From the NCBI GenBank assembly GCA_000165345.1, contig CM000432.1, positions 928,001 through 992,000 of the forward strand: a stretch of DNA of 64,000 nucleotides. The letters run 5' to 3'. Of the stretch, positions 1 through 64,000 are shown one piece after another. A program made the translations under genes and the position numbers. The notes below the pieces were generated by a model. The model was not told the DNA's origin and ran no database searches. It saw nothing but the letters and a program-made list of their open reading frames with translations. Within the stretch, counting starts at the first letter, position 1. Every line of letters begins with the position of its first letter.

Positions 1-196
1 TCTGGTCAAAATTTTGTATTATATTTTCACTATTATTCTTTAACTTATGATAAACCAGTTTACTATGAAATTCATCTTCAATTTCTGATTTAACTCCAGC
101 TTGTTTGGAATTTTCTACGGTATCACAATATTCTGAAACTATTATAAGTTGTTCTTTTGATACTAATTCATCGTCAATTTTTGACTCACCAATCAT
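1..196 (-). CDS. 5' end of a gene that runs out of the left edge of the window (N-terminal ~65 aa, MIGESKIDDELVSKEQLIIVSEYCDTVENSKQAG...)
   Basis: Minus-strand ATG at 196..194, open frame to the window edge, non-repetitive coding-like composition. Not in the ORF track because it is incomplete. Function not recognised. Confidence 0.35.
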   Translation of the reverse strand, partial: MIGESKIDDELVSKEQLIIVSEYCDTVENSKQAGVKSEIEDEFHSKLVYHKLKNNSENIIQNFDQ

Positions 197-939
197 TTTC
201 TTCTAATTTTATTTATTAATAATTTGAAGGACCAATTTCGGTATGATTTTTTATTCACCAAAACTTTAAATAGTTAATTATTACTATGTTTATAATTAAT
301 TATGGTAATAATCTTAGAAAACTCAAAAATCTCGTCAATTTTAATTTCATAATAATTTAGATTAAATATATATTGATATATATTTATTTAAAAACTTAAT
401 ATTTGAACCCAAAAATCTTGGATTTGTTGATAAAAAAAAATTATTTAGTTAACTCAAATTGTTCTGCTAATATTTGATAAAGAAAATCTGTTTAAAAGAA
501 AAATGATTTATTATATTATACACTTTAATTCCTTTGCTCTCTTTTTATTTAAACTCAAGCTCTCTTATTCTTAGCCAACTTACGATAAACCTTCCATAGA
601 AAAAAAAATGTAAATTTCTGTTCCAATATATAATATCTTGATTAATTTAATTTCTCTATTATATATATTTATATGATTTTTTTTTTCCTCAAATTATCCA
701 CAATTATCTACAGTCTCCTTTACCTTTACCACTGGAAATTGAATCCCTAGTTAGAAGAATTTACTAACTTTTTTTTATTTATTACTTTCTCCTCTTTACT
801 TCCTCCTTCACCAAATTAAAATTTAAACTTTAATGTTTTTCTTCACCCTTTAAAAGTCTTTTTTCCTATTCTAACTATTGCCACCGGTATACTGACCACA
901 TGCAAAACTTTGTTTTTTTCATGCACTGAGCGCCAACTC

Positions 940-1024
940 TTCCCGCCCAATTGCATGCAAAAATTTGTAGTAAGTGGCAAATTTATGCATGCAAGGTGAA
1001 GAATAATCTACTGCTTGGCGCCAA
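940..1024. promoter_or_regulatory. Cluster of E2F-like sites (TTCCCGCCCAA at 940..950, TTGGCGCCAA at 1015..1024) and GCATGC motifs (954..959, 987..992)
   Basis: Motifs read directly. GGCGCCA/CCCGCC E2F-type elements and GCATGC elements are over-represented upstream of Cryptosporidium genes (established knowledge). The target is probably the minus-strand gene starting at 196. Confidence 0.4.
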
Positions 1025-1577
1025 CGTAAATCTCAAAAAAAAAATTAGCATCTAAAATATGAAGGGAGGCGGTGGGTCTTGAGAAATAGAAAAAAGGTCA
1101 AGGAGCGATAATACTTGGTTATTTTTACTCAAGAAAAAATAAGTGGGGAATATAAATAAAAACTTATGAAGATATTAATTATACAACTAGGGTAGTAAGA
1201 CTATTCAAATACTAACAAAGTTTTAATCTCTTCTCCGCTCAATATAGAGAATATCTACGTAAAATCAATTCACCAATTTGTAGTTGAGTCTGGGCTTATT
1301 AATTACTATATACCATTTTATTTAATATAATTCGTTTACTAAAAAAAAATAGTTTTTTCCAAAAAATTTTTTTTCAAATATATTCATAGGTGCTTTGTTT
1401 ACATTACGTGTCAAAAAATATTTGCATTCGGCTTCATTGCATGCAAAATTGCATGTAAAGCACAATTGTGTTATTCTCCATTTTAGGTGAAATAAAAATT
1501 AAAAATATGATTTCAGGAAACTCTAGGAATTCTTGTTAAATAAGCTATTTAAATTATATTAATTAATTAATTAATGC

Positions 1578-4500
1578 TTAGTAATAATCAAAGTGTAGAA
1601 AAGCATCATGCCTTTTTGCTGATAAAATAGCAACTTCTCTTCTAAGAAATAAGTGGAAAAGTTTGTTATGATAATATGTGTGAAGAATTGAGTTGATTGA
1701 GGAAGAAATACTCTTGGTAATCAAGTTTGTGAGTAGAATAATTATTAATATTAAAGAAATCAATGCCAAAAGCGATATAACAAATGTAAATAAAGTAAAG
1801 AATAGCTGGGATCGAAAAATTAATTGTATCTGCCCTTTTACAATAAAGAAGTGAAGAGCAAAGAAAACCAAGAAGAAGAAATAAGCTGATTTAAAGTATT
1901 TATTGTAAAGGGTGAGCTGAAGAAAGCCATTGTTTCTTGAAATAACATAATTCCAAATTGTTATAAAGAATGTAAGCTCTCTTAATATCAAAGTCTCATT
2001 TATATTTGTAAGCTTACGCTTTTTTCTACGTTTTAAGAGATTATTAATTATATATAAAAAAATACGAAACCTTTGTATAATTAATACCCATAAAAATCCA
2101 AGAGGATTGAGAAATGACCATACAAGAAGAGCAAAATGTGAAGCCAATATTACTTCAAAGAATACTGTAATTATTGTTGATTCTGAAAATCTAATCCATT
2201 TTTCCGGGTATCGAAGAAAGTTAAAGTATAGATTCTTCTTATCAATGTAAGAAAGCGTGTAAAAGGAGAGAGTAATCAACATACAAATTAACCATTGAAT
2301 TATATACCAAATTCTACAATCATTTGGTCTTATGAACTCGGCTTGACAAATTGCAAGAATGTGGCGTTCAATTCTAGAATTCTGCAAATGAAAACTCTGA
2401 ATTTGGCTTGGAAAATTACTCAAAATTGGAGAATATTCCCCTGGGCTTACATTATTCTGGTAACTTATAGGGCTATTATTTGAGTTGGTTATCTGTGAGA
2501 CTGAATTGTTACTATTGTTCTTATTGCTTATTCCCATACTTGCACATAAATTACTGTTCGATGCAATCCCTCCATTATTTACATTAAAAAGAAAGTGCTC
2601 ATCTGAGAGAGTCATACAAGAATTCATTGCCTCAAATGGATTTTGAGAAAACATTGTATTACTATTTGGAGAGTTACTGCTTGAAACAAGATCTATGTCG
2701 TAAATCATATTAAGATTATTACTTTGAGCAATGTTCTGGGATTGAAGCAATCCAGAATGTTTAGTACACATCCAAATTGAGTAATATTCATAAAAAACAT
2801 CCTTCAAAGTCCAATACTTATGAGATGGAAGTTTTTTGTACCAGAACTTTTCATTTATTAATTCAATAATATTTTGGCTAGGTTCAATTTCGTTAAATTG
2901 GTTCATCGGGCTATTGGATTGTAAAGGAGAGTTGTTCATATGAGAATGAATTAACCTGGAAGCTGGAGTTAATAGAGAGTCTGAATATTTATCCAAAATA
3001 TGTACGATCTTTTCATTATACATTGGTGAAACATTTGATGAATCCTGATTGGCATTTAATGATGACGAAAAGCTTATCATATTCTCAGAATTTGTTTCAT
3101 TAAGTTCCAACCCTTCGCCTTGAAATTCATTATCTGGACTTAATAAGCTTAAAAGATCAACACTTGATGGAACAAAAAGATGGAACAATCGATCTCTCTC
3201 GCGAATTGAAATGGTTGCAAGAGATAAAGAAGCGTTTGAAATTGCTGATAGTAAAGAAAGGTAAACTGAAACAATCATTAAATCAATACTCTTGCATAAA
3301 ATAATCCAATACATTGATATGAATAAAATAACTAGACGAATTAATCCAAAAAAAATAAAAGTATTGGTTTTTCTCTGAATCTCTGTGTCTTTGCAATTAA
3401 AGAGCCTTCTGATTCTAAAGAAAATATCTTCAAAAGCATCATAACCAACAAGAGTACATTTCAGTCCAAAAATTAATGCTCTTAAATATGATTTTGATTT
3501 TATTGGAAGGTTATTAGCAAGTAAGAATGTTGGAGAAATCTGTTTTCTTGTACTCAGAAATGATGAAAGCCCTATCATAAAAAGAACATATTTTGACAAG
3601 ATCCAGTTTAATATGAACTTAAAAGGAGCCAATATAAACAATTCTTTTCTCTTCATTATTGAGTTTCGATTTTGGACATTGCTTTGTTCAGCATCACTTA
3701 TATCATTATGTCTGAAGAAATTGCGATTATTACTATTCACTCTTTCGCTTTTACAGCTATTACTGGTATTAATAGTACTATGGACATTTGAATTATCATT
3801 GGCATGAAAGTTCTGGCACTTCTTTCTTTTTAATGAATTTTTGTTTTCTTCTAATAAAGAATTAAGAGAAGATGACGATTTATCACCCTTGGAAGAATTA
3901 TATAAGGGGTTAGTGGTTTTATATTGTTGATAACCAATTAAAGAACCATCAACTGAATCATCAAAAGATTTAATAGAATTATCAGTGTTAGCTCTATCCA
4001 TATTGTTTCTTATATATCTTTTCTTATAAGATGAAGGAGTATCACTTACAATTAATACTGTTAATAAAATCATAATAGCACTTGCAAGAGTTATTATAAT
4101 AATAGCAACAATCTTATTATCAATTGACTGGCTTGATTTAAAAGAAGGATGGCTTATTATAGCTTCTGAAATAACGCTCCTTTTCACGACAAAGTTGTAG
4201 AATGGCTTGGTATCTTCGCTGATTTGATGTTTTCTAAGTACAAACTTTAAAATAGATGGAGAAAAACCTAAATTTTGAAGAACAAATAAAGATAGAGGTT
4301 GAGGTAATTTTGCAGATCTTGGCATTCTTGATCTTAAAAGGAAATCCATAGTTTTACTAAGATGATTTTCCATAACAATTCCATTAGAAAGAAGATCCAT
4401 ACTATCCCAGGTTGAAAACAAAAGCAAATCTACAAATCTTGGAGTACTAACATCACATGTATAATTCAACAAGGACTTTGTGGAAAATTCAAGAGGAGAG

Positions 4501-6788
4501 ATATTATTGATTCGTGTTTCATACGTATGACTTGGAAAAGGAAGGGGAAATGATTCATCGTAAATGCTCCTCTTGAATTGATCGTTGGGATACTTATTAT
4601 TAAGATCAGAAATACGATGTTTCACTGTCGTTTGGGATTTCGGAGTATGTTTTCGGGATTCCATTTTAAGCTTCGAATTAAACAGCTTCTTATTAGAATA
4701 AGACAACTTTGGTAAAAAAACTGAAATCACATATTGTAAAAGTTTAACAGCAATAGCCTCTTCAGACTGCTTACAGTAGTCGAGCTCAACTAAAATATCA
4801 TTAAAAGCTTTCGGTCTATTCTTTAAAAGAGTGAAAAGAGCAAGATCTACACCTTTTTGATAGATAGAATTGGAGTCAGTTGGCTGATGTTGTTTCAGAG
4901 CCAGTTTGAGAGCACCGTGATATGCTTTAGTACAGAGATGTTTGTATTTGGAAAGGCTATTGGTTGTAGTTTGCTCAATACATTGGTTGAACAAATTTGT
5001 GAAAAATATCGTCAATAAATTATTTCCACGAAGAATGCTAATACTAAGGGAATTGGATTCCTCTAAAGAATTTGTCTCACCAATAACTAATAGAGGATAA
5101 AGGAATGGATTCAGTATTTTGTTTCTGGAAAGTTCTTCCAGATTTTCAGTTTTTAATTTGACATCTCTTTTAAAGACCATAGAAATAATCTTTGAAGTTA
5201 ATAGTAAGACAGACTGTTCAAGCTGGTCTTTTTCATTATTGCCTTGGCTAACCAAATTACTATTAATTAAAGTGAAAATATTTGCTTTAATCATTTCACT
5301 GAATCTCTTCATTATTTCACTCTTCTTGATCAAAATCATCATTTGAGTAACACTTTGGAAATTGGAATTAGGTTTATACATTGGAACACCAAACATAACC
5401 TTTGTGAGAGTTTCAATACTTCGATCAGAGTACAGTGCTTGAATCAGAAAAGATCTATTTGAATGTGGATCAACCATAAATAGAAGAACGAATATATTCA
5501 TCAAAACAATATTTGGAGTATTTTTTGACATTAAAGAAGTTCCTTTGAACATTAAATCCATGAACCTTCTTCTAAAAGAAAATCCATATGGTTGTTCTTC
5601 GCTATATAGGCGAGAAATTAAAAGTTCAATTGGCATAATTTGATTATTCCCAGTTTTATGGGGATTACATATATGCCCTTCTGGTAATTTTCTTGCTTGG
5701 ATATAGAATTCTAATAATCTGAAGATTAATTTGGGATAATGCAGTTTACATGCCCACCAGAGAATAGTTAGACCATTTTGATCAGTGGAAGAGCATATTA
5801 CTACATTTTCAAGTGAAATTTCAATCTCGAGTAATTCTAAGAGTATTTGTTCTCTGATGTAGTACTTAATTCCCAATAAAAGTCTTCTAGCAGCAGAATG
5901 ATGGTATTCTGGAATATTCTTTCTAATATCAAACTCTTCAAGCGAATATCTTTTTGAACTAATCAATATTGGAAGAATATCAATTCTATTTTCAAGAACT
6001 GCCAAAGTGACAGGATCAAAGCCAGCATAATTTCTAATCCAAGGAAAAGCTCCAAAAGATAATAGAGCGCTAACAGCTTCTTTGAAATTCACCATTAATG
6101 CATGTATGAGTGGAGTGTTTCCTAGAATATCTCTAAAATTGGGATTTGCTCCTTTTTCAAGCAAGTAATTTACCAATCCTATATCAAGTTGGCTGATTGC
6201 ATAAAACAAGGGAGTTCTTCCATCGGAATCAGTACAATCTAGGTGAGCTTTTCCTTTTTCTATTAATAATCGAACAACTTCTTTGTGTTGATTCTTGCAA
6301 GCTAGAAGAAGTGGGGTGAATCCATATTCACTATAAAGGTCAACAGAAGCTCCTAAAGAAAGAAGGTGGGATACAAAAAAATAGCCAATTTCTCCAGAAA
6401 TTTTGCATGCTGCAGTCAAGGCGGTTTCTGAGTGTTTACTTTTTCCAAATTTATAACCAATTCTTGAAAGAAAGCTGGAAATATTGATAAATCTTCCAAT
6501 ATCTCGTGCAATTATTGATTCTAAGAGTTGTACTGGGGCAGATAAACGATCACCGGAATATCTTGTGAGTATAGATTTGGAATTTTCCATACTTTCCTCA
6601 AATTTTGACCAACTACTCATTGAATAGTATTCCGATTCCGTGATTTTACTACTTTCAGAAATTTTATATCCATATTTTCTTTTCGTTTTTGGACTAACTA
6701 TTTTTCCAGTAAATATTATTAAAATGATAATTAAAGTAAATCCAATGATTCTTGAGAATTTGGAATAAATTCGAATATGATGATTCAT
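1578..6788 (-). CDS. Giant ankyrin-repeat multi-pass membrane protein, paralog A (1736 aa)
   Basis: ATG confirmed at 6788. N-terminal signal-anchor (FTLIIILIIFTG), about 5 ankyrin repeats (GFTPLLLACKNQHKEVVRLLIEKGA...DGRTPLFYAIS...GNTPLIHAL), a TM at about aa 1010 (IVAIIIITLASAIMILLTVLIV) and a cluster of C-terminal TM helices. Clear paralogy with the next gene, e.g. VVICSSTDQNGLTILWWAC..LLEFYIQARKL..CNPH here versus AMICQVTDEEGRGAFWWSA..ILDFYSRAIRN..CNPH there. Confidence 0.7.
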   Translation of the reverse strand: MNHHIRIYSKFSRIIGFTLIIILIIFTGKIVSPKTKRKYGYKISESSKITESEYYSMSSWSKFEESMENSKSILTRYSGDRLSAPVQLLESIIARDIGRFINISSFLSRIGYKFGKSKHSETALTAACKISGEIGYFFVSHLLSLGASVDLYSEYGFTPLLLACKNQHKEVVRLLIEKGKAHLDCTDSDGRTPLFYAISQLDIGLVNYLLEKGANPNFRDILGNTPLIHALMVNFKEAVSALLSFGAFPWIRNYAGFDPVTLAVLENRIDILPILISSKRYSLEEFDIRKNIPEYHHSAARRLLLGIKYYIREQILLELLEIEISLENVVICSSTDQNGLTILWWACKLHYPKLIFRLLEFYIQARKLPEGHICNPHKTGNNQIMPIELLISRLYSEEQPYGFSFRRRFMDLMFKGTSLMSKNTPNIVLMNIFVLLFMVDPHSNRSFLIQALYSDRSIETLTKVMFGVPMYKPNSNFQSVTQMMILIKKSEIMKRFSEMIKANIFTLINSNLVSQGNNEKDQLEQSVLLLTSKIISMVFKRDVKLKTENLEELSRNKILNPFLYPLLVIGETNSLEESNSLSISILRGNNLLTIFFTNLFNQCIEQTTTNSLSKYKHLCTKAYHGALKLALKQHQPTDSNSIYQKGVDLALFTLLKNRPKAFNDILVELDYCKQSEEAIAVKLLQYVISVFLPKLSYSNKKLFNSKLKMESRKHTPKSQTTVKHRISDLNNKYPNDQFKRSIYDESFPLPFPSHTYETRINNISPLEFSTKSLLNYTCDVSTPRFVDLLLFSTWDSMDLLSNGIVMENHLSKTMDFLLRSRMPRSAKLPQPLSLFVLQNLGFSPSILKFVLRKHQISEDTKPFYNFVVKRSVISEAIISHPSFKSSQSIDNKIVAIIIITLASAIMILLTVLIVSDTPSSYKKRYIRNNMDRANTDNSIKSFDDSVDGSLIGYQQYKTTNPLYNSSKGDKSSSSLNSLLEENKNSLKRKKCQNFHANDNSNVHSTINTSNSCKSERVNSNNRNFFRHNDISDAEQSNVQNRNSIMKRKELFILAPFKFILNWILSKYVLFMIGLSSFLSTRKQISPTFLLANNLPIKSKSYLRALIFGLKCTLVGYDAFEDIFFRIRRLFNCKDTEIQRKTNTFIFFGLIRLVILFISMYWIILCKSIDLMIVSVYLSLLSAISNASLSLATISIRERDRLFHLFVPSSVDLLSLLSPDNEFQGEGLELNETNSENMISFSSSLNANQDSSNVSPMYNEKIVHILDKYSDSLLTPASRLIHSHMNNSPLQSNSPMNQFNEIEPSQNIIELINEKFWYKKLPSHKYWTLKDVFYEYYSIWMCTKHSGLLQSQNIAQSNNLNMIYDIDLVSSSNSPNSNTMFSQNPFEAMNSCMTLSDEHFLFNVNNGGIASNSNLCASMGISNKNNSNNSVSQITNSNNSPISYQNNVSPGEYSPILSNFPSQIQSFHLQNSRIERHILAICQAEFIRPNDCRIWYIIQWLICMLITLSFYTLSYIDKKNLYFNFLRYPEKWIRFSESTIITVFFEVILASHFALLVWSFLNPLGFLWVLIIQRFRIFLYIINNLLKRRKKRKLTNINETLILRELTFFITIWNYVISRNNGFLQLTLYNKYFKSAYFFFLVFFALHFFIVKGQIQLIFRSQLFFTLFTFVISLLALISLILIIILLTNLITKSISSSINSILHTYYHNKLFHLFLRREVAILSAKRHDAFLHFDYY

Positions 6789-7388
6789 TATTGCAAGTGA
6801 GAGAAGAAGAGCAATATTGAAAAGAAAGGAATTTGAATATGAATTTAAATGGCTTGGGTATCAGTTAAATATTAATAAAGTTAGTATTCCAATTAAAATA
6901 TAACCCAAATACATTTGTATTTTAATTAAAATATTAAATATAATCTAATTAATTAATTCAAATATAAATATTTACATCATGCATGCACCAGAAATACTTG
7001 AAGATTCATCATAAGACTTACAAAAAAGTCAAATCTTTTAAATATATGAATTAGCTTTGCTTTATATTAATCAATAATGGGCAGTTATGAATGTTCAACA
7101 ATGATTTTGGAATTGATCATTCAATTAAGAAATTTCTTCATTTACTTTTTCCAAAGCATAAATATCAAATATGGTGGCAAATTGAATGATAATTTATCCA
7201 GTATTATGAAAATGAACTTTTGAGAAGCAACTCTTTATTGTAAATAAGACAAAATATATTTTTATAAATGAACAAAAATAACTTCCAATAGTAAATTAAT
7301 TATCGTCCAAGCAAGAAGTTAATTTTGTGATTACTATATATAAATGTAATTATATAGTAAACTCTATTTATATAAATAAATAAATAAA

Positions 7389-7411
7389 TATATATATATA
7401 TATATATATAT
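7389..7411. repeat. (TA)n microsatellite in the intergenic region
   Basis: tatatatatatatatatatata read directly. Confidence 0.9.
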
Positions 7412-7565
7412 TCGTATTTGTGTATAAATATAAATATATATTTATAAATGTAAATGTATATAAATATGTATGTATATACACATTGATATTTATTTATTTA
7501 TTTAGAAATTGACGTATTATTTAATGATTGAATATAAGAAAAATGTGGGTACTACTCAATTGAAA

Positions 7566-7617
7566 TGCGCGCCAAAAATTATAGTTAAACACACAAAATT
7601 GGGACGGAAATGCATGC
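7566..7617. promoter_or_regulatory. E2F-like TGCGCGCCAAAA (7566..7577) and GCATGC (7612..7617) upstream of paralog A
   Basis: Motifs read directly in the 5' intergenic region of the minus-strand gene 1578..6788. Confidence 0.35.
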
Positions 7618-7716
7618 AAAATCGAAAAAATAAAGGTACCGAAAAAAATAATAATAAATTTAAAAATTAATGATTTAAAAGTTTTAGTAAATTAATGATT
7701 GAAGTAAAACGTATAA

Positions 7717-10700
7717 TTAACTAAAGTTAACATTGATTAACAATACAAACATTAAAATTGACCCAAAAAGCAAAGGTAACTTTACTGGAGTATTCAGAAT
7801 ATAAAAGGGGGAAGTGAGGAATGGTAAAAGTCTCATTGTAGTTTCAACTGAATTCAGAAGATTTGAACATATTGGAAGAATATCATAAACGTCTGGTACC
7901 CATTGCCAAAATTCAATAGTTAATATATGTATTTCAACCATAATATGCATTATATATAATAATGAAGCAGAAAGTAGTAGTGTTGAAATTGGAACAACAT
8001 TCCATAGTCTTATGGTTTTTATTGGCAGAGAATTAATTTCAACATAGCAGTAAACCAATACAAAAGAGATAGTTACAATTGCCAAAACATCTCTGAAAAG
8101 GTCAATAGGCTTCCAAAAATATTTGCATATTCTATGGGAAGTTCTTCTTGAATCAGCCCAAATAAAGAAAGGATATATTTGTGCTTCAAGGACTTGGTAG
8201 TATGAAGTTTCAGAATTACTTTCAATATTGCATAGATTAGCCTTGGAATAATTAATTTCGAAATGTTCAAAGTCTTGGTACTGAATTTCTGTGGAATAAT
8301 GATTTAATTTAAGGAAATTACTGAGCCTAATTTCTGGGCTCTTACTATTAATGGAATTCACAGGGGTTGTAGAGTTAGAAGGTTGAAGTAAATTTAAAGT
8401 ATTTTGAGGTGGATTTAATGAAAAACTATCAGTTACTTGAGTTGTCTTATTATTCCCAGTTTGAATATTCGCATTTGAGATTTCCAAAGGTCCACCATAT
8501 GCAATTTCTCCTACACTTTGCAATCTAATATTGGGATTACTCTGAGTTTTAAGTGAGTTATTTGAAGAATTCTTGGTTAAATACGCACTTGGTGAATTAT
8601 TTCCATTTGAACTTAATATAGAGTTCTTATCATCAATTATAAAAGACTTATTTGTAGATTTTTTATCTCTTGATTGTTTTTTTTCTCCTGAAAATAATGG
8701 AGTACCAATTGAATTGGCTCTGCTCACTTCCTTTGATGAGTAAGATTGAGAAATTAAAATTTTGCTATTTTTAGCATTTGGAAGTAAAATACTTAAAGGA
8801 GTTGAGAGAGCAGAATTAAAGATACTTGAGAGTGAATGGAAATGATATAAAGCAAGAATTACTGATATGATTGGGGAAGAAATCATTGAAAGTAATTGCC
8901 AATAGTATATAAATGCTGTAAAATGGAGAAATGAAACTGTTAATGGGTAAAATCTTGTAAATTGGAAAAGATGAGGATATTGGAATTGATAAAGCTTTCT
9001 ACATGAGTTTATATTACCAAATATAAATGTTAAATCTGCAGAGCTATATTTCCAGTCTCTAGAAATTGAAAATTCTGGACTACTATAACAATTAAAAGGT
9101 AACTTCATGGTAATTAGAAATGAAAATATGAGACAAATAACTTGAACAATAAATAATAAACGGTAACATTTGAAAGTTTTTTCAACATTATTATAACATA
9201 ATTTTGAAATTTCCAAAAATCCAATTTCTGGAATCTCTGTATAAGTATTTTCTGGAGAAAGATTATTCCTGGAAACTAGAAGCTTTTTAATTTGCTTTGA
9301 AGATATATCTTTCATATCAGTTGTTTGAGAAAGCGTGGCATTTCTAAGATTACTATGAAGATAAATTGCTCTCTTTGCTGTTTTAATTACTTGAGCATTT
9401 GTTTGTTCATAAAGAATCATAATTTCTGGTAATAATAAACTATTATTACATTTAAAACAAGAATTCAATTGGTCATACATATTCTCATCAATTCTAAATC
9501 CATGAAAAGTATAAATGATGATTGCTATACAAGTTAGTAATACAAAGCATACGATTTCTTCGTAAATTTGAGAAATTACAATCCATATAAAGAATGTAAG
9601 AATTGAAATTAGCTTTATAAAATTAAAGGCTTTTGAGAATTTGATAATAAGTGAAATAAGTGAATATTGGAATGACTCATAGAGATTTTCGTGATTACTT
9701 CTATACTTTCTCACTGGGAATTCTGAAACTTTATTAATTAAAAAACAAGCTTTAATGGAATTTAAAAGTCCTAACTTAATATTATTTTTTGAAGGAAATG
9801 GGATATTTAGCATAAAAACCAAGCCAAAATCCATTGTAAAATTACATCCCAAATCAGACAATACAGTTTCTTGGTTTATTTGACTTGAATATTTTATCAG
9901 CTTATTCTTAGCTGGATTACAAATCGAATAAAAACTTAAATTTGAATTGCAGTATATGGAAAAAAGTGTCAAAGCTGTAACGAAGCAAAGGATTACAAAT
10001 ACTATATCAGATTTTGTTAGCTTATTTTCCCAAGGAAGATTGGATATTTCTCTTAATTTCTCTATTAAACTCAGCTTGATTGGACAACCTTCATTAGTTT
10101 TACTTGTTCCGAAACTTTCAATAAACTCCATTTGGCCTTTCTCATTCTCAACATTATACATATTATCGTAATTATTATTGGAATTCCAAAAATGATAATT
10201 TTCGCTCTCCGAATTACCAAAATCTTCTTTAAACCCAAAAATATTCTTTTTATCATCAATTCCTACTGAAGAACCCAAATTATCCTCATCTATAGTATCT
10301 TTTTTATTTGAAGAAAAATTCATCTCCCAGTACCCACTCTTTGAATAATAATGTCTAACATTACCACTTTGAGTACCATAATATAAACAATAACTTGGAA
10401 GTCCACCAAATAGTTCAAGAATACTTGAAGGTTTATAATCTATTAAAGCAAGTAAATTTAAGCTCTCCATCAACTGTTCAGCAGAAAATAATTTTACGAA
10501 TCTTGAGGACAAAAGTGCATGCAATACCGGTAATGTGTCTCTCTGACCTTTATATTTATATAAAATTGTGGCGGCCCTTTGCAGAGGGGAATATGCATGC
10601 TCATCAAATGGCGGGAAATCACTCGGAAGAGCATCCAATAAGGCTAGAACATGAATTGCATCTGATGGAGATTTATAACTAACTCTGGTAAGGATTTCTC

Positions 10701-13700
10701 CGATAGTATCGGGTCTGAGCTTAACAATCGAATAAATTGCATCGGTACTAGCTTCACCAAATGGATATAAGAAATGGCTAGGGATAATACTAGGGTGAGC
10801 ATAAGAAGAAGTTGGTAATGAAGAAGGAGAAGAACCGGAATTGAATCCTGAAGGATTTGAGTTTGGTTGTAAGTTTGAGGAGGAAGAAGATGGGTTACAT
10901 TGTTGTTGGTTTGGATGAGAAGTTGAATATCTAAAAAATTGTGGATTTTCATGCAAATATGATCTTCCTTCAAATGGTTCATTAAAAAGATCTCTTGAGA
11001 CTCCTGGATTTGAGAAATACCTAGCAGATTCATCAGCATATTGATCATAAATATCTGGGCTACTTTTCGTTTTGAAGTTTGACGTTTTATACAAACGAGA
11101 ATTTGAGGATTTGTCATTTAATTCTTGGTAAATTGTGTCATGGAAGTTCATCATGTTATTGAAGCTATGATTTTCAATATGACTATTGCTATTTCTCTTG
11201 CAGTATTTGCAATTATTTCTACAGTTTCTCGTATACTTTAAGGAGTCTCTGTATGCTTTGTAGTCTCTATTCTTTGAGTTAAAGGGATCATTACAAATGG
11301 AATTTTCCATCAAATTTCTATTTTTAGAGAAAAGTTCCGTATTCAGAGCCAAAGAATTATTTGAATTGTATTTGAAGGAGCTGTGAGAATTATCAGAATC
11401 AAGTCCAACAGCGTACTCTAATAGTTTTCTAATATTCTCAATGGATTTATGTGAAGGACCTCTTCCAATAACAATTTTTGCAATGCTTTCAGGACTGTCG
11501 TCAACTTTAACATAATTAATGGAGAAGATTGACCTTAATCTTGGAGGAAGGATAGTTAAAGGAAGATCTTCAGGAGGAATAGTGTTAGAAGGAGTTCTAT
11601 TTTGAGACTCTTCATTCTGAAGGAGAAAATTTATATTTGTCCTCCATTTATTATCAAAGAAATTCTTCGTTCCAGTACCACTATTTGCAAAGAATTCTTT
11701 TGGTTCTCTAAGAATTTTCTTTTCAGTTCGATTTGATAAATCTCTTATTAGTTTCTTCTTCTTAAGCTTGAGAGAAAGAACAATATCATCATTTAAATCA
11801 TTTCCAAATAAATTACCATCTTGATGTTCAAAGTGGGAAAATTGGTTCTCATTAAGCTGTAACATGGATGTAATATCAACATTCTTCACATTCTTTAAAA
11901 TATGGACCGAATTCATCACTCTTCTTCTCCATATTGAAGTGCTTCCCATTGTTTCTTCGGAGTATTTCACTGCTATTTCCAGAAGATAGTAAATAATTCT
12001 TGTGGATAACTTCCTACTGACTGCATAATATATTGGATCAGTCATACTGGATCTATTTGACCAGATATTAATGAAAGAGTATGAAATATTAAACTTTTCT
12101 TTCAAGGTATGAATAATACTCTTTAATGCTCTTAAAGGCTGCTTTGATTTTGCCAAAATCTGTAAAATAAGAGGAGAATTGGTTTTTGGATCTTTAAATT
12201 GAAGCATATCAATAATTAGCTTCTTTGGTATTCTCTGAGCCTTTTTGATGATTAAATTTAATGGATAAATACCATATCTATCATCTCTATGGGGATTACA
12301 ATTCTGATAACCTAACCATCTATTACGTATTGCTCTACTATAAAAGTCAAGAATTATTTGTATTTGCTTAATATTACCATAATAAGCAGACCACCAGAAA
12401 GCTCCTCTTCCTTCTTCATCAGTTACTTGACAAATCATTGCTACCTTCTTTTTGCTTTCCATTTTGAGTAATCTATTCAAAATTGAATCTGAGATTCGGA
12501 TTTTAACAATATCAAGAACGTGTCTCGCCTCTTTTTCATAATCCTTCAGTTGTTTGAAGAAGTGATCACGGTTAAATTGTTTTTTAAAAGTCTTTCCTAT
12601 AAGTTTAAGATCAGATTTATCTTGGAAAGTTACATATTCTAATATAATGGATCTAATATCATTATCAGAGGTATTAATATCATAATTAGCATGATTTACA
12701 ATCCTTTCAATCATTTTACCGTCATTTTCACGAATTGCAAGATCCATTACATCTAGACCAGAGATAGGTGAAATTCTTAATGGATCTCCTCCATTGTCCA
12801 TGATCAAGCTTAGCATTGCTCCATTATGGTTTTCTAAAGCTATCATTAAAGGATTTAAACCAGTTCTTGGATCCCATGTATTAACACAAGCTCCATTTGA
12901 GATTAAGATCTCAGCCATTTCAAGATCATTATTTTCAACAGCATAGAATAGAGAGGTATGATTATAGTTATCAACCATATTTACAAGTTTTTTTTGATCA
13001 CATTCTAAATTATGAGTCAAAAGTTCTGGAAAATGAGAATCTGATTGTGTAGATTGACTCTTGGGTAGTTGAGTATATGTGGAAGAACCATCATTTTGAA
13101 GTTGATTCAAAAAATCAAGATCTAGGTCTTTTTTCTTATTAGAGCAATTAGAATATATGGTTGATCTTGAAGAATTAAAATAGCTTAAGGAAGATGAGGG
13201 AGAAGAAGGTAAAGTTGTGGAATTTGAGAATTTGGGAAAAGATAAAGTGGAATGATTAAGATCAGAAGATGAAATATTGGTAATATTAAAGCCAGAGGAT
13301 GAATAGGAATATGTATCAAAATCTTCCGGAGTATTTGGATCATTTTTGGATGTATCATTAACATTTGAAATTTCAGCAAGAATGAATTTGACAATTGAAT
13401 GGTTGGATTTACTTACAGCTAGAGTAAATAATTGAGGAAACTTTTCAAAAATGTGAATATCGAGACCATATTCAATAAGTTTCTTAAGTATATGCAAAGA
13501 TCCACTCCTTTTACGTCTTATAAGATTATATAGAATATGGTATCCTCCTTCAGTATCTAAGACTTTGCTTTTAATATTATTAAGTTTCTTGCAATAGATA
13601 AGATTTCTTTTTTTATATTCAGTATTATAAGTGGTAATATTAAGCATAAGAGGTTCAATAATATCCAAAATAGCTCTTGAGCTCATATCAGTTTCAAGAA

Positions 13701-14280
13701 AATCTGCAATTAGATATAATGGATGAATGTAATATGTAAGTTTTTCTTCTAACGGTACTTTTTGTACTGGCCTTTTGTAATAAATTGGAATAATTGCATT
13801 TTTTCGAATTCTAGCATTAAATGAAAAAAGCATAGATCCATCATGGTTAATAGCAGAATAGAGCTTGTTATCTGAGATATCCTCATGGTCGTTTTCAAAA
13901 TATACTAAACTCTCAAAGAAATCTTCAGTATCGTCAAGTTTTCCTGTTAACAACAGATTCTTTGTAACCTCAGGAAGTTCAACAAGTTCATTAATAAATT
14001 CAGGAAACATCATTTCCTCTCCACCAAGAATTTTATTATCCTTATATAGCTTATCTTCAGATAACTGTTCTAATCCTGCTCTTTTATAGTAGTAATTATC
14101 ATGAACATTGTTGCAATTAGCAATAGGTCCTCTAATTTCAGATCTTTCGACAAATTGAATACTTTTTAAAGCCTCCAAAAAACTCAGAATTAGGAAACAA
14201 ATTAGAATAGTAAAATTAATTCTCTTGGATTCATTATTTCTTAAGAAGACATTTTTTGTCTTATTTTGTGTGTTTTTCAT
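7717..14280 (-). CDS. Giant ankyrin-repeat multi-pass membrane protein, paralog B (2187 aa)
   Basis: ATG confirmed at 14280. N-terminal signal-anchor (INFTILICFLILSFL), ankyrin repeats at about aa 440-520 (NHTSLFYAVENNDLEMAEILISNGACVNTWDPRTGLNPLMIALENHNGAMLSLIMDNGGDP), at least 8 predicted C-terminal TM helices, and long S/N-rich low-complexity inserts. Shares conserved blocks with paralog A. Confidence 0.7.
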   Translation of the reverse strand: MKNTQNKTKNVFLRNNESKRINFTILICFLILSFLEALKSIQFVERSEIRGPIANCNNVHDNYYYKRAGLEQLSEDKLYKDNKILGGEEMMFPEFINELVELPEVTKNLLLTGKLDDTEDFFESLVYFENDHEDISDNKLYSAINHDGSMLFSFNARIRKNAIIPIYYKRPVQKVPLEEKLTYYIHPLYLIADFLETDMSSRAILDIIEPLMLNITTYNTEYKKRNLIYCKKLNNIKSKVLDTEGGYHILYNLIRRKRSGSLHILKKLIEYGLDIHIFEKFPQLFTLAVSKSNHSIVKFILAEISNVNDTSKNDPNTPEDFDTYSYSSSGFNITNISSSDLNHSTLSFPKFSNSTTLPSSPSSSLSYFNSSRSTIYSNCSNKKKDLDLDFLNQLQNDGSSTYTQLPKSQSTQSDSHFPELLTHNLECDQKKLVNMVDNYNHTSLFYAVENNDLEMAEILISNGACVNTWDPRTGLNPLMIALENHNGAMLSLIMDNGGDPLRISPISGLDVMDLAIRENDGKMIERIVNHANYDINTSDNDIRSIILEYVTFQDKSDLKLIGKTFKKQFNRDHFFKQLKDYEKEARHVLDIVKIRISDSILNRLLKMESKKKVAMICQVTDEEGRGAFWWSAYYGNIKQIQIILDFYSRAIRNRWLGYQNCNPHRDDRYGIYPLNLIIKKAQRIPKKLIIDMLQFKDPKTNSPLILQILAKSKQPLRALKSIIHTLKEKFNISYSFINIWSNRSSMTDPIYYAVSRKLSTRIIYYLLEIAVKYSEETMGSTSIWRRRVMNSVHILKNVKNVDITSMLQLNENQFSHFEHQDGNLFGNDLNDDIVLSLKLKKKKLIRDLSNRTEKKILREPKEFFANSGTGTKNFFDNKWRTNINFLLQNEESQNRTPSNTIPPEDLPLTILPPRLRSIFSINYVKVDDSPESIAKIVIGRGPSHKSIENIRKLLEYAVGLDSDNSHSSFKYNSNNSLALNTELFSKNRNLMENSICNDPFNSKNRDYKAYRDSLKYTRNCRNNCKYCKRNSNSHIENHSFNNMMNFHDTIYQELNDKSSNSRLYKTSNFKTKSSPDIYDQYADESARYFSNPGVSRDLFNEPFEGRSYLHENPQFFRYSTSHPNQQQCNPSSSSSNLQPNSNPSGFNSGSSPSSLPTSSYAHPSIIPSHFLYPFGEASTDAIYSIVKLRPDTIGEILTRVSYKSPSDAIHVLALLDALPSDFPPFDEHAYSPLQRAATILYKYKGQRDTLPVLHALLSSRFVKLFSAEQLMESLNLLALIDYKPSSILELFGGLPSYCLYYGTQSGNVRHYYSKSGYWEMNFSSNKKDTIDEDNLGSSVGIDDKKNIFGFKEDFGNSESENYHFWNSNNNYDNMYNVENEKGQMEFIESFGTSKTNEGCPIKLSLIEKLREISNLPWENKLTKSDIVFVILCFVTALTLFSIYCNSNLSFYSICNPAKNKLIKYSSQINQETVLSDLGCNFTMDFGLVFMLNIPFPSKNNIKLGLLNSIKACFLINKVSEFPVRKYRSNHENLYESFQYSLISLIIKFSKAFNFIKLISILTFFIWIVISQIYEEIVCFVLLTCIAIIIYTFHGFRIDENMYDQLNSCFKCNNSLLLPEIMILYEQTNAQVIKTAKRAIYLHSNLRNATLSQTTDMKDISSKQIKKLLVSRNNLSPENTYTEIPEIGFLEISKLCYNNVEKTFKCYRLLFIVQVICLIFSFLITMKLPFNCYSSPEFSISRDWKYSSADLTFIFGNINSCRKLYQFQYPHLFQFTRFYPLTVSFLHFTAFIYYWQLLSMISSPIISVILALYHFHSLSSIFNSALSTPLSILLPNAKNSKILISQSYSSKEVSRANSIGTPLFSGEKKQSRDKKSTNKSFIIDDKNSILSSNGNNSPSAYLTKNSSNNSLKTQSNPNIRLQSVGEIAYGGPLEISNANIQTGNNKTTQVTDSFSLNPPQNTLNLLQPSNSTTPVNSINSKSPEIRLSNFLKLNHYSTEIQYQDFEHFEINYSKANLCNIESNSETSYYQVLEAQIYPFFIWADSRRTSHRICKYFWKPIDLFRDVLAIVTISFVLVYCYVEINSLPIKTIRLWNVVPISTLLLSASLLYIMHIMVEIHILTIEFWQWVPDVYDILPICSNLLNSVETTMRLLPFLTSPFYILNTPVKLPLLFGSILMFVLLINVNFS

Positions 14281-14484
14281 TTTTTGGTCAGTTTTCTGTT
14301 TATCATTGAAACAAATTAATTTGAAGAAATGAAAAAGCCACTATAATCTATAGCAATTAAAGAATTTCTTGAATAGTAACATAAAAATATCTTTTCTTTA
14401 TTCTCACCTTTTCTTTTACTAGTTCTTTTTTTTCTGCCTTATCTTGAAATTTGTACATAATATTTTAAAAATTCAGGGTACCGT

Positions 14485-14536
14485 TTGGCGGGAACATGTC
14501 TCATAATGTGGGCAAAAAAAAATAGTCATGCATGCA
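14485..14536. promoter_or_regulatory. E2F site TTTGGCGGGAAC (14485..14496) and CATGCATGCA (14527..14536) upstream of paralog B
   Basis: Motifs read directly, about 200-250 bp upstream of the ATG at 14280. Confidence 0.45.
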
Positions 14537-14784
14537 ATAATGACGTGTCAGGAAGGAATAATAATTTAAAAAGAAAGGAAAGACATTTCCTTAAGATATT
14601 AAAATATAAAAGAAATATTTTAAATAAAAAATAAGAAAGGTAACAAATAAGTGATAGAACTTAAAGATTATAGAATAACTCTAAATAATTATAGATGAGT
14701 TTTCCAGCTCTTTGTTTTCCCAGAAAGTGGCGGGCTCTTGGGAATAGAAACGTGTAACATGCAAAGCGTAAAAAAAACAAAAGT

Positions 14785-16458
14785 TTAACCGTCCCTAGAG
14801 TCACCAAAAGACTCCATATTTGGATTTTGCTCAATATTGTTCTGAACAGGATCTTTTTTCTTAGATACAGAGCTAAGAACATCGTCTATTCTGAGGAGCA
14901 TAAGAGTGGCTTCTACAGCAGTCTTATAGACTTGTTGCTTGACAGCAAGTGTATCCCAGATGCCGAGTTCCGTAACATTTGTAATAGCGCCAGTACATCC
15001 ATTAATTCCATGAACAGGTTTCTGCCCCCTGGTTGCAGATGAAGGTAGATAATGAGATTTTAATAAAGTCAAAGTCTTCATTACATTAGCTCCACAATTT
15101 TGAGCTAGAGTCTTTGGTATAATTTCCAGAGCTTGGGCGAAAGCTTTGTAGGCCCATACTTGGGTATCATCAATAGAAAATGACTTTTCATTCAAGTAAC
15201 AAGAAATGGCCATTTCTGTACCACCTCCGCCAGGAAGTAGAGCTGGATCAAGAAGGATATTTCTTGCAACAGCAAGAGCGTCATGGAGATTTCTCTCGAG
15301 CTCATTTAAGACGTCCTTGGATCCTCCTCGTAAAAGAATGGAGCATGCCTTTGGAGTTTTTGATTCGGTCAGGAAGCAAAAGTATTCATCTCCAATCTTC
15401 TTGACCTCGAATCTTCCGCAGCAAGTACCTACATCATTTGGTGTAAGCTCTTCTGTTCTGCTAGCAATAGTAGCTCCAGTGACTCTAGCGATTCTATTAT
15501 TATCGCTCTTCCTGACCCTTCTAATTACAGAAATTCCTGCCTTAACAAGGAAGTGTTGAGCAAGATCAGAAACACCTTTTTCTGTGAATACAACATTGCA
15601 ACCAGTTGCAATAATATCCTTACACATAGCTTCAACTTCTTCCTCCTCCTGTCTTAATAGAGCCTCCCAGTCTGCCTCCTTAGTGATTTCTACATTTGTC
15701 TGACTTTCGCCTTTCTTGTATTCAAGAGTACAGTCCAATAACAAAACCTTTGGATTAATGATCAATCTCTTCATTCGCGGGTGGACTACATCCTTGTTAA
15801 CAACTACACCATCTAAAACATAGCTATCCTCAATCTCACCTCCTGGAATCTTTTCAATTCTTACATATCTCTTAATATCAATTTCTTTTGGTGAACCTGA
15901 ATTAGCAATTGAGACAGTCTCAGCTGCTTTTAATGCCATAGAACTAATTAAACTACCCCATCTTCCAGAAAATTTAGTTTTTAAACAGGAGTCAACTACA
16001 CTAACCAAAGATTCTTTGTTATTTACATCCAATTTAACGCTCATTTCCTCCATGAACTTTATAGAGTCATCTAGTGCTCTTAAATAACCCTTTGCTATAA
16101 TTGTTGGATGTATGTTTTTCTGTAAGAGTGGCTCTGCACAAGCCAAGAACTCTCCTGCTAGAACTACAACACTTGTTGTTCCATCTCCTACTTCTTCATC
16201 TATAGTTCTTGAGAGTTCAATTATAGACTTTGCTCCTGGATGAGCAACATCAACCTCTCTCAAAATACTGTTTCCATCATTTGTAAGAACTATTCCACCC
16301 AAAGGATCTAAAAGCATTTTTAACATTGCTTTTGGGCCCAAAGTTGTTCTAACAACATCTGCAACAGTTTTTCCAGCTTGAATATTTCTTAACTGGGCTT
16401 TTCTTCCTTGATCTCTTTGAGAAGGTTGTTGTACAACCAAAACTTGATTTGGCATCAT
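14785..16458 (-). CDS. CCT3: T-complex protein 1 subunit gamma (CCT gamma chaperonin)
   Basis: ATG confirmed. N-terminus [103 protein letters not shown] aligns closely with eukaryotic CCT3. Group II chaperonin signatures present (GDGTTS ATP-binding motif). Confidence 0.9.
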
Positions 16459-16916
16459 CTTTAATTAATTCAAGTTAATATCCTTCTCTTAATAAGATTT
16501 CTTCCCCACTTAGCGATACTAAGGACTAGCTGATCGACTTTCCTTCAAATTGAGAATTAAATGATGAGTATTAATTAATTTTTTTTTGATAAAAGAGTTT
16601 TAATTAATATTTCACCATATAAAACCTTATTTTAGTGCTTAAACTTATTAGCTTCTTTTCCCCACCTTTTTCCCTCTATTATTTTATTTATTTTCTACTT
16701 ACTCAAACTGTCTATTTAGACTTTTTAATCCTATTAAATAGACGAATTGCTTTATTATTCTTTAAAATTAGACTATATATGTAATTTACTAGCTATGCTA
16801 ATTTTATTATTTATTTAATAGACAATCTGTTCTAGTTATATTATTTTAATTTATTAACTTATTCACATAAATAGCATATATAATAAATAAATTTAATATA
16901 TATGATATATATAAAT

Positions 16917-16928
16917 TTGGCGCCAAGT
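16917..16928. promoter_or_regulatory. Palindromic E2F-type site TTTGGCGCCAAG in the CCT3/CCT7 bidirectional promoter, plus GCCCGCC at 17143..17149 and TTTTGGCGGG at 17204..17213
   Basis: Read directly; located in the 1.3 kb region between the two divergent CCT genes. Confidence 0.5.
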
Positions 16929-17774
16929 GTGCTTTATTCATGATCACTAAATAATCAAGAATAATTGATTTAATTTAAAAATAAATATCAAAAAGTTTAT
17001 CCTAGTAAATTAGATATTGGAATCAATAATTGGATTCCATATTGTTTACTGTTATATTTTCTTAATTGTCTGTATTAATTTACTCATCTTTCTCTCACCT
17101 CCTTTTTTATCGGTACCCATTATTAAAAAATTATTTTTTGTTGCCCGCCTAAATGTTTTATTAATTAATTTATATTTTGTATTAATTTCAAGTAATTATA
17201 AGTTTTGGCGGGTAATTGATTAAATAATTAAATATAAATTATCAACAATTGTTAAATTAAATTTTAATTAAGAATTAATAAATAAATTTCGAGACGTAAA
17301 ATGTAATAAATATAAATAAAGTTTGACCCCACGGGAATAAGAATTAAATAAAGGTAGAAAAAAAAGTGAATAAAAGGCTTTGGGGGGAAAATAGAAAGTA
17401 AGTCCAAGCTAAATAGTAAATTGCCGATTTTGGAATATACGGGAAGCACTACAACCAAAAACCAGAATTTAAGAGGAGATTTTTCAGAATTAGACCTTTA
17501 CAGGGAAGATTTGAATTTATTTAGCCTTGTAGGAAAAGCTATTTCTGATTATTTTTTTTCTTAATAACAGAAAAACATATATTAATATTGGTAAATTAAT
17601 TAGTATATATAAGCATATATATTTATATAGATTTAATATTTGAGTTACTGCATAACTAAGTAAAAGCTAGTTTGGGTCATAATATTGGAAGAAATATAAA
17701 TATATAGACTTTAATATAGAATCATATTATAATAGATAATTGGTAATAAGAAAAAAAAAAGTAGTATTGAAGAA

Positions 17775-19448
17775 ATGTTGAGAGCTCCAATAATTCTTTT
17801 GAAAGAAGGATCAGATACATCCCAAGGTAAAGGTCAAATCTTGAGTAATATCACAGCATGCCAAGCAATTGTTGATATTGTCAAGACGACTTTGGGTCCA
17901 TATGGCATGGATAAACTTATTCATAGCGGTAACTCTCCAGATGATGTAACAATTACCAATGATGGAGCAACAGTCTTGAATTTACTTGGAATTGTGCATC
18001 CTGCAGCAAAACTATTAGTAGAGATAGCAAAGGCACAAGATGATGAGGTTGGAGATGGTACTACAAGTGTAGTAATTTTAGCAGGCGAATTCTTAAAAGA
18101 AGCAAAGGGCTTTATTGAAGATGGAATGTCTCCACAAGTAATAATATCAGGTTTTAGAAAAGCAAGCCAAATAGCAATAGACAAGGTAAATAGTATGAAG
18201 ATCAGCCTTTCCGAGGAGACTCCAGAAAAGAGACGAAGTATGTTAATAAAATGTGCTGAGACAACTTTGAACTCAAAGTTATTAGCTCATTATAAGACTC
18301 ATTTTGCAGAAGTTGTAGTCGATGCTGTTTCATACTTGGATAATGAAATGGATAAAGACCTCATTGGGATTAAGAAGATTAATGGAGGGTCAGTTATGGA
18401 TAGTTTTCTAGTAAAGGGAGTAGCATTTAAGAAGACATTTTCATACGCAGGTTTTGAACAACAGCCAAAACATTTTGTGAATCCTAGAATCCTCTTATTA
18501 AATCTTGAATTGGAACTTAAGGCAGAGAAGGATAATGCTGAAGTTAGAATCTCTGACCCCACTGCCTACCAAAGTATTGTAGATGCAGAGTGGAAGATTA
18601 TCTTTGAGAAATTGGATCTCATTGCCAATTCAGGAGTAAATGTGGTTTTAAGCAGACTTGCAATTGGAGATTTGGCTACTCAGTACTTTGCTGATAGAAA
18701 TATCTTTTGTGCTGGAAGAGTTGAGGAGCAGGACCTTAAGAGAACCTCTTTGGCAACAGGAGCCATTGTGCAAACAACAGTTTATGGCTTAAACAAAGAT
18801 AGTGGAGTATTTGGTACTTGTTCTGAATTCGAAGAGGTTCAAATTGGAGCTGAGAGATATAATATCTTCAGAGACTGTGCAAAGACAAAGTCATCCACAA
18901 TGATCTTGCGTGGTGGTGCTCAGCAATTTATTGATGAAGCTGAGAGATCCTTGAATGATGCAATTATGATTGTAAGAAGAGCAATGAAATCATCATATAT
19001 TGTTCCTGGAGGAGGAGCTATTGAAATGGCTGTTTCTAAGACTATTAGAGATCACGCTAGAACAATTCTTGGTAAGGAGCAATTAGTCATGAATTCTTAT
19101 GCAAGAGCTCTAGAAGCAATTCCTAGATCCTTAGCAACAAACTCTGGGTTTGACTCCATTGATATCTTAAACAGACTTAGACAAAAGCACTCACAAAACA
19201 CCGAAGATTGTAGTAATTATGGTGTAGATTGCAGCAACGGAGGGATTTGCGATACTTTTAACTCATTCATTTGGGAGCCAGCTGTGAATAAGCTTAGTGC
19301 TTATTCAAGCGCAACAGAAGCTGCATGCTCTATTCTTTCTATTGATGAGACTGTTAAAAACAAGTCCAGTGAGGAGGATAGAATGCAGGGTCCTCTACCT
19401 GGAATGGGTGGTATCCCTCCAGGTATGATGGGCGGAGCAAGGAGATAA
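17775..19448 (+). CDS. CCT7: T-complex protein 1 subunit eta (CCT eta chaperonin)
   Basis: ATG confirmed. [51 protein letters not shown]...[47 protein letters not shown] matches CCT7 throughout. Gly/Met-rich C-terminal tail [15 protein letters not shown]. Confidence 0.9.
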
Positions 19449-20119
19449 ATAAAGTGTTGGTAGAGATTGGGTATTGGAAACCCCATCCTCTCATACGGTT
19501 TCTACAAATATTATTGTTACTGTCTTTTATCCTTCATTTATCTCTAACTGATACTAGTTACTATCAATCAAATCAAATTACATTTATTATTTTATTATTA
19601 ATATTACTAGAACCCCTTCCCATTATAATTAATTCTATTATTATTTTATAAATATCTTGTCCACATTATTAGCTTTTTATTCTTGCATGCAAATGCCGGT
19701 ATGTAGTAGGTAGTGAAATTGACAAGGCGGTAAAATTTTGTTGTTAAACATAATTAATACGTGTAAATTAATAATACCGGTATAAAGATAGTGCGCATGC
19801 ATACAGAAAAACAATAATTGGAGCCAAATTATATACTGACTGGCAGCCCCACGAAGATAACATGAAAAAAAAAACTAAAATTAATTTACCTGACATAAAT
19901 TATTAAAGCATAAAATCTTAAATTAATAAGTAATTAGAATAAAATCGAGTGAAATTAATTGTTTGTCATTATCTGTTAATAAAGTTTATTGACATTTTTT
20001 ATGTATTAATATTTCGAAAAAAACAATTCAAGTAAATAATTAAGTTAGCTATAAATAAATCATTATTCACGAATTAATGAATGTGGAATTAATTTCTTGA
20101 AAAAGGAAAGAAAAAGAAA

Positions 20120-23100
20120 ATGAATAGAAGAATTTTTAAAGAAACAAAGTTATTTTGGATTTTAATTCCAATTATAATATGTATAATATCACTTTCAACG
20201 AATATTTTTGATATTAATTCAATTGAAAAGAATAACAAAATATTTAAACTATGGAATGGAATATTAGAGAATGGAGATAAATTTTTAACAATAAGAAAGC
20301 TGGTAGGATTATCAAGAAATAAAGAATATAATCATAAGAAATATCCAATATTACGCCCAAAATATAATATTAGAGAAAAAAACAAGGTAAAAAATTGGAA
20401 TGACTTAGGGGTAGTATTGCAAAGTAAATGGCCACAAGTACCGTTAGAAGCTTCATTGATAGAATTTCTATCAGAGTTTTACCTAGGAATAGGAAGTACA
20501 TTTGAAGACTTAGTGAGAGATTTAATTAATATAAATAACCACGAAGATGGAAATAAAATTATTACAGCAAGGTTAGCAAGTGAATTGGTTGATAATAATC
20601 TAGGGATCAAATTAATGGAGACTATGGTAATTAATAAATACTATTCTCCTAGAATTGAGTCAATTCGAACATTAGAAAGAAATCAAAGAAGTGTTTTTGG
20701 AATAATATGCAAAAAGGCTAGTTGGTTTATTGTTATATATCAAGAAGAGACTGTTGATACATTTTGTAATTCCAATGATCTTTATAATAGTGTAATAAAA
20801 GGGAGATCTAAAGGATTTGAGAATGTAGAAAAATATGATTTAAGCTTCTCAAAATTTGATTTAGCAAAAGAACATATAATTGAAAATACTTATATCAATA
20901 TAGAAGAAAACAATAAAGTGAAAAAAATTGATATTTACGCATATGTCGATTTTTCAGAAGATAATTCTATAGAAATTTTGAATAACTTATTGAATATTTG
21001 GGATATATTAAAAGATCAAGGTCATGTAAGAATAAAAATTAGACATTGTGATAATGCTGATCTGAATGGTGAGATTGAATATTTATCTGGATTTGGAGTT
21101 TCAGTGAATAAACTATCAGAAAAATCGAATTCAGTAAATAATTCAAGTTCAGCTAAAAATGATATTTTTCAAAATGAGTTTAAATTCTCCCAACATAATC
21201 ATGATGAATTGGAATATTCTCACAAGGATGAAGAGTATAAAAACTTGACCGCAATGTGCGATAAAGCTGTGAATATGGAAAATGTATTAAATTCTGATGG
21301 GGATTTATCTATTGAATGTATGAAAGATATTGGAGCATTTCTAGTATCATTATCCAAAAGATTTGAGGACCAATTAGGTGCAATGGTACATTATTTAGAG
21401 AATTTTGGGACTTATCAAGTAGCATTGTGTAATGGATTAAGAGAAAACACTACTTTATCGGGCTATAATCAATTGCATGATCGTGTTTCAGAAGGATCCA
21501 CATTCTTTACTCTTAATGGAAGATTATTTTCCCCAACCGAAACAAATTTTTTTAATTTGGTTACTTTATTAAAGAGTTTAATTTTCTCAAAAATCAGATT
21601 AATGAAAAATAAGATCGATGATGAAGTTGTTATTATAGATTCTTTATCAATAACCGGAGTAAATGAGAAGGAAGAACTAAATCTATTTATGGAAAGTATT
21701 AATGGCCAATTGAATGATTCAAGAATTAATAACAAGTATAATAATGTAATAAAAGATAAGGGGTTAAAAAACCTAATAGAGAGAGGAGAAGTTCTTGATT
21801 TTGGCTCAATACTTGAATTTGAGAAGGATTTAGAAGAAGATCCAACTTTAATGGACGATACAGATTGGCTTGGGAAAAGAGAATATGTATTATCAAGCTC
21901 ATCTCCATGGCTGAAGAATTCTCCAAGAACTGATTGGAGAGTATCAAATATTCTTCCTTTGAAATCACGTCATTTTTACAAGGATATTACTAATATTGGT
22001 GATTCTCAATGGGGTGTGACTCCTAGTATTTTTGAAAAGGTATGGTTTCATAGAAACATTACTGAAAATAATGAAGATCAAGAGGATATTATTAATGATC
22101 TTGAAGAAAATAACTCCACTGAAGCGAAGATTTTACAAGAAATTGAATATTCACCATGGATAATGTACAGGATATATTTTTCAAATCAGGTTAAAAATTC
22201 GAGATTAATTCAAGATTATCCAATATATGATATTATGAAGGAACCAGAAAATACACTGGGTCAGTATTTATATCCATTAGAGAGTTTGCCAGAATTATTT
22301 GAAAAATATCCTGAAAATGTAGGGATTTATCCAGTCAAGGCTACAATTCTCGAAATAATAATAATGTGTGATCCATTTGATATAGAATGTATTACAGTGA
22401 CCATTGAAATGATTAATAAGAAGTGGCCAATAAAGTTAAACTTGTTATTAATAGACCCAGAATGGGTTAATTCCAGAAAGCCGGATTATTCTAGACCATT
22501 TTCATACAAAAATGTGACTTCAGAAGATGATTTTGAAGCTAAGTTTAGAGATATTTATGAAACTCAGAGAGAAATAGAAATTAATAAGGAAGGAAATCAA
22601 ACATACTGTAATAAAAATTATGGAGAGGAAAATGTTCAGAATTGCCCAAAGTGGATGAATAAGAAAAGAGGATTAAATTCTAGGAGGATATTGGATTACT
22701 ATGAGAAATTTGACAATAATTCAAAAGGAGAATATGCCTTGAAATTGGCAATTTCAGAAGTTTTTGGATTCTTGGTTTCTTCTTCTACAATTCAAGGAAT
22801 GTTTCTTGCAAGAGGTTTTATTGAAATGGTTGCAAAGAATTTACCATTAATATTAGAAGAAGAATTTACTTTAAGTCAGTTTCAAGAGTTTTTGAGTAAA
22901 TTCTTTGCTCATTTTAGTATCAATGCAGAATTAACCAAAGTTTGGGAGATTATTTATTCCAATAATCCAAATGATATATCTTACGTGAATAAGGTGGTAT
23001 CGTATTGTAGACTTAAAGGATTCACAACTCCTGGAGCTTTAGTTAATGGTTACTTTGTGGAAATTACTGATTTAATATTGGAAGAAGTAATCTATGGAAT

Positions 23101-26100
23101 AGCTAAAAAAGAACAGAGAATTATTTTGGAAGGTGTTAAACAAGGTCAAATCACCAGTAGTGATGATATTTATCATTATATATTTAATAATACATTAACT
23201 GGAATTAATTCAGTACCTATTGTTTTTCCACCATTCACAAAGTCGATGAAGTTTGAGAATTGGCCATTTATTGGAATACAAAATGAATGGAAACATATTG
23301 AAAAAGAAATCAATTATAAGCTTCATGAAAAATATGATATTGATAATTTGAAAGAAAATAGTAAGAAAAATGAAAATAATTCAATTTCTTACAAAGAAGA
23401 TAAAAGTGAATATCAAATCACCATTTTGGAAGAAAATGATAATGAGGAAAGGATTTTATTTGATTTTGAAGAATTATCAAGTTTGGAATATTCAACATTA
23501 TGGGATATTAATCCTGAATTAAAGCAAAATATGGAAAGTATTGAAAATAAGAGTCAATCAACTCCATGGATTACATTTATTGTATTAGTAAGATCATCGA
23601 GAACAGGATTATTAGGACTTTTAACTTTGATTGATTATTGGATTTCTACATTATCTTATCAAGCATCTATGCATCTGAATCAGTATAATGAATTATTATA
23701 TAATAGAAGATTCAGATTAATGTTTATTCCACCAAATGAAGTTCAACATAATTCAGATTTCTCACTGATTTTAGAAAAATGTATTGATGATATCTTATAT
23801 TTGAAAAAATATAACAAGGAAGGAAGAAAGATTTCATCTTTTGTTCCAATTTTGGAAAAGTTAAGGTTTATTAAATGGTTTGTCAAAGTAATCTTAGAGA
23901 ATATGGATGATTATATGGATTCTAGTCATTCTAAAATTAAAAGTGAGTTATTTGGAGAAAGAATTATTGAGATTTATGAGTCCCTTTCTTTTAGCTTTTT
24001 TGGAAAGTCTGGAAATGGGAGATTTAACGAAGAGAATTTAGAAGATATTTATTTAATTGAGTCTCAGAATAGAGTCAAAAACAAGTTGGTAAGTAAATTC
24101 TCATCTAGAAAAGAAAAAGAGGTAATATCTTTTCCATATTCTTCAGTGGGAAATGCTAAGTTAAAGGGTTTTCCAAAGTATACAAATTATAATTTAAATA
24201 AAGAAAAGTCTGATCCAAATTATGGAAGAGGAAGTTTCCAAGATACTGAATTATCAAATAAGGATTGTTTTGAAACTTTCACAATGGGAATTGTTATAAA
24301 TGGTGTCTATTTAAGAATTTGTCCAAATACATATCCTGTTTATTTGAGAAATGATATTAAAGTAAATTATTGGTCTTCTCCAATTCATTCTGTACATTTT
24401 AAACTATTGGAAACTGCAGTAACGAATAGAATGAGGCATTTGGTTTTATTTGGAGAGTTTAAGAGGACAGGAAAAAAGGAAGATCTTCTTTATAGAAGAA
24501 AATGGTCAAATATGGATCCAAACCAATTTTTTATGTTATTTAGTGAGCATTTACATGTTTCAAATTTATTCAAATCTGAATCTTTAATACAATTGGACGA
24601 CATTTTTGCTTCTTCAAGTTCACTTATTAAGCTTCATTTACCGACTGTTAATACAGGGAAAAGTTCAAATTTTAAAAATAATGCTTTGATTGGATTAGTG
24701 GCTGTAGTGAATCCCATTACACCTTATAGTACCAATATATTGAGATTATTTGATATTTTACATCAATTATTGGAAGCCGATGTAAAGCTGGTGTATAATC
24801 CTGTGATAAGTTATCAGAATATTAATGAGATTAATTTGATTGATACGTGGAGAAGGTATGTTTTTAATTATCCAAAGCTCAAATCATATAGGAAAGATAC
24901 TCCATATCAAGTAGTGACAAGCTTAAAGGAGCTAATGTATTCCAAAGGAGATCCAAGTGAATTTAAGATAGGTAAAGATGATTTATACTATTATAATTCT
25001 CAATTCATTGCAAAGTTCGATATACAAACAGAAAAGAGACTCAATATTAATATAGAAAAAAGTAATGATTGGAGTATAAGTTACTTAAAAACTATTTTTC
25101 GTCAATCAACAATTAGTAAAGAAAATGATTATTTTATTGTACCTGGTAATATTTCCAATGCAAAAGGAGAGTTATTGGTTTATGAACTTAAAGGTAAAGA
25201 GTTTGAAGCAACATTAATAGATAAATTGTCATCAGAAGTTGGGAATCTCAAGAATAATATAAAAGAAATTCAATTAATATTGCCATCAAGTAATTTCAAA
25301 TTTGAAATTGAATCTAAAAAAGTGTCACCAATACAAAAGATTTATTCAATAACTGATTTTAATAGTTTCTTTGGTTATCTTGGGATTGGAACTAATGATT
25401 TGGTACTAACTTTTGGTAGTGATATTAATAATAATACTACTAAGAAAGAAAATTTATCTATGAGTTTTCCAATTCAAGTATTTAATCAGAGATTATTTGA
25501 AACCAATCAATTTGTTGTACACCTTTCAAAATTATCAAAGATAAATAAAGAAAAAGTAAATTATGTAGAATTTAAAGAAAATTCAAGAAGATTATTTAGA
25601 GAGTTACATATTTTCTGTTTATCAACTCATATATTGAAAAAAGATGTTGAAGGAGATATAATAGATAAATTAATTGATCTAATTGATAAAGGATTTACAG
25701 GAAAAGCTGGAAATTACTATAATAAATTTATTATTTATTTTGATAGTAAAGATATTAGTCAAACAATAAGAGATTATTTCAACTACAAGTTATTTTGGAA
25801 ATATTATATAAATATAGAATATTTGGAAATTACAAGACCAAAATGGATACCTAGATTATCAAGTCAAAATAATAATTCAATGATGGATATTTTATTAACA
25901 TTAGAACATTGGATACCAACAAGAGTTAATAAATTGTTATTATTGGATCCATTTTTGTTGAATAGTAATACTTTTGATTTGGATGATTATTTTGGTCTAG
26001 TAAGTACAAATAAGACAATAAGTAATAATAAGATAAAAATAGGAGATTCAGCAATGACATTTATTAAAAAAAATGATAAAAGTGGATCAATAAGTACAAA

Positions 26101-26326
26101 AATGGGATTAATTTTGGTGAATAATTACAAGAAAATTGGGAGTTATTTAAAAAGAGCTTATTTTGAAATGTATTATGATTTTGAAGTTAGTAAGAAATTA
26201 AGACAAAATGAAGAAAATAATCAAAGTATGATGGATTTATTTATTTCTTATTTGAGAAGTAATAAAGAACTCAAGATTGAAGATGATACATATGAAAAAG
26301 ATCAAAACAAAATCCCAATTACTTAA
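20120..26326 (+). CDS. UDP-glucose:glycoprotein glucosyltransferase (UGGT)-like ER protein, 2068 aa, with divergent C-terminal GT8-like domain
   Basis: ATG confirmed. N-terminal signal/TM (LFWILIPIIICIISLS). N-terminal block EASLIEFLSEFY resembles UGGT EASEFL. IEYLSGFGVSVNKLSEK resembles UGGT VYLSGYGVELAIKSTEY. C-terminal block ITRPKWIPRL...LLTLEHWIPTRVNKLLLLDPFLL resembles the GT8 region YKWPRWL...FLDVLFPLVVDKFLFVDADQIV. The canonical DAD appears replaced by DPF and there is no HDEL-like terminus. These are by-eye alignments. Confidence 0.5.
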   Translation: MNRRIFKETKLFWILIPIIICIISLSTNIFDINSIEKNNKIFKLWNGILENGDKFLTIRKLVGLSRNKEYNHKKYPILRPKYNIREKNKVKNWNDLGVVLQSKWPQVPLEASLIEFLSEFYLGIGSTFEDLVRDLININNHEDGNKIITARLASELVDNNLGIKLMETMVINKYYSPRIESIRTLERNQRSVFGIICKKASWFIVIYQEETVDTFCNSNDLYNSVIKGRSKGFENVEKYDLSFSKFDLAKEHIIENTYINIEENNKVKKIDIYAYVDFSEDNSIEILNNLLNIWDILKDQGHVRIKIRHCDNADLNGEIEYLSGFGVSVNKLSEKSNSVNNSSSAKNDIFQNEFKFSQHNHDELEYSHKDEEYKNLTAMCDKAVNMENVLNSDGDLSIECMKDIGAFLVSLSKRFEDQLGAMVHYLENFGTYQVALCNGLRENTTLSGYNQLHDRVSEGSTFFTLNGRLFSPTETNFFNLVTLLKSLIFSKIRLMKNKIDDEVVIIDSLSITGVNEKEELNLFMESINGQLNDSRINNKYNNVIKDKGLKNLIERGEVLDFGSILEFEKDLEEDPTLMDDTDWLGKREYVLSSSSPWLKNSPRTDWRVSNILPLKSRHFYKDITNIGDSQWGVTPSIFEKVWFHRNITENNEDQEDIINDLEENNSTEAKILQEIEYSPWIMYRIYFSNQVKNSRLIQDYPIYDIMKEPENTLGQYLYPLESLPELFEKYPENVGIYPVKATILEIIIMCDPFDIECITVTIEMINKKWPIKLNLLLIDPEWVNSRKPDYSRPFSYKNVTSEDDFEAKFRDIYETQREIEINKEGNQTYCNKNYGEENVQNCPKWMNKKRGLNSRRILDYYEKFDNNSKGEYALKLAISEVFGFLVSSSTIQGMFLARGFIEMVAKNLPLILEEEFTLSQFQEFLSKFFAHFSINAELTKVWEIIYSNNPNDISYVNKVVSYCRLKGFTTPGALVNGYFVEITDLILEEVIYGIAKKEQRIILEGVKQGQITSSDDIYHYIFNNTLTGINSVPIVFPPFTKSMKFENWPFIGIQNEWKHIEKEINYKLHEKYDIDNLKENSKKNENNSISYKEDKSEYQITILEENDNEERILFDFEELSSLEYSTLWDINPELKQNMESIENKSQSTPWITFIVLVRSSRTGLLGLLTLIDYWISTLSYQASMHLNQYNELLYNRRFRLMFIPPNEVQHNSDFSLILEKCIDDILYLKKYNKEGRKISSFVPILEKLRFIKWFVKVILENMDDYMDSSHSKIKSELFGERIIEIYESLSFSFFGKSGNGRFNEENLEDIYLIESQNRVKNKLVSKFSSRKEKEVISFPYSSVGNAKLKGFPKYTNYNLNKEKSDPNYGRGSFQDTELSNKDCFETFTMGIVINGVYLRICPNTYPVYLRNDIKVNYWSSPIHSVHFKLLETAVTNRMRHLVLFGEFKRTGKKEDLLYRRKWSNMDPNQFFMLFSEHLHVSNLFKSESLIQLDDIFASSSSLIKLHLPTVNTGKSSNFKNNALIGLVAVVNPITPYSTNILRLFDILHQLLEADVKLVYNPVISYQNINEINLIDTWRRYVFNYPKLKSYRKDTPYQVVTSLKELMYSKGDPSEFKIGKDDLYYYNSQFIAKFDIQTEKRLNINIEKSNDWSISYLKTIFRQSTISKENDYFIVPGNISNAKGELLVYELKGKEFEATLIDKLSSEVGNLKNNIKEIQLILPSSNFKFEIESKKVSPIQKIYSITDFNSFFGYLGIGTNDLVLTFGSDINNNTTKKENLSMSFPIQVFNQRLFETNQFVVHLSKLSKINKEKVNYVEFKENSRRLFRELHIFCLSTHILKKDVEGDIIDKLIDLIDKGFTGKAGNYYNKFIIYFDSKDISQTIRDYFNYKLFWKYYINIEYLEITRPKWIPRLSSQNNNSMMDILLTLEHWIPTRVNKLLLLDPFLLNSNTFDLDDYFGLVSTNKTISNNKIKIGDSAMTFIKKNDKSGSISTKMGLILVNNYKKIGSYLKRAYFEMYYDFEVSKKLRQNEENNQSMMDLFISYLRSNKELKIEDDTYEKDQNKIPIT

Positions 26327-26374
26327 TAATACTTACTTATTATGATTTGAATTTTATTTTCCTAAGATACAATT

Positions 26375-27583
26375 TTAGCTAAGCTTACCATGAATAAGAT
26401 TCTTGTTTTCAACGAAAACAGGACCTGCAGAAGTCATCATTGTAGATTCTTTAAATCTACAAAGTAAATCACTACTAACATTATAATTTGGTTGAACAGC
26501 AGCAAATGGATCTTTTCCTGTTTTTGTATTTAAAACAACATCAGGTTCTCCTTTAAAGTCATTATAGAAAATAAGTTCTCCAACTTTAGCATCTTTTGGA
26601 ACAGAAACAGGCTCACAATATTCTTTGGATGATTGATTTTGACTATTATTATTATTATTATCTCCAGAAGGAGCACTACTGGCACATAAAAGCATTCCAT
26701 TAGATGTAATACCTCTCATTGCTCTTGGTTTTAAGTTTGAAACAATGACAACAAGTTTATTAATTTTCTGAGTTAGATCATAAACTCCAACAAGTCCTGA
26801 TAAAATAGTACGTGGCTCATCTTCTCCAACATCAATTTTTTCAAGATAAAGTTTATCAGCAGTGGGATGTTTCTCAACAGAAAGAATTCTACCAACTCTA
26901 AGAGCAATTCTAGTTGGATCGTCAAGTGGTCTTTCTTCTTGTTTATTATTATTACTATTATTTCCATGTTCGCCAGTATTCTTTTTTTCTTTCTTTACAA
27001 GTTTCTTCTTAAAGAATGGTAAATCTAAATAATTAATACCTTCAGGACAAGATTGTCTTATTAGAGTAACAATTTGTATTTGTTCAAAGAATGTTGAAAG
27101 ATTTGGATATTCTGGAATATAGTCTTGATTTTGATCTTTGAGAGATTCAAAATAAGAGTACAATGATATATAAATAACAAGATCTACAATGGTTAAACTT
27201 CTTCCTAGAAAGAAACTTTTACCTTTAATCATTTCATTAAATTCAGACATTTCAGTTCCTTTAGAGAAGTTAAAGTTAATTTTGATAAGTTTCTCAATGA
27301 TTTCTTTGGATTCATTAATTAAACTAGAATCTTTTCCTAAAAGATTTTTACCAAAAGATCCAAGATAAATTAATATATCAACAATACTTTCTAATTGATC
27401 ATTGCAATTCTCTTTATCTTTAATTAAAACAACTTGGTTAATATTTTTTTCATTTGTTGAATTTTCATCAATTATTGACTCTTCAATTTTTAGCTCAGTA
27501 TTTTGTTTAAGTAAATAGTTTACAAGTAAAGATACAACTTTTCCTATATTACTAGTTTTTGAGTACTTTACTAGAATCACCAT
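26375..27583 (-). CDS. Arc1p/AIMP1/tRip-like tRNA-binding protein (N-terminal GST-like fold plus C-terminal EMAP-II/Myf tRNA-binding domain)
   Basis: ATG confirmed. The C-terminal domain RVGRILSVEKHPTADKLYLEKIDVGEDEPRTILSGLVGVYDLTQKINKLVVIVSNLKPRAMRGITSNGMLLCAS is the EMAP-II-type OB-fold tRNA-binding signature. The N-terminal part has GST-C-like character. This architecture equals yeast Arc1p and the Plasmodium tRNA import protein tRip. Confidence 0.7.
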   Translation of the reverse strand: MVILVKYSKTSNIGKVVSLLVNYLLKQNTELKIEESIIDENSTNEKNINQVVLIKDKENCNDQLESIVDILIYLGSFGKNLLGKDSSLINESKEIIEKLIKINFNFSKGTEMSEFNEMIKGKSFFLGRSLTIVDLVIYISLYSYFESLKDQNQDYIPEYPNLSTFFEQIQIVTLIRQSCPEGINYLDLPFFKKKLVKKEKKNTGEHGNNSNNNKQEERPLDDPTRIALRVGRILSVEKHPTADKLYLEKIDVGEDEPRTILSGLVGVYDLTQKINKLVVIVSNLKPRAMRGITSNGMLLCASSAPSGDNNNNNSQNQSSKEYCEPVSVPKDAKVGELIFYNDFKGEPDVVLNTKTGKDPFAAVQPNYNVSSDLLCRFKESTMMTSAGPVFVENKNLIHGKLS

Positions 27584-27692
27584 TATTTTTTTTTCTCTCT
27601 CTCTCTCTTATAAATGTAAAATTTAGTCTTTAAATTCGATTAGAATTTCTTTATTTAAGTAATTATTTTATAATTTATAAAAAAATTTGTGT

Positions 27693-27704
27693 TTTGGCGC
27701 CACA
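27693..27704. promoter_or_regulatory. Palindromic E2F-type site TTTTGGCGCCAC in the bidirectional intergenic region between the Arc1p-like and Vti1-like genes
   Basis: Read directly. Also flanked by the ACCGGT..ACCGGT pair at about 27750..27790 and a T19 tract. Confidence 0.45.
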
Positions 27705-28182
27705 TTTTTTTTAATCAAAAAAAAAGTACCGATAATTTTTTCTATACCGGTTACACGTAATTAAGTTATAAACCGGTATTTTTTTTTTTTTTTTTAATTT
27801 AAACAAAAATAAAAATTTGAAATTATGATATAATTGAACAATTATTAAATAAATCAATATATTCTGAAGATTAGCACTAATAAAATATTTTGAATTTAAC
27901 ATTTAAATAGTAAATGAAAGTACAAATTCAATAAACTTAGAACCCAAAGGAATATACAAAAACTCCGCCCCACACTATCATCTTTTGGATCTATTAACAA
28001 TATTAAACATAAATTGAATTAATTATTTTTGTGTGTATTGATAAAGAGATATTTTTTCTTTGTTATTATTATTATTTAATACATAAACAAAAAAAAAAAA
28101 AAGAAAAAGAAAGTGCATAAAAAAGAATTCAGAGTTGAAATTAAATATAATATAACAAACATTAACATTTTACTAATAAATT

Positions 28183-28893
28183 ATGTCTTCATTTATTCCA
28201 GGTATAAGAAAAGAACATTTGGAGGAAAGTTTGGAAGATTCAGTTGAAAATTCAATAGAAGATGACTTATTGAGTGAATATTTTCAAGAATTGTCATCTT
28301 TGATTGAAGAATTAAAACAAGGAAAAGAAATATTTCAACAAAATAAGGCAAAATATACAGAACAAGAAAAAGCAAAGTATCAAGCATTAATACTTTCATC
28401 TCAAAAATTACTGGAAATTATTTACTTTGAAATTCATTTTAGTGAATCAAATACAAGAAATTATCAAGATTTTCAGAATTATATCAAATATAAAGAGAAT
28501 CTTTCAAAATTATATCAAGATTTCTCCAAATTTGTAGTTTTTGTTGAATCTGATAATAAAAATGAAGAAATCTTAATTTCAAATTCATCATCAAAAGAAG
28601 ATACTAATTTTGATTCATCCTTAAACAATAATGATTTATTATTAGAAAAAAATAAAGAATATATCTTTGAAGAAAATATCAAAGAAAAAACTTCAAAAGA
28701 TTATTATTTACTTCAAAGTAAAAGATTATTAGAAGAAACAAATCAATATAGTCAACAAATACTTTTAAATCTAAATACACAAAAAGAACAATTAATAAGT
28801 ACCGATAATAAAATGGGTAATATATCAAAAAGTTTACAAGATTCATCATTATTAATAGACAAAATGACAAGATGGTGGCATCAACTTATCTAA
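28183..28893 (+). CDS. Vti1-like Qb-SNARE (coiled-coil protein, no transmembrane anchor detected)
   Basis: ATG confirmed. The C-terminal heptad segment QILLNLNTQKEQLISTDNKMGNISKSLQDSSLLIDKMTRW aligns with the Vti1 SNARE motif ILTDLHGQREQLERTRSRLVNTDENLSKSRKILRSM. The ORF stops (HQLI*) exactly where the TM helix would begin. Confidence 0.5.
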   Translation: MSSFIPGIRKEHLEESLEDSVENSIEDDLLSEYFQELSSLIEELKQGKEIFQQNKAKYTEQEKAKYQALILSSQKLLEIIYFEIHFSESNTRNYQDFQNYIKYKENLSKLYQDFSKFVVFVESDNKNEEILISNSSSKEDTNFDSSLNNNDLLLEKNKEYIFEENIKEKTSKDYYLLQSKRLLEETNQYSQQILLNLNTQKEQLISTDNKMGNISKSLQDSSLLIDKMTRWWHQLI

Positions 28894-28899
28894 TTATTA

Positions 28900-30181
28900 T
28901 TAAATGTTAAAATAAGGATGAAATGAAGAAGGAAATTCATCCATATCCTCAAATCTACTGATTACTATATATCTCTTTAATAAATGAGAAGAAGAAAACT
29001 CTTGAAATTTTGAATTATTGAAAATATTATTTATCATACTACTTTTTTGTATTTCTTTCTCTATATTAATTTCATCTTGATCCTGATCTGCATCTTCATC
29101 TTTAAATCCATTATTACTTGTATTAAAATTTGTATTCAATTCTAAATTCTTATATTTTATATAAATTTTTTGTATTATATATTCCGATACCTTTAGATCA
29201 CGAGACATATTTAATAAGGTATCGATTTCATTAATATTCATTAAAATTTCTTTTGATCTGTTTCTAACAAATTCAAGAATATGAGTATTTAAATTAAATT
29301 TCTCAAATTTATAATCTTTGAAAATTATACATAATAAAGATAAAGCAATTTTATAAACTGTAATGTTAAAATTCTTGCTTGGATCATGAATTATTATATT
29401 ATCTAAAATTAGTATTGAATTTATTGCATATTCTGTATCAGCAATATCATAAGTAAATAATGTAAGAAACCATTGTATTGCAAAAAGTTCTGAAGTTATT
29501 TCTATTTCATTTTCTTTATTATTAAAAATATTATCATATATTTCTGGTAGATATTCTTTAATTAGTTCATTAAATACAAAACACATTTCTCTAAGTTTAA
29601 TTAAACCTTTATTATATATTTCTTGATATTCCCAATTTATTAATATTGACATTACTGATGAATAAACTTGTTCAACATTAAAATCTAAAGCATATAAAAA
29701 GATTCCAACCAAATAATTCATTCCTTGACAGTAACCAACATTAGGTAATGCATAAGAAATCTTGAAAAGTATTTCAATCATTTTATTTTGATTTTCATTT
29801 ATTTGAAATTCTTTTAATTTAGGAAAAGTTCTTGATATATCTCTTAATATTTCATCGTGATTATTTAACATTGTATCTAATTCACTTTCATATGATAATA
29901 CAAAATCATTTTTACTTTCTTTTTTTAATCTTATTTCTTCAATCTTCTTATTATCTTCAATACAAAGTTCATATTTATCTTCACCAATAAGTATACATTT
30001 CCATATCCATTTTCTTTGATTTTTATTGAATTTATTTAATTGTATTGGATATCTTTCTTGTAGAGTTTTAATAGAGTTAGCTTCAGCAAGCCATAATTTA
30101 CATACTAAAGAGGCTTCTTTTATATCATCTTCATCTAAGAATGTAAACAAACCAGAATTTAATACTGATCTACAATTTTTA
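28900..30181 (-). CDS. TBC-domain Rab GTPase-activating protein, exon 2 (3' exon)
   Basis: TBC catalytic signatures: arginine finger IxxDxxR (EILRDISRTFP) and glutamine finger YxQ (GYCQGMNYLVGIFLYAL). The ORF-track start at 30150 is a TTG, not ATG. The frame stays open upstream to the acceptor AG at 30183..30182. Confidence 0.75.
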
Positions 30182-30247
30182 CTAAATATTTTATTAATTA
30201 TTTAAAATAAAATTATTATTATTATTTTTTTTCATTTTATTACTTAC
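30182..30247 (-). other. Intron (66 nt) of the TBC RabGAP gene, GTAAGT donor and TATTTAG acceptor
   Basis: The minus strand reads ...AATAATAG|GTAAGTAATAAAATG...AATATTTAG|TAAAAATTGTAGA. Splicing joins exon 1 (phase 2) to exon 2 in frame. Total CDS 1491 nt, divisible by 3. Intron is about 95% AT. Confidence 0.6.
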
Positions 30248-30456
30248 CTATTATTATGATTCACTAATAACTTTCTTATAAATCCATCTTTTAATTGATT
30301 GTTCATATTGTTATATCCATTATTTTTACCTTTTTCAATATTTACTAGATTAGTTTTTTCATTTGGTTCATTTTCTTTGATTTTCAATTCTAATTCTGCC
30401 AAACATAACTTGTCAACATTTTTAAAATTCTTGTCTTTTTTTCTTTTTCTAATCAT
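30248..30456 (-). CDS. TBC-domain RabGAP, exon 1 (MIRKRKKDKNFKNVDKLCLAELELKIK...VNHNN|)
   Basis: First true ATG at 30456..30454; the ORF-track M at 30459 is GTG. The exon ends phase 2 at the GTAAGT donor. The junction gives ...NHNNSKNCRSVLNSGLFTFLDEDDIKEASLVCKLW, an F-box-like motif. Confidence 0.55.
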
Positions 30457-30510
30457 CACAATAAAATAATTTTTAAATATTTTAATATCTTAATAATATA
30501 TTTACGCGAA

Positions 30511-30527
30511 TGCATGCATGCATGCAT
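30511..30527. promoter_or_regulatory. Tandem GCATGC repeats (tgcatgcatgcatgcat) immediately upstream of the TBC gene start
   Basis: Read directly, 55-70 bp upstream of the ATG at 30456. GCATGC is a known over-represented upstream element in Cryptosporidium. Confidence 0.45.
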
Positions 30528-30571
30528 ATATGTATTACTAATAAAACAGAGATATAGATAATTAATTACAA

Positions 30572-30640
<69 letters not shown>

Positions 30641-30972
30641 TCTTCTTATTACTTTTTCCTTTCTTATAATAAAAAAGAAAAAAAAGACTTCTATTCACTT
30701 ATTTACTTCTAAGGAAAAGAAAACAATGTAATTATGCATGTAATGTATAATACTACACAAATCCATTAATCCAGTTTATTAAAGACTTCCAATATACAAT
30801 TAATTATTCCAAATTCAAATTTTTTCTCTATTCAATTTTTTTTTTCAAATTCTTTTTTTTTACCCTTTTATTATATATTTAAAAAAAAAAAAAAAAATCC
30901 CACTCTTTACAAAATTTTCTTTTCATGATCCAACCCACCCGCCAAATCTATTTTACCGTTTCTCGGTACCAA

Positions 30973-30986
30973 AAATGGCGGGAAGC
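30973..30986. promoter_or_regulatory. E2F-type site AAATGGCGGGAAGC
   Basis: Read directly, about 520 bp upstream of the TBC gene ATG. Confidence 0.35.
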
Positions 30987-32597
30987 ATGTTTCACACGTA
31001 ATATAGAAATTAATGTAAAACAACAAGATTAAAAATATGAACAATTTAAATCAATAAATAGATAAACATATATAAATATAGAGGAATATTCGGTTAGTAA
31101 TAATAATAATCTATACGGTTTTCTTTAGTTACTCAGAAATCTAAAAAAAAAAGAAAATCAAAATCAGAAATGATAAAATCTCGTTTTTTAACTATCTGGT
31201 TTTCTTTTTTTTTTTTCTTTTCTCCTACTTATCCACGGTCTTCTTATTTATCATTTAAATATACATTTAACAACTAGTAAATGCTATTCTATTATTTATT
31301 TATTATTATCATTGAATAAATTAATAAGAAGTTGAACCTTATGCATATATACATAACTCTCCATATTTAAAAAAAAAAAAATAAACCAGTTAGAAATGGT
31401 TGTTTAATTTTTTTTTGTGATAAATTTTTGAAATATTCATGGTACAAAGAATCTTAATAACAGGTATCATCAACCAATTATCTTCTATTGTATATTATTC
31501 TGTATTTGTACTATGCCAATTATAAAATAAGTGAAGAGAAAAAAGAATTATTATTATTATTATTATTTTGAAATTAAATTTTGTATCATCAATGTAAAAA
31601 AAAAAAAAAGAAAAGAAAATGAATAAATTATTCATATGTCACCATCTTTTGTTCTTTATTATATAGATTGAAAATTTACCAATTAACTCTTGTTTTACTT
31701 TTCCTCTGTAAAGAAATAAAACAGCATAATCTTTGCATGTATAACACATATACATTTGATAATTATATCAACAGTTAAAAAAAGGAAAAAAAGATGGTAT
31801 ATATTATATTTCAATTGTTCAAGTCATCTCAATAAAATATAAGAAATTGTGTAATTTTTAGCTTAAATTAGTAGACTAATTAACAAATAATAAATAGCTA
31901 AAATTACATAATTGCATACTCTCCACAATAAAGCTCATAAATATTTGTGATTTTTCTTCATTCTTATATCTTCTTGTTTTTGTTACAGATTCAGTAATTA
32001 ATCTGAAAAAGAAAAGAAGCTAAAATTTAAAATATTTTAAGCTGCTGAGTAGTTATTATATTCCAAATATTATTGGTAATTTCAAATCAGAGAGATTCCA
32101 ATATAATGTATAGGAGCAAAGCTTAAAGAGTGTGTATATATCTTACCACAAATGTAAATACTAGAAACTCTCCATTTTTTTTTTAAATCATTCTCCATTA
32201 CATTAATGATTTTTTTTTCTATTCAAAAATATCCCAATAATAATAAGTTAACATCTTTTTTTATACTTTATAGTAATAAACATATGACCAATATTATGGA
32301 ATAATAATAAATAAAACTGTTAGATAAAAAAAAAGAAGAAAAGAATCCATAAATCATAATGTAAGTCCAGTTACACCACAGTAATAACAATACCAAGTAG
32401 AGATCATTATTTTATGGCTATTTAAACATATGATCCAATATATTTAATAATAATAATAATAATAGTATTAATATATTTATTGAATCAATACCATTCAAAA
32501 TAATCTTTTTTTATTTTTTTTTGTTTGGAAATTAAACAATATCTCTAAACGATCCATCTCATATTAATCATTATTAACATTGAATCATAAATGATTC

Positions 32598-33611
32598 TTA
32601 TAAGGCTAAAATATCATGTACAGCAGAAATCTCCTCAATAATAGCAGATTCTTTGATTTTATTAAAATAAGCATCATTTAAAGATACTGATAAGGATCTT
32701 TTTTGCTTCAAATGATGATCACGATCATCATTTTTTAATCCAGTATTTACACAAGAATAATGTTCTTGAGATACTTGTACTATTTTACAATCATTGATAA
32801 ATTCTCCTCTTCTATTAGGAAAATTAATGTTGTGATTACTATTTCCTACTTCATAAGAAATGATTGAAGAAGTAGAATTAGTTGAGGAGCATACATACAT
32901 ACTATTATAATTAGTAGTATGATTTTCATAATCCTTCTTAAATCCAATTTGTTTAAAATATTCAAGAGAAAAAATCGCGCTTTCATCATCAATAACAATT
33001 TCTAATTGATTATCATTTTCATCCTTATCTGAAGGAGTTGTTGTTGATAAAATATCTCGAACAGATTCATGACCATGTATAATAGAATTACGATATTTTG
33101 ATATATATTTGCGTGAATTCCCAAGATCACTTCTACTTCTACCAATATTACAAGTATTGTCATTATTTAAAGTAGAATTTTGATAAGTTGTAAATCTTTC
33201 ATATGCACCAAAACTGTAATCACTCTTATCATCAAAATCAACCAAATTATTGAGATAATTATTGCCATTTAACATATCTCTTAGCACTTTCTTTTTATGT
33301 ATTAATAAAAGTTCAGGTCTCTCAAAGAATAGACTTGAGTTATCATCACATATTGATTGATTATTACTATTTCTACTATTGTTTCCATTAATAGCAATAG
33401 GACCATTATTATTATTTGGAATATTTCCAAAATTTTGAAGAAATGAATCACCATCTAATAAGGTATTTCTTTTATTCTTTCTTCTATCTCCATCCAAATG
33501 ATAATATTCAATAGCTCTCATTAAACTAATAGGAATATATAAAACAGATCCAACCACTCCAACCCCTAAAAAATATACACCAACACAAAAAGCAGATGCT
33601 GGATCAATCAT
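32598..33611 (-). CDS. Hypothetical single-pass (signal-anchor) membrane protein, 337 aa, N/S-rich
   Basis: ATG confirmed. N-terminal hydrophobic helix FCVGVYFLGVGVVGSVLYIPISL. No recognisable domain. It is the only ORF inside the roughly 6 kb AT-rich tract. Confidence 0.4.
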   Translation of the reverse strand: MIDPASAFCVGVYFLGVGVVGSVLYIPISLMRAIEYYHLDGDRRKNKRNTLLDGDSFLQNFGNIPNNNNGPIAINGNNSRNSNNQSICDDNSSLFFERPELLLIHKKKVLRDMLNGNNYLNNLVDFDDKSDYSFGAYERFTTYQNSTLNNDNTCNIGRSRSDLGNSRKYISKYRNSIIHGHESVRDILSTTTPSDKDENDNQLEIVIDDESAIFSLEYFKQIGFKKDYENHTTNYNSMYVCSSTNSTSSIISYEVGNSNHNINFPNRRGEFINDCKIVQVSQEHYSCVNTGLKNDDRDHHLKQKRSLSVSLNDAYFNKIKESAIIEEISAVHDILAL

Positions 33612-33659
33612 CTTTCAAATAGTATGAGGAATTGAAAATCGATTAAAGTTTAGTTGTTT

Positions 33660-35800
<2,141 letters not shown>

Positions 35801-36042
35801 TATATTGTGTGAACCATAATGTTACTCATTACTTTATAAAGTAGTGGTGTGAATATGTTATATGATATTATGTGATATTATACATTGGATTGTTTTAGTT
35901 TTTGTAAAAGAGAATGTGGATTTTGGTATCCCTTGCCTGCTTATTCCCGTTATCTGTTTTCCCATCATCCTCTTGTCGTTGAATTTATTTTAAGCCGTAT
36001 TTCTCTACCAACCAATATACCCTGCGGTTACATCTCACATCT

Positions 36043-36142
36043 NNNNNNNNNNNNNNNNNNNNNNNNNNNNNNNNNNNNNNNNNNNNNNNNNNNNNNNNNN
36101 NNNNNNNNNNNNNNNNNNNNNNNNNNNNNNNNNNNNNNNNNN
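36043..36142. other. Assembly gap (100 N) followed by a low-quality stretch with scattered ambiguous bases to about 36410
   Basis: Run of n characters read directly. Isolated n at 36260, 36262, 36325, 36328, 36341, 36365, 36387..36388, 36395, 36403 and 36408. Confidence 0.99.
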
Positions 36143-36427
36143 TATTACTGGTATCAGATAATATAATCCCAGGCGGCTTACATCCTCTACATCATTTACA
36201 GATTTTGTGCTTCTTAGAAGTTGATATGGTTGATTCTACAAATATCACAAGAAATATTTNANCCATTTCATTTGATAAATGATTTAAAGGTATACCAATA
36301 TTTTGAAGATTGTAAACTATATACNTTNCCATATGATTTANCACAGGGATCATCATCAATACTCNTTGATGAATTATATAATATATNNCCATCTNTTCAC
36401 CANAATANTCAGTTAATTGTTTAATGG

Positions 36428-37504
36428 TTAATTTTGTAAATCTTTAATAGATTGTATTTCTGGGAATTTTTCTATTAGACATTTACCTAATTTACCACCT
36501 AAAAATCTTAATTTAAGTATATGAGTATCTTTAATATAAGATTCAAACCATCTATGTAATAATACTGTTTGTCCATTTGGTTTTTTTAATGAAGATATCA
36601 TTTTTGAATAAATCTTATTAATAAAAATACCTGAACTACATGTATAAGTAGTTTCTTCTTGTAATCTTTTTCTTGCTCTATATATAAGTATTGAACCAAA
36701 TATAAGACACATTTCTTGAAAAGTTAAATGATAATAATTTATATTATTATCAATATCTTTTGAATTAAATATATCATAATTTATTATGTTTGACATAATT
36801 TTTTCATCCAATATTTCAGGAAATAAAATTTCAATTATTTTATTAAAATCAAATAAATTATTATTACATGCATTACGTGTCAATAATATATTTGTATTAA
36901 TGGAATTAATACAAATTTCAGATTTTAATTTATCAAAATCAAAATTAGGATGATTATGATTAGATAAATAATTTTTTATAGAATTAAATATTTTTTGAAT
37001 AATATTTGTTAAATCAAAATAAATTTCATCAATTGAAGCAATTTGAGCATTACAAGTTGGTAAGTAACTTTTTAATTTAGTAAAAACCATTTTAGAAGCT
37101 TTTCTAAATATATCCAAAGATAATTTTTGATAAGTCATATTTAAATTATCATCATTAAATAATTCCAAATATTGACCTCTAGCATCTAAAAATACATTTT
37201 GGGGTATAATTATTTCAGGGCATATTGATAATATTTCTTCTTTAGACATTTTTCTATTAACTCCTTTTTCTCTGGATGGATAATTTACTGCTAATACCAC
37301 ATTATTATTTATTACAGCTAATGGTTTATCTCTAGGTATATTATATTCTACATGACATACTTGAGCAAAAAAAGCATCCATATCAATTAATGAAATAATT
37401 CTTGGTACCATTTTTTCATTAAATTTATTAACAAAATCATCAGCAATATCTTTATATGAATAATCTAATTGTTTGGATTTTTTTAATTCATAAAAATTTA
37501 ACAT
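36428..37504 (-). CDS. POLH: DNA polymerase eta (Y-family translesion polymerase), N-terminal about 358 aa; 3' end lost in ambiguous bases and the gap
   Basis: ATG confirmed at 37504. The N-terminal catalytic signature IISLIDMDAFFAQVCHVEYNIPRDKPLAVINNNVVLAVNYPSREKGVNRKM matches Pol eta VALVDMDCFFVQVEQ...KPCAVVQY...AVSYEARAFGV. The ORF ends where the n-containing sequence begins. Confidence 0.7.
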   Translation of the reverse strand: MLNFYELKKSKQLDYSYKDIADDFVNKFNEKMVPRIISLIDMDAFFAQVCHVEYNIPRDKPLAVINNNVVLAVNYPSREKGVNRKMSKEEILSICPEIIIPQNVFLDARGQYLELFNDDNLNMTYQKLSLDIFRKASKMVFTKLKSYLPTCNAQIASIDEIYFDLTNIIQKIFNSIKNYLSNHNHPNFDFDKLKSEICINSINTNILLTRNACNNNLFDFNKIIEILFPEILDEKIMSNIINYDIFNSKDIDNNINYYHLTFQEMCLIFGSILIYRARKRLQEETTYTCSSGIFINKIYSKMISSLKKPNGQTVLLHRWFESYIKDTHILKLRFLGGKLGKCLIEKFPEIQSIKDLQN

Positions 37505-37719
37505 ATTTTTTTCTATTCCAAATTAATTTTGGTAAGAGTGGATTAAAAATTTCAATATTCGCTTTCATAACTTTTAAGGCAAAGTTTATAAATTTGTTTT
37601 TTTTTTTTTTTTTTTTTTTAACAGAAAAAAAAGGTATCGGGTATCTTTTTTTTTTTTTTAAAAATTACAAATTTTTTTTTTTGCGTAAATTTTTTTTTTT
37701 TTTTCAAATAAAAAAAAAA
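37505..37719. promoter_or_regulatory. 215-bp bidirectional promoter between Pol eta (-) and Rrp41 (+), made of long homopolymer T/A tracts flanking GGTATCGGGTATC
   Basis: Tracts of T21, T13, T11, T15 and A11 read directly. The central direct repeat GGTATC-G-GGTATC lies at about 37632..37645. Confidence 0.45.
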
Positions 37720-38511
37720 ATGAATGAAATTGTGAATAAACATGGAATACGTCAAGATGGAAGAAAATTAACAGAAATTAGACGAATTAAATGTATAATA
37801 AATGAAGGAAATCAAAGAGGAATTGAAGATGGAAATGTTTATTTTGAACAAGGTCAAAATAAATTAATTGTATCAATTGTAGGTCCGGTACCTATTTCAG
37901 GTAATATAAATTATACAAATAATAATTCAGGAGTTCAAATAAATTGTAATTTTAGAGTATCACCATTCAGTAGTCAAGATAGAAGAAAAAGAGGAAAGAA
38001 TGATCGATTTTGTATTGAAAGTGGATTAATTATTTCAAGAACTTTTTCTTCAGTTATTTGTGATCAATATTCAAAATCTCAAATAATTATTAATATTATA
38101 ATATTAGAAGGAGATGGTAGTGTAAGATCTGCTGCTATTAATGCTACATCAATAGCATTAGCTATTTCTGGTATTTCTATGAAAGATTTAATAGTTTCTG
38201 CTACATGTGGATTATATGGGAAACAAGTACTTTATGACTTAACACAATCTGAAATGGAAAGTCTTAAAGGTACATTATTAATGGCAATTCATAGTACTGA
38301 TAATGATATTGATACAGATACTGAAAATGTTGGTAATGGTAATAGTGATATATCTCCTGTTACAATTGATTTAAATACAAAACTTAAGCCTGAAATGATT
38401 GAATTTTTAATGAATGAGACTTTTTCTGCTTGTAAACAATTTTCTGTTATAATTCGAGATTTTCTTAAAAATTATACTTGTAATAAATACCAAAGTATTT
38501 ATTCAAAATGA
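37720..38511 (+). CDS. RRP41: Exosome complex RNase PH-like subunit Rrp41 (Ski6/EXOSC4)
   Basis: The real ATG is at 37720; the ORF-track start 37456 reads through the poly-T promoter. IRQDGRKLTEIRRI...DGNVYFEQGQNKLIVSIVGP matches the RNase PH signature VDGRRAGELRKI...DGSAYIEQGNTKALAVVYGP. The downstream block ILEGDGSVRSAAINATSIALAISGISMKD matches LQADGGTYAACVNAATLAVLDAGIPMRD. Confidence 0.7.
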   Translation: MNEIVNKHGIRQDGRKLTEIRRIKCIINEGNQRGIEDGNVYFEQGQNKLIVSIVGPVPISGNINYTNNNSGVQINCNFRVSPFSSQDRRKRGKNDRFCIESGLIISRTFSSVICDQYSKSQIIINIIILEGDGSVRSAAINATSIALAISGISMKDLIVSATCGLYGKQVLYDLTQSEMESLKGTLLMAIHSTDNDIDTDTENVGNGNSDISPVTIDLNTKLKPEMIEFLMNETFSACKQFSVIIRDFLKNYTCNKYQSIYSK

Positions 38512-38734
38512 TCTAATTAAATGGATTTACTAAATAATAATAATAATAATAATAATGATAATTCGACTATAATTACTAGTAATATAATATAAATAAATAA
38601 ATGAAATAATAAATAAAATAGGTAGATAGATAGATAGAAAGATCGAGAGATAGCCTTTTTTAAGCCTGATTTTATTAAATTAACTTTATTATTATTGTAA
38701 ATATAATTACCAGGTATAACTATTACTTTTATTT

Positions 38735-39118
38735 TTATTTTGACTTTCCACATTTATTATTACAGCTACTACTAGAATCGCTTTCACTATCAGAATCGCT
38801 TTCACTATCAGAATCGCTTTCACTACTTGAAGATTCACCAAAATTTCTCTTTTTATGGAAAATACAACATTTTTTTGATTTTTTCTTGTTCATCATTTCA
38901 TTATCTATAGCCGATTCGTCCCATGTTACACTATTTGTAGATTTACGATGTATTTTCTTATAGTCTAAATCATTATTAATATTCGAATCTTGAATAATTT
39001 CTTCTTTATCTTCAATTTTACTATTATTATTAGTATTATCGGAAGAATTGTTCAATTTGTCATTATCTTCTACCTTTAAAATAGTCAAAGTATTTGTTTT
39101 ATATATTGTTTGACTCAT
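38735..39118 (-). CDS. PPP1R11: Protein phosphatase 1 inhibitor-3 (PPP1R11/Ypi1) homolog, 127 aa
   Basis: ATG confirmed. The RVxW-type motif NSVTWDESAIDNEMM and SKKCCIFHKKRNFGESSSSESDSDSESD match PPP1R11 RKVEWTSDTVDNEHM and [25 protein letters not shown]. C-terminal (SESD)n acidic repeat. Confidence 0.6.
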   Translation of the reverse strand: MSQTIYKTNTLTILKVEDNDKLNNSSDNTNNNSKIEDKEEIIQDSNINNDLDYKKIHRKSTNSVTWDESAIDNEMMNKKKSKKCCIFHKKRNFGESSSSESDSDSESDSDSESDSSSSCNNKCGKSK

Positions 39119-39699
39119 TTCTTTAAAATTAGATTTTCTGTCAATTCTGACTTTTTATGTACAATTATATCTCAAATTATTACATTAATTCTTTAAAAAA
39201 TGTTTATTATTATTTAATAATTGATTTTGTTTTTTTAATTTAAATAATAAAAATATAATTTACACGTAATTATTAAACTCTTTAATTTTTTTTTTAGTTT
39301 CAAAATCTTCCTTATAGCCCACCAAATTTGTTTTCTTGATACTTTATAAGTTACTGGAGACAATAGTTAATAATTTATTGAAAATTTTCTTTTTGATTAG
39401 AATAAGAATTTATATATACGTACGTGTTTTTACGCACGAATAAGTATTGAAACGACTTATATAAATGAACAAATTATTATTAAAATTCTTGAAATATAAC
39501 TGTAAACATAAATAAATAAATATTAATTATCTGTATTTGCATTTTATTGTTTTTCTTTCTTATTTTCTTTATTAATTTACTTTGATTTACCATCCACTTA
39601 TAATATTATTCACATGTTGCGCCAACATGTTTTTTTCTTTAACTTTATTTGTAAAGTAATTACGATGATCAATATAGGGGAAACACAGATTTCTTCTTG

Positions 39700-39850
<151 letters not shown>

Positions 39851-40087
39851 TGAAGAAAATAGAATAATAAATAAAAATGAATCAATACATAACAAACTTT
39901 TTATTAAATTAATTCTATTAGACTTTTATTTATTAAGAAACAGCAACAAAAAAACAAATTATCCTTAAGATATAAATATATGTAATAAAATTTTGTCAAG
40001 TAGTACTCTCATTTTTTTTTTTTTAACTAATTTAATATTATTTCTTGTGTGTGCACCAACTAATAATTATAACTTAAATTCAACAAA

Positions 40088-40109
40088 TTTCCCGCCAACA
40101 AGCGCCAAC
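40088..40109. promoter_or_regulatory. Canonical E2F site TTTCCCGCCAAC plus adjacent AGCGCCAAC
   Basis: Read directly, about 800 bp upstream of the Rpn2 ATG. A polypurine GA-rich tract (40847..40902) lies immediately 5' of the ATG. Confidence 0.4.
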
Positions 40110-40902
40110 AAAGAGGGGTATCACAAATAAATAATATAATGTACATATATTTATATGTAAATGAGAGCTGAAAGTGAAGAAGAGGGGGAAAAAAAGTGAG
40201 TATTATAAGATAATAAAGGAAACACAAAGAGTCAATAACAAAATCATTAATTAAAAGAAGAAGATTTTTTATTTTTGGAAAAAGAAGAAAAAATTAATAA
40301 TATAAAAAAAAACCCAAAAGGTTTGTTTTTATTGTAAATCTATTTCTTCTTATATAAATCAATAATTTAATAATATATTATCGAAAAATTAAAGTGGGGG
40401 AGGAGAGTGAGAGAAAATAAAAAGAAGAATAGATAGAGATAGAAAAGAAAGGAAAGAAAAAAAAAACAGGTGAATTTTATCCAAGTTGGATTGTAATGAA
40501 AAGGTTGAAAAATTTTGTATATAATAATATCGTCTATTTATATTAATTTTTTATATAGTTGGTATATGAATATAATATAGTATAAATAAAGACAGCCATT
40601 TATTTATATACATACATTGAATCTAAATAAACCGTTTTTTTTTTTCAGTTTAGTTGAATTTCCAACAATTAATCAATAAGTTATATATATTTAATATATA
40701 AATAATCCAAGTAATCACACACACATATTATCAACAAAGTGGATTGTTTGATATATCTGTTGTATGTGTTAAAAGACAATTAATATTTATAAATTAAAAT
40801 AATAAACAAGTAAGAAACTTAAAGTATTTACAAAGTTCATAAGTAATTATTTGAAGAAGAAAAGAAAGAGAAAAAGGAAAGGAAAGGAAAGAAAAGAGAA
40901 AG

Positions 40903-43900
40903 ATGACACAAGTAATGACTGACTCAGTCTCATTAAATGGTATGGGAAGACTAAGCTCAGTATCAGGCTATGCACTATTACTTGATGATGATTCTGTAGA
41001 GTTAAAAGAATATGCTTTAAGAGAGCTGAATACAGTAGTTGATGGGCATTGGTATGAGATGGCAGAATATTTAGGTTCAATAGAAAGTTGTTTTGAAGAT
41101 GAAATGTTCCCAAATAGAGAACAAGCAGCACTTTTAGCTTCTAAGATATACTTTCATATGGAAGATTATGACGAAGCTTTAAGGTATCTATTAAGTAGTT
41201 ACAGATTATTTGATCCATTAGAAAATAGCTCATTCTCAGAATCAATGGTAGTTAAATGTATTGATGAATTTATTAAAGTATGTAAGACTCATTATAATAA
41301 TATCAATAATAATTCAGATTCTGATACTTATACTGATATAAATATTAATGAACTAGATCCAAGATTAGAAGAAATAGTATCTGATTTAATTTCTAGAAGT
41401 ACTTCCAATGGGAAATTTTTGAATGCAATGGGAATTGTATTAGAAGCAAGAAGAAGTGATTTACTGATAAAAATCTTAAAACAAGTATTAGAAATAATCA
41501 ATATCGAGAATTTGGGTCAATTTTGTGATCAATGTCTAAACTTAATTCGTTACTTAGATTCAAATGATTTTCGTATGAAAAGTTATAAAATACTTATTAA
41601 GTTGATTGAAGATAAAGCTGAGTGTATTGAAGATAGTCCATGCTTAAGAACTTATTGTGAATGTCTTTGTGAAATTAAAGATAGTGAGAAACTTTCTAAT
41701 ATTCTGATAAATCTTGCAAATAATTCAAATAAGAATTTTTCCAAAGCATATTCAATCGCATTTATCATCAAAGATTACGAAAATATTTCTTTATTGAAGG
41801 AAGTAATAAATAAGATTGATCTTTATTTGATTGGTATGATCACAAATTCTTCTAAAGAGGGAGAAGAAGAATGCAAAGATGTGAAAACTGAGAATCAAAA
41901 TCCAAATAATAATGATAATAAACTAGTAAAAGTGAAGAGTATTCTTACAGGAGAAATAGTTTCTGAATTGAATTTACGATTCCTTCATTTAAATAACCAA
42001 CCTGATCTTGGAATATTGGAACACATCAAAAATAACTGTGATCAAAGATCAACAATTTCACATACAGCTCTTGTAATGTCTCATGGTTTAATGCAAGCTG
42101 GCACTACTTGCGATGTATTTCTTAGAAATAACTTAGAATGGCTTGGAAAAGCTACTCATTGGTCAAGATTCTCAACTGCTGCATCATTAGGAGTTATTCA
42201 TATGGGGCATATCAAAGAAGCATTGAAAGTGCTTTCTACTTGCTTGCCAAGTAGTGGAAATACCAACAGTACAAATTCGAATAATAGCGGAAATACTTTA
42301 GGGGGTCAATATAGTGAAGGTGGTTCATTTTTTGCTCTTGGATTAATAAATGCAGGTTACATGGATCAAAAGTCTAGAGAATACCTTTTGGAAAAACTGA
42401 AGAATCCTCAAAGAAATGAAGTTCTTCAACATGGAGCAAGCTTGGGATTAGGATTAATGGGTTTTGGATCATGTGACGCAGAACTATATGATGAATTACG
42501 TAATGTATTATATATGGATAATGCTGTTGCTGGGGAAGCTGCAGCCTATAGTATTGGATTAGTTATGTTTGGATCTGGATGCAAAAAAACAATAGGGGAC
42601 TTACTTTCATATGCAAAAGATACCCAACACGAGAAGATTGTAAGAGCTTGCTCTGTTGCTTTAGGTTTTGTAATGTACTCTCGAGGCGGAGAGGAAGCAG
42701 ATGAGCTTTTTCAACAACTAAACTCTGACAGTGAGCATTTTATTAGATATGGAGCAATGCATGTTCTTGGACTTGCTTACTGTGGAACTGGAAACCAATT
42801 TGCAATGGAGAAGCTACTACAAATAATTGTTTCAGAGCTTTCTGATGATAATAAAAGAGCTGCAGTATTTGCACTAGGTCTGGTTATGTGTAGAAATACT
42901 CAACAAATTCCTCAAGTTTTTTCTTTATTATGCGACAGTTATAACCCACATGTCAGATATGCTGCTGCCCTCACTTTAGGCATTACCTGCTGTGGAATGG
43001 AATCACCCAAAGTCACAGCAATTCTCAAATCCATGACTACTGATTCATCTGATATTGTCAGGCAAGCTGCATATATAGGGCTCGGACTCCTTTTAATGCA
43101 GCAAAACGAATCCTCTAATGACAAACTTTCATGCACACGTCAACAAATGATTAAGGCGGCAACTGATAAGCATGAGCATATAGCCACCAGATTTGGCGCC
43201 ATATTGGGTTTAGGTTTGATGGATTCGGGAGGAAGAAATGTCAAAGCTTCTTTGTTTTCAAGAAATGGAGAGAGTTTACGCCCACAATCAGCGGCAGGTT
43301 TTTCTTTATTTTTCCAGTTTTGGTTTTGGTTTCCTCTGGTACACTGTATTTCTCTATCATATGTCCCAACTTGTATTGTGGGGTTGGATGATCAGTTTAG
43401 GGTACCAAAGAGCTTTAGTATGAAATGTAACTCGTCTAAAGAGAAATTTGATTATCCAAAGTCCTTCTCTCTTGATAAGATTGAAGATAAGAAGGTTGTT
43501 GTCACTGCCGTACTTTCTACTGCTTCTAAGAAGAAATTAAAAAAGCAAAAGGCCACTGGCACCGACACAACAAATGATAATAAAGATAGCAATAGCTCCT
43601 CTTCTCCATTATCTACTTCAAAACAGGTAGTTGAGGAAGAGAAAAGTAGTAATGAAACTGGAAATAATTTGAAAGATGGAGCAGACACCGAGATGAATAT
43701 TGATGAAAAGATAGAAAAAGAAGAGGTTGAGATGACCTTAGATACAGATGATTCAAGAAATAAGAATGATTTTGATAAAGAATCGAGCTCTTTTGTACTA
43801 AACAATCCATTTAGAGTAATAAAACCACAAGAACAATTTTTGGAGTTGATTCCCAACTCTAGGTACTCACCTGTTCTTCCTTTACAAAAGTCTGGATTTA

Positions 43901-44130
43901 TCATACTAAATGATAATACGCCATTGGAACAAGAAGAGTATGTCTTTACTGTTGGACAAGATACCAATAAAGATAATAGTGCTACTTCCGAAGTGAAGAA
44001 TGAAACTACAAAAGAGGAAGAAGAATCCAAAGAAAAGAAGGAAAATAATGAGGATGAGAGAATGTCCGACAATGATAATGGAAAATCGGAAGAAATGGTT
44101 CCCCCTGAAACATTTGAATGGCAGGGATAA
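40903..44130 (+). CDS. RPN2: 26S proteasome regulatory subunit Rpn2 (PSMD1)
   Basis: ATG confirmed. N-terminus LLLDDDSVELKEYALRELNTVVDGHWYEMAEYL matches Rpn2. Multiple PC repeats (HGASLGLGLMGFGS..., AAAYSIGLVMFGSG..., ACSVALGFVMYSRG..., YGAMHVLGLAYCGTGN..., AAVFALGLVMC...). Acidic, K/E-rich C-terminal extension. Confidence 0.9.
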   Translation: MTQVMTDSVSLNGMGRLSSVSGYALLLDDDSVELKEYALRELNTVVDGHWYEMAEYLGSIESCFEDEMFPNREQAALLASKIYFHMEDYDEALRYLLSSYRLFDPLENSSFSESMVVKCIDEFIKVCKTHYNNINNNSDSDTYTDININELDPRLEEIVSDLISRSTSNGKFLNAMGIVLEARRSDLLIKILKQVLEIINIENLGQFCDQCLNLIRYLDSNDFRMKSYKILIKLIEDKAECIEDSPCLRTYCECLCEIKDSEKLSNILINLANNSNKNFSKAYSIAFIIKDYENISLLKEVINKIDLYLIGMITNSSKEGEEECKDVKTENQNPNNNDNKLVKVKSILTGEIVSELNLRFLHLNNQPDLGILEHIKNNCDQRSTISHTALVMSHGLMQAGTTCDVFLRNNLEWLGKATHWSRFSTAASLGVIHMGHIKEALKVLSTCLPSSGNTNSTNSNNSGNTLGGQYSEGGSFFALGLINAGYMDQKSREYLLEKLKNPQRNEVLQHGASLGLGLMGFGSCDAELYDELRNVLYMDNAVAGEAAAYSIGLVMFGSGCKKTIGDLLSYAKDTQHEKIVRACSVALGFVMYSRGGEEADELFQQLNSDSEHFIRYGAMHVLGLAYCGTGNQFAMEKLLQIIVSELSDDNKRAAVFALGLVMCRNTQQIPQVFSLLCDSYNPHVRYAAALTLGITCCGMESPKVTAILKSMTTDSSDIVRQAAYIGLGLLLMQQNESSNDKLSCTRQQMIKAATDKHEHIATRFGAILGLGLMDSGGRNVKASLFSRNGESLRPQSAAGFSLFFQFWFWFPLVHCISLSYVPTCIVGLDDQFRVPKSFSMKCNSSKEKFDYPKSFSLDKIEDKKVVVTAVLSTASKKKLKKQKATGTDTTNDNKDSNSSSSPLSTSKQVVEEEKSSNETGNNLKDGADTEMNIDEKIEKEEVEMTLDTDDSRNKNDFDKESSSFVLNNPFRVIKPQEQFLELIPNSRYSPVLPLQKSGFIILNDNTPLEQEEYVFTVGQDTNKDNSATSEVKNETTKEEEESKEKKENNEDERMSDNDNGKSEEMVPPETFEWQG

Positions 44131-44397
44131 TATAAGACAAGACGATACAAATTTATTTTCTTCAAGAACCTTTTTTCCAGCAACCCACTCCTTGTTAAAT
44201 AACATTAGTAGTAATATAGAAATTCTCATAAATTATAGAGGTAATTCATCTACTCTATGATTACATAACTTTTTTCTTCCCTTATAGATTCTTGTTCTTT
44301 CTCAATTAATTATAGTTTATTCCTTTAAAATAGTCAAACTTAATTTATTGCGAATTTATTCCTCTTATTTTACCATGTGGTCATACAGTACCCCTAA

Positions 44398-44421
44398 ATG
44401 CATGCACATTGTGGCGCCAAC
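44398..44421. promoter_or_regulatory. TGCATGCA plus E2F palindrome TGTGGCGCCAAC
   Basis: Read directly, about 270 bp upstream of the ATG at 44685. Confidence 0.45.
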
Positions 44422-44684
44422 CACGTAAGCAGGCGGTAACTGGGGGCTGACTTAAAATAATTAAATGTGACATTTTTAAACTCCAATACTAGGACAAATC
44501 TATTTTCCTGGCTAAATTAAAGCTAACTATTTTCATTTGAAGATTAAGAGTGTGGCAATAATATCTAGGTGGACTTGACTTAATGAAATGAAGAACCTTG
44601 ATTATTTAACTATTAGGCCAGAATCATTTTGAATTTTTTATGTAATATATTACGTGTATAATAAATACAAACTTATTGATTTAA

Positions 44685-45158
44685 ATGGATAAATTGGAAA
44701 TGTCAAATGAATGCAAGAGTTGTGAGAGTTACAAAAATGAAATTAACAAACTGAGGAAAGAAATTTACAATATCAGCAAATCAAATATAAATAGCCAAAG
44801 ACTTCTTGAAGAAAAATATACAATACAGGTTCAACAATTTCAAGAGGAAAATTACAAACTAAAAAAAACTGTTCAAGAATATGAAGAATATAAGCATAAG
44901 TCTGAAATATATTATGAAGAGGTTAACAATACCTTAATTGTTGCTAAATCGAAGCTTAAAGAGCTTCACGAAAGAATTACATTTCTGGAAAAGAGTAATT
45001 CCGAATTAGAATATAAATATAATGAGGCTAAGTCTCTATTGTCTATTCTAGTTGAACATAATAATTACAATTCGGAATTCTCCAGTAATAAAATACCTAT
45101 AAAGGAAAATCGATCTAATTATATTTATCAAATCGATTCCAATTCCATTTCCATTTAA
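44685..45158 (+). CDS. Hypothetical coiled-coil protein, 157 aa
   Basis: ATG confirmed. Heptad-rich K/E sequence, no recognisable domain. Preceded by E2F/GCATGC promoter elements. Confidence 0.35.
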   Translation: MDKLEMSNECKSCESYKNEINKLRKEIYNISKSNINSQRLLEEKYTIQVQQFQEENYKLKKTVQEYEEYKHKSEIYYEEVNNTLIVAKSKLKELHERITFLEKSNSELEYKYNEAKSLLSILVEHNNYNSEFSSNKIPIKENRSNYIYQIDSNSISI

Positions 45159-45685
45159 GAGAGAAAAATCATATTTTTTCTAAATCTTTCTGCTGTTAAA
45201 GTCATTATTTGCATTACTAATATATTCATAATTTATCATTTATATTATCTTTTTAGATTATATGAACTATTTTGGAACTCATAGCATTCAAGAAAAAAAA
45301 AAAAAAAGAAAAAACATTTTTATTGAGCTTATAAAACTATTCATACTCACTCCAATAATTAACTTCTGATATTTCTTTATTATATTGTTACATAATTAAA
45401 TAATCTTTAACCCTTGAGCTATTCGTTCCTATTTTTAGTATTTCACTTTTTTTTAAATTAATTTATTCTAATTATTATAGTTCTATTCATTTAAAATAAT
45501 TAACAAATAAGGAAACAAACCTTTAATTGTTTCTAATACTTCCCTTTTCATTAAAAATATTAAAATTAATTCCCTTGAATCAAATAAACCTTTACAATTC
45601 TTGAATATTGATACCTTATATTATCTTGATCATTATTATTACTGTATTAGTGAAATTAATAAATATTTTGTTTGAACTTTTTTTT

Positions 45686-48271
45686 TTAAGCTGCAATATA
45701 AAATATTGCAATTGCACCAGCAATTAATAAAAATATTATACCAACAAATGAGAAAATAAATGTTGACTGAAGATACCAAGGCTGAGTGTCTTTATAGGCA
45801 TTAATTGAATTACTTTGAAAACTTCCCATATCATCATCACTTTCTCTCATACCTTGATTTATCATTCTCTGGCCATTCTGTAATTGACCAGGATTTGGCG
45901 CCATAGGGAACATTGGTATACCATATTGTGGTTTCTGGCCTGACATATTATTATTTGCATGCGATAAATATTGGCCTTGCATGTGGGAGTTTACGCGCCC
46001 ATTTTGTAATTGGTTTGCATTTATATACTTGGGTTTATGAATAATATCTTTATATATATATTTAACATTTCTCTTATTATTGTTTTGTTTAGATTTTTTA
46101 TGAACACGAATTAACTTAATATAATCATCATTATCATCGTCATCACTACTATCGTCACTATCATCATTATTGTCATCATTATCGCTTTCCTCTATTTCAG
46201 ATTCTTCGCCTTTAGGGTTAGATACCTTTGATTTCTTTTTTGTAATAATATCAGATTCTAGTATATTATTTGAAGCTTTTCTTGGAGTTCTATTCTTAAT
46301 GAAAATAGGAATTATCCTTTTTCGTGGAGTTTTTCTCTTAACATTTGGTCCATATCTTAATGATGGATCTTTAATTAATAAGAAAGGTTCATTTCTTCTT
46401 AATTTTGTATTGTTTGAAATGATGTTTGCTGCATTAGTTTGATGTGAAGAAGTTCGTTTAGGTTTTGCTTTTGTTAATGCTTGTAATATAATTGTTTTTG
46501 GTTGTGGCTTAGGTACTGTTTGCGCTTTAATTGGTCTTGTCTTTCTTACAGGTACTGTATATAGCATGAGGGTGTTTGGTTGTGTTACAGGTTGAACCAT
46601 AGTTTGTCTTGGCTGTGGTACAGGTACAGTTATAGGTTGAACCATAGTTTGTCTTGGTTGTGGCACAGGTACAGGTACGGGTACAGGTTGAGCCATAATT
46701 TGTCTTTGCTGTGGTATAGGCATAGGCATAGGCATAGGCATAGGCATAGGTACAGGTACAGGTTGAACCATAGCTGGTTTTGGTTGTGGTACTGGTACAG
46801 CTTGAGTCATAACTGGTTTTGGTTTTGGTTTAGGCTGTGTTATAGGTACTGTTTGTATTAAAATTGTTTTTGGTTGTTGTTTAGGTGCTGTTTGAGTTAC
46901 TATTTGTTTCGGTTTAGGTTTAGGTTTTGGCTGTGTTATAGGTACTGTTTGTAATATAACTGTTTTTGGTTGTGACTTAGGCACTGATTTTATAACATTT
47001 TGTTTTGGTTTTAGTTTCGGTTTCGGCTTTGGTTGTGTTATAGGTACTGTTTGTATTAAAATTGTTTTTGGTTGTTGTTTAGGTGCTGTTTGAGTTACTG
47101 TTTGTTTCGGTTTTGGTTTTGGTTTTGGTTTTGTTATAGGTACTGTTTGTATTAAAATTGTTTTTGGTTGTTGTTTAGGTGCTGTTTGAGTTACTATTTG
47201 TTTTGGTTTTGGTTTAGGTTTTGGCTGTGTTATAGGTACTGTTTGTAATATAACTGTTTTTGGTTGTGACTTAGGCATTGATTTTATAACATTTTGATTT
47301 TGAATTTGATTTGTAGAAAGTGATCTTTGATTAACAAAACCAACATTATTAATAGCAATCCCACCAGATTGTTGAATATTATTCATTTTCATTGTTGGTT
47401 TTGGATGAATTACATTCTGATTTGCAGAAAATGCTGAATTTGTACCAAAAGGTAAATTGTAGATATCAGGTTGAGATATCCCAGTACCTCCAGGATAATA
47501 AAAAGTAGGTAAGTTGTCTTTATTATTAACATTTGTTTTAGTATTAGAATAATTATTTAATCCAGTCTTTGGTTCATTTAAATTATTAAATATCAATTTT
47601 GGACCATTATTAACCATTTTTTGATTAGAATTATTTATTGACATATTCTTTTTCTCTTGATTTAAATTATTATTCTTTTTTATATCAAAATCGTCATCAT
47701 CATCATCATCTTCTTCTTCTTCACTTTCTCTACTGGAATAATCAAATTCTTTTATTTTCTTCATTTTATCTTTAATAACTTTATCTGCTGTTGCTGAATC
47801 TACTTCAGAATCATTACTATTTTCATCACGGCCAAAAGTAGGTCCTAAACTTTGAGATAAAAATCCTAGTTTATTGGCTGAATCTTCTGATACAGATGAA
47901 TCATCTTTTTCAAAATTCTCTCCACCAAAACTACCACTAGTACTTTTTTCTGAATCATCAAAATTTTCTGATTCAGTTAATGTGCTCTTTATTGATCCAT
48001 CCATCGTTGATAACTCTTTATTTTTATCACCAAATCCATTTCCTGATTCAACTTTTGCTTTTCCTATTGTATTTTTTAACAATTCCAATCCAAGTTCAAG
48101 ACTTTCTGAGCCTTCACTTTTATTTTTTTCAAATTCTGAATCACATTTTACTAATTTTATACCGATTCCAAAATTATCTCCATTAATAAATGATAAATCC
48201 AAACTCAATATCAGGAAATACAATGATAGTACCAATATTAATAGTGATTTACCTATTTTCCCAACCCTCAT
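45686..48271 (-). CDS. Secreted/type-I membrane, repeat-rich Pro/Lys/Thr/Gln mucin-like surface glycoprotein, 861 aa
   Basis: N-terminal signal peptide (LLILVLSLYFLILSLDLSF). Central tandem repeats of about 30 and 62 aa (KTILIQTVPITQPKPKPKPKQIVTQTAPKQQP, repeated several times), (PM)6 and (PV)n runs. Acidic blocks EEEDDDDDDDFD and DNDDNNDDSDDSSDDDDNDD. C-terminal TM FIFSFVGIIFLLIAGAIAIFYIAA. Confidence 0.7.
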   Translation of the reverse strand: MRVGKIGKSLLILVLSLYFLILSLDLSFINGDNFGIGIKLVKCDSEFEKNKSEGSESLELGLELLKNTIGKAKVESGNGFGDKNKELSTMDGSIKSTLTESENFDDSEKSTSGSFGGENFEKDDSSVSEDSANKLGFLSQSLGPTFGRDENSNDSEVDSATADKVIKDKMKKIKEFDYSSRESEEEEDDDDDDDFDIKKNNNLNQEKKNMSINNSNQKMVNNGPKLIFNNLNEPKTGLNNYSNTKTNVNNKDNLPTFYYPGGTGISQPDIYNLPFGTNSAFSANQNVIHPKPTMKMNNIQQSGGIAINNVGFVNQRSLSTNQIQNQNVIKSMPKSQPKTVILQTVPITQPKPKPKPKQIVTQTAPKQQPKTILIQTVPITKPKPKPKPKQTVTQTAPKQQPKTILIQTVPITQPKPKPKLKPKQNVIKSVPKSQPKTVILQTVPITQPKPKPKPKQIVTQTAPKQQPKTILIQTVPITQPKPKPKPVMTQAVPVPQPKPAMVQPVPVPMPMPMPMPMPIPQQRQIMAQPVPVPVPVPQPRQTMVQPITVPVPQPRQTMVQPVTQPNTLMLYTVPVRKTRPIKAQTVPKPQPKTIILQALTKAKPKRTSSHQTNAANIISNNTKLRRNEPFLLIKDPSLRYGPNVKRKTPRKRIIPIFIKNRTPRKASNNILESDIITKKKSKVSNPKGEESEIEESDNDDNNDDSDDSSDDDDNDDYIKLIRVHKKSKQNNNKRNVKYIYKDIIHKPKYINANQLQNGRVNSHMQGQYLSHANNNMSGQKPQYGIPMFPMAPNPGQLQNGQRMINQGMRESDDDMGSFQSNSINAYKDTQPWYLQSTFIFSFVGIIFLLIAGAIAIFYIAA
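46560..47290 (-). repeat. In-frame coding tandem repeats (about 96-nt and 186-nt units) of the mucin-like gene, including a (GGCATA)6 hexanucleotide run at about 46716..46752
   Basis: Near-identical nucleotide blocks (ggttgtgttataggtactgtttgtattaaaattgtttttggttgttgtttaggtgctgtttgagttact...) recur several times. ggcataggcataggcata... encodes PMPMPMPMPMP on the minus strand. Confidence 0.75.
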
Positions 48272-48956
48272 ATTGGGAATATCTCCTCTTTTTAATACTT
48301 TTTCTGATTTACTTTCTTCAAATTTTTGTTAATTGGTCAACGGTTAAGTAAAAATCTCAAGCTTGATGATTATCTAACAGTCTTATACTGACAAAATATT
48401 AAATAACAATTTTCAATGCTCAATTTCTCGGTATTATTATTTAAAAAATTTTTCCTTATATATATATTTTTTTTTTTAATCACGAATTTTTCATTCCAAT
48501 ATTTACAGAGATCTAAAATTTTGGCGCTCTTATTTATAACTTATTTCCTTCAATTTATTCTTTATTTTTTGCATTTTTACGAGGATTATGTCAAAGTATA
48601 ACTTAATAATTTTTTTTTTTTTTTTTTTTTTTTAAATAATTTTTTTTTAAAAGTTCGTTGTTTCCCATCAATTTATCCGTAATTAATTACATTATGTAAA
48701 TCATATTGATTAAACCATTAATATGATTAATTGTCAATATAATAAGTAACTATTGAATTATTAAGTAATTTGTTAACATAAATTTTTCTTTTTAATATTT
48801 AATAATTTGAGATATGTCTTCAATAAATAAATCTTTAAGAAGAAAGTGGCATTANNNNTNGTTCATAACTGTAACTATTTTTAACATTTTAGTAAAAATC
48901 TGCAATAATTTTTTCTTTTCAAATCTTTTTTATTTATCATAAATTCGATACTTTAG

Positions 48957-48968
48957 TTGGCGCCAAAC
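48957..48968. promoter_or_regulatory. E2F palindrome TTGGCGCCAAAC about 115 bp upstream of the ATG at 49086; also TTTTGGCGC at about 48518
   Basis: Read directly in the divergent intergenic region between the mucin-like gene (-) and 49086 (+). T27 homopolymer at 48605..48633. Confidence 0.45.
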
Positions 48969-49085
48969 CATTTACTTTATTTTCTTTGTACACACATTTA
49001 TTTAAAAAAAAAGTTAATTTCTTATGATTCTCAATCAATATATTATAGATAAATTACTGAATTTATGATATCAAAAAATAATTAA

Positions 49086-51740
49086 ATGAAAGACCACGGA
49101 GAAAGTATTAAAGATGAACTTCAAGCATATTATGGGGATGAAATATTAGCAAATAATACTGAATTAATTACCAACAATGTTACTGGAAGTGATGAAATTG
49201 AGGACGATCGTATTTTAAACATAGATTTTTCCCAGAAAGATATCGATGTTGATAAGATTTTTAATGATATTTTAGAAACAAAAACAATTAAGGAATTGTT
49301 TTTGATTAGAAAAGAATTAAATAAAATGATTCAAAATTACCAAGCTGAGATGCAAAAGTTTATTCATTCCAATTATAAAAAGCTCAAGTTTATTTCAAAT
49401 ATTCTTGATAAAAATATTCTTTGTAGTAATCATACCAATTGTAATGACCTATCAGATTTAAATTCAAATAAAATTATTAATTTTGTTGAAAATAACAAAA
49501 ATCTTGTGAATGAANAGTTTCAAGAAATTAAAAATAATATTTTCACCAATGAAAATAATAAAAACCTTGAAAAGTATTTGACCCAGTATCAACTATTTAC
49601 AATAGTTTCTGAACTAAGGAATTTCCATTTAATTCTTGAAGATTATTTCTCTATGCAAGATTATGAATCATTAATTAAAATGTATAATAAATGGAAAAAA
49701 CCACTTGAAATACTTTCTAACGATGATGATTTTAAAATAGAATTCCAAGAAATATTAAGAAATAGCAATGAAATTTTTGAAAAAACGATAAATACTTTAA
49801 AAAAGCAAATACTTGTAAATATTAATAAGAATTCAATATTACCAAGTATTAGTATTATCATTAAATCATATATTTCATTAAATAGTGAACAAATTGATTT
49901 TACCAATGATTTGATTTCAAATATTAATAATTTATTTCAAGATATTGTTAATGAAATTGTTATTAAACAACTTGAAAATTTAGAAGGTTCCAAAGTTGAT
50001 GATAAAGTTAAAATATTTTCAAACACTTGTAAACAATCATATCAAGAAATATTTATCCCTCTTAATTTCATAATATCAGAATTGAATAAAGATGAAATTG
50101 ATCCAATAATACCATCTTCCATTTTAAAAAACTTGTTTGAAGTTTCATTCATAAAAATTATTGAATTACTTGGACATATATTTAATTATGAGAAAAAGAA
50201 TCCAAAATTTGAACTAAATATGCAACCAATTTTACAAGGATTTGAATATCTCAACCAGTCAATTAAGGAACTTTTAAAAACTTTATCATTAACAAACTTC
50301 CATAAACATCCATCTTTTTCTTCAGACAAATTTAAATATATTGTAATAAATACCAAAAATAACTTTGAAAATAATAATATTGAAGTTGATGATGAATATT
50401 ATGATAGCAATGATAATATTATTAAGAGAAAATTCATTGAATGGAAAAAATATATTTTAAGTGATTTTCTCAAATTTGAAAATTTTGATTTGAGTATTAA
50501 AGAAATTTGGAATAATTTATTTGATCTTGTAATTAATTTGCAGAATACTGATATTGAGACTTTATTTATTGAAATCAATAAACAATTATTTAACAAATTG
50601 ATTAATGATGAATTATATAATATTATTAAGAACTATAAGGAATTAATTAATATAGACTTTGAAATTTGTGAAAACCTTGTGAGAAAAGTGATCAAAGATT
50701 TTTTTCAATCAATTATTTCAAATTCAATATTATATATTAATTCAGTATTTTTTAATAATATTAAAAATAGTGATCTTAATTTTAATTCCATTGAAAATTT
50801 TGATCAATTGATAGAAAAGATGAATCTTGAGCTTGAATATAGTCTGAATGGTAATAATATTTTTGACTTAAATAACCAAGATTGGATTGTTGAAAAATTT
50901 TCACTTGTTAATTATAAACAAAAAGCCATTTACTTTTTATCTATTATTATCTTAACAAGATATTTAAGAGATAATGCTCTTCCAGCATGCATTTCATACT
51001 TTTACAAATGTTTTTATGATGATAAAAGTGCAATTAAAAATTCAATAGATAGTATTGAATTTCTGGATTTATTTAATTCTGATAAAATTAAATATGAATC
51101 GCCAACAAACCTCAAAAATAATAGCTTTTACGAAGATGATGCCACCATGCAAATTGTAAGAATATTATATAATCGATTTGAAATCTTGTTTCTTAATATT
51201 TTCGTAATTTGGAATGTTCATGCCATAATACAAGAAATTTATGATCAGAATGATCTTAAAAGTGGGGAAAAAATACATATTGGCAAATTCATCGATTTTA
51301 TGCATTTAAACTTAATAAAGTTATTCAAATTTTGTAATATTTTATTCCAACCTCAATTTCAAAATTCCAATTATGTTAGAAAATCAGCAATTTCTGAACT
51401 TCAATTTCCAATTAAAAATTCTGAAAAGTCACAAATTTTTGCAAAGTGGTCCAATAATTATTATATTCTCAAAAATTTCGATCTTGATTGTACAAAAATT
51501 GTTTTCAATAAACCTATTTCATTCTGGTTTTCCCAAATTCTCCATGGGATCATCATCGAGACTATTTTCATTATCAAAAATAATAACTTTATAATAATTG
51601 AAGATGCTGATTCTTATGAAAAATCATTATCAAAATTCTGGAATAATATTAAAAATTATTTTGAATATGATATTGATTTTAATATAACCCATGCTTTATT
51701 TTGTCAGCTTTATAACACATTACTATTGCTAAATTTTTAA
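49086..51740 (+). CDS. Large hypothetical N/I/K-rich protein with an N-terminal Vps51/Dor1(COG8)/exocyst-type tethering-complex domain (tentative)
   Basis: ATG confirmed. IDVDKIFNDILETKTIKELFLIRKELNKMIQNYQAEMQKFIHSNYKKLKFISNIL fits the Vps51/Vps67-Dor1 N-terminal consensus (FD.D.Y...LL....L.EL......L..EI..LD.E.Q.LVYENY.KFI.AT). The remaining ~800 aa are not recognised. One ambiguous base at 49515. Confidence 0.4.
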   Translation: MKDHGESIKDELQAYYGDEILANNTELITNNVTGSDEIEDDRILNIDFSQKDIDVDKIFNDILETKTIKELFLIRKELNKMIQNYQAEMQKFIHSNYKKLKFISNILDKNILCSNHTNCNDLSDLNSNKIINFVENNKNLVNEXFQEIKNNIFTNENNKNLEKYLTQYQLFTIVSELRNFHLILEDYFSMQDYESLIKMYNKWKKPLEILSNDDDFKIEFQEILRNSNEIFEKTINTLKKQILVNINKNSILPSISIIIKSYISLNSEQIDFTNDLISNINNLFQDIVNEIVIKQLENLEGSKVDDKVKIFSNTCKQSYQEIFIPLNFIISELNKDEIDPIIPSSILKNLFEVSFIKIIELLGHIFNYEKKNPKFELNMQPILQGFEYLNQSIKELLKTLSLTNFHKHPSFSSDKFKYIVINTKNNFENNNIEVDDEYYDSNDNIIKRKFIEWKKYILSDFLKFENFDLSIKEIWNNLFDLVINLQNTDIETLFIEINKQLFNKLINDELYNIIKNYKELINIDFEICENLVRKVIKDFFQSIISNSILYINSVFFNNIKNSDLNFNSIENFDQLIEKMNLELEYSLNGNNIFDLNNQDWIVEKFSLVNYKQKAIYFLSIIILTRYLRDNALPACISYFYKCFYDDKSAIKNSIDSIEFLDLFNSDKIKYESPTNLKNNSFYEDDATMQIVRILYNRFEILFLNIFVIWNVHAIIQEIYDQNDLKSGEKIHIGKFIDFMHLNLIKLFKFCNILFQPQFQNSNYVRKSAISELQFPIKNSEKSQIFAKWSNNYYILKNFDLDCTKIVFNKPISFWFSQILHGIIIETIFIIKNNNFIIIEDADSYEKSLSKFWNNIKNYFEYDIDFNITHALFCQLYNTLLLLNF

Positions 51741-51990
51741 TTTAAAAACTAATTAATTTTATCTTTATCATAATATTTATATTATTATTTAATTCATTTT
51801 TTTTCAAATTAACATGTATAAAACACTAAGTCACACATTACCGGTATTACATGTATTTTTTTTTTGTTGCATGCATTTCCACATAAATCAAGACACGTGT
51901 AGTAATAATAATTTTTCCACAATGTTATTATAATAAATAAAAAGAAATATTAATTTATATATATAAACATTTTTTTCACTAATACAATAA

Positions 51991-53733
51991 CTAATTTTGT
52001 AACAAATAATAATAATATGATTCGTAAGTATCAATATCACTAACTATATAATACCAATCATGAAGGTTTTTAATTATATTTCTAAGAATAATCATCTCAG
52101 CTTCTCTAACTTTAATTATCGGAAGTTGATGGATACTTTTATGTCCAAAATGATTTATAATATTGGCTGTAGATGATCTTAACTTATCTATCTTACTTTG
52201 AATTAATGAAATACCAATAGAAGCTGCATCTATTTCAATTTTTCTTTCTAATGGCTTTAATATTTGATATGGATCAATATTCAACAAAGTTTGTATTTCT
52301 GAATTATGCTTGATGTATGATAATAATTTTAAACAAAATGTGAACTTGTTATTAATAGCATTATTTTCTTCAAAATGAAAATTGTGTATTGTTCCTAAAG
52401 AACAATCGAATTTTTTAAGTAATATATTTGTTATATTACTATTAATTGATATATCTGATGATAAAGTACTATTTGAATATAAATGCCTAATTGATATCTT
52501 TTGATGATTGTCAAAAGATTCTTGACTATTATTCATCAAAATATTTTCTGGGAAAATTATTGGAAGGATCATTTTATGAGAATTCAATAACCACTGTCCT
52601 CTACTTATAAATATCTCTGAATCTGTCAAACTTTTATCATCTTTGTAAAGTATCTCCTCCCCTTTAAATATATTTTTCTTTGAAACTAGTTTAATTACCT
52701 GACTTATACTAGTATTATTCCCAAATCTTTCACCTTCAAAATTCTCGGTATTATTATTTACACCTTGATTTCTCGTATATTTCTCCAAAACTATTTCAAA
52801 ATTTGATTCTTTATCAGTTTTTCTAATAAATATTAGTGATGGAATAAAAGCAAGGCCACCATCAATTTCTATTGAATATGATCTGACTATCATATATGCC
52901 CATTGTATATCATATTGAGTTATTGGAGGGCCATTCAAATAATCTACAGACTGGGGAATTCCGAATTCACGTTTAATTATTGATGAATAAATATAGGAAG
53001 TCGCTAATTTGCAATGCTTCTCAATTGATTCATAAATACCTTCCATACTTGTTCCATATGATGCTACATCAAAATCTTTTCTATTCATTGAAAAGATTCC
53101 ATTATTCTTAAACCATTTTACTGATGGTAAAATTCTTATTATTGAATAAAAAGGGGATTCTGATGCAATTCTTTTATGTTTTAATAGCAATACCATTAGT
53201 CCAACTGTATCATCTATTACTCCCTTTTCTATATCCTTCATTATTCTTCTTTGAAGGCTTGTGTTTTTATGCTCATCTCTTGTAAATAAAATTAAATCAG
53301 AATTTAATTCTGAAATAGTTGAATTCTTTAAAATATGTTTAATAGTTATAACACTAATACCATTATTCTTTTGAGAAAGAGATATACGTTTCGTTTTTAA
53401 AATATCTGAAGTTTGAAATATGTTATTTACATTTTTAAATGTAAATTCACCTTCCAAAGGCTTTTTATCCAATGTAATATTTGTTATATTATCAAATAAA
53501 GTTAGTGCTCCAAATCTTCTAAATATAAAATCAATAATAATTATTCCCACTAATGCCAATAATAATAGGTAGGTAAAGCTTTTCTTAAATGTATTTGTAT
53601 TTGTTATTATAACATTTCTTCCACGACTACTATTGGAATGATAAGTATGACTTATTACTGGAAATGTTTTACTTCTTCTATGAGAATTTAATTCAGAATT
53701 TCTTACTTTTACTTTATCAAAAGTATTCAACAT
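51991..53733 (-). CDS. Membrane-anchored SET-domain-like protein (Rubisco-LSMT/SETD6 class, possibly degenerate)
   Basis: ATG confirmed. N-terminal TM FTYLLLLALVGIIIIDFIF. DIQWAYMIVRSYSIEIDGGLAFIPSLIF resembles LSMT-class WAFGIVRSRAF...ALVPLADLLNHS. KGEEILYKD...SEIFISRGQW resembles GEEVFISYG. Key NH residues are not evident. Confidence 0.4.
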   Translation of the reverse strand: MLNTFDKVKVRNSELNSHRRSKTFPVISHTYHSNSSRGRNVIITNTNTFKKSFTYLLLLALVGIIIIDFIFRRFGALTLFDNITNITLDKKPLEGEFTFKNVNNIFQTSDILKTKRISLSQKNNGISVITIKHILKNSTISELNSDLILFTRDEHKNTSLQRRIMKDIEKGVIDDTVGLMVLLLKHKRIASESPFYSIIRILPSVKWFKNNGIFSMNRKDFDVASYGTSMEGIYESIEKHCKLATSYIYSSIIKREFGIPQSVDYLNGPPITQYDIQWAYMIVRSYSIEIDGGLAFIPSLIFIRKTDKESNFEIVLEKYTRNQGVNNNTENFEGERFGNNTSISQVIKLVSKKNIFKGEEILYKDDKSLTDSEIFISRGQWLLNSHKMILPIIFPENILMNNSQESFDNHQKISIRHLYSNSTLSSDISINSNITNILLKKFDCSLGTIHNFHFEENNAINNKFTFCLKLLSYIKHNSEIQTLLNIDPYQILKPLERKIEIDAASIGISLIQSKIDKLRSSTANIINHFGHKSIHQLPIIKVREAEMIILRNIIKNLHDWYYIVSDIDTYESYYYYLLQN

Positions 53734-54077
53734 TTATTTCATAGGCCCCTACTTAAATTGAGGATGTGTTTAAATAAAACTTCAAGATCTTTTTTTTTCG
53801 CCAAGCAATTTCTAATATAAATATATATAAATATATAGGTGCAGATTTACCACAAAAGGTCTAGTATTTCCAATTTTAATGGGTGTTATTGGTAGAAGAA
53901 AAAAATGATTCTTAATTTTCGATCGCCTTTAATATATATAAATAAATTTGAATTTTGGAATTACTAATTATAACAGAGCCCGCCCAAGTTAATATTTTTT
54001 TAAATGCATGAAATTATGATAATTTAAAATTAAGATAAAAAAAATCGAAGAACTTTATATAATATCACGTAAGGTAG

Positions 54078-54554
<477 letters not shown>

Positions 54555-54852
54555 TAAAGTTCAAGCCATTGCTTTCTTTAGTTAGTTTTATTCTTAGATT
54601 TTTCTTGGTAAAGGTTTCTATATTTTACAAGTATTTTACTTAATTTTGAATTTTTGCATTTTATGTAAACTTCTTTCTTTTACTAAAAATATGTCAGAGA
54701 ATTCATATTAATATAACAATAGATAAACTTGCTGAACTTTATTTTAAGCCATTTATATCCATTTTTTTAATTCACTCGCTCTAGCATAATTTTCCCTGCA
54801 TGCACCTTATAATATTAAAATTTTTATTTTAGTTAAAAATGACGTGGAGGGG

Positions 54853-54867
54853 GATTTGGCGGCAAAA
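54853..54867. promoter_or_regulatory. E2F-type site GATTTGGCGGCAAAA just upstream of the Vps-like gene; GCATGC at about 54797
   Basis: Read directly. Lies inside the ORF-track extension 54844..54945, which starts with GTG, so the extension is probably 5'UTR or promoter. Confidence 0.4.
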
Positions 54868-54945
54868 AATGTGCATATTAAATTGTGGGAAGAAGTTAAG
54901 GAAATTAATTCAGTAATATTAGTAAAAGAAATTTTTCAGAGCTCT

Positions 54946-57900
54946 ATGGAGAGTTTTAGATACTTCCCTTTTTTTGAAAAGAAAGTTGTTGAAGGGGAAA
55001 ACTATTTTAGTTCAACTCTTGATTTTGAAAAGTTAGGACTAGGTTCATTTATTACATGCTCAGGAAACGAGAATTCTCTCTGGTTTGGCACAGGAGATGG
55101 TTATATCTACGAGGTTGGGCTTCGGGATGGACTCCTGAGTATAATTGAGAGCTGGAAGGCATATGATATAACAGTTTTTGACATTAAGTATTCCCAAAAT
55201 ACCCTAATAACTATTGGAATGGACGAAAATAATATGTGGAAATTAAAGCTATATGATTGTTTGGATGGCAACATTTTAAGTTCACGACTTGAAAATTATC
55301 AGGAGGTTCCAATATATAAAGAATTAGGTGAAAGAGGAATCACTGTATTTGAAACATGTTCTGATAATCAATTTGTTGGTTTAGGAACTGTTGATGATTT
55401 TGGAGTATTCATATTATATGGAGATTTTTTTGGTGTTGATACATATTCAAGCCATTTTATTGAATTATCTGAACCATGTACAGGAATTCATTTTATATCT
55501 TCTAATACAAAAGAAGAATATTACATTATGATTTCTACAAAAAATTCTATAATTTCTTATGAAATTGGAGTTAATACAAAATTCCCAAAGCTTATTTACA
55601 GTGATACAATGGGAGGTGCAAGACTTAATTGTAGCTCAATACTAAATTCATGGACTGATGATATCTCACAAGTACGTGATGTCTTAGTAGTATTTAGAGA
55701 AGAAGGCTTGTTTTGTTATCATCCAGTTAATGGTAACTGTTCTGCTCTTCCAACTAATCATGGAAATCCTATCATACTCTCAACTTTCAAGAATTATCTG
55801 GTCTTAGTTAGTTCTCCTCTTAACATCTCATCAGAATATTATTCAAATAATTCCAGAGAACAAATTGAAACTGTTAATACAACATTATGTGATGTTACTA
55901 TATGTAATTACCTCCCAGAATTAAGATGTATATGTTATACTGGTGAATTTAAAAATGTTTCACATATTGTTAAAGGACTTAATATGTTATTTGTCCTCTG
56001 TTCTGGAAATAATGTACTTTCAGGTTCTACTTCTATTACTAACACAAATATGATTAATAAGTTTGATCATACAATTTTAGAAAGAAAACAAGGAATTCAA
56101 AGTAATATTCTTTTACCTAATTCTTCTTCTAATACTAATCATACTGGTAATACTAATAATAGTACTAATAATTCATATATTACTCATACAAATATTACTA
56201 TGCCAAATCTATTATTTCACTTGGAGGAACTTAACCTATTTGAAAGAATTCAAATCTTAATCAGTAAAAACCTTTATGATTGGGCTCTAATCTTAGCTAA
56301 GAATGGAAATGTCTCCAATTCTATATATTCTCAGATCCAAAGAGCATATGGTGATTGGCTTTGTAATATTAGAAAAGATTATTCGGGAGCTTTAAACAGT
56401 TATCTTAATTGTCTAGATAGCTTTTCTGGAGATACCAGTCATGTAATACATAATTTTCTACAAGCTAATAGATTTGATGAAGCAATCACATATTTAAAGG
56501 AATGTGTATTAATTTTTAGAAGAAAAGAATCTACTAAGAATGCTATTAATCTTACAAATAGTGAAGATTCCAGATTTCCTATTGCAAAAGATCATATAAC
56601 ATTACTTTACAGATTATTTGCACAATTGGATAGATTAGAAGATATTATGGATTTTCTTCAAAATAGGAATTTAAACGAAGAAATTGATAATTATGAAGTA
56701 GAAACAGCGATTGATATGTGTAGAAATTATAATAAATTTGAAATGGCTGGAAATATTGCAGAAAGATTTCAATTTCATGATAAATACATGCAAATTCAAT
56801 TGGAAGATAGAAGATCTCCATCTGAAGCATTAGAGTATTTGGAAGATATTAATTTGGATGAGCCACAAAAACTATCATTAATATTAAAATATGGACCAAT
56901 TTTGATTAATAAGATTCAAAAACAAACAACTAAATTTATTAAAAATTTGGTAATAGAAAATAATATGCCAATTGATGTATTTTTACCAATATTTGTAAAT
57001 CATGATCATTTACTATTAGAAATGGCTTGGGATGTATTAAATAATGAAGGGAAGAAATTACAAATAGAATTAGAAGATATTGAAAAGATATCAGTAGAAT
57101 TATGTATTCATATACTTCAAGTATCTTTAAGACAAGAACCAAAATCTGAGATATGGGGCTAAATTAATATTAGAAAGATTAATAAGAATAGATAATTCAG
57201 AGAATTGGCATTCAATTTTGTGTATTTGTATATATTATAGATATATTTCAGGTGTATTTTATATTTCACAACATTGTAATTTACATCAATTTGCAATTAC
57301 TGAGTTAATAAAAAAAGGTGAAATTAAAGATCTGATAGAATTCTGTAGTTTATTTGGTAATAAGGACCCATTTATATGGCAAGAATCATTATGTTTGGTT
57401 ATAAAGAAATTATCAGAGAATACAAATATGAAAGAAAATATTGAATTAATAGAATATCTTAAGGCGATTTTAGAAAACGTTCATTCACTAAAATTAATAT
57501 CTCCATTATCAATTTTGGAGATTTTGTCAAAGTATTTGGTAAATGATAATATTTCATCAGATGAAAGATTTAATTCATTAACTTTTGAGATAATTAAACC
57601 AATATTAGCATTATACTCTGATTATAATAATGAGAATCTTTCAGAAAATAATAGGAATTCATTAAACGATATAAATGAGATTAATAGGATGAAGAAAGAA
57701 ATCAAAGACTTGAAGATGATGCCTAAAATATTAAATACTTCAAGATGTAACCAATGTCATTTACCTTTGGAATTACCAATAATTCATTTCTTATGTGATC
57801 ATTCATTTCATAGATATTGTTTATTACAACAAGATCAGTGTCCAATATGTTCTTCTGATCAAAAAACAAAGATCAGACTTTTAAAACAGAGAGAAAATCA

Positions 57901-58003
57901 ACAGATCAATAAAGATCAATTTTTTAAGTTTATTAAGGGAGATACGGATAATTCACTAGGTTTTGATCATATTTCAAAATCACTAAGTGTTTTATTCAAA
58001 TAG
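54946..58003 (+). CDS. Class C Vps (HOPS/CORVET, Vps11/Vps18-like) protein: N-terminal beta-propeller, alpha-solenoid, C-terminal RING-H2; reading frame interrupted by a +1 shift near 57150
   Basis: First in-frame ATG 54946. RING-H2 at the C-terminus CNQCHLPLELPIIHFLCDHSFHRYCLLQQDQCPICS. The two ORF-track pieces (..57162, frame 1; 57218.., frame 2, which starts on TTG) overlap: frame 2 is open from 57131 (DKNQNLRYGAKLILERLIRIDNSENWHSILCI...). A G4 run lies at 57155..57158. No GT..AG intron restores the frame. Confidence 0.6.
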
Positions 58004-58089
58004 ATATTGTTCGTTTATATATAGAGTTGTTTAATTTTTATATTTATTTATTTATTGTATTTGTATTTCATTTTTCAAAAATTTATTTA

Positions 58090-58120
58090 CATGCATGCAT
58101 ACATGCATATCATGCATATT
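58090..58120. promoter_or_regulatory. GCATGC motif cluster (acatgcatgcatacatgcatatcatgcatattgc); GC-rich GCCGCCCAGAAGACAAGACGCCCGCC at about 58300..58330
   Basis: Read directly in the 0.9 kb region between the Vps-like gene stop and the RPS2 start. Confidence 0.4.
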
Positions 58121-58915
58121 GCTAAATATCAACAAATTTTCACCTTGACAAGATTTTCAAAATAACTTAAATACACTTTTTAGACTATCCCTAATTTAAT
58201 ATTTTCATATTTAGAATTGTGATTTCTTACAATTTATTCTTCAATTTACTCTATTTTAATGAAGAGAAAATATTTATTTATATCGGTACCTTCACTGATT
58301 TGCCGCCCAGAAGACAAGACGCCCGCCTCTGTATTTTAATAGCATTTGAGACAGAAATAGAGTAGAAAGAGAAAATAAAAAAATGAATGAGGACATATAT
58401 AATATATTAATATAATAATTTTAATAAATAGAAATAATAGTATAAATAATCAAAAATTATTGAGACGTAAAATTTGATAAAAAAAATAATTCAAGTCAAA
58501 AATAAAAATTGAATAAAAAAAAGTTCAAAATAAGTTAATTTTAAATTATCAAAGTATTATTTGACTTTTGAATAGAAAATGAATTAATTATTTTAAAACA
58601 AAATACATTTTGCGGGTAATTAATTCAAATTAACTTTATATAGCACAAAATAGTAAAAAGTCAAATAAAATAGATTATAAATATAACCTTAATTTCAATT
58701 AAATAAATATATAAATATTTATTTATTTATTCATAATTTATAAGGAAAAAATAAAGAATAAAATTGCCAATAATTAAGTAATTTTAAACTCTTGGAGAAA
58801 AAAAATTTGAGATTTATTCATTACGAAAAATCTTGAGTAGATTCTAATACAAGAGTATATTTTGAAAGTAATATATCTAGAAGAAGTTTGTATTAATATA
58901 TAAGAGTATAGAAAC

Positions 58916-58922
58916 ATGTCAG
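58916..58922 (+). CDS. RPS2: 40S ribosomal protein S2 (uS5), exon 1 (ATGTCAG: Met-Ser-, phase 1)
   Basis: gaaacATGTCAG|GTATGTtt: an ATG followed after 7 nt by a consensus GTATGT donor. Splicing to the acceptor at 59083..59084 gives [10 protein letters not shown] in frame with the conserved body. Without splicing the frame hits a stop after 9 codons. Confidence 0.6.
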
Positions 58923-59084
58923 GTATGTTTAATAATAAATAGTAGATGGACGAGATAGTGAATTTATGATTTAATGAGTTACTTAACTCCTTGTTAAATG
59001 CAACTATCATTGATCTTGTCTATCTATAGAATTATCTATAATGAATATTAATTAACTTGAATTCTATTGATTACTTATATTTAG
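58923..59084 (+). other. RPS2 intron (162 nt, GTATGT...TATATTTAG)
   Basis: Donor and acceptor read directly. The ORF-track M at 59057 is a TTG inside this intron/3' splice region. Confidence 0.6.
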
Positions 59085-59881
59085 CTTCAGAAAGAGGTGG
59101 TTTTGGTAAAGGATTTGGATCAAGAGGTGGTGACAGAGGTGGCCGTGGAAAGGGACCACGCGGTAGAAGTCGAGCATCACCAGCTGAAGATGAACTCAAA
59201 AGTTGGGTACCAGTAACAAAACTAGGTCGTTTGGTCCGTGATGGAAAGATTAATTCTATTGAGGAAATCTATCTACACTCATTGCCAATCAAAGAACACC
59301 AAATTGTTGATTATTTCTTCTCAGGAAGCTCTCAATTATCTGAAGAAGTTATGAAAATTATGCCAGTTCAGAAACAGACACGTGCAGGTCAAAGAACTCG
59401 TTACAAGGCTTTTGTTGCTGTTGGAGACTTCAATGGACACATTGGACTTGGAGTAAAATGTGCAAAAGAAGTTGCTACTGCTATTAGAGGTGGAATTATT
59501 GCCGCTAAGCTATCATTAGTACCAGTACGTAGAGGCTACTGGGGTAACAAGATTGGTGAACCACATACAGTTCCAATGAAGGTTAGTGGAAAATGTGGTT
59601 CAGTACTTGTACGTTTAGTACCAGCCCCAAGAGGTACTGCTATTGTTGGTGCTCCAACTACAAAGAAAATGCTCCAATTTGCAGGTGTTAAGGATTGCTT
59701 TACTTCATCCAGAGGATGTACTAAGACCAGAGGTAACTTTATGTTGGCCATTTTTGCCGCATTAAAGAGCACTTATGCTTACCTTACACCTGATTTATGG
59801 AAGGAATACTCTTTCACTCCTTCTCCATACAAGCAATTCTCTGATTTCCTTGCTGTAACTAACAGCAAAGTTACCGTCTAA
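59085..59881 (+). CDS. RPS2: 40S ribosomal protein S2 (uS5), exon 2
   Basis: RGG-rich N-terminus then near-identity to RPS2: [38 protein letters not shown]...[95 protein letters not shown]. Confidence 0.9.
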
Positions 59882-60039
59882 ATATTTCAGGGCATTTAGA
59901 TACATTTCCATAATTTAATAGACATAATTTAACCCATAGTTCTATTTCATTTTTGTCTTGTTTCACAACTTTTATCAATTTAATAATTTTTGATTCTTAA
60001 TGTGAATTTTGCATTATCAGTCCAAGTTAATTATTACTT

Positions 60040-60051
60040 GGACCGCCAAAA
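60040..60051. promoter_or_regulatory. E2F-like GGACCGCCAAAA about 190 bp upstream of the p47 start
   Basis: Read directly. Confidence 0.35.
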
Positions 60052-60236
60052 TTCCAATTTATTTACATGTAGTAATTAAAGAGGGAAGAATGTGAAAGGG
60101 GGGGAGAGAGAAAGAGAAAGAGAAATTAATATTTCCAGCACAAACATTCATTAATAATTTATAATAAAAAAATAAATTACTCGTGTTTAAGGAATTTGGA
60201 GGGTATAATAAGTAAATAAGTTGGGAATATATTAAA

Positions 60237-60250
60237 ATGCCAATAATTAA
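60237..60250 (+). CDS. p47/Shp1 (NSFL1 cofactor, SEP-UBX protein), exon 1 (ATGCCAATAATTAA|GTATGT; M-P-I-I-, phase 2)
   Basis: ATG followed by a GTATGT donor at 60251. With the acceptor at 60308..60309 it gives MPIIKGFSDLNNNNNGDDKITNSYTGGEK in frame. Confidence 0.45.
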
Positions 60251-60309
60251 GTATGTTCATTTAAAAATAAAAGGGAAATGTTGTATTATAAATAAAAATA
60301 TTTTTTTAG

Positions 60310-60384
60310 AGGATTTTCAGATTTAAATAACAATAATAATGGTGATGATAAAATCACTAATAGTTATACAGGTGGTGAGAAAAG
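60310..60384 (+). CDS. p47/Shp1, exon 2
   Basis: Bounded by the acceptor TTTTTTTAG|A and the donor AAAAG|GTAAGT (60385). Intron 1 is 59 nt, intron 2 is 51 nt (60385..60435, acceptor AAATAAAG|T). Confidence 0.55.
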
Positions 60385-60435
60385 GTAAGTAATATTTTTT
60401 TTTTTTAATTTAAAGTATTTTAATTTAAAATAAAG

Positions 60436-61042
60436 TGGATTAGCAGTTGAAAATCCTGGAGAATATAATAGTAATGGAAGAGGTATTCCAGAAAATGCTA
60501 TTAAAGTAGTATTATATAAGAATGGGTTTATAATAGATGATGAGGAATTTAGAGATATTTCTATACCAGAAAATGAAGCTTTTATTAGAGATATAAAAAA
60601 TTCAGTAGCTCCAGAAGAACTTAGGAAAAGATCTAAGAACAATCAAACAATTAATGTTGCTGTAGATGATCGTAGTTCTGAAATATATGTTCCACCGAAG
60701 AAACCAATGGAGATGTTTTCAGGTTCCGGAAATTCACTTGGTCAAACAAGAAGTTCAGCATTACAAGTTAATATTGAATCAGAAGCTCAAGTAACTGTTG
60801 ATAAAAATAAACCAACTACTAACATACAGTTAAGATTTCATAATGGCCAGAAGAAAGTGGTTACATTAAATCATGATCACACTATTGCTGATTTACATTG
60901 TATTTTTATGGAATGCGCTCCTGTTGATGGCGAATACCAACTCGTCTCTGGATTCCCTCCAAAAGAAATTAAATTTGACCCAAGTACTACATTAAAAAAT
61001 GCTGGATTACTCCAAGAAACTATTTCACAAAATCTTATTTGA
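60436..61042 (+). CDS. p47/Shp1, exon 3: SEP domain plus C-terminal UBX domain
   Basis: SEP: IKVVLYKNGFIIDDEEFRDISIPENEAFIRDIKNSVAPEEL matches p47 [41 protein letters not shown]. Linker FSGSGNSLGQ matches FTGEGQKLGS. UBX: TTNIQLRFHNGQKKVVTLNHDHTIADLHCIF...FPPKEIKFDPSTTLKNAGLLQETI matches [31 protein letters not shown]...[23 protein letters not shown]. The ORF track reports only the UBX part from an internal Met (60707). Confidence 0.8.
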
Positions 61043-61623
61043 TTTTTTTTAAACTTAATATCAGTTCTTATTCATTTAAAAATACTGATATTCATTTATA
61101 TTTACAATAGAGTTAATTGTAACTTAAATCAACAGTTTTTTCTTAATTTTAACATTAAACCTTTTTATTATCCACTTATAATTTGTCCACATGCAAATTA
61201 TTAATTTTTTTTTAGTTAGAATATTTTGACGCATGTAAACAAAGAAATTCCTATACCGGTAATTAGTAATGCAATTCAAAAAGGCGGGCTAAGACGATTT
61301 TTTATATGGATAAATAATGTCATAGTAAAACCAGAAAAAGAGCAAATATTAAAAAAGAACAATTTGTAAATATTAATATATAGATTATAGATAAATAATT
61401 ATATAAATATATATATTATACATATTGGTCTTTATACCCTTTTTTCTTGGTCTAAATTCGTAGTAAGTTACTAAGAAATAAGTTGAAGGACTGTTGAAGG
61501 CAATAAAAATTGAGTAAAAATATTTATAAATATTAGTATTTTTTAAGAATTTATATGGAAGTTTAAAAAATATATTGGATTTAATAACAGATTTGCAGCA
61601 ACAGGTTATAAATAAAAGAAAAG

Positions 61624-63048
61624 ATGAAGATAAAGAAAAGTACAAGTAAGAGAATGCCTCTTGGGAGGAAATATAAAATAGAGAAAAGAGTTTCACAGCA
61701 TAAAAAGAAGATGAAAAAGATAGCAAGAAAGTCATCATTTATCAAAGGAAAGAAAGGAAGGACCAAAGAATTAAATATACCAAATCTTTGGCCATTTAAA
61801 GAACAAATGTTGAATGAAATGAATGATGCGAAGGAAAGAATTAAACAGGAAAGAGAAGAGAAGAAGAAGCTAATTAAAGAAATGAAAGGGAATAAATCTA
61901 TGATGGATGTGAATGAAACCCAAAATCCAAATGTATCTAAATTACCAGCTAATTTATCTGATTTTGTAGAAAGTGCACTTAACCGTCAAAATGCATTTGA
62001 GGCATCAAAATCTGAATTAGAAGAGCTTAATATGAAGACTTTGGGAGATCCAACATCATCAGATTCATCTAGAAAGGCTTTTCTTCGCGATTTAAGGAAG
62101 TTAATTGAGGAGTCTGATGTGGTTTTGGAAATTTTGGATGCGAGAGATCCACTAGGTTTTAGAAATGTTGAATTAGAAAGATCTATTATTGCCCAAGGAA
62201 AAAAATTGGTTTTAATTTTAAGTAAAATTGATTTGGTTCCAGGTGATGTTGTCAAAGAATGGTTAACTTATTTAAGAAGAGAACATCCAACTTTAGCATT
62301 TAAATCCGCATTAAATAGTTCAACAGAATTTGGAGTAAATCATTCAAAAAGTAGTGGATTAAATGCATCACATGATTTTATTAAAGCAAGTTCTGTAGCA
62401 TTTGGTGTTTCACCATTAATGTCCTTAATTAAAAATTATTCAAGATATAATAAAAATTCAAAGAAATCCATTACAATAGGTGTTATGGGTTATCCTAATG
62501 TAGGTAAATCATCTTTAATTAATTCTTTAAAAAGAGGTTATTGTGTTAAAGTTGGAGCTGTTGCTGGAGTAACTAGACATCTACAAAGAATTGATTTGGA
62601 TTCTACCACAAAATTAATTGATAGCCCAGGAGTTGTATTTACTGGTAATTCTCAAGATCCATCACAAGTTTTGAGAAATACTGTACAATTAACAAATGTT
62701 AAAGATTATTTTGAACCAATTTCATTATTATTACAGAAAATTGATCATGAAATTCTACTTAAACTATATAAAATACCTATATTTAATAATGTTTCTGAAT
62801 TTTTAACAAACGTATCAATATCTAGAGGCAAACTTAACAAAGGCGGAATTCCTGATATTAACTCTGCTGCAATGATTGTTTTAACTGATTGGTTTAATGG
62901 TAAAATTTCTTATTATAATTTCCCTCCTCAAGATCATTCTCACCAAAATCAATTAGAAAAAGAGTCTATTACCATAGTTTCTAATTGGTCACAAGAATTT
63001 AATATAGATAGTATATATGATGAACTTGATTCACAAATCAAAAATTAA
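61624..63048 (+). CDS. NUG1: Nucleolar GTPase Nug1/GNL3 (nucleostemin family, circularly permuted YlqF/YawG GTPase)
   Basis: ATG confirmed. Basic N-terminus MKIKKSTSKRMPLGRKYKIEKRVSQHKKKMKKIARK matches GNL3 [38 protein letters not shown]. Permuted motif order: G4 (LSKIDLVP) before G1 (VMGYPNVGKSSLINSL) and G3 (DSPGVV). Confidence 0.85.
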   Translation: MKIKKSTSKRMPLGRKYKIEKRVSQHKKKMKKIARKSSFIKGKKGRTKELNIPNLWPFKEQMLNEMNDAKERIKQEREEKKKLIKEMKGNKSMMDVNETQNPNVSKLPANLSDFVESALNRQNAFEASKSELEELNMKTLGDPTSSDSSRKAFLRDLRKLIEESDVVLEILDARDPLGFRNVELERSIIAQGKKLVLILSKIDLVPGDVVKEWLTYLRREHPTLAFKSALNSSTEFGVNHSKSSGLNASHDFIKASSVAFGVSPLMSLIKNYSRYNKNSKKSITIGVMGYPNVGKSSLINSLKRGYCVKVGAVAGVTRHLQRIDLDSTTKLIDSPGVVFTGNSQDPSQVLRNTVQLTNVKDYFEPISLLLQKIDHEILLKLYKIPIFNNVSEFLTNVSISRGKLNKGGIPDINSAAMIVLTDWFNGKISYYNFPPQDHSHQNQLEKESITIVSNWSQEFNIDSIYDELDSQIKN

Positions 63049-63414
63049 TTTATTAATAGCAATTACCAAATTAATTAGAACCAATAATCTGCTAAAATTA
63101 CCATTCTCATACTTTCTTTGCTATTTTTATTACCCACTATTCAAACGAATTCCTTACTATTTCTATTTCTACTTTTTTTTTCTCAACTAAAATCTACCAT
63201 AAAAAGAGAAATATTAGCGATATTGAAAAAAGGTCACTGGTCATTAACAAATTGAAGTGATAATTCTTAAGTAGAAAAAGAAACTAATCGGAAAAATAAA
63301 CATAAAAATATTTTTATTCTTATTTTTCATTTCTCTTTTTTAAATTTAAAATATATTTAAATTTGTCCATTATTTCTCGTAGTTACCGCTTTAAACCCTT
63401 TATTTTAATACATC

Positions 63415-63456
63415 GCATGCATGCTAAACTTGTGGCGCCACTTTCTGGCGCCAATT
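63415..63456. promoter_or_regulatory. GCATGCATGC plus two E2F palindromes (TGTGGCGCCAC, TCTGGCGCCAAT) within 42 bp
   Basis: Read directly. No downstream ORF inside the window, so this is presumably the promoter of a gene beyond the right edge or of an intron-containing gene. Confidence 0.45.
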
Positions 63457-64000
63457 CATGCAAATGACAATTTATTGATAATAGCAATAAAAATAAAGAG
63501 GAAGAAGAAATTCAAAGTGTAAAATTCTAAAGAAAAAGAAAGGAAAAAATCAAAGTAATTTTTTTCTAATATAGAGGATAGAAAATCTTAATTTTATCAT
63601 TTCAATATATTAACTAGGGAGGATAATCTTTTAAAGGCATTTCTTTCTGTAGTTAATCAAATTACAAGCTTTAAAGAAAATCGCCATAATTTTTCCTCTT
63701 TATTAATATATCGGAATTTTTTACTTTAAATATAAATAATAAAAATTGACCCTATTACTTGTATGGTTTAAAAAGGCTTGGAACAAAAGTATATTAAAGA
63801 AAAAAAAAGGAAATAATTCAAAGCCAAATTCAAGTAGTAATAATAAAACATATTGCTTTTATTTATAATGAAGGACTAGAAGAATTGAAAAAAGGAGAAT
63901 TTCAAATATTTAAAGTATAAGACTTTATTATTGTTAATGATAAAGTATCTTTTTTTCTCTTTAATTTTCTTTTAATTAAATTAAAACTTAAGCAAATCAA

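Follow-up and report, generated by a model that had tools for sequence, protein, structure and literature searches.

What are the two large genes that lie side by side in the window analysed here, a 64,000-nucleotide stretch of the Cryptosporidium parvum genome, and what might proteins that join ankyrin repeats to many membrane segments do? The original prediction described adjacent same-strand genes of 1736 and 2187 aa, and both open reading frames (ORFs) were found intact. We refer to them as genes A and B:

1578..6788, minus strand: gene A, cgd4_3830 (EAK87747 / XP_625958), intact ORF, 1736 aa
6789..7716, no strand: intergenic spacer separating B from A, upstream of A, with GCATGC at 6981 and 7612
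7717..14280, minus strand: gene B, cgd4_3840 (EAK87746), intact ORF, 2187 aa

The product of gene A matched C. parvum Iowa II cgd4_3830 with 100% identity, an assignment settled by synteny with eIF3c, Rrp8 and TCP-1, and the product of gene B was an exact match to C. parvum Iowa II cgd4_3840 in GenBank. The GenBank entries of both list Ank repeats, a possible signal peptide and 9 transmembrane (TM) domains, and gene B is named 'Ank, ankyrin repeats containing protein with 9 transmembrane domains at C-terminus'. The genes and their ankyrin plus TM architecture are therefore already known from public annotation. They are placed in different OrthoMCL groups (OG5_195296 for cgd4_3830 and OG5_195297 for cgd4_3840), and neither was named in any of the papers in the literature searched. 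What is added here is modest: the ancient paralogy of the pair, the recognition of a shared block, with its invariant Cys...CNPH, as a degenerate ankyrin repeat, the argument for the upstream start codon of A, and the link to female expression.

Each protein is predicted from its sequence to consist of a signal-like N-terminus, an ankyrin-solenoid N-terminal domain and a polytopic membrane region. Protein A was divided as follows:

6684..6788, minus strand: A aa 1-35, signal-peptide-like hydrophobic N-terminus (hydropathy; in 8/8 orthologues)
5589..6551, minus strand: A aa 80-400, ankyrin solenoid of canonical repeats, helical linker and degenerate repeats (Pfam Ank, AF2, Foldseek)
5604..5816, minus strand: A aa 325-395, family signature block, a degenerate ankyrin repeat (BLASTP, hhalign, orthologue alignment)
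4134..5588, minus strand: A aa 401-885, conserved all-helical middle domain (genus-wide identity; AF2, low confidence)
1581..4133, minus strand: A aa 886-1736, membrane half (hydropathy, conservation)

The larger protein B carries an additional N-terminal domain of its own:

14149..14280, minus strand: B aa 1-44, signal-peptide-like N-terminus (hydropathy; in 9/9 orthologues)
12991..14148, minus strand: B aa 45-430, B-specific conserved N-terminal domain, then a variable S/N-rich insertion at 301-430 (hydropathy, conservation)
12235..12990, minus strand: B aa 431-682, ankyrin repeats, linker and signature block, paralogous to A 181-393 (Pfam, BLASTP, hhalign)
10021..12234, minus strand: B aa 683-1420, middle region, conserved at 683-950 and 1150-1300 with low-complexity stretches between (conservation)
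7720..10020, minus strand: B aa 1421-2187, membrane half; three clusters with a total of 8 conserved hydrophobic segments, S/N-rich loop at 1816-2059 (hydropathy, conservation)

Both products qualify as ankyrin-repeat proteins (Pfam clan Ank) by Ank HMM matches above gathering, an AF2 repeat solenoid and Foldseek. The Pfam matches, above the gathering score in each case, lie at A aa ~138-260 (Ank_2 E 3.2e-26) and B aa ~426-540 (Ank_2 E 2.5e-13), and sub-threshold repeats were seen at B ~258-308, within the B-specific N-terminal domain. For A, AF2 gave paired-helix repeats with a pLDDT of 74-94 for the greater part of aa 80-375, a single 10-residue block scoring 64, and the top Foldseek matches of this model were all ankyrin-repeat proteins. 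The mean identity of the ankyrin domain across the genus is 83-89%. Thus the ankyrin repeats foreseen in each protein are present, and so is a hydrophobic N-terminal segment, at A 14-30 and B 21-38 by hydropathy.

Two other parts of the predicted architecture stood only in part. A low-complexity middle was expected in both proteins; in A, aa 400-885 are instead conserved, at 65-76% identity within the genus, and a helical structure is predicted for them, AF2 placing the helices with low confidence, while in B the description fits the stretches 950-1150 and 1300-1400. A PDB sequence search with the middle domain of A (aa 401-885) was without a match, leaving its relatives undetected, and a search with the middle part of B likewise found no relative. 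For the expected C-terminal bundle of 6-10 TM helices, the number was right, with 9-10 hydrophobic segments in A and 8 in B beyond the N-terminal domain, all conserved in orthologues; the bundle was not, since the segments form three clusters over ~800 aa with loops of 130-300 aa between them. The membrane half of A runs from TM1 (888-915) through a variable loop, a TM cluster (1045-1190), an S/N-rich loop (1191-1490) and a TM cluster (1491-1698) that includes a KRRKKRK loop, to a conserved C-terminal tail. The S/N-rich and indel-prone stretches lie mostly between TM clusters (A 900-1050 and 1200-1490; B 1850-2000); B has further ones in its N-terminal part, at 300-430, 950-1150 and 1300-1400.

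Next, we considered whether A and B are related beyond the similarity that any two ankyrin proteins share. The pairwise alignment, which the original prediction had named as its check, was significant: BLASTP returned the conserved block with E 2e-16, and hhalign of the two orthologue families gave a probability of 99.3% and E 5e-20 over A181-392 / B432-680. The signature block alone aligned with E 6.4e-16 and a score of 76, compared with scores of 24-26 (E ~1e-3) for the canonical ankyrin repeats, and the non-ankyrin linker aligned with E 2.7e-4 (reversed control, 0.48). Two more weak colinear matches, A650-693 / B1181-1224 and A1088-1184 / B1487-1589, scored 36.7 and 32.1, while the best of 14 reversed or shuffled controls reached 28.7. 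The C-terminal TM clusters of the two proteins could not be aligned to each other, and homology of the TM regions is only weakly detectable. As judged from these alignments, A and B are true paralogues, beyond generic ankyrin similarity.

The signature block follows the canonical ankyrin repeats in both families, with the consensus C-x3-D-x2-G-x4-WW-x13-L-x-FY-x2-A-x5-8-G-x2-3-CNPH-x8-P. It holds 21 invariant positions in 10 aligned sequences (5 per family), among them a Cys pair and a His (Cys...Cys-x2-His), and its core residues agree in the family alignments of all 17 orthologues (A, n=8; B, n=9). The conservation of this WW...CNPH block between the two genes had been anticipated and lies far above chance; the block is itself ankyrin-derived, a degenerate repeat specific to this family.

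The same B-A pair, adjoining the same two TCP-1 genes, is found in C. serpentis, and the C. ryanae orthologues have consecutive locus tags; the duplication is therefore older than the radiation of the genus. In three other species the orthologues of A and B are reported on equally long contigs. A whole-gene tandem duplication gave rise to the pair before the genus diversified, and the two genes have stayed adjacent since, so that the proposed tandem duplication is borne out and is ancient. A full HMMER profile search of 1.84 billion representative proteins with the membrane half of A returned nothing outside the Cryptosporidium A family, a sequence search with B minus its ankyrin domain returned Cryptosporidium matches only, and the signature block had no match when scanned against metagenomes. 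These searches support the view that the family is confined to the genus Cryptosporidium, in line with the lineage-specific family suggested in the original prediction.

Expression offers a pointer to the stage at which the proteins may act. In the RNA-seq comparison of female with asexual stages by Tandel et al. 2019 (PMC6877471; supplementary expression tables), logFC was 2.10 for cgd4_3830 and 2.41 for cgd4_3840, mRNA levels that in female gametes exceed those of asexual stages ~4-5 fold, a moderate enrichment seen in one dataset and at modest expression levels. The C. parvum-specific list of female genes includes both. Another gene of like annotation is also higher in female than in asexual stages in the same expression table.

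We tentatively propose, with low confidence, that A and B are neither channels nor enzymes but a membrane-anchored docking pair of the female stage. The ankyrin solenoid would bind a partner protein, and the orphan membrane domain would fix the bound partner in a female-stage membrane, which may be the plasma membrane or that of an organelle such as the wall-forming body. We infer that the two paralogues, being co-retained and co-expressed, would probably act together. A bolder version, which we consider very improbable, makes A and B a heteromeric receptor on the female gamete surface or on wall-forming-body membranes, whose extracellular, disulfide-stapled ankyrin solenoid captures the male gamete or organises oocyst-wall assembly after fertilisation. 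If it were true, the ankyrin repeats would be one of very few examples of their use as an extracellular recognition module, and the receptor would be a transmission-blocking target. How the male and the intracellular female gamete of Cryptosporidium interact and how the building of the oocyst is organised are poorly understood steps (PMC13657310), and the pair would give a handle on both should the docking role hold. It would then also put ankyrin repeats to an unusual use, on the exoplasmic face of a membrane. As matters stand, this is an annotated orphan membrane protein pair, of a kind common in apicomplexan genomes. The two genes are specific to Cryptosporidium, are conserved throughout its sequenced lineages and are missing from the host, and are therefore plausible markers or transmission-blocking targets.

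On which side of the membrane the ankyrin domain lies bears directly on such a role. A signal-like hydrophobic N-terminus is present in 17/17 orthologue models of both families; the N-termini of C. bovis, C. ryanae, C. muris and C. serpentis have a short n-region and a ~12-residue h-region, as in a classical signal peptide, and the segment of B is short and classical in C. ryanae, C. xiaoi, C. muris and C. serpentis. The resemblance of this conserved segment to a signal peptide makes an exoplasmic or luminal ankyrin domain probable. The same architecture could also adopt the opposite topology, with the N-terminal segment a reverse signal-anchor or untranslated and the ankyrin domain cytosolic; the proteins would then link the parasite membrane to cytosolic partners such as the cytoskeleton, vesicle coats or signalling proteins. 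We regard this arrangement as somewhat less likely, yet well worth weighing. Ankyrin repeats are overwhelmingly cytosolic, three newer annotations begin A at M57, without the hydrophobic segment, and C. parvum A has 5 K/R in the 15 residues past that segment compared with 3 before it. Nor is an exoplasmic N-domain favoured by the flanks of TM1 in B or in C. serpentis A. Against a start at M57, however, stand the residues Y39, G40, Y41, K42 and Y55 of A, which are invariant and all upstream of it, and the lack of M57 in C. bovis, C. ryanae and C. serpentis. A cytosolic ankyrin domain also sits poorly with the N-termini described above, with the TM1 of A, whose C-flank is the more positive in 7/8 orthologues, with the invariant Cys pair of the signature block, which is compatible with a disulfide, and with the precedent of a secreted ankyrin protein in the lineage, RON9 (cgd4_2420; PMC3299665). 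Across the predicted TM segments of A and B, K+R flank counts were inconsistent with one another.

The docking proposal must also be set against better-known ways of combining ankyrin repeats with a membrane domain. A novel ion channel or transporter with A and B as subunits, the ankyrin domain acting as a TRP-like regulatory or tethering module, seems to us improbable. The combination does recall TRPA, TRPN and TRPV, PDB matches to TRPA1 and NOMPC were obtained by way of the ankyrin repeats, and the C-terminal TM cluster of A is well conserved (63-86% identity), with invariant polar residues inside its hydrophobic segments (E1545, H1551, N1561-P1562, Q1572 and R1573). However, Pfam at E<=1 gave no family besides Ank for either protein, and hence no Ion_trans or transporter match. 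At E<=10 the membrane halves had no relative in a PDB sequence search, the three matches for A being unrelated and at chance level; the database contains many TRP structures. AF2 modelled the membrane half of A at a pLDDT of 33.6, too low for a comparison at the level of fold. The exhaustive profile search, the spacing of the three TM clusters, which does not resemble a 6-TM pore-loop unit, the failure of the two C-terminal clusters to align and the position of the ankyrin domain downstream of a signal-like sequence all count against a channel as well. An ankyrin-repeat DHHC palmitoyltransferase like zDHHC13/17, Akr1 or PfDHHC1 is for practical purposes refuted: gross architecture and the conserved Cys/His motif CNPH are all that recommend it, whereas D[HY][HY]C was found in 0/17 orthologues, zf-DHHC had no Pfam match, and CNPH belongs to a degenerate ankyrin repeat of the N-terminal domain, not to an inter-TM loop. 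By the tests run, A and B thus appear to be neither channels nor palmitoyltransferases, and the original prediction was right to assign them to no known channel, transporter or receptor family and to see no DHHC motif.

Several known systems resemble the docking pair proposed here. In TRPA1, NOMPC/TRPN, TRPV and TRPC, too, an ankyrin solenoid at the N-terminus precedes a polytopic membrane domain, and there are ankyrin-level matches in sequence and structure, but their ankyrin domain is cytosolic and lacks a signal peptide, and they possess a 6-TM Ion_trans unit and a pore loop. In zDHHC13/17, Akr1p and apicomplexan DHHC1, ankyrin repeats likewise precede TM helices, together with a DHHC cysteine-rich domain that A and B lack. 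Plant proteins of the ACD6/ITN1 type (ankyrin plus PGG), thought to be membrane scaffolds or regulators, share an N-terminal ankyrin domain and a C-terminal multi-pass region of unknown biochemical activity; A and B had no Pfam match to PGG (PF13962) at E<=1, are much larger, begin with a signal-like N-terminus and occur in one genus only. RON9 (TgRON9; cgd4_2420 in Cryptosporidium) is a membrane-anchored rhoptry-neck protein of the secretory pathway, with a signal peptide and then ankyrin repeats, and is restricted to apicomplexans that infect the gut epithelium, the coccidia and Cryptosporidium (PMC3299665). It cannot be the identity of A or B, being encoded by another gene and having a Sushi domain, which the Pfam search did not find in A or B, and no sequence relationship to it was found beyond ankyrin repeats. 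RON9 has C-terminal ankyrin repeats and a single C-terminal TM, whereas A and B have an N-terminal ankyrin domain and 8-10 TM segments; RON9 is a zoite protein, while the A and B genes are enriched in female stages. What RON9 shares with A and B is a signal peptide, or in A and B a signal-like segment, ahead of ankyrin repeats, a membrane anchor and a gene on the same chromosome.

Both members of the ankyrin gene pair, referred to here as A and B, were found to be uninterrupted open reading frames (ORFs), separated by 928 bp within an AT-rich window (GC about 20-37%):

1578-6788, minus strand: A, uninterrupted ORF of 1736 aa
7717-14280, minus strand: B, uninterrupted ORF of 2187 aa

The original prediction of tandem ankyrin membrane paralogues holds, both in its observation and in its cautious interpretation. 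Public annotation already includes both genes and their overall architecture. A matches EAK87747 / XP_625958 of C. parvum Iowa II at 100% identity, a record entitled "Ank repeat protein with possible signal peptide"; the B sequence is that of EAK87746, entitled [quoted passage not shown]. CryptoDB identifiers were assigned by synteny between C. serpentis and C. parvum. The gene order in C. serpentis is TCP-1, TCP-1, B, A, two genes, an Rrp8-type methyltransferase, two genes and eIF3c; in C. parvum, eIF3c is cgd4_3770, Rrp8 is cgd4_3800, the TCP-1 genes are cgd4_3850 and cgd4_3860, and both cgd4_3830 and cgd4_3840 are labelled "Ankyrin repeat containing protein". From the shared order and the ankyrin labels, A is therefore cgd4_3830 and B is cgd4_3840. 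No paper in the literature collection searched discusses either gene. The neighbouring TCP-1/CCT genes, cgd4_3850 (gamma) and cgd4_3860, lie at 14785-16458 (minus strand) and 17775-19448 (plus strand) and are divergently transcribed, an arrangement kept in C. serpentis. Both encode 557 aa, and since they are just 29% identical to each other, they are ordinary distinct subunits.

Comparison of A with B by BLASTP returned a single significant HSP (A180-393 / B430-680, E 2e-16, 27% identity), and profile-profile alignment (hhalign) of the two orthologue families recovered the same region with 99.3% probability and an E of 5e-20. When parts of this region were aligned alone, the canonical ankyrin part gave E 5.6e-13, the non-ankyrin helical linker E 2.7e-4 (reversed control 0.48), and the family signature block WW...CNPH, which lies at A325-395, beyond the canonical repeats, E 6.4e-16 (score 76). 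Outside the ankyrin region, hhalign found two weak colinear matches, A650-693 / B1181-1224 (score 36.7) and A1088-1184 / B1487-1589 (score 32.1), both scoring above the best of 14 reversed or block-shuffled controls (21-28.7). The second of these places the invariant C1111 of A opposite the invariant C1512 of B. The pairwise alignment proposed as a check on the duplication succeeded in the ankyrin and block region and at the two weak matches, and failed in the C-terminal transmembrane (TM) clusters, where hhalign gave no significant alignment; nor did it give one between the pre-ankyrin N-terminal regions. Taken together with adjacency, common strand and common domain order, the sequence matches support a tandem duplication of the whole gene, after which the copies diverged to an extreme degree.

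Orthologues of both A and B were found in C. hominis, C. tyzzeri, C. meleagridis, chipmunk genotype I, C. ubiquitum, C. ryanae and C. serpentis; those of A were also found in C. canis and C. bovis, and those of B in C. xiaoi and C. muris. In C. serpentis, a gastric species, the two genes lie side by side, and in C. ryanae they carry consecutive locus tags (FG386_002299, FG386_002300). The duplication is therefore older than the split between gastric and intestinal Cryptosporidium. The suggestion of a lineage-specific family was borne out when the membrane half of A (aa 880-1736) was scanned as a HMMER profile against 1.84 billion cluster representatives: the two matches were both A-family Cryptosporidium proteins, and B was not recovered. 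Matches to B without its ankyrin domain were likewise limited to Cryptosporidium, and a metagenome scan for the signature block gave no match.

Ankyrin repeats were the sole Pfam families detected (A about 138-260, B about 426-540), and no other family appeared in either protein at E<=1. In B, sub-threshold ankyrin matches at about 258-308 lie upstream of a variable S/N-rich insertion at 301-430, so the ankyrin domain of B may be split by this insertion. The signature block was not recognised in the Pfam search. It aligns in register with the canonical ankyrin repeats of A (score 24-26, E about 1e-3), and AF2 models it as a helix pair prolonging the solenoid; therefore, the block is a degenerate ankyrin repeat, now a signature of the family. 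Ten aligned sequences from both families share 21 invariant block positions, including C332, the WW pair and C374-N-P-H377 of A. The C...C-N-P-H residues are invariant genus-wide in both families (A 332/374/377, window about 5656-5795; B 617/661/664), and their cysteines are the sole invariant ones in the B N-terminal domain. Possible roles for these residues are a disulfide staple or participation in a metal site.

Hydropathy averaged over orthologues was used to call hydrophobic segments. Each protein has a single N-terminal segment, and the membrane half, starting with TM1, is laid out as follows:

A (minus strand), aa 888-915: TM1
A (minus strand), aa about 1045-1190 and 1491-1698: TM clusters
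B (minus strand), aa 1422-1446: TM1
B (minus strand), aa 1551-1597, 1703-1728, 1793-1815, 2060-2118 and 2162-2185: further TM segments

What had been described as a C-terminal bundle of TM helices is really three separated clusters. The loops between them are S/N-rich and poorly conserved (identity 20-50%, gaps up to 35%), while identity across the genus is 83-89% in the A ankyrin domain and 63-86% in the last TM cluster and tail. The "very long low-complexity middle region" was a misreading for A, in which residues 400-885 form a conserved domain (65-76% identity). In its N-terminal half, A was modelled confidently by AF2 at aa about 80-375 only, a region corresponding to the ankyrin solenoid. 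The model of its membrane half, built from an 8-sequence alignment, was unusable (pLDDT 33.6), and no fold-level statement is therefore made for this part.

Three recent models of cgd4_3830 (KAL5369052.1, KAL3128519.1, WKS77355.1) start at M57, giving 1680 aa and losing the hydrophobic N-terminus (aa 1-56, window 6621-6788). This segment opens all eight A orthologue models. Since Y39, G40, Y41, K42 and Y55, upstream of M57, are invariant and C. bovis, C. ryanae and C. serpentis lack M57, sequence conservation favours the original M1 as the probable start.

In divergent species of both families, the N-terminus resembles a classical signal peptide; the ankyrin domain would then be extracellular or face the lumen of the secretory pathway. 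The invariant cysteine pair, if it forms a disulfide, would be compatible with this exoplasmic placement. The KRRKKRK loop at A1585-1592 clearly lies in the cytosol. Counts of K+R flanking the predicted TM segments are mutually inconsistent, and segment parity also conflicts; the flanks of TM1 support an exoplasmic N-domain in A, and not in B or C. serpentis A. Because the positive-inside analysis is internally inconsistent, no single topology is claimed. On balance, we consider an exoplasmic ankyrin domain to have slightly better than even chances against a cytosolic one.

Expression values (mean log2 CPM) were taken from the supplementary tables of Tandel et al. 2019 (PMC6877471):

cgd4_3830 (A): asexual 4.17; female in vitro 6.28; female in vivo 6.44; logFC female versus asexual 2.10
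cgd4_3840 (B): asexual 4.22; female in vitro 6.62; female in vivo 6.13; logFC female versus asexual 2.41

Both genes are listed as differentially expressed (an FDR cut-off of 0.01 defines 673 female-upregulated genes), share one co-expression file, and are listed among the female genes with no P. berghei or E. tenella counterpart (PMC6877471). A C. parvum gene outside the window that is listed in the same tables, cgd1_3740, may be a third family member or an analogue. One copy of GCATGC lies 193-250 bp upstream of each start codon of the pair. This motif occurs 25 times in the window versus 3.3 expected from shuffles, for example at 6981, 7612, 14530 and 63415-63424, with overlapping runs such as GCATGCATGCATGC at 30512-30525; the majority of copies are intergenic. 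We take it to resemble the known Cryptosporidium AP2-type promoter motif. Because it is enriched throughout the window, it was rejected as a sign of specific co-regulation of A and B.

Elsewhere in the window, an 861-aa ORF with no Pfam match (45686-48271, minus strand) combines a signal-like N-terminus, runs of acidic residues, PV/PM repeats, a C-terminal TM segment and, in a long array, "QPKTILIQTVPITQPKPKPKPKQ..." repeats of roughly 36 aa. This ORF, which accounts for the extreme AT skew of the 46-48 kb stretch (-0.305), resembles a secreted or surface protein rich in repeats. A 2068-aa ORF without a Pfam domain (20120-26326, plus strand) lies where GC skew is strongly positive (0.23-0.27 over 20-26 kb), and GC is very low (0.18-0.24) at 28000-40000, with few ORFs of at least 200 aa.

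In conclusion, A and B are real, ancient, genus-restricted paralogues, co-upregulated in females, each of which combines an extended ankyrin solenoid with an orphan polytopic membrane region. According to a 2026 review, early females produce uncharacterised membrane proteins with a presumed role in fertilisation (PMC13657310). Tentatively, we suggest that A and B serve, probably as a pair, as docking platforms anchored in a female-stage membrane; adaptors with a cytosolic ankyrin domain are almost as likely. That they form a novel channel or transporter has low probability and no positive support. As an uncharacterised, lineage-specific and previously annotated family, they hold moderate to low general interest unless the ankyrin domain is in fact exoplasmic or the fertilisation reading is true.

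Among known systems, the ankyrin repeats account for every PDB match (TRPA1, NOMPC and latrotoxin among them), and the PDB sequence search found no chain matching the middle or membrane parts of A or B. The original view that the pair fits no known channel, transporter or receptor family stood in all the tests made. Of the look-alikes it named, a TRP-like channel was judged improbable, given that Ion_trans and PDB matches are missing (the latter for both membrane halves) and that the TM layout is unsuitable, and a DHHC palmitoyltransferase is excluded, the DHHC/DHYC motif being absent in 17 orthologues, as first noted for the pair itself. Neither protein is RON9, which is a separate gene (cgd4_2420) with a Sushi domain and a single TM segment of its own. 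A luminal or extracellular ankyrin domain would be unusual, but a precedent exists in RON9, which is this lineage's known secreted protein with ankyrin repeats (PMC3299665).

Follow-up and report, generated by a model that had tools for sequence, protein, structure and literature searches.

Two chaperonin subunit genes lie head-to-head in the window (the whole 64,000-nucleotide stretch that was analysed) and are separated by a divergent intergenic spacer, with the following coordinates.

14785..16458, minus strand: CCT gamma (CCT3) coding sequence, 557 aa, intronless, ATG start
16459..17774, no strand assigned: divergent intergenic spacer, 1316 bp between the head-to-head CCT3 and CCT7
17775..19448, plus strand: CCT eta (CCT7) coding sequence, 557 aa, intronless, ATG start

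The minus-strand ORF matched TIGR02344 (chap_CCT_gamma) over its full length with 835 bits (cut-off 553), the runner-up CCT model being alpha with 383 bits, and PDB CCT gamma chains were top-ranked against its residues 5-540 (E ~1e-200). Likewise, the plus-strand ORF gave a full-length match of 809 bits to TIGR02345 (chap_CCT_eta; cut-off 669, runner-up CCT model alpha with 419 bits), and PDB CCT eta chains were its top matches, aligned from residue 1. Since both proteins align nearly end to end with solved CCT structures, their start codons and intronless state are sound. The exact sequences are found in the Cryptosporidium parvum annotation as T-complex protein 1 subunit gamma and as T-complex protein 1 subunit eta (CPATCC_001647), respectively, and the pair is a C. 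parvum chromosome-4 locus at which both genes had been annotated previously. The identities, the head-to-head orientation and the 1316-bp distance given in a preliminary description of this DNA, made from the letters alone, thus agree with the ORFs and with the TIGR and PDB matches. A literature search by cgd4 gene identifiers found nothing useful. A hidden protein-coding gene in the spacer was rejected: only two ORFs of at least 50 aa are present, both TTG-started, the alignments contain many indels that are not multiples of three, and the plus strand has no ATG from 17304 to 17774.

Upstream of the gamma gene, a head-to-head CCT eta gene was found in C. serpentis, C. canis, the Logan species, C. 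ubiquitum, C. bovis, C. meleagridis and C. ryanae. Altogether the pairing is kept in eight other Cryptosporidium genomes examined, with orthologous spacers of 716-1302 bp; C. felis is consistent with the pairing, and the CCT3 and CCT7 proteins of C. hominis and of chipmunk genotype I have consecutive accession numbers. Around CCT3 of Neospora and Eimeria, no CCT neighbour was found within 10 kb. The comparison of synteny in other apicomplexans, which had been proposed as a check, was therefore positive throughout the Cryptosporidium examined and negative in the other two genera, so that the adjacency is present throughout the genus Cryptosporidium and missing from the coccidians checked. A recent inverted duplication as the origin of the pair is excluded by the protein identity of CCT3 and CCT7 (29%), from which sequence comparison identifies the two as ancient paralogues and their adjacency as a secondary arrangement.

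Within and at the end of the spacer, we located the following features, in the order from CCT3 to CCT7.

16499..16514, minus strand: conserved block TTCTTCCCCACTTAGC; its G-box-like GTGGGG is in the sense orientation of CCT3 and precedes the CCT3 ATG by 46 nt
16658..16675, minus strand: TTCCCCACC-TTTTTCCCT, a conserved block with the second G-box-like element, which precedes the CCT3 ATG by ~200 nt
16710..16721, no strand assigned: palindrome GTCTATTTAGAC, with more TAGAC copies at ~16739 and ~16819
16917..16926, no strand assigned: E2F-like site 1, palindrome TTGGCGCCAA, 461 nt from the CCT3 ATG
17144..17149, minus strand: E2F-like site 2, GGCGGG, which reads TTTAGGCGGGCAA on the minus strand
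17203..17212, plus strand: E2F-like site 3, TTTTGGCGGG, with GGCGGG at 17207-17212
17288..17334, plus strand: genus-wide bipartite element TTCGAGACG - N - TTTGACCCCACGG, with a G-box-like CCCCACG
17304..17774, plus strand: ATG-free zone, putative CCT7 5' leader, 471 nt, which includes the GC-richer 17300-17550
17552..17559, plus strand: T8 run; a T run of at least 7 is conserved in six intestinal-clade species

The preliminary description had reported a palindrome accompanied by two further GGCGGG-type sites. TTGGCGCC is present on both strands at 16917-16926, which makes site 1 a perfect 10-bp palindrome, TTGGCGCCAA; the outer bases of the 12-mer first described are not palindromic. Both further sites were found, one on each strand (17144-17149, minus; 17207-17212, plus). 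Taking TTTSSCGC / [C/G]GCGC[G/C] or GGCGGG with T/A-rich flanks as the sequence definition of an E2F/DP site, the spacer contains three, TTTGGCGCCAAG, TTTAGGCGGGCAA (minus strand) and TTTTGGCGGGTAA. Sites of the form GGCG[CG][CG] number three in the spacer, whereas 5000 dinucleotide-preserving shuffles had 0.08 on average and never as many as three, and the enrichment over a shuffled background on which the preliminary description had staked its E2F proposal is thus present. Site 1 lies 414-461 nt from the CCT3 ATG in C. parvum, C. meleagridis, C. ubiquitum, the Logan species, C. canis, C. bovis and C. ryanae, its counterpart in the last two being CGCGCCAA; site 2 is kept in six of eight species, C. 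ubiquitum having the weaker ACCCGCT; and site 3 is among the six best-conserved spacer blocks. The E2F-like positions are conserved in 6-7 of the eight species, the order of E2F and other motifs is conserved across all eight, and the cumulative purine-minus-pyrimidine count of the plus strand has its minimum at or beside sites 2 and 3 in every one of them. Because the three E2F-like sites hold their position in orthologous spacers, they are probably functional.

The preliminary description went on to tie the TRiC complex specifically to the E2F cell-cycle programme, a link that the distribution of the motif does not bear out. The E2F-like motif class occurs 37 times in the whole window versus 2.0 expected, has a non-coding density 6.6 times the coding one and is found in 12 of the 14 window spacers that contain a gene start; its density in the CCT spacer is not higher than in the other non-coding DNA of the window (P = 0.14). 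E2F-like is also the most over-represented upstream motif in C. parvum, and the expression clusters that contain E2F motifs have their maxima at any time point (PMC3734150), while E2F is the dominant motif of open chromatin (ATAC peaks) in this species (bioRxiv 10.1101/2025.01.17.633476). Since E2F is the known dominant promoter motif of C. parvum and E2F-like sites are found in nearly every promoter, the sites mark a default promoter type and not a TRiC-specific cell-cycle tie. They match the published DTTGSCGCCH and TTTGGCGGGAAV of C. parvum E2F/DP promoters (Oberstaller et al. 2013, PMC3734150; Xiao et al. 2025, 10.1101/2025.01.17.633476) and are located in a divergent spacer, as are most regulatory peaks of C. 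parvum; compared with the genome-wide E2F/DP pattern, the CCT spacer is distinct only in the number of sites (three) and in the cross-species conservation documented here.

The more locus-specific signals are the three G-box-like CCCCAC/GTGGGG elements and the TTCGAGACG...GACCCCACGG element. GTGGGG was counted 11 times in the window versus 3.45 expected, and three times in the CCT spacer (16504, 16660 and 17327) versus 0.06 in shuffles, all three within best-conserved blocks. The block TTCTTCCCCACTTAGC, with GTGGGG at 16504-16509, has 15 of 16 columns invariant and is one of six near-invariant blocks in five intestinal-clade species; the CCCCACC of the second element recurs in C. serpentis, C. 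bovis and C. ryanae; and the CCCCACG of the bipartite element is invariant in nine of nine species, including C. serpentis and C. felis, with GAGACR located 20-49 nt upstream of it (start-to-start). All three elements have the features by which an apicomplexan G-box is recognised in sequence, namely a G.GGGG core upstream of a gene, enrichment and conservation. [quoted passage not shown] Another G-box-binding ApiAP2 is cgd2_2990. The likeness here is one of predicted elements, conserved and placed upstream of two chaperonin genes; the differences are that the extended GACCCCACGG with its upstream GAGACG is not described in these three papers, and that the element is not oriented in the same way towards CCT3 as towards CCT7. 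The palindrome GTCTATTTAGAC is kept in C. parvum, C. meleagridis, C. ubiquitum and C. canis and rearranged in the Logan species, and it resembles 'WTAGACR', a motif of unknown function (PMC3734150). A conserved mini-uORF is located at 16604-16618 on the minus strand and may be part of the CCT3 mRNA. Among the motifs enriched in C. parvum ATAC peaks, poly-T ranks second (bioRxiv 10.1101/2025.01.17.633476), and the T8 run could mark an alternative, downstream transcription start region.

Between 17327 and 17774, the sense strand contains no ATG versus 5.9 expected from dinucleotide shuffles (P = 0.0005). Over 409-448 nt the same holds in four species (C. parvum, C. meleagridis, the Logan species and C. 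canis; none versus 5.7-7.0 expected, P <= 0.001), and the antisense strand of the zone is not depleted. This ATG-free zone upstream of CCT7 is the longest among the 16 window genes checked; it starts at the conserved element in six of nine species and in four continues from there unbroken as far as the start codon, one or two ATGs being found inside the putative leader of C. bovis, C. ryanae and C. felis. Only the 200 nt from the T run to the start codon show a strong, strand-specific depletion; in the segment from CCCCACG to the T run it is weak (0 versus 2-3 expected, P 0.02-0.08 per species), and there the antisense strand has no ATG in three species. A purine-rich sense strand is established here as a mark of transcription only for coding regions. 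A leader intron from GTAAGT at 17399 to AACAG at 17563 was rejected, the splice-like strings not being conserved in C. ubiquitum, the Logan species and C. canis.

The centre of the spacer had been described as higher in GC and as a possible site of a small ncRNA at 17320-17560. The composition is real, 100-nt windows across 17300-17549 having a GC content of 28-35% versus 11-22% in most of the flanking spacer; the small ncRNA gained no support from any of the searches. Rfam at gathering score gave no matches in the whole window and, at E <= 10 over 16400-17800, nothing relevant apart from a chance DapZ match, and ARAGORN found no tRNA or tmRNA. RNAalifold analysis of the GC-richer segment from six species resulted in a consensus of -0.73 kcal/mol without covariation, in which 14 of the 21 pairs form an outer helix joining a G/A-rich stretch to the T run, mostly by G-U and A-U pairs. 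When the segment was folded as a single sequence and compared with shuffles, no stable fold was obtained (z = +1.20 on the plus strand and 0.00 on the minus strand), and no lncRNA is listed between CCT3 and CCT7 by Li et al. 2021. Three likenesses to known RNA classes were dismissed: a C/D snoRNA or U3, for which CUGA precedes the T run in C. parvum and C. meleagridis only; the SRP Alu 'UGUAAU'; and a Pol III B box ('GGTTCGA', Logan species), the last two being neither conserved across species nor supported by Rfam. Because the GC-richer centre lies inside the 471-nt ATG-free zone upstream of CCT7, 17300-17550 is most likely CCT7 5' leader or promoter-proximal sequence.

It is improbable, in our view, that 17300-17555 is instead an independent non-coding transcript, an unstructured lncRNA or promoter-associated RNA that would extend from the GAGACG/CCCCACG element to the T run, with a separate CCT7 start downstream. 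Such a transcript would account for a segment that opens with the best-conserved spacer element and closes at a T run kept in six species, and for the faint ATG depletion of this segment taken alone, which is not strand-specific; moreover, E2F site 3 precedes the element by ~80 nt, and according to the literature many lncRNAs of C. parvum have an E2F motif upstream. However, beyond the Rfam, folding and lncRNA-catalogue results given above, the distance from the element to the CCT7 ATG is 111 nt in C. serpentis and 262-281 nt in C. bovis and C. ryanae, where the T run is missing, and therefore the 230-nt unit is not conserved genus-wide. The unbroken run without ATG from the element to the CCT7 start in four species likewise argues against such a transcript.

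Head-to-head genes are commonly considered to share a bidirectional promoter when their transcription starts are close (commonly under 1 kb). Judged from the ATG-free zones, the CCT3-CCT7 start-to-start distance would be ~690-950 bp, the start codons being 1316 bp apart. In place of the single shared 1.3-kb promoter of the preliminary description, the motif layout and the ATG-free zones suggest two promoter-proximal modules and a long CCT7 leader. That one shared bidirectional promoter co-regulates both TRiC subunits, its E2F sites putting TRiC under the E2F cell-cycle programme, is a doubtful proposition, even though the head-to-head layout is kept across the genus, the oppositely oriented central GGCGGG pair coincides with the strand-composition switch, and more than half of the ATAC peaks of C. 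parvum carry the annotation of bidirectional promoter (bioRxiv 10.1101/2025.01.17.633476). By our own estimate, the chance adjacency of any two of the eight CCT genes among ~3,900 genes is ~1-2%, which would also favour a shared promoter; Cryptosporidium genomes, however, are highly syntenic overall, and the kept adjacency is therefore weak evidence for selection. The distance between the start codons compares with a mean intergenic distance of 504 bp in C. parvum (literature), the conserved motifs split into two gene-proximal groups, and the E2F-like sites, as set out above, are generic in the genome and accompany expression peaks at any time. In Table S4 of Li et al. 2021, CPATCC_0016470 is assigned to cluster 5 and CPATCC_0016480 to cluster 7, identifiers whose assignment to CCT7 and CCT3 is partly indirect, that of gamma being deduced from consecutive accession numbers; the two genes thus appear to belong to different expression clusters in one published dataset, and the co-regulation previously suggested for them is unsupported.

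The same difference between clusters, read with the same reservation about the identifiers, is consistent with an adjacency that is a neutral accident of genome compaction, the promoters being fully independent and each conserved block belonging to its own gene. We hold this to be possible, though short of probable. The long spacer and its gene-proximal motif groups point the same way, as do the other CCT genes, which in the portion of the records retrieved are scattered on chromosomes 2, 5, 6 and 7 and in several expression clusters. In the published subunit order of the TRiC ring, CCT3 is not directly next to CCT7, which also counts in favour of a neutral adjacency. Fully independent promoters are harder to reconcile with the central E2F pair, which is equidistant as far as composition goes and could act on both genes, and with G-box-like elements of the same type flanking both genes.

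The reading that we consider likely is that of an annotated divergent pair with a three-part spacer, the default E2F promoter type, a long AUG-free CCT7 leader and no structured small RNA. The spacer comprises a CCT3-proximal part with the two conserved G-box-like GTGGGG elements, the TAGAC palindrome and the E2F-like palindrome, a central part with the oppositely oriented GGCGGG pair where the strand composition switches, and a CCT7-proximal part with the TTCGAGACG...GACCCCACGG element followed by ~450 nt without sense-strand ATG up to the start codon. In C. parvum, these motif families are known to be read by E2F/DP and by G-box-binding ApiAP2 factors, which would bind here, make the region accessible and promote Pol II transcription in both directions. 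The CCT7 mRNA would begin at or downstream of the conserved element and carry the long AUG-free leader, of which the GC-richer, purine-rich 17300-17550 would be a part, or else it would belong to the promoter immediately upstream, rather than being a structured small RNA. The CCT3/CCT7 locus is an ordinary divergent gene pair, which as it stands offers a clean illustration of the described C. parvum promoter grammar (E2F-like sites plus G-box, divergent layout and AUG-free leader) and raises no new question.

Partner genes arranged head-to-head include human HSPD1/HSPE1 (Hsp60/Hsp10) and the histone pairs H2A-H2B and H3-H4, in which the spacers are of a few hundred bp and co-regulation has been demonstrated. 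CCT3 and CCT7 resemble HSPD1/HSPE1 as two parts of one chaperone machine that diverge around a common spacer, but differ in the 1316-bp length of that spacer and in the different expression clusters suggested by one dataset. If co-regulatory, the pair would be a small example of a compact parasite genome balancing essential chaperonin subunits, and its conserved G-box-like elements would become candidates for control sites specific to chaperones, easily testable with the available CRISPR tools. A more far-reaching scheme, to which we give little credence, would take the TTCGAGACG-N-GACCCCACGG element and the purine-rich, GC-richer 230 nt 3' of it as a dedicated regulatory module, the 230 nt acting either as a leader that responds to stress or as an unstructured, promoter-associated RNA. 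Along with the CCT3 G-box-like elements and another conserved CCCCACG, which is found upstream of the next gene (19847), this module would form a small proteostasis regulon read by a G-box-binding ApiAP2 factor, and the pair would be held together by selection for balanced CCT3/CCT7 output.

The product of 14785..16458 scored 835 bits against TIGR02344 (gamma) and that of 17775..19448 809 bits against TIGR02345 (eta), in each case above the curated cut-off and with the other subunit models scoring far lower, and the top solved-structure matches were CCT gamma and CCT eta chains; the subunit assignment is unambiguous. The preliminary description had placed the two ORFs at exactly these coordinates and strands, and its gene identities and head-to-head layout are confirmed:

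14785..16458, minus strand: CCT gamma (CCT3) ORF, 557 aa, ATG start
17775..19448, plus strand: CCT eta (CCT7) ORF, 557 aa, ATG start

Since the structural alignments run essentially end to end, the start codons are right, introns are absent and the divergent intergenic region (the spacer, 16459..17774) measures 1316 bp. Exact protein look-up assigned the window to C. parvum, where both products are already annotated as subunits of T-complex protein 1 (gamma, and eta with locus tag CPATCC_001647), and the locus is an ordinary divergent gene pair, annotated before. GC content across the AT-rich window is 17-39% per kb. An origin of the pair by recent inverted duplication was ruled out, because the two proteins share only 29% identity and are thus ancient paralogues. 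Two very large tandem ankyrin-repeat proteins (1578..6788 and 7717..14280, minus strand; 1736 and 2187 aa) lie beside CCT3, and both neighbours recur at every Cryptosporidium locus fetched.

Orthologous CCT3/CCT7 loci were fetched from other Cryptosporidium species, Neospora caninum and Eimeria flavescens. These genomes have a CCT eta gene upstream of gamma in head-to-head orientation:

C. serpentis (gastric clade): spacer 716 bp
C. canis: spacer 1211 bp
Logan species (one Cryptosporidium species from a Logan assembly): spacer 1300 bp
C. ubiquitum: spacer 1263 bp
C. bovis: spacer 1107 bp
C. meleagridis: spacer 1302 bp
C. ryanae: spacer 1073 bp

In C. hominis and chipmunk genotype I, gamma and eta carry consecutive protein accession numbers. 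In C. felis both the gamma and the eta contig stop inside the spacer (L008:1-510 and L011:1-823), which is compatible with adjacency, not proof of it; the spacer is an assembly break point in that genome. No chaperonin neighbour was found within 10 kb of CCT3 in N. caninum or E. flavescens. Synteny therefore holds across Cryptosporidium genomes and fails in these two, making the pairing a trait of the genus. Its genus-wide conservation is a modestly new point, and weak evidence for selection, since Cryptosporidium genomes are highly collinear anyway. Further CCT genes, among those listed in a published table, are on chromosomes 2, 5, 6 and 7 (PMC3734150). In C. canis, two GenBank proteins of 2636 aa that were grouped with CCT eta appear to join it to the downstream 2058-aa gene; as a third C. 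canis assembly annotates the two apart, the fusion is probably an annotation artefact.

The spacer contains three E2F-like sites:

16917-16926, both strands: palindrome TTGGCGCCAA, perfect, 10 bp
17144-17149, minus strand: GGCGGG, motif match
17207-17212, plus strand: GGCGGG, motif match

In 5000 dinucleotide-preserving shuffles of the spacer, 0.08 GGCG[CG][CG] sites were expected and none of the 5000 reached three, so the E2F-type sites proposed earlier are indeed enriched over a shuffled background. Position and orientation of all three are kept in most orthologous spacers, which argues for function of these predicted sites. The motif is nevertheless generic, with 37 matches window-wide against 2.0 expected. 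Non-coding DNA holds 21 of the 28 distinct positions, a density of 1.06 per kb versus 0.16 per kb in coding DNA (6.6-fold); 12 of the 14 window spacers with at least one gene start carry a site, and none was found in the convergent (3'-3') spacers of the window. Upstream of C. parvum genes no motif is more over-represented than the E2F-like type, whose two variants mark 114 and 47 of some 200 expression clusters; the clusters with these motifs peak at any time point (PMC3734150). In sporozoite open chromatin, too, an E2F-like motif dominates, and over half of the peaks there were called bidirectional (bioRxiv 10.1101/2025.01.17.633476). The sites thus mean a default C. parvum promoter, not a wiring of TRiC, the CCT chaperonin complex, to the cell cycle; the specific link drawn earlier is not supported, and three sites in 1316 bp are unremarkable against the other non-coding DNA of the window (P = 0.14). 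The CCT3-CCT7 locus works like the divergent E2F-motif promoters described as the norm in this species.

Six conserved blocks (at least 7 of 8 columns invariant) were found in the spacer alignment of the five intestinal-clade species with complete spacers:

16499-16514: TTCTTCCCCACTTAGC
16658-16675: adjoining pair TTCCCCACC / TTTTTCCCT
17203-17212: TTTTGGCGGG
17288-17296: TTCGAGACG
17322-17334: TTTGACCCCACGG

CCCCAC, GTGGGG on the opposite strand, lies within three of the six and matches the apicomplexan G-box core G.GGGG. GTGGGG occurs 3 times in the spacer (0.06 expected from shuffles) and 11 times in the window (3.45 expected). Heat-shock genes are reported to have the G-box upstream, and the ApiAP2 protein cgd8_810 binds it in vitro (PMC3734150; PMC2832001; PMC12246861); judged by their motif, the spacer elements would belong to this chaperone-gene family. 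CCCCACG is invariant in nine of nine species, C. serpentis and C. felis included, always with GAGACR 20-49 nt upstream, and this conserved GAGACG...CCCCACG element (17288..17334) is modestly new. Eight species share one motif order: CCT3 ATG, G-box, G-box, TAGAC palindrome, E2F palindrome, E2F(-), E2F(+), GAGACG, CCCCACG, CCT7 ATG. In every species the plus-strand cumulative purine-minus-pyrimidine curve reaches its minimum at or beside the central E2F pair. Five C. parvum-type Logan assemblies with the identical eta protein differ in the spacer only at 16578, 17098-17100 and 17613 (a single T more or less in a T run, a CCT indel of 3 bp and a G/A SNP), and no variant touches a conserved motif.

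The GC-richer centre of the spacer noted earlier is real (17300-17550, 28-35% GC vs 11-22% in most of the flanking spacer), yet the small ncRNA proposed at 17320..17560 found no support. No Rfam family reached gathering score in the whole window, nothing relevant appeared in the spacer at E <= 10, and no tRNA was found. The six-species RNAalifold consensus reached -0.73 kcal/mol, with 14 of its 21 pairs in one helix of a G/A-rich stretch against the T run at 17552-17559, and single-sequence folds were no better than shuffles (z-score +1.20 on the plus strand, 0.00 on the minus strand). Measured back from the CCT7 ATG, CCCCACG is 448 nt away in C. parvum and 386-444 nt away in the remaining intestinal species; the distance is 262-281 nt for C. 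bovis and C. ryanae and just 111 nt for C. serpentis, so the length of the unit is not conserved. The lncRNA list of Li et al. 2021 has no entry between CCT3 and CCT7, though nearby genes have listed ones. A structured RNA is not supported by this evidence, and we consider an independent unstructured transcript quite unlikely.

Upstream AUGs tend to be avoided in leaders of translated mRNAs, and sense-strand ATGs were therefore counted. From CCCCACG to the CCT7 start (409-448 nt) C. parvum, C. meleagridis, the Logan species and C. canis have none, against 5.7-7.0 expected (dinucleotide shuffles, P <= 0.001), with no antisense depletion. The ATG-free zone upstream of CCT7 spans 471 nt, the longest among 16 window genes checked (runner-up 266 nt), a further modestly new point, and its upstream edge coincides with the conserved element for six of nine species; the closest ATG of C. 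serpentis overlaps that element, reading GATGCCCCACGG. The GC-richer segment is thus most likely the 5' part of a putative long CCT7 leader. Alternatively, transcription starts near the T run at 17552-17559, a type of motif for which ATAC peaks are likewise enriched (bioRxiv 10.1101/2025.01.17.633476), and the segment is promoter-proximal DNA. Depletion is strong and strand-specific in the 200 nt from the T run to the CCT7 start and weak in the GC-richer segment alone (0 vs 2-3 expected, P 0.02-0.08), where antisense ATGs are likewise 0 in three species; the putative leader also contains one or two ATGs in C. bovis, C. ryanae and C. felis. Upstream of CCT3, the intestinal clade has an ATG-free zone of about 155 nt. 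It ends at a conserved ATG, 160 nt before the CCT3 start codon, that opens a mini-ORF of 2-6 codons in the five intestinal-clade species:

16604-16618, minus strand: mini-ORF ATG GTG AAA TAT TAA (C. parvum)

It would count as a uORF if it is part of the CCT3 mRNA; according to a 2025 review, uORFs have not yet been described in Cryptosporidium.

Head-to-head pairs of complex partners include human HSPD1/HSPE1 and divergent histone genes, which CCT3-CCT7 resembles, although its spacer is far longer and shared regulation here is putative. In the subunit order published for the TRiC ring, CCT3 and CCT7 are not known to sit side by side. Table S4 of Li et al. 2021, in which mRNAs were k-means clustered into seven broad groups, places CPATCC_0016470 in cluster 5 and CPATCC_0016480 in cluster 7. 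The former is eta (via QOY42049 = CPATCC_001647) and the latter would be gamma, going by its consecutive accession number; the different clusters point, indirectly, away from tight co-regulation. Li et al. 2021 describe cluster 5 as being switched on at 48 h, which is odd for a housekeeping chaperonin, and the identifier mapping is therefore treated with caution. Overall, the genes, their layout and conserved, real motifs stand from the preliminary description, whereas the cell-cycle link, the single shared promoter and the small ncRNA are unsupported.

The sole other CCCCACG of the window (19847-19853, plus strand) lies upstream of the 2068-aa ORF 20120..26326. Every species examined retains it, as does the copy before CCT7; it reads CCCCACGAA or, for C. 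bovis and C. ryanae, CCCCAC, and precedes the next gene's ATG by 163-465 nt. The ORF product is weakly UGGT-like (Thioredoxin_13 below threshold), and its C. serpentis orthologue has a recorded Glyco_transf_24 match. An intergenic GTGGGG (40394-40399, plus strand) lies 509 nt upstream of ORF 40903..44130 (proteasome RPN2, proteostasis), a single site too little for any conclusion. GCATGC (AP2_1-like) occurs between CCT7 and the next gene at 19685-19690 and 19795-19800; the latter copy (GCGCATGCA) is kept in C. meleagridis and C. canis, with related copies in C. felis, C. bovis and C. ryanae. A further copy, CATGCATGCA, is present at 14529-14536, within the spacer that separates the 3' end of CCT3 from the ankyrin-repeat gene.

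Follow-up and report, generated by a model that had tools for sequence, protein, structure and literature searches.

The window analysed here, a 64-kb stretch of Cryptosporidium parvum DNA, contains a complete, single-exon coding sequence on the forward strand (20120..26326, +) that starts with ATG and encodes a protein of 2068 amino acids followed by a stop codon, exactly as an earlier, preliminary description of the locus had it. Sequence comparison shows the product to be identical to C. parvum Iowa II EAK87743.1, a record labelled "hypothetical / large protein with signal peptide"; the analysis below relates it to UDP-Glc:glycoprotein glucosyltransferase (UGGT), an enzyme that belongs to CAZy family GT24, is covered in Pfam by PF18400-PF18404 and PF06427, and is represented by structures 5MU1, 5NV4, 5Y7O, 6FSN and 5H18. 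No paper describing the gene was found in the literature on Cryptosporidium and UGGT or glycoprotein glucosyltransferase. At its N-terminus lies a putative signal peptide or signal anchor (20120..20209, +), in which a basic n-region is followed by LFWILIPIIICIISLS. The Kyte-Doolittle profile of the whole 2068-residue protein peaks at 2.34 over residues 11-29, with a next-highest peak of 1.59; no other segment is strongly hydrophobic, indicating an otherwise soluble protein, and the source annotations also give a signal peptide. The C-terminus (...EKDQNKIPIT) bears no K/H/R-DEL-type ER-retrieval signal and differs among orthologues. The chain is some 500 residues longer than the UGGT chains in the PDB (~1500 residues), the additional residues appearing to be lineage-specific and spread through the middle of the protein; both the excess length and the lack of an HDEL-type terminus had been pointed out previously.

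The N-terminal thioredoxin-like (Trx-like) region (20408..21577, +; residues 97-486, running into TRXL2) carries the motifs LQSKWPQVPLEASLIEFL (residues 100-117), NKYYSPRIESIRTLER (residues 172-187) and IRHCD...YLSGFGVSV, and has in common with UGGT the elements W-P...LEAS-EFL, YSP-I, RH-D and LSG(F/Y)GV. The last of these falls within YLSGFGVSV (residues 321-329, nucleotides 21080-21106), one of the two blocks that had been aligned with UGGT by eye. The connection to solved UGGT structures was made in two steps, through the environmental protein P0136: the Cryptosporidium alignment matches P0136 in hhalign over 361 columns (Prob 95.7, E 8.4e-9), and P0136 in turn carries a bona fide PF18401 domain (65.7 bits, Pfam) and matches the solved UGGTs of C. 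thermophilum (E 4.9e-8) and T. dupontii (E 2.8e-6) in phmmer searches of the PDB. A GT24 exon was not recognisable on contig L001 downstream of P0136. The region also gave an hmmsearch E-value of 5.3e-5 among 1.84e9 proteins, and residues 97-486 are colinear with residues 6-373 of human UGGT1 (hhalign P 0.025 and 0.0086, with a reconstructed human sequence). Pfam PF18401 (Thioredoxin_13, UGGT TRXL2) matches residues 395-486 (21302..21577, +) at 19.3 bits (E 0.0011) in C. parvum, and the equivalent stretch at 18.6-22.2 bits in C. ubiquitum, C. felis and C. ryanae, all below the gathering score of 26; among PF18400-PF18403 none reached its gathering score and PF18401 alone appeared, sub-threshold in every orthologue tested. 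As judged by profile methods, the N-terminal region is homologous to the Trx-like domains of UGGT.

A conserved middle segment (24599..25093, +; residues 1494-1658), reading ...LIGLVAVVNPIT...LRLFDILHQLLEADVKLVYNP...TWRRYVFNYP..., has its counterpart in the UGGT stretch '...VVAVVDPVT...LRVFMN...SFYRYVLEP', which lies ~250 residues upstream of the catalytic domain. With a template composed of the reconstructed human UGGT1 sequence (confirmed as UGGT by a match to a solved structure at E 7.8e-229) and sequence L003, hhalign returned a score of 42.9 (Prob 81, P 1.2e-5) against 13.2 ± 1.9, and at most 17.9, for shuffled segments (z about 16). The real L003 sequence alone as template gave a score of 19.8 (P 0.042), and a Cryptosporidium-only HMM of the segment found C. 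thermophilum UGGT in the PDB at E 1.7 only. Similarity to UGGT is thus real and extends along the entire protein, being significant in the N-terminal region, through P0136, and here, where the best figure leans on the reconstructed human sequence. Query residues 960-2041 align with residues 576-1415 of human UGGT1 (hhalign, same reconstructed sequence). Three regions therefore match UGGT and do so in UGGT order, the arrangement in common being a signal peptide, a Trx-like region, a 'VAVV(D/N)P...(F/W)(Y/R)RYV' segment and a C-terminal GT-A domain.

This C-terminal GT24-like domain (25595..26254, +; residues ~1826-2045) comprises the elements LHIFCLS (beta1), NKFIIYFDS (beta2), RPKWIPRL, KLLLLD (beta4) and MGLILVNNYKK. 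The preliminary description had aligned KWIPRL (residues 1908-1913, nucleotides 25841-25858) and LLLLDPFLL (residues 1939-1947, nucleotides 25934-25960) with UGGT by eye, and hhalign arrived unprompted at the same register, pairing KWIPRL with KWPxWL and LLLLDPF with VIFVDAD. An initial comparison of a 739-residue C-terminal alignment with GT24 had this register too (P 0.16), and the comparison became informative once it was limited to the domain and C. ryanae was added (P 0.0017, probability 16%, against 22 GT24 domains). The score of 31.0 was reached by none of 240 column or block shuffles (≤23.6), and other 254-residue windows of the protein scored 12.8-19.4. The domain had been described as a GT8 region, which holds for the fold, whereas the family is GT24: similarity to GT8 enzymes (the LARGE1 xylosyltransferase domain, XXYLT1, LgtC and glycogenin) is at the level of the fold only, with no PF01501 match, and these enzymes have no counterpart of the Cryptosporidium N-terminal and middle regions and use a DxD motif with His/Asp metal ligands that are absent from the Cryptosporidium domain.

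Profile searches and structure prediction had been proposed as checks on these alignments. In the former, the similarity to UGGT was recovered by hhalign and not by Pfam, where PF18404, PF06427 and PF01501 had no match on the whole protein, nor on the isolated domain from four species even with the cutoff relaxed to E=10; phmmer and hmmsearch comparisons of the protein and the full alignment with PDB sequences gave chance matches only, and a word-indexed homologue search with the alignment returned only four Cryptosporidium orthologues. The latter bore the alignments out, as two template-free models (pLDDT 65, moderate, and 34, poor), built from 5-6 closely related sequences, each retrieved UGGT catalytic domains from the PDB. 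The best Foldseek matches were UGGT catalytic domains and LARGE1 (E ~1e-5), with UGGT the best structural match among 48,164 and 350,542 PDB chains; the poorer of the two, an AlphaFold model of residues 1330-2068 with a pLDDT of 33.7, was not usable for detail, yet UGGT was still picked by Foldseek. The domain accordingly keeps the GT-A fold of the GT24 type. Given that no Pfam or PDB sequence match lies above threshold and that direct hhalign probabilities are low, the resemblance might be put down to chance matches in a large, lineage-specific protein of biased composition that is unrelated to UGGT and ends in a generic Rossmann-like domain. We consider this very improbable, since three separate regions match in UGGT order, the P0136 bridge is significant in both directions, UGGT itself is the best structural match, and the shuffle and within-protein controls are clean.

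Whilst a KWPxW-like motif is present and the first Asp of the DxD motif is placed after beta4 as in UGGT, the residues expected to perform the chemistry are largely gone. In the profile alignment the UGGT D-A-D corresponds to D1943-P1944-F1945 (25946..25954, +), directly following the predicted beta4 strand, as had been proposed. Across six species the site reads DPF in four, DPV in C. felis and DPY in C. ryanae: all six keep the first Asp and the Pro, and the third residue (F, V or Y) is acidic in none of them, so that the second metal-binding Asp is lost. The preliminary description centred the degeneration on this motif, but the loss extends far more widely. RQNEEN (residues 2028-2033; 26201..26218, +) occupies the place of UGGT DQDLPN, the source of the third metal ligand; at the low alignment confidence that applies here, its D201 is replaced in the six species by R/K/I/K/E/N and its D203 by N/N/G/-/A/-. 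SVASGHLYER and GAPYGYTPFCD of UGGT are lost (profile alignment), the nucleotide-binding loop that follows beta1 has disappeared, and the domain lacks its C-terminal third together with many invariant GT24 residues and the WLWCETWC / DLCNNPxTKEPKL block, the latter because the protein ends ~35 residues past RQNEEN. Near-invariant GT24 positions are retained at 25 of 138 in C. parvum and at seven in all six species, and 38 of the 254 domain positions are invariant among these species, D1943, P1907, W1909, Y2014 and a few Lys/Asp being constant in the Cryptosporidium species compared.

A second candidate DxD, D1953-L-D1955, could be dismissed, since it falls within the helix that follows beta4, at the position of UGGT 'R-T-D-L', and varies among species (DLN in C. 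ubiquitum, DAY in C. ryanae); no intact DxD lies elsewhere. A frameshift or annotation artefact behind the unusual C-terminus was ruled out, the reading frame being intact and colinear in eight species.

With the second Asp of DAD, DQDLPN, the post-beta1 loop and the final third of the domain all gone, the protein is most likely a pseudo-glucosyltransferase. The homology and the motif losses both support the previous suggestion of a catalytically dead, UGGT-like pseudo-enzyme, the death itself being read from sequence. Some GT-A transferases are active without a DxD, and loss of the motif is therefore no proof of inactivity.

The gene is present, with conserved synteny, in at least eight intestinal-clade species, namely C. 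parvum and those with orthologues, C. hominis, C. meleagridis, C. tyzzeri, chipmunk genotype I, C. ubiquitum, C. felis and C. ryanae; homologue searches detected none in gastric Cryptosporidium species. The protein sequence is parasite-specific. Whole-gene dN/dS is 0.16 (C. meleagridis) and 0.20 (C. ubiquitum), the corresponding values for the GT-like domain are 0.30 and 0.24, and the UGGT-like sensor regions are the best-conserved parts (0.10-0.16). These values show that purifying selection acts on the gene among the species compared; as it is also intact and syntenic in at least eight intestinal species, it must still do something.

What that function might be has to be considered against what is reported of Cryptosporidium glycosylation. 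In a review that summarises Banerjee et al. 2007, Cryptosporidium is listed as being without functional N-glycan-dependent quality control (PMC3184424), and a further difference from UGGT is that this organism is reported to be without a calnexin/calreticulin cycle. Genes for glucosidase II and calnexin or calreticulin were not found within the 64-kb window. The latest genomic reconstruction of Cryptosporidium glycosylation pathways, as consulted here, includes no UGGT-like gene, and gives Glc1Man5GlcNAc2 as the dominant C. parvum N-glycan (PMC9713705). Glc1Man5GlcNAc2 is the kind of product that UGGT makes. The same study describes the C. parvum glucosidase II orthologue as being without a signal peptide, and reports ALG5/6/8/11 as lost in gastric and kept in intestinal species (PMC9713705), a pattern paralleled by the absence of a detected gastric orthologue of the gene described here. 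The predominance of Glc1Man5GlcNAc2, set beside a glucosidase II orthologue that has no signal peptide, leaves the source of the monoglucosylated N-glycan unexplained.

These reports bear on the possibility that the protein still works as a UDP-Glc:glycoprotein glucosyltransferase through a remodelled active site, metal-independent or with other metal coordination, and reglucosylates the long arm of Man5GlcNAc2 in intestinal Cryptosporidium. The retained GT-A fold, the purifying selection on the domain (dN/dS 0.24-0.30), its invariant residues, the abundance of Glc1Man5GlcNAc2 in that study (PMC9713705) and the finding of the gene only in species reported to keep ALG5/6/8/11 would all fit such an enzyme. 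It is nevertheless unlikely: substitutions affect 113 of the 138 near-invariant GT24 positions, every one of the six species has a hydrophobic or aromatic residue in place of the second DxD Asp, the counterpart of DQDLPN varies from one species to another, the nucleotide-binding loop and C-terminal third are absent, and so few domain positions are invariant. Somewhat more doubtful still is the specific proposal that a rebuilt, DxD-less glucosyltransferase makes the dominant glycoform of intestinal Cryptosporidium; if it were true, it would explain why monoglucosylated N-glycans predominate in the absence of an evident ER-targeted glucosidase II, and would imply a stripped-down, calnexin-independent 'glucose tagging' that was lost in gastric species along with ALG5/6/8/11.

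Kre5p of S. cerevisiae offers a point of comparison. It is linked to beta-1,6-glucan synthesis, of which there is no evidence in Cryptosporidium, and the divergence of the two proteins is independent. Kre5 is described as a UGGT orthologue that has lost the ability to glucosylate (PMC3184424) and is hence a precedent for a non-glucosylating UGGT relative; the likeness, drawn by description, is that both are diverged descendants of UGGT retained in lineages without functional reglucosylation-based quality control. The Cryptosporidium protein could similarly have been recruited to another pathway, such as that of another glycan or of oocyst-wall material, with no role in folding surveillance. 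Besides the Kre5 precedent (PMC3184424), the ~500 residues of lineage-specific insertions, the missing ER-retrieval signal and the strong divergence of a constrained gene are consistent with such recruitment, which we likewise hold to be improbable, given that neither the window nor the sequence indicates a specific alternative pathway and that the UGGT-like sensor regions are the best-conserved parts. Recruitment of this kind overlaps with the reading that we prefer and does not exclude it.

Our preferred reading, which we consider likely, is that the gene is a fast-evolving, full-length UGGT descendant, most likely a pseudo-glucosyltransferase, whose putative glucosylation-independent role would make it comparable to Kre5p. 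To judge from its residues, the product is most likely a catalytically dead, UGGT-derived ER protein, in which residual activity is possible. A signal peptide leads into a Trx-like 'misfold-sensor' region, a conserved pre-catalytic segment and a C-terminal GT-A domain (GT24/GT8 type) that has kept the fold whilst losing the parts that perform the chemistry in UGGT; the protein could then act as a glucosylation-independent luminal factor of the secretory pathway, with a retained scaffold through which it would bind non-native proteins, the Man5 long-arm N-glycan or both, in a putative chaperone or lectin-like role.

Cryptosporidium is used to illustrate the loss of N-glycan-dependent ER quality control in a eukaryote. 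That its intestinal species retain a full-length UGGT descendant under constraint, known from annotation only as a hypothetical protein, refines the account of how the calnexin cycle was dismantled, in that the sensor scaffold appears to have outlived the chemistry. As a natural pseudo-enzyme form of UGGT the protein could reveal what the Trx-like sensor does without glucosylation, and it provides a concrete, testable candidate bearing on why Glc1Man5GlcNAc2 predominates in C. parvum, for which there is as yet no explanation.

The window is Cryptosporidium parvum DNA. Its UGGT-like gene (20120-26326, forward strand) is a single reading frame encoding 2068 aa, and its product is a 100% match to the C. 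parvum Iowa II protein EAK87743.1, which is labelled "hypothetical protein" or "large protein with signal peptide" in the sources. Orthologues of 2022-2078 aa are present in C. hominis, C. meleagridis, C. tyzzeri, chipmunk genotype I, C. ubiquitum, C. felis and C. ryanae, and synteny of the locus is kept in C. meleagridis and C. ubiquitum, where two CCT/TCP-1 chaperonin genes precede it and genes for a tRNA-binding/GST-C protein, a SNARE and a RabGAP follow. Whole-gene dN/dS is 0.16 for C. parvum against C. meleagridis and 0.20 against C. ubiquitum; constraint is weakest in the GT-like domain (0.30 and 0.24, respectively), which still lies well below 1. This is a live gene, and selection continues to act on the protein as a whole. 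The protein contains one hydrophobic segment (aa 11-29) and ends in ...KIPIT, and all strings quoted from it in the preliminary description are found at the positions assigned to them there.

The two chaperonin genes (14785-16458, reverse strand, and 17775-19448, forward strand; 557 aa each) are divergently transcribed and lie directly upstream of the UGGT-like gene, an arrangement also seen in C. meleagridis and C. ubiquitum; as their products share 29% identity, they represent different subunits. Elsewhere in the window, two very large reverse-strand ORFs (1578-6788, 1736 aa, and 7717-14280, 2187 aa) each contain a short ankyrin-repeat block identified by Pfam and are otherwise unannotated, and a 12 kb stretch (28001-40000) has an unusually low G+C of 0.18-0.21, compared with 0.25-0.35 elsewhere, and few long ORFs. 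A further reverse-strand ORF (45686-48271, 861 aa) falls on a strong AT-skew anomaly (-0.305) of the composition profile; its product combines acidic runs and long tandem repeats following the pattern QPKTILIQTVPITQPKPKPKPKQxVTQTAPKQ with a signal peptide and a transmembrane helix at the C-terminus.

The sole Pfam match of the UGGT-like protein, covering aa 395-486, is to PF18401, the family of UGGT's second thioredoxin-like domain, and with 19.3 bits it is sub-threshold (gathering score 26); C. ubiquitum, C. felis and C. ryanae show equally weak matches (18.6-22.2 bits) in the corresponding place. PF18404, PF06427 and PF01501 gave no match, even at E=10 with the C-terminal domain alone, and PDB sequence searches with the protein found nothing. 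Presumably it is because the likeness to UGGT escapes both kinds of search that the gene has gone unannotated. When a profile of aa 60-1250 was run with HMMER exhaustively against 1.84 billion representative proteins, the only matches besides C. felis and C. ryanae were two environmental fragments, P0136 (E 5.3e-5) and P0137 (E 9.4e-4). In P0136 a proper PF18401 domain (65.7 bits) is accompanied by PF18402, and the fragment matches the UGGT structures solved for Chaetomium thermophilum (E 4.9e-8) and Thermomyces dupontii (E 2.8e-6). In profile comparison the Cryptosporidium alignment matched P0136 with a probability of 95.7% (E 8.4e-9) over 361 columns. The match starts at the mature N-terminus, takes in NxYYSPxIE, RHxD and L(S/T)G(F/Y)G and extends into TRXL2, and the aligned part of P0136 overlaps that matching the solved structures. 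Given this overlap, YLSGFGVSV, the string assigned by eye to the thioredoxin-like region, is the counterpart of LSGYGVELAIK in UGGT. P0136 and P0137 may stand for a related lineage of protist UGGTs. They share with Cryptosporidium a motif, N-x-YYS-x-x-(I/V)E-x-x-R-x-x-ER-R, at the position of which the reconstructed human UGGT1 sequence has LRSYSATIQAF instead. One fragment derives from ENA metagenomes and the other from a Logan assembly; P0136 occupies 433-2406 of its contig, L001, in the remainder of which no GT24 exon was seen.

Colinearity was examined against a reconstructed human UGGT1 sequence, which matches the C. thermophilum structure at E 7.8e-229, as a UGGT should, and over its C-terminal part shares 99-100% identity with database clusters. 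Residues 97-486 of the six-species Cryptosporidium alignment matched human 6-373 (P 0.025), and residues 960-2041 matched 576-1415 (P 0.0033), colinear with the N-terminal match. The middle segment (aa 1494-1658; LIGLVAVVNPIT...LRLFDILHQLLEADVKLVYNP...TWRRYVFNYP) was compared with a template combining the reconstructed human segment and L003, a genuine UGGT gene from a metagenome with PF18400-18404 in its gene calls, giving a probability of 81%, P 1.2e-5 and a score of 42.9, against 13.2±1.9 (maximum 17.9) for 100 column shuffles. With L003 alone the match was weaker (score 19.8, P 0.042) and exceeded every shuffle, and a Cryptosporidium-only HMM of the segment reached C. thermophilum UGGT in the PDB at E 1.7 only.

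For the C-terminal domain, profile comparison of aa 1330-2068 with 22 diverse domains of GT24, the family of the UGGT catalytic domain, returned the register proposed in the preliminary description at P 0.16. When restricted to aa 1815-2068 with C. ryanae added, the comparison reproduced it with a score of 31.0 (P 0.0017, 150-225 columns), above all 120 column and 120 block shuffles, none of which exceeded 23.6; 16 other 254-aa windows of the protein gave 12.8-19.4 in short alignments. Template-free structure prediction from Cryptosporidium sequences only gave a model of the 254-aa domain (pLDDT 64.9, pTM 0.65) that shows the beta-alpha-beta pattern of a GT-A fold.

Catalytic residues were mapped by projecting onto the Cryptosporidium alignment the 138 GT24 columns with a conservation of 90% or more across 22 UGGTs; C. 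parvum has the identical residue at only 25 of these, and all six species share it at seven. The residues retained are S1880, P1907 and W1909 (KWPxW motif), L1928, D1943, Y2014 and L2045. In UGGT, Ca2+ is coordinated by the DxD pair and an Asp of DQDLPN. The D-A-D after beta4 aligns with D1943-P-F, as the preliminary claim of a degenerate DxD had it: DPF occurs in four species, DPV in C. felis and DPY in C. ryanae, such that the first Asp and the Pro are invariant and the second acidic residue is lost in all six. DQDLPN is replaced by RQNEEN in C. parvum and differs in each lineage, the SVASGHLYER loop after beta1 and GAPYGYTPFCD are unrecognisable, and YHISALYVVDL...GDRLRGQY is mostly lost, leaving scattered residues; WLWCETWC and DLCNNPxTKEPKL are absent, the protein stopping about 35 residues past the DQDLPN equivalent. 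The nearby D1953-L-D was considered as a displaced DxD and rejected, as it is located in the next helix and is unconserved.

The gastric species C. muris and C. andersoni contributed no orthologue to the matches in the library of 1.84 billion proteins, which may omit gastric proteomes, and within the same scope the gene was found in intestinal-clade Cryptosporidium only. Passages of a 2022 reconstruction (PMC9713705) describe ALG5, ALG6, ALG8 and ALG11 as kept by intestinal species and missing from gastric ones, whose N-glycan is Man3GlcNAc2 only, Glc1Man5GlcNAc2 as the main N-glycan of C. parvum, and a glucosidase II orthologue without a signal peptide; those searched contain no mention of a UGGT-like gene. 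This co-occurrence of the gene with a glucosylated long arm fits a pseudo-enzyme that reads the glycan or, less probably, an active glucosyltransferase, and we consider it unlikely that the protein is a still-active, unusual enzyme of the latter kind. The reading as a UGGT-derived protein with a dead catalytic domain, already put forward in the preliminary description, is supported, transferase activity having very probably been lost. Yeast Kre5p is the closest functional precedent, and the protein might act in the lumen without glucosylation, by binding non-native proteins and/or the Man5 long arm. C. parvum is reportedly without calnexin-cycle-type (N-glycan-dependent) quality-control machinery. 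The protein is a strongly degenerate new variant within the UGGT family, with no prior UGGT annotation in the sources, and is of moderate interest for glycobiology and parasitology.

Follow-up and report, generated by a model that had tools for sequence, protein, structure and literature searches.

Invasive stages of Cryptosporidium carry mucin-like glycoproteins, among them gp900 (cgd7_4020), gp40/15, Gp20 and CpMuc, that are secretory, low in sequence complexity, repeat-containing and membrane- or GPI-anchored. The repeats of such glycoproteins are polymorphic in length and are used for typing, as in the case of gp60. The protein encoded by C. parvum cgd4_3970, which we analyzed here, appears alike in all these respects. 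However, the mucin-like glycoproteins have consecutive Ser/Thr runs that bear dense O-GalNAc (PMC5549699), whereas the repeats of cgd4_3970 are free of such runs. Sequence homology between cgd4_3970 and the mucin-like glycoproteins was not found.

Pro-rich spacers offer a second comparison. The (Glu-Pro)n/(Lys-Pro)n rod of TonB, the PEVK region of titin and the Pro-rich wall-spanning regions of Gram-positive surface proteins have X-Pro runs and high Pro, Lys and Val contents; they connect an anchor in membrane or wall with a more distal part, and no globular fold is predicted for them. cgd4_3970 has runs of the same kind (PKPKPKPK, PVPVPVPV, PMPMPM), which may indicate an analogous working mode but not a common family. 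It is unlike these spacers in its hydrophobic heptads (TILIQTV) between the linkers, its large net positive charge and the lack of detectable homology. As a third system, C. parvum VNTR loci such as cgd4_2350_796 and MSF (cgd5_10_310) from a seven-locus MLVA scheme also have coding repeats that differ in unit number, and the 6-nt unit of cgd4_3970 is similar in size to the MLVA marker units (PMC9043402). cgd4_3970 is not among the loci of this scheme (PMC9043402), and we found no open-access paper that gives it as a typing marker. Identity with cgd4_2350_796 was rejected, the primer of that locus being without match in the window, i.e., the whole 64-kb stretch of DNA analyzed here.

The locus lies on C. 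parvum chromosome 4, where the list of open reading frames gives an 861-aa frame starting from ATG on the minus strand (45686..48271). Its translation is 100% identical to EAK87441.1, i.e., cgd4_3970 of C. parvum Iowa II, also named CPATCC_001929 (QOY42297.1). Together with WKS77598.1 and WRK31727.1, the same 861-aa protein is found under four accessions. Neighboring genes are RPN2 (cgd4_3950) and the DinB polymerase (cgd4_3920), and published qRT-PCR primers for cgd4_3970 map to 46531–46557 and 46428–46452. The coding sequence and its parts are as follows:

45686..48271, minus strand: complete intronless coding sequence of cgd4_3970, 861 aa plus stop (open reading frame list, protein identity)
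48179..48271, minus strand: signal-peptide-like N-terminus, aa 1–31 (Kyte-Doolittle hydropathy, AF2 helix at aa 5–23, conserved in all orthologues)
47297..48178, minus strand: N-terminal acidic low-complexity region, aa 32–325 (composition, alignment, AF2)
46454..47296, minus strand: basic Pro/Lys/Gln/Val/Ile repeat region, aa 326–606 (composition, repeat analysis)
46814..47311, minus strand: higher-order coding minisatellite with nested periods of 96, 198 and 294 nt, copies 87–94% identical (TRF, repeat-family search)
46715..46750, minus strand: hexanucleotide microsatellite, CCTATG on the coding strand, encoding (PM)n (TRF, 100% match, 5.8 copies)
46584..46720, minus strand: period-45-nt array of QPRQTMVQP(V/I)xVPVP units, including (PV)n (TRF, repeat-family search)
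45782..46453, minus strand: C-terminal non-repeat region, aa 607–830 (conserved motifs and an acidic block)
45689..45781, minus strand: PWYxQS motif, then a 26-residue hydrophobic segment that ends the protein (hydropathy, AF2, seven-species alignment)

cgd4_3970 is an already known and annotated yet uncharacterised gene, with descriptors unchanged since the Iowa II genome. NCBI annotates the protein as 'signal peptide-containing', and the GenBank description already lists a signal peptide, a TM domain or GPI anchor, proline richness and acidic stretches. The deposited records contain neither a function nor a description of the repeats as a VNTR, nor the positional orthologues of C. bovis, C. 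ubiquitum and C. andersoni. Open-access main texts did not name cgd4_3970, and searches with CPATCC_001929, EAK87441 and the annotation phrase likewise gave no match; this agrees with a preliminary description of the DNA, which had not recognized the product as a named antigen. A Pfam scan of the protein gave no match above gathering scores. Compositional, sub-threshold matches to Cwf15, TBCA and TFIIF-alpha fell far below these scores and were discarded, as were the compositional PDB sequence relatives, tau (the best, E=0.039) and HMGB1 (E=0.55). Plus-strand open reading frames within the repeats (e.g., 46580–46861, with a translation rich in RY/RH dipeptides) are mirror products of the repeats and not genes. 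Elsewhere in the window, two 557-aa TCP-1 frames were considered as a possible duplication, but they encode different CCT subunits with 29% identity.

A Kyte-Doolittle scan found hydrophobic segments only at the two ends of the protein, aa 3–31 and aa 832–861. The N-terminus has the build of a putative signal peptide: MRVGKIGK forms the basic n-region, the hydrophobic core spans 15 aa, and the polar c-region includes the small residues S23 and G31. Conservation of this N-terminus across species suggests entry into the secretory pathway. The signal peptide proposed earlier is hence backed by hydropathy, cross-species conservation and the name given by NCBI. For the C-terminus, a TM anchor had been proposed, and a hydrophobic end segment is indeed present, predicted by AF2 as a helix at aa 832–860 with pLDDT of about 66–68. 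However, the TM anchor is only one of two options, as the hydrophobic run (aa 836–861) closes the protein without a cytoplasmic tail. Orthologues extend by at most 2–4 residues (SR, AQN, VQQ), and only that of C. andersoni has Arg as its final residue. In type I single-pass membrane proteins, a helix of 20 aa or more leads into a cytoplasmic tail, mostly with basic residues where it leaves the membrane. The segment may be either a tail-less TM helix or a GPI-attachment signal, and its sequence fits both equally well. C. parvum possesses the GPI pathway and a transamidase (PMC9713705). From manual reading, S820-N-S822 is a candidate omega site with a spacer of 13 aa compared with the expected 8–12 or so, and comparable Ser/Asn/Asp triplets occur in orthologues. 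With an omega site at S820–S822, the invariant PWYxQS motif would fall within the cleaved part. P831, W832, Y833, Q835 and S836 are invariant in seven species, including C. andersoni, and the tail (aa 819–861) is the best conserved part of the protein with 77–98% identity. We did not take this conservation as proof of a retained TM helix, since the cleaved signal peptide is also far better conserved than the ectodomain; in C. canis, identity is 73% in the signal peptide versus 41% in the disordered ectodomain.

The chain between the two termini, predicted as disordered, is arranged in charge blocks. The net charge is about −18 over aa 31–255 and about +50 over the middle block (aa 256–624), which includes the repeats. 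The acidic blocks named in the preliminary description were located as ESEEEEDDDDDDD at aa 182–194, within the poly-Glu/Asp block (47684–47731, minus strand) of the N-terminal region, and as EESDNDDNNDDSDDSSDDDDNDD at aa 694–716, within the Asp/Ser/Asn block (46124–46222, minus strand) of the C-terminal region. Conserved short motifs occur in the acidic N-terminal region (STLTESE, FEKDDS, GFLSQSLGP, LPTFYYPGG, MKMNNI) and in the C-terminal non-repeat region (LRRNEPFLLIxDPSLRYGPNVKR, YIKLIRV, VKYIxKDIxxKPKYI, YGIPMFP, NSIN). AF2 models from a six-sequence alignment had a mean pLDDT of 32.8, with values below 50 in the N-terminal acidic region outside short helices; with so few sequences, low confidence is no proof of disorder. 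Helices were predicted only at the signal peptide, at aa 57–68 and aa 159–174 and at the C-terminal tail.

The repeat region consists of about 18 sub-units of 13–19 aa, each made up of a short hydrophobic stretch (TVILQTV, QIVTQTA or QTMVQPV) and a linker rich in Pro, e.g., (PK)n or (PV)n. Tandem arrays encode the TVPITQPKPKPKPKQIVTQTAPKQQPK-type units, and TRF recovered periods of 96, 45 and 6 nt. The period-96 array at 46814–47267 (4.7 copies, 83% matches, score 649) was also scored as period 198 (2.3 copies, score 658), and the repeat-family search returned 203-nt copies at 46815–47017, 47013–47215 (87%) and 47109–47311 (94%). In the 64-kb window this was the only coding array with a TRF score of at least 150. 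On the window strand, the hexanucleotide run reads (ATAGGC)5.8 and extends over 46716–46750 in the TRF output, with a 100% match. Runs of (PM)n and (PV)n had been noted before and were found in the protein as (PM)5 at aa 508–517 and (PV)4 at aa 529–536. The repeats had also been called near-perfect, which holds for the hexanucleotide run but overstates the larger units, with copies only 87–94% identical.

We compared the repeats between assemblies. Base for base, the coding sequence is identical in two further C. parvum assemblies; together with the four accessions for the same protein this shows that the repeat region is no assembly artefact. A third C. parvum assembly, GCA_048859185.1, has exactly one CCTATG unit (6 nt) fewer. 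Between C. hominis alleles, in-frame insertions of 96 nt in the 46814..47311 minisatellite and of 51 and 63 nt in the period-45 array were seen, and C. canis alleles encode 931 and 950 aa. Five assemblies, one of them the capillary-sequenced TU502, share the 856-aa C. hominis allele, while repeat collapse is possible in those from short reads. All observed repeat indels are in frame. cgd4_3970 thus contains a coding minisatellite, or VNTR, of head-to-tail, in-frame units that differ in copy number within species. Length polymorphism, as suggested in the preliminary description, was found between isolates as well as between species, and its suggestion of rapid evolution agrees with a nucleotide divergence between C. 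parvum and C. hominis of 9.5% in the repeat region versus 2.0–3.8% in the flanks. In C. ubiquitum and C. felis, short-read assemblies break at this position, caused by the same repeats.

Annotated orthologues exist in C. hominis, chipmunk genotype I, C. canis, C. felis and C. ryanae. A search for syntenic orthologues, as advised earlier, was successful in C. ryanae, C. andersoni, C. ubiquitum and C. bovis, where the order RPN2, small ORF, cgd4_3970 orthologue, VPS51-like gene is kept. In a profile search of 1.84 billion representative proteins, relatives with the full architecture were confined to Cryptosporidium. Matches outside the genus were rejected as compositional: those inspected (P0011–P0013) are unrelated low-complexity proteins, and the others align to the repeat region only. 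Across seven species, the N-terminal block has a net charge of −16 to −35 and the middle block one of +38 to +66, with 11–21% P, 12–15% K, 21–30% V+I+L and 7–15% Ser+Thr. Repeat sequences differ between species, whereas composition and charge are conserved.

In published data sets, cgd4_3970 transcripts are at their most abundant in sporozoites. By 18S-normalized qRT-PCR, the mRNA peaked at 2 h and reached its minimum at 72 h (Mauzy 2012, PMC3305300, Table S1); the authors themselves caution that a 2 h peak may partly stem from normalization (PMC3305300). RNA-seq gave log2 CPM values of about 9.5 (sporozoites), 7.6 (24 h) and 8.0 (48 h) (Tandel 2019, PMC6877471). Among the rows listed in the available part of that data set, the gene is found in the sheets 'SporoVSinvivo-Sporo' and 'SporoVSinvitro-Sporo' (PMC6877471), which we read as sporozoite genes outside the overlap with female-upregulated sets. 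At the protein level, peptides of cgd4_3970 were recovered from cells infected for 3 h (PMC13241007, S1 Table).

The explanation that we favor, and hold to be somewhat better than evenly balanced as a whole, is that cgd4_3970 is a single-copy, Cryptosporidium-only gene at a constant chromosomal position across species, that its product in invasive stages is probably a polycationic, extended chain tethered to a membrane and working as spacer or adhesive, and that it is probably not a mucin, i.e., not a dense O-glycan scaffold. The function is suggested here by composition alone. The protein would enter the secretory pathway by its N-terminal signal sequence and would be retained at the membrane by PWYxQS and the hydrophobic segment, which would either stay as a TM helix without tail or be exchanged for a GPI anchor. 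Along the chain, an acidic N-terminal block is followed by the long polycationic middle, where Pro-Lys or Pro-Val linkers separate short hydrophobic stretches of beta-branched residues, and then by the acidic Asp/Ser/Asn patch. The Pro-rich basic region may serve as an extended flexible spacer, as a multivalent electrostatic adhesive for polyanions, or both; candidate ligands are host mucus, glycosaminoglycans and the acidic glycoproteins of the parasite itself. The number of units in the nested in-frame repeats (6, 45, 96, 198 and 294 nt) goes up and down, presumably through slippage during replication or through unequal recombination, and this yields alleles of different length in each of C. 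parvum, C. hominis and C. canis. The site of action would be the surface or a secretory compartment of invasive stages.

Among the alternatives, the one that survives best, though still unlikely, is that the protein sits in an internal membrane of the secretory system (that of micronemes, dense or small granules, rhoptries or the ER/Golgi) or, once discharged, in that of the parasitophorous vacuole or host interface, and is not a constitutive surface coat. It overlaps with the spacer or adhesive function that we prefer and differs solely in the assumed location. Any secretory compartment would be compatible with a signal sequence plus a single membrane segment, but the absent cytoplasmic tail leaves no sorting motif to assess. 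Many disordered, repeat-rich Cryptosporidium proteins are secretory-organelle cargo, and cgd4_3970 was detected at 3 h in a DG8 pull-down enriched for dense- and small-granule proteins (log2FC 2.24, p=0.037; PMC13241007). However, mass spectrometry of the 3 h-infected cell lysate yielded only two unique peptides and four PSMs, far below the authors' threshold of 30 PSMs (PMC13241007, S1 Table). Enrichment in this pull-down was also common to cytosolic background, i.e., actin, EF2 and ribosomal proteins, and hence says nothing specific about partners of cgd4_3970.

We regard as doubtful that the protein is a heavily O-glycosylated, mucin-like surface antigen or adhesin of sporozoites, with the Thr repeats as glycan scaffold as in gp900, gp40/15 and CpMuc. 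The signal sequence, the membrane anchor and the enrichment of the mRNA in sporozoites agree with such a role, as does the fact that 33 of the 37 Ser/Thr residues in the repeat region are Thr. C. parvum also has five candidate polypeptide GalNAc-transferases (PMC9713705), and it modifies isolated Ser/Thr on Gp15 and Gp900 (PMC5549699). However, 'mucin-like', as the product had been called, and 'Thr-rich', as its repeats had been called, were not supported. The repeat region is composed of 23.5% P, 14.9% Q, 14.6% K and 11.7% T; its Ser+Thr content of 13.2% is no enrichment over the remainder of the protein. The longest Ser/Thr run in the whole protein is three residues, and within the repeats no two Ser/Thr are adjacent; a Ser/Thr-rich domain with consecutive runs, as is typical of mucin-like proteins, is thus absent from cgd4_3970. 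GalNAc-transferases favor Pro at −1, +1 and +3. The repeat threonines stand in T-x-P contexts, and no repeat Ser or Thr has Pro at any of those three positions. Nor is Thr conserved: it makes up only 5–8% of the orthologous regions of chipmunk genotype I, C. canis, C. ryanae, C. bovis and C. andersoni, and Thr occurs once in the 32 aa of the C. ryanae unit VTPPPAQKILVAKVAEPKPQPQVLLKANKIA. In four supplementary files of a C. parvum O-GalNAc (O-HexNAc) glycopeptide study, cgd4_3970 was not found, which as a single data set is weak evidence. By analogy, isolated threonines could still bear O-GalNAc.

That the protein is a structural oocyst wall component or a tether between sporozoite and wall, with its Gln/Lys repeats cross-linked, is very improbable: the composition is rich in Gln and Lys and sporozoites excysted from oocysts contain the transcript, but expression is lowest at 72 h with no rise at 48–72 h, when wall genes are expressed, the gene is found, among the rows listed in the available part of PMC6877471, only in '-Sporo' sheets, which we read as not shared with the female-upregulated sets, and a single Cys and no Pfam domain set it apart from COWPs with their Cys-rich type I/II domain arrays and female expression.

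We return to the membrane-tethered spacer or adhesive that we prefer. In a more speculative and rather improbable extension of it, cgd4_3970 would stand for a Cryptosporidium-specific class of membrane-tethered, charge-block disordered proteins that combine an acidic head and a polycationic Pro/Lys stalk containing beta-prone heptads with the invariant juxtamembrane PWYxQS. Such proteins might act as multivalent electrostatic adhesins or else hold the sporozoite membrane at a distance from the polyanionic mucus or glycocalyx of the host, or from the host-parasite interface as it forms. Their reach or avidity would then depend on the number of repeats, and this number would vary under selection by host or immunity.

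The 6-nt microsatellite varies among C. parvum and the 45–96-nt units vary among C. hominis assemblies, which makes cgd4_3970 a candidate extra marker for multilocus typing. Our findings leave the current understanding unchallenged; Cryptosporidium encodes many low-complexity, repeat-bearing secreted proteins, and the product of cgd4_3970 is ordinary among them. Since the gene is conserved throughout the genus, uncharacterised, secretory and enriched in sporozoites, we consider it a reasonable candidate for tagging and knockout.

The open reading frame at 45686..48271 (-) encodes 861 aa from its ATG in a window of ~26% GC, at exactly the coordinates first reported. Its product is 100% identical to C. 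parvum EAK87441.1, QOY42297.1 (= CPATCC_001929), WKS77598.1 and WRK31727.1. We identified the gene as cgd4_3970 because its RPN2 neighbor (40903-44130) is named cgd4_3950 in a 2025 secretome paper, the DinB-type polymerase neighbor (36428-37504) is cgd4_3920, and published cgd4_3970 qRT-PCR primers match perfectly at 46531-46557 and 46428-46452. In two assemblies the gene is placed on the fourth chromosome record, ~128 kb from one end. The neighbors are all housekeeping genes (CCT subunits, RabGAP, SNARE, RNase PH, RPN2, VPS51-like, VPS11, ribosomal protein S5, GNL3), and cgd4_3970 is hence outside any antigen cluster. Its depositors described a signal peptide, a transmembrane domain or GPI anchor, a proline-rich sequence and acidic stretches. 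In GenBank, both the gene and the descriptors of the preliminary description date back to the Iowa II annotation. Added here are the rejection of the mucin label, a conserved architecture of charge blocks and PWYxQS, positional orthologues as far as C. andersoni, and concrete VNTR differences; the result is sound, yet ordinary.

Several other features of the window were recorded. Two TCP-1/CCT chaperonin genes, 14785-16458 (-) and 17775-19448 (+), stand head to head and encode exactly 557 aa each; a recent duplication was ruled out, as they are different subunits of 29% identity. A 2068-aa ORF at 20120-26326 (+), a large uncharacterised protein with no Pfam match, sits in strong positive GC skew (0.23-0.27). 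Positions 35686-36430 hold a 100-N assembly gap (36043-36142), scattered single N's and a stretch aligning poorly to L001, a newer C. parvum assembly, as is common where an older assembly joins contigs at low quality. The DinB/Rev1-like polymerase gene, whose 3' part contains or adjoins this region, has an ORF of only 358 aa in the window versus 649-661 aa in newer assemblies (gene models cut at the locus end). L001 lacks an 85-nt T-rich segment (37605-37689) that either just precedes the RNase PH gene or falls in its 5' end. In VPS11 (54844-58003), the window has one extra G at 57155 relative to L001, which splits the gene into two ORFs (772 and 261 aa); the protein is unbroken, at 1018 aa, in the newer assemblies. 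The extra base probably reflects a sequencing error in the assembly from which the window was taken.

We analyzed the repeats of cgd4_3970 with Tandem Repeats Finder (TRF):

46584-47267 (-), nested tandem arrays
Period-96-nt array, 4.7 copies, 83% matches, score 649
Same array scored at period 198 nt, 2.3 copies, score 658
46584-46720, 45-nt array
46716-46750, (ATAGGC)5.8, 100% perfect

No other coding array in the 64-kb window reaches a TRF score of 150. A gap-free repeat search gave 203-nt copies at 46815-47017, 47013-47215 (87%) and 47109-47311 (94%), which points to a higher-order unit of 294 nt, i.e., 98 aa. Of the nucleotide repeats described as near-perfect, only the hexanucleotide run deserves the term; the larger units are 87-94% identical. 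In the protein, aa 326-606 divide into ~18 sub-units of 13-19 aa apiece, each opening with a short hydrophobic stretch (TVILQTV, QIVTQTA, QTMVQPV) and continuing into a linker rich in Pro, e.g., (PK)3-4, (PV)n or (PM)5; the proposed (PM)n and (PV)n coding is found among these linkers. The acidic blocks were located as well, ESEEEEDDDDDDD at aa 182-194 and EESDNDDNNDDSDDSSDDDDNDD at aa 694-716. An intergenic (ATA)n / 14-nt-period microsatellite at 39713-39845 (TRF score ~200), where the window exceeds L001 by 40 nt, is a second length-variable locus near cgd4_3970.

The repeat is no assembly artefact. Two other C. parvum assemblies carry the entire coding sequence of cgd4_3970 without a single base difference. 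A third, GCA_048859185.1, carries four substitutions and exactly one CCTATG unit fewer at ~46750. Five C. hominis assemblies encode an 856-aa allele, compared with which a 926-aa allele is longer by three in-frame insertions (96, 51 and 63 nt), each within the repeat region; C. canis has forms of 931 and 950 aa. Repeat units are thus gained and lost in frame between isolates, and the length polymorphism predicted for these coding minisatellites is present among C. parvum and among C. hominis assemblies.

C. parvum and C. hominis typically differ at ~3-5% of nucleotides across the genome. In cgd4_3970 the N-terminal part diverges by 3.8%, the repeats by 9.5% and the C-terminal part by 2.0%. The flanks thus keep close to the genomic average, and fast evolution is limited to the repeats. 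The whole protein diverges faster than its neighbor RPN2.

Identity to C. parvum
C. hominis: RPN2 98%, cgd4_3970 88%
Chipmunk genotype I: RPN2 85%, cgd4_3970 61%
C. canis: RPN2 72%, cgd4_3970 50%

We searched 1.84 billion representative proteins with a profile built from six orthologues. Proteins related over the entire architecture came solely from Cryptosporidium, i.e., from C. canis, C. felis (fragments) and C. ryanae (955 aa). Matches outside the genus aligned to the repeat region only, and those inspected were unrelated low-complexity proteins. One ENA metagenome protein (P0011), unrelated to cgd4_3970, resembles a small GTPase in its N-terminal ~180 residues, as read from the sequence. 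It carries 13-aa repeats (ISKPEPKPIEVKx) in which, like in cgd4_3970, a short hydrophobic stretch alternates with a linker (KPEPKP), and we take them as a putative convergent compositional analogue.

A synteny search anchored on RPN2 orthologues found the syntenic genes that the preliminary description had proposed to look for. The order RPN2, small ORF, cgd4_3970 orthologue, VPS51-like is kept in C. ryanae, C. bovis (orthologue of 994 aa), C. ubiquitum and the gastric species C. andersoni (618 aa, very divergent); cgd4_3970 is therefore a single-copy gene shared across the genus. In C. ubiquitum (L012, 13415-13514) N's stand in place of the repeat, and the C. felis orthologue is split across two contigs (KAF7455750, KAF7456572). 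The repeat hence breaks short-read assemblies, and orthologue lengths from these are unreliable. Seven of seven species conserve an N-terminal block that is acidic (net -16 to -35), a basic middle of Pro, Lys and hydrophobic residues (net +38 to +66; P 11-21%, K 12-15%, V+I+L 21-30%, Ser+Thr 7-15%) and PWYxQS followed by a hydrophobic C-terminus, with P831, W832, Y833, Q835 and S836 invariant. The repeat sequences are species-specific (QPKQITLQAVAKP in C. canis, VTPPPAQKILVAKVAEPKPQPQVLLKANKIA in C. ryanae, QKVLVGKVVEPKPQ in C. bovis). Such divergence is consistent with within-species concerted evolution, in which selection would act on composition and pattern, not on exact sequence.

A Ser/Thr-rich domain defines Cryptosporidium mucin-like glycoproteins. 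In a C. parvum O-GalNAc study (PMC5549699), dense O-GalNAc arrays occupy consecutive Ser in Gp40 and consecutive Thr in Gp20. Unlike these runs, the cgd4_3970 repeats contained no adjacent Ser/Thr pairs, nor was Pro found at -1, +1 or +3 of any repeat Ser/Thr; repeat threonines occur in T-x-P contexts. Ser+Thr make up 13.2% of the repeat region, not above the rest of the protein, and threonine falls to 5-8% in orthologues. The terms mucin-like and Thr-rich were therefore abandoned. The gene was not found in four supplementary files of that study; isolated O-GalNAc may still occur. What is conserved in cgd4_3970 is not a mucin scaffold.

In Table S1 of Mauzy et al. (PMC3305300), 18S-normalised qRT-PCR values were ~1-3e-6 at 2 h, ~1e-7 to 3e-6 between 6 and 48 h, and 4e-8 to 2e-7 at 72 h; by the authors' own caution, those at 2 h may stem from carried-over sporozoite mRNA or normalisation. 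Log2 CPM were 9.56, 9.53 and 9.38 in sporozoites, 7.84, 7.50 and 7.61 at 24 h, and 8.04, 7.91 and 7.96 at 48 h (Tandel et al., PMC6877471). There, cgd4_3970 is in both sheets SporoVSinvivo-Sporo and SporoVSinvitro-Sporo, which we read as listing sporozoite genes not shared with the in-vivo and in-vitro female-upregulated sets. Its mRNA is sporozoite-biased. The protein is made, since a DG8 pull-down from cells infected for 3 h yielded 2 unique peptides (4 PSMs, log2FC 2.24, p=0.037; PMC13241007, S1 Table). Actin, EF2 and ribosomal proteins shared this enrichment and 4 PSMs are below the authors' threshold of 30; the pull-down is therefore no evidence of a specific partner.

A Pfam scan of the protein found no family and a PDB sequence search no relative; the best PDB match, tau (E=0.039), was dismissed as compositional, being another basic Pro-rich repeat protein. 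AlphaFold2 with a shallow alignment gave a mean pLDDT of 32.8 and helices only at the signal peptide, aa 57-68, aa 159-174 and the C-terminal segment, consistent with a probably intrinsically disordered ectodomain.

Hydrophobic segments are confined to aa 3-31, a secretory-type N-terminus in agreement with the signal peptide that both the preliminary description and the depositors had assigned, and aa 832-861. The latter upholds a C-terminal membrane segment, not a transmembrane anchor specifically, with a GPI signal about equally likely. The C. parvum protein ends within this stretch without cytoplasmic residues, and orthologues extend past it by SR, AQN or VQQ only. Such a tail-less end is classical for a GPI signal, and C. 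parvum has a GPI pathway and transamidase (PMC9713705). The candidate omega site S820-N-S822 has a rather long spacer of 13 aa; if used, the invariant PWYxQS would be cleaved off with the hydrophobic stretch. Conservation along the protein is highest in the C-terminal tail region (aa 819-861), at 77-98% identity. The signal peptide, predicted to be cleaved, is likewise far more conserved than the predicted disordered ectodomain, hence tail conservation does not decide between the two. We regard helix and GPI anchor as roughly balanced, an ambiguity that the original annotators recorded.

X-Pro runs favor an extended polyproline-II-like conformation, as in TonB and PEVK, and by analogy the middle of cgd4_3970 may therefore form an extended spacer. 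With a net charge of ~+50 it might be a multivalent polyanion binder, which the acidic blocks may shield or regulate, while slippage or unequal recombination would alter its length. The protein could putatively be located at the plasma membrane, in a secretory organelle, or at the host interface.
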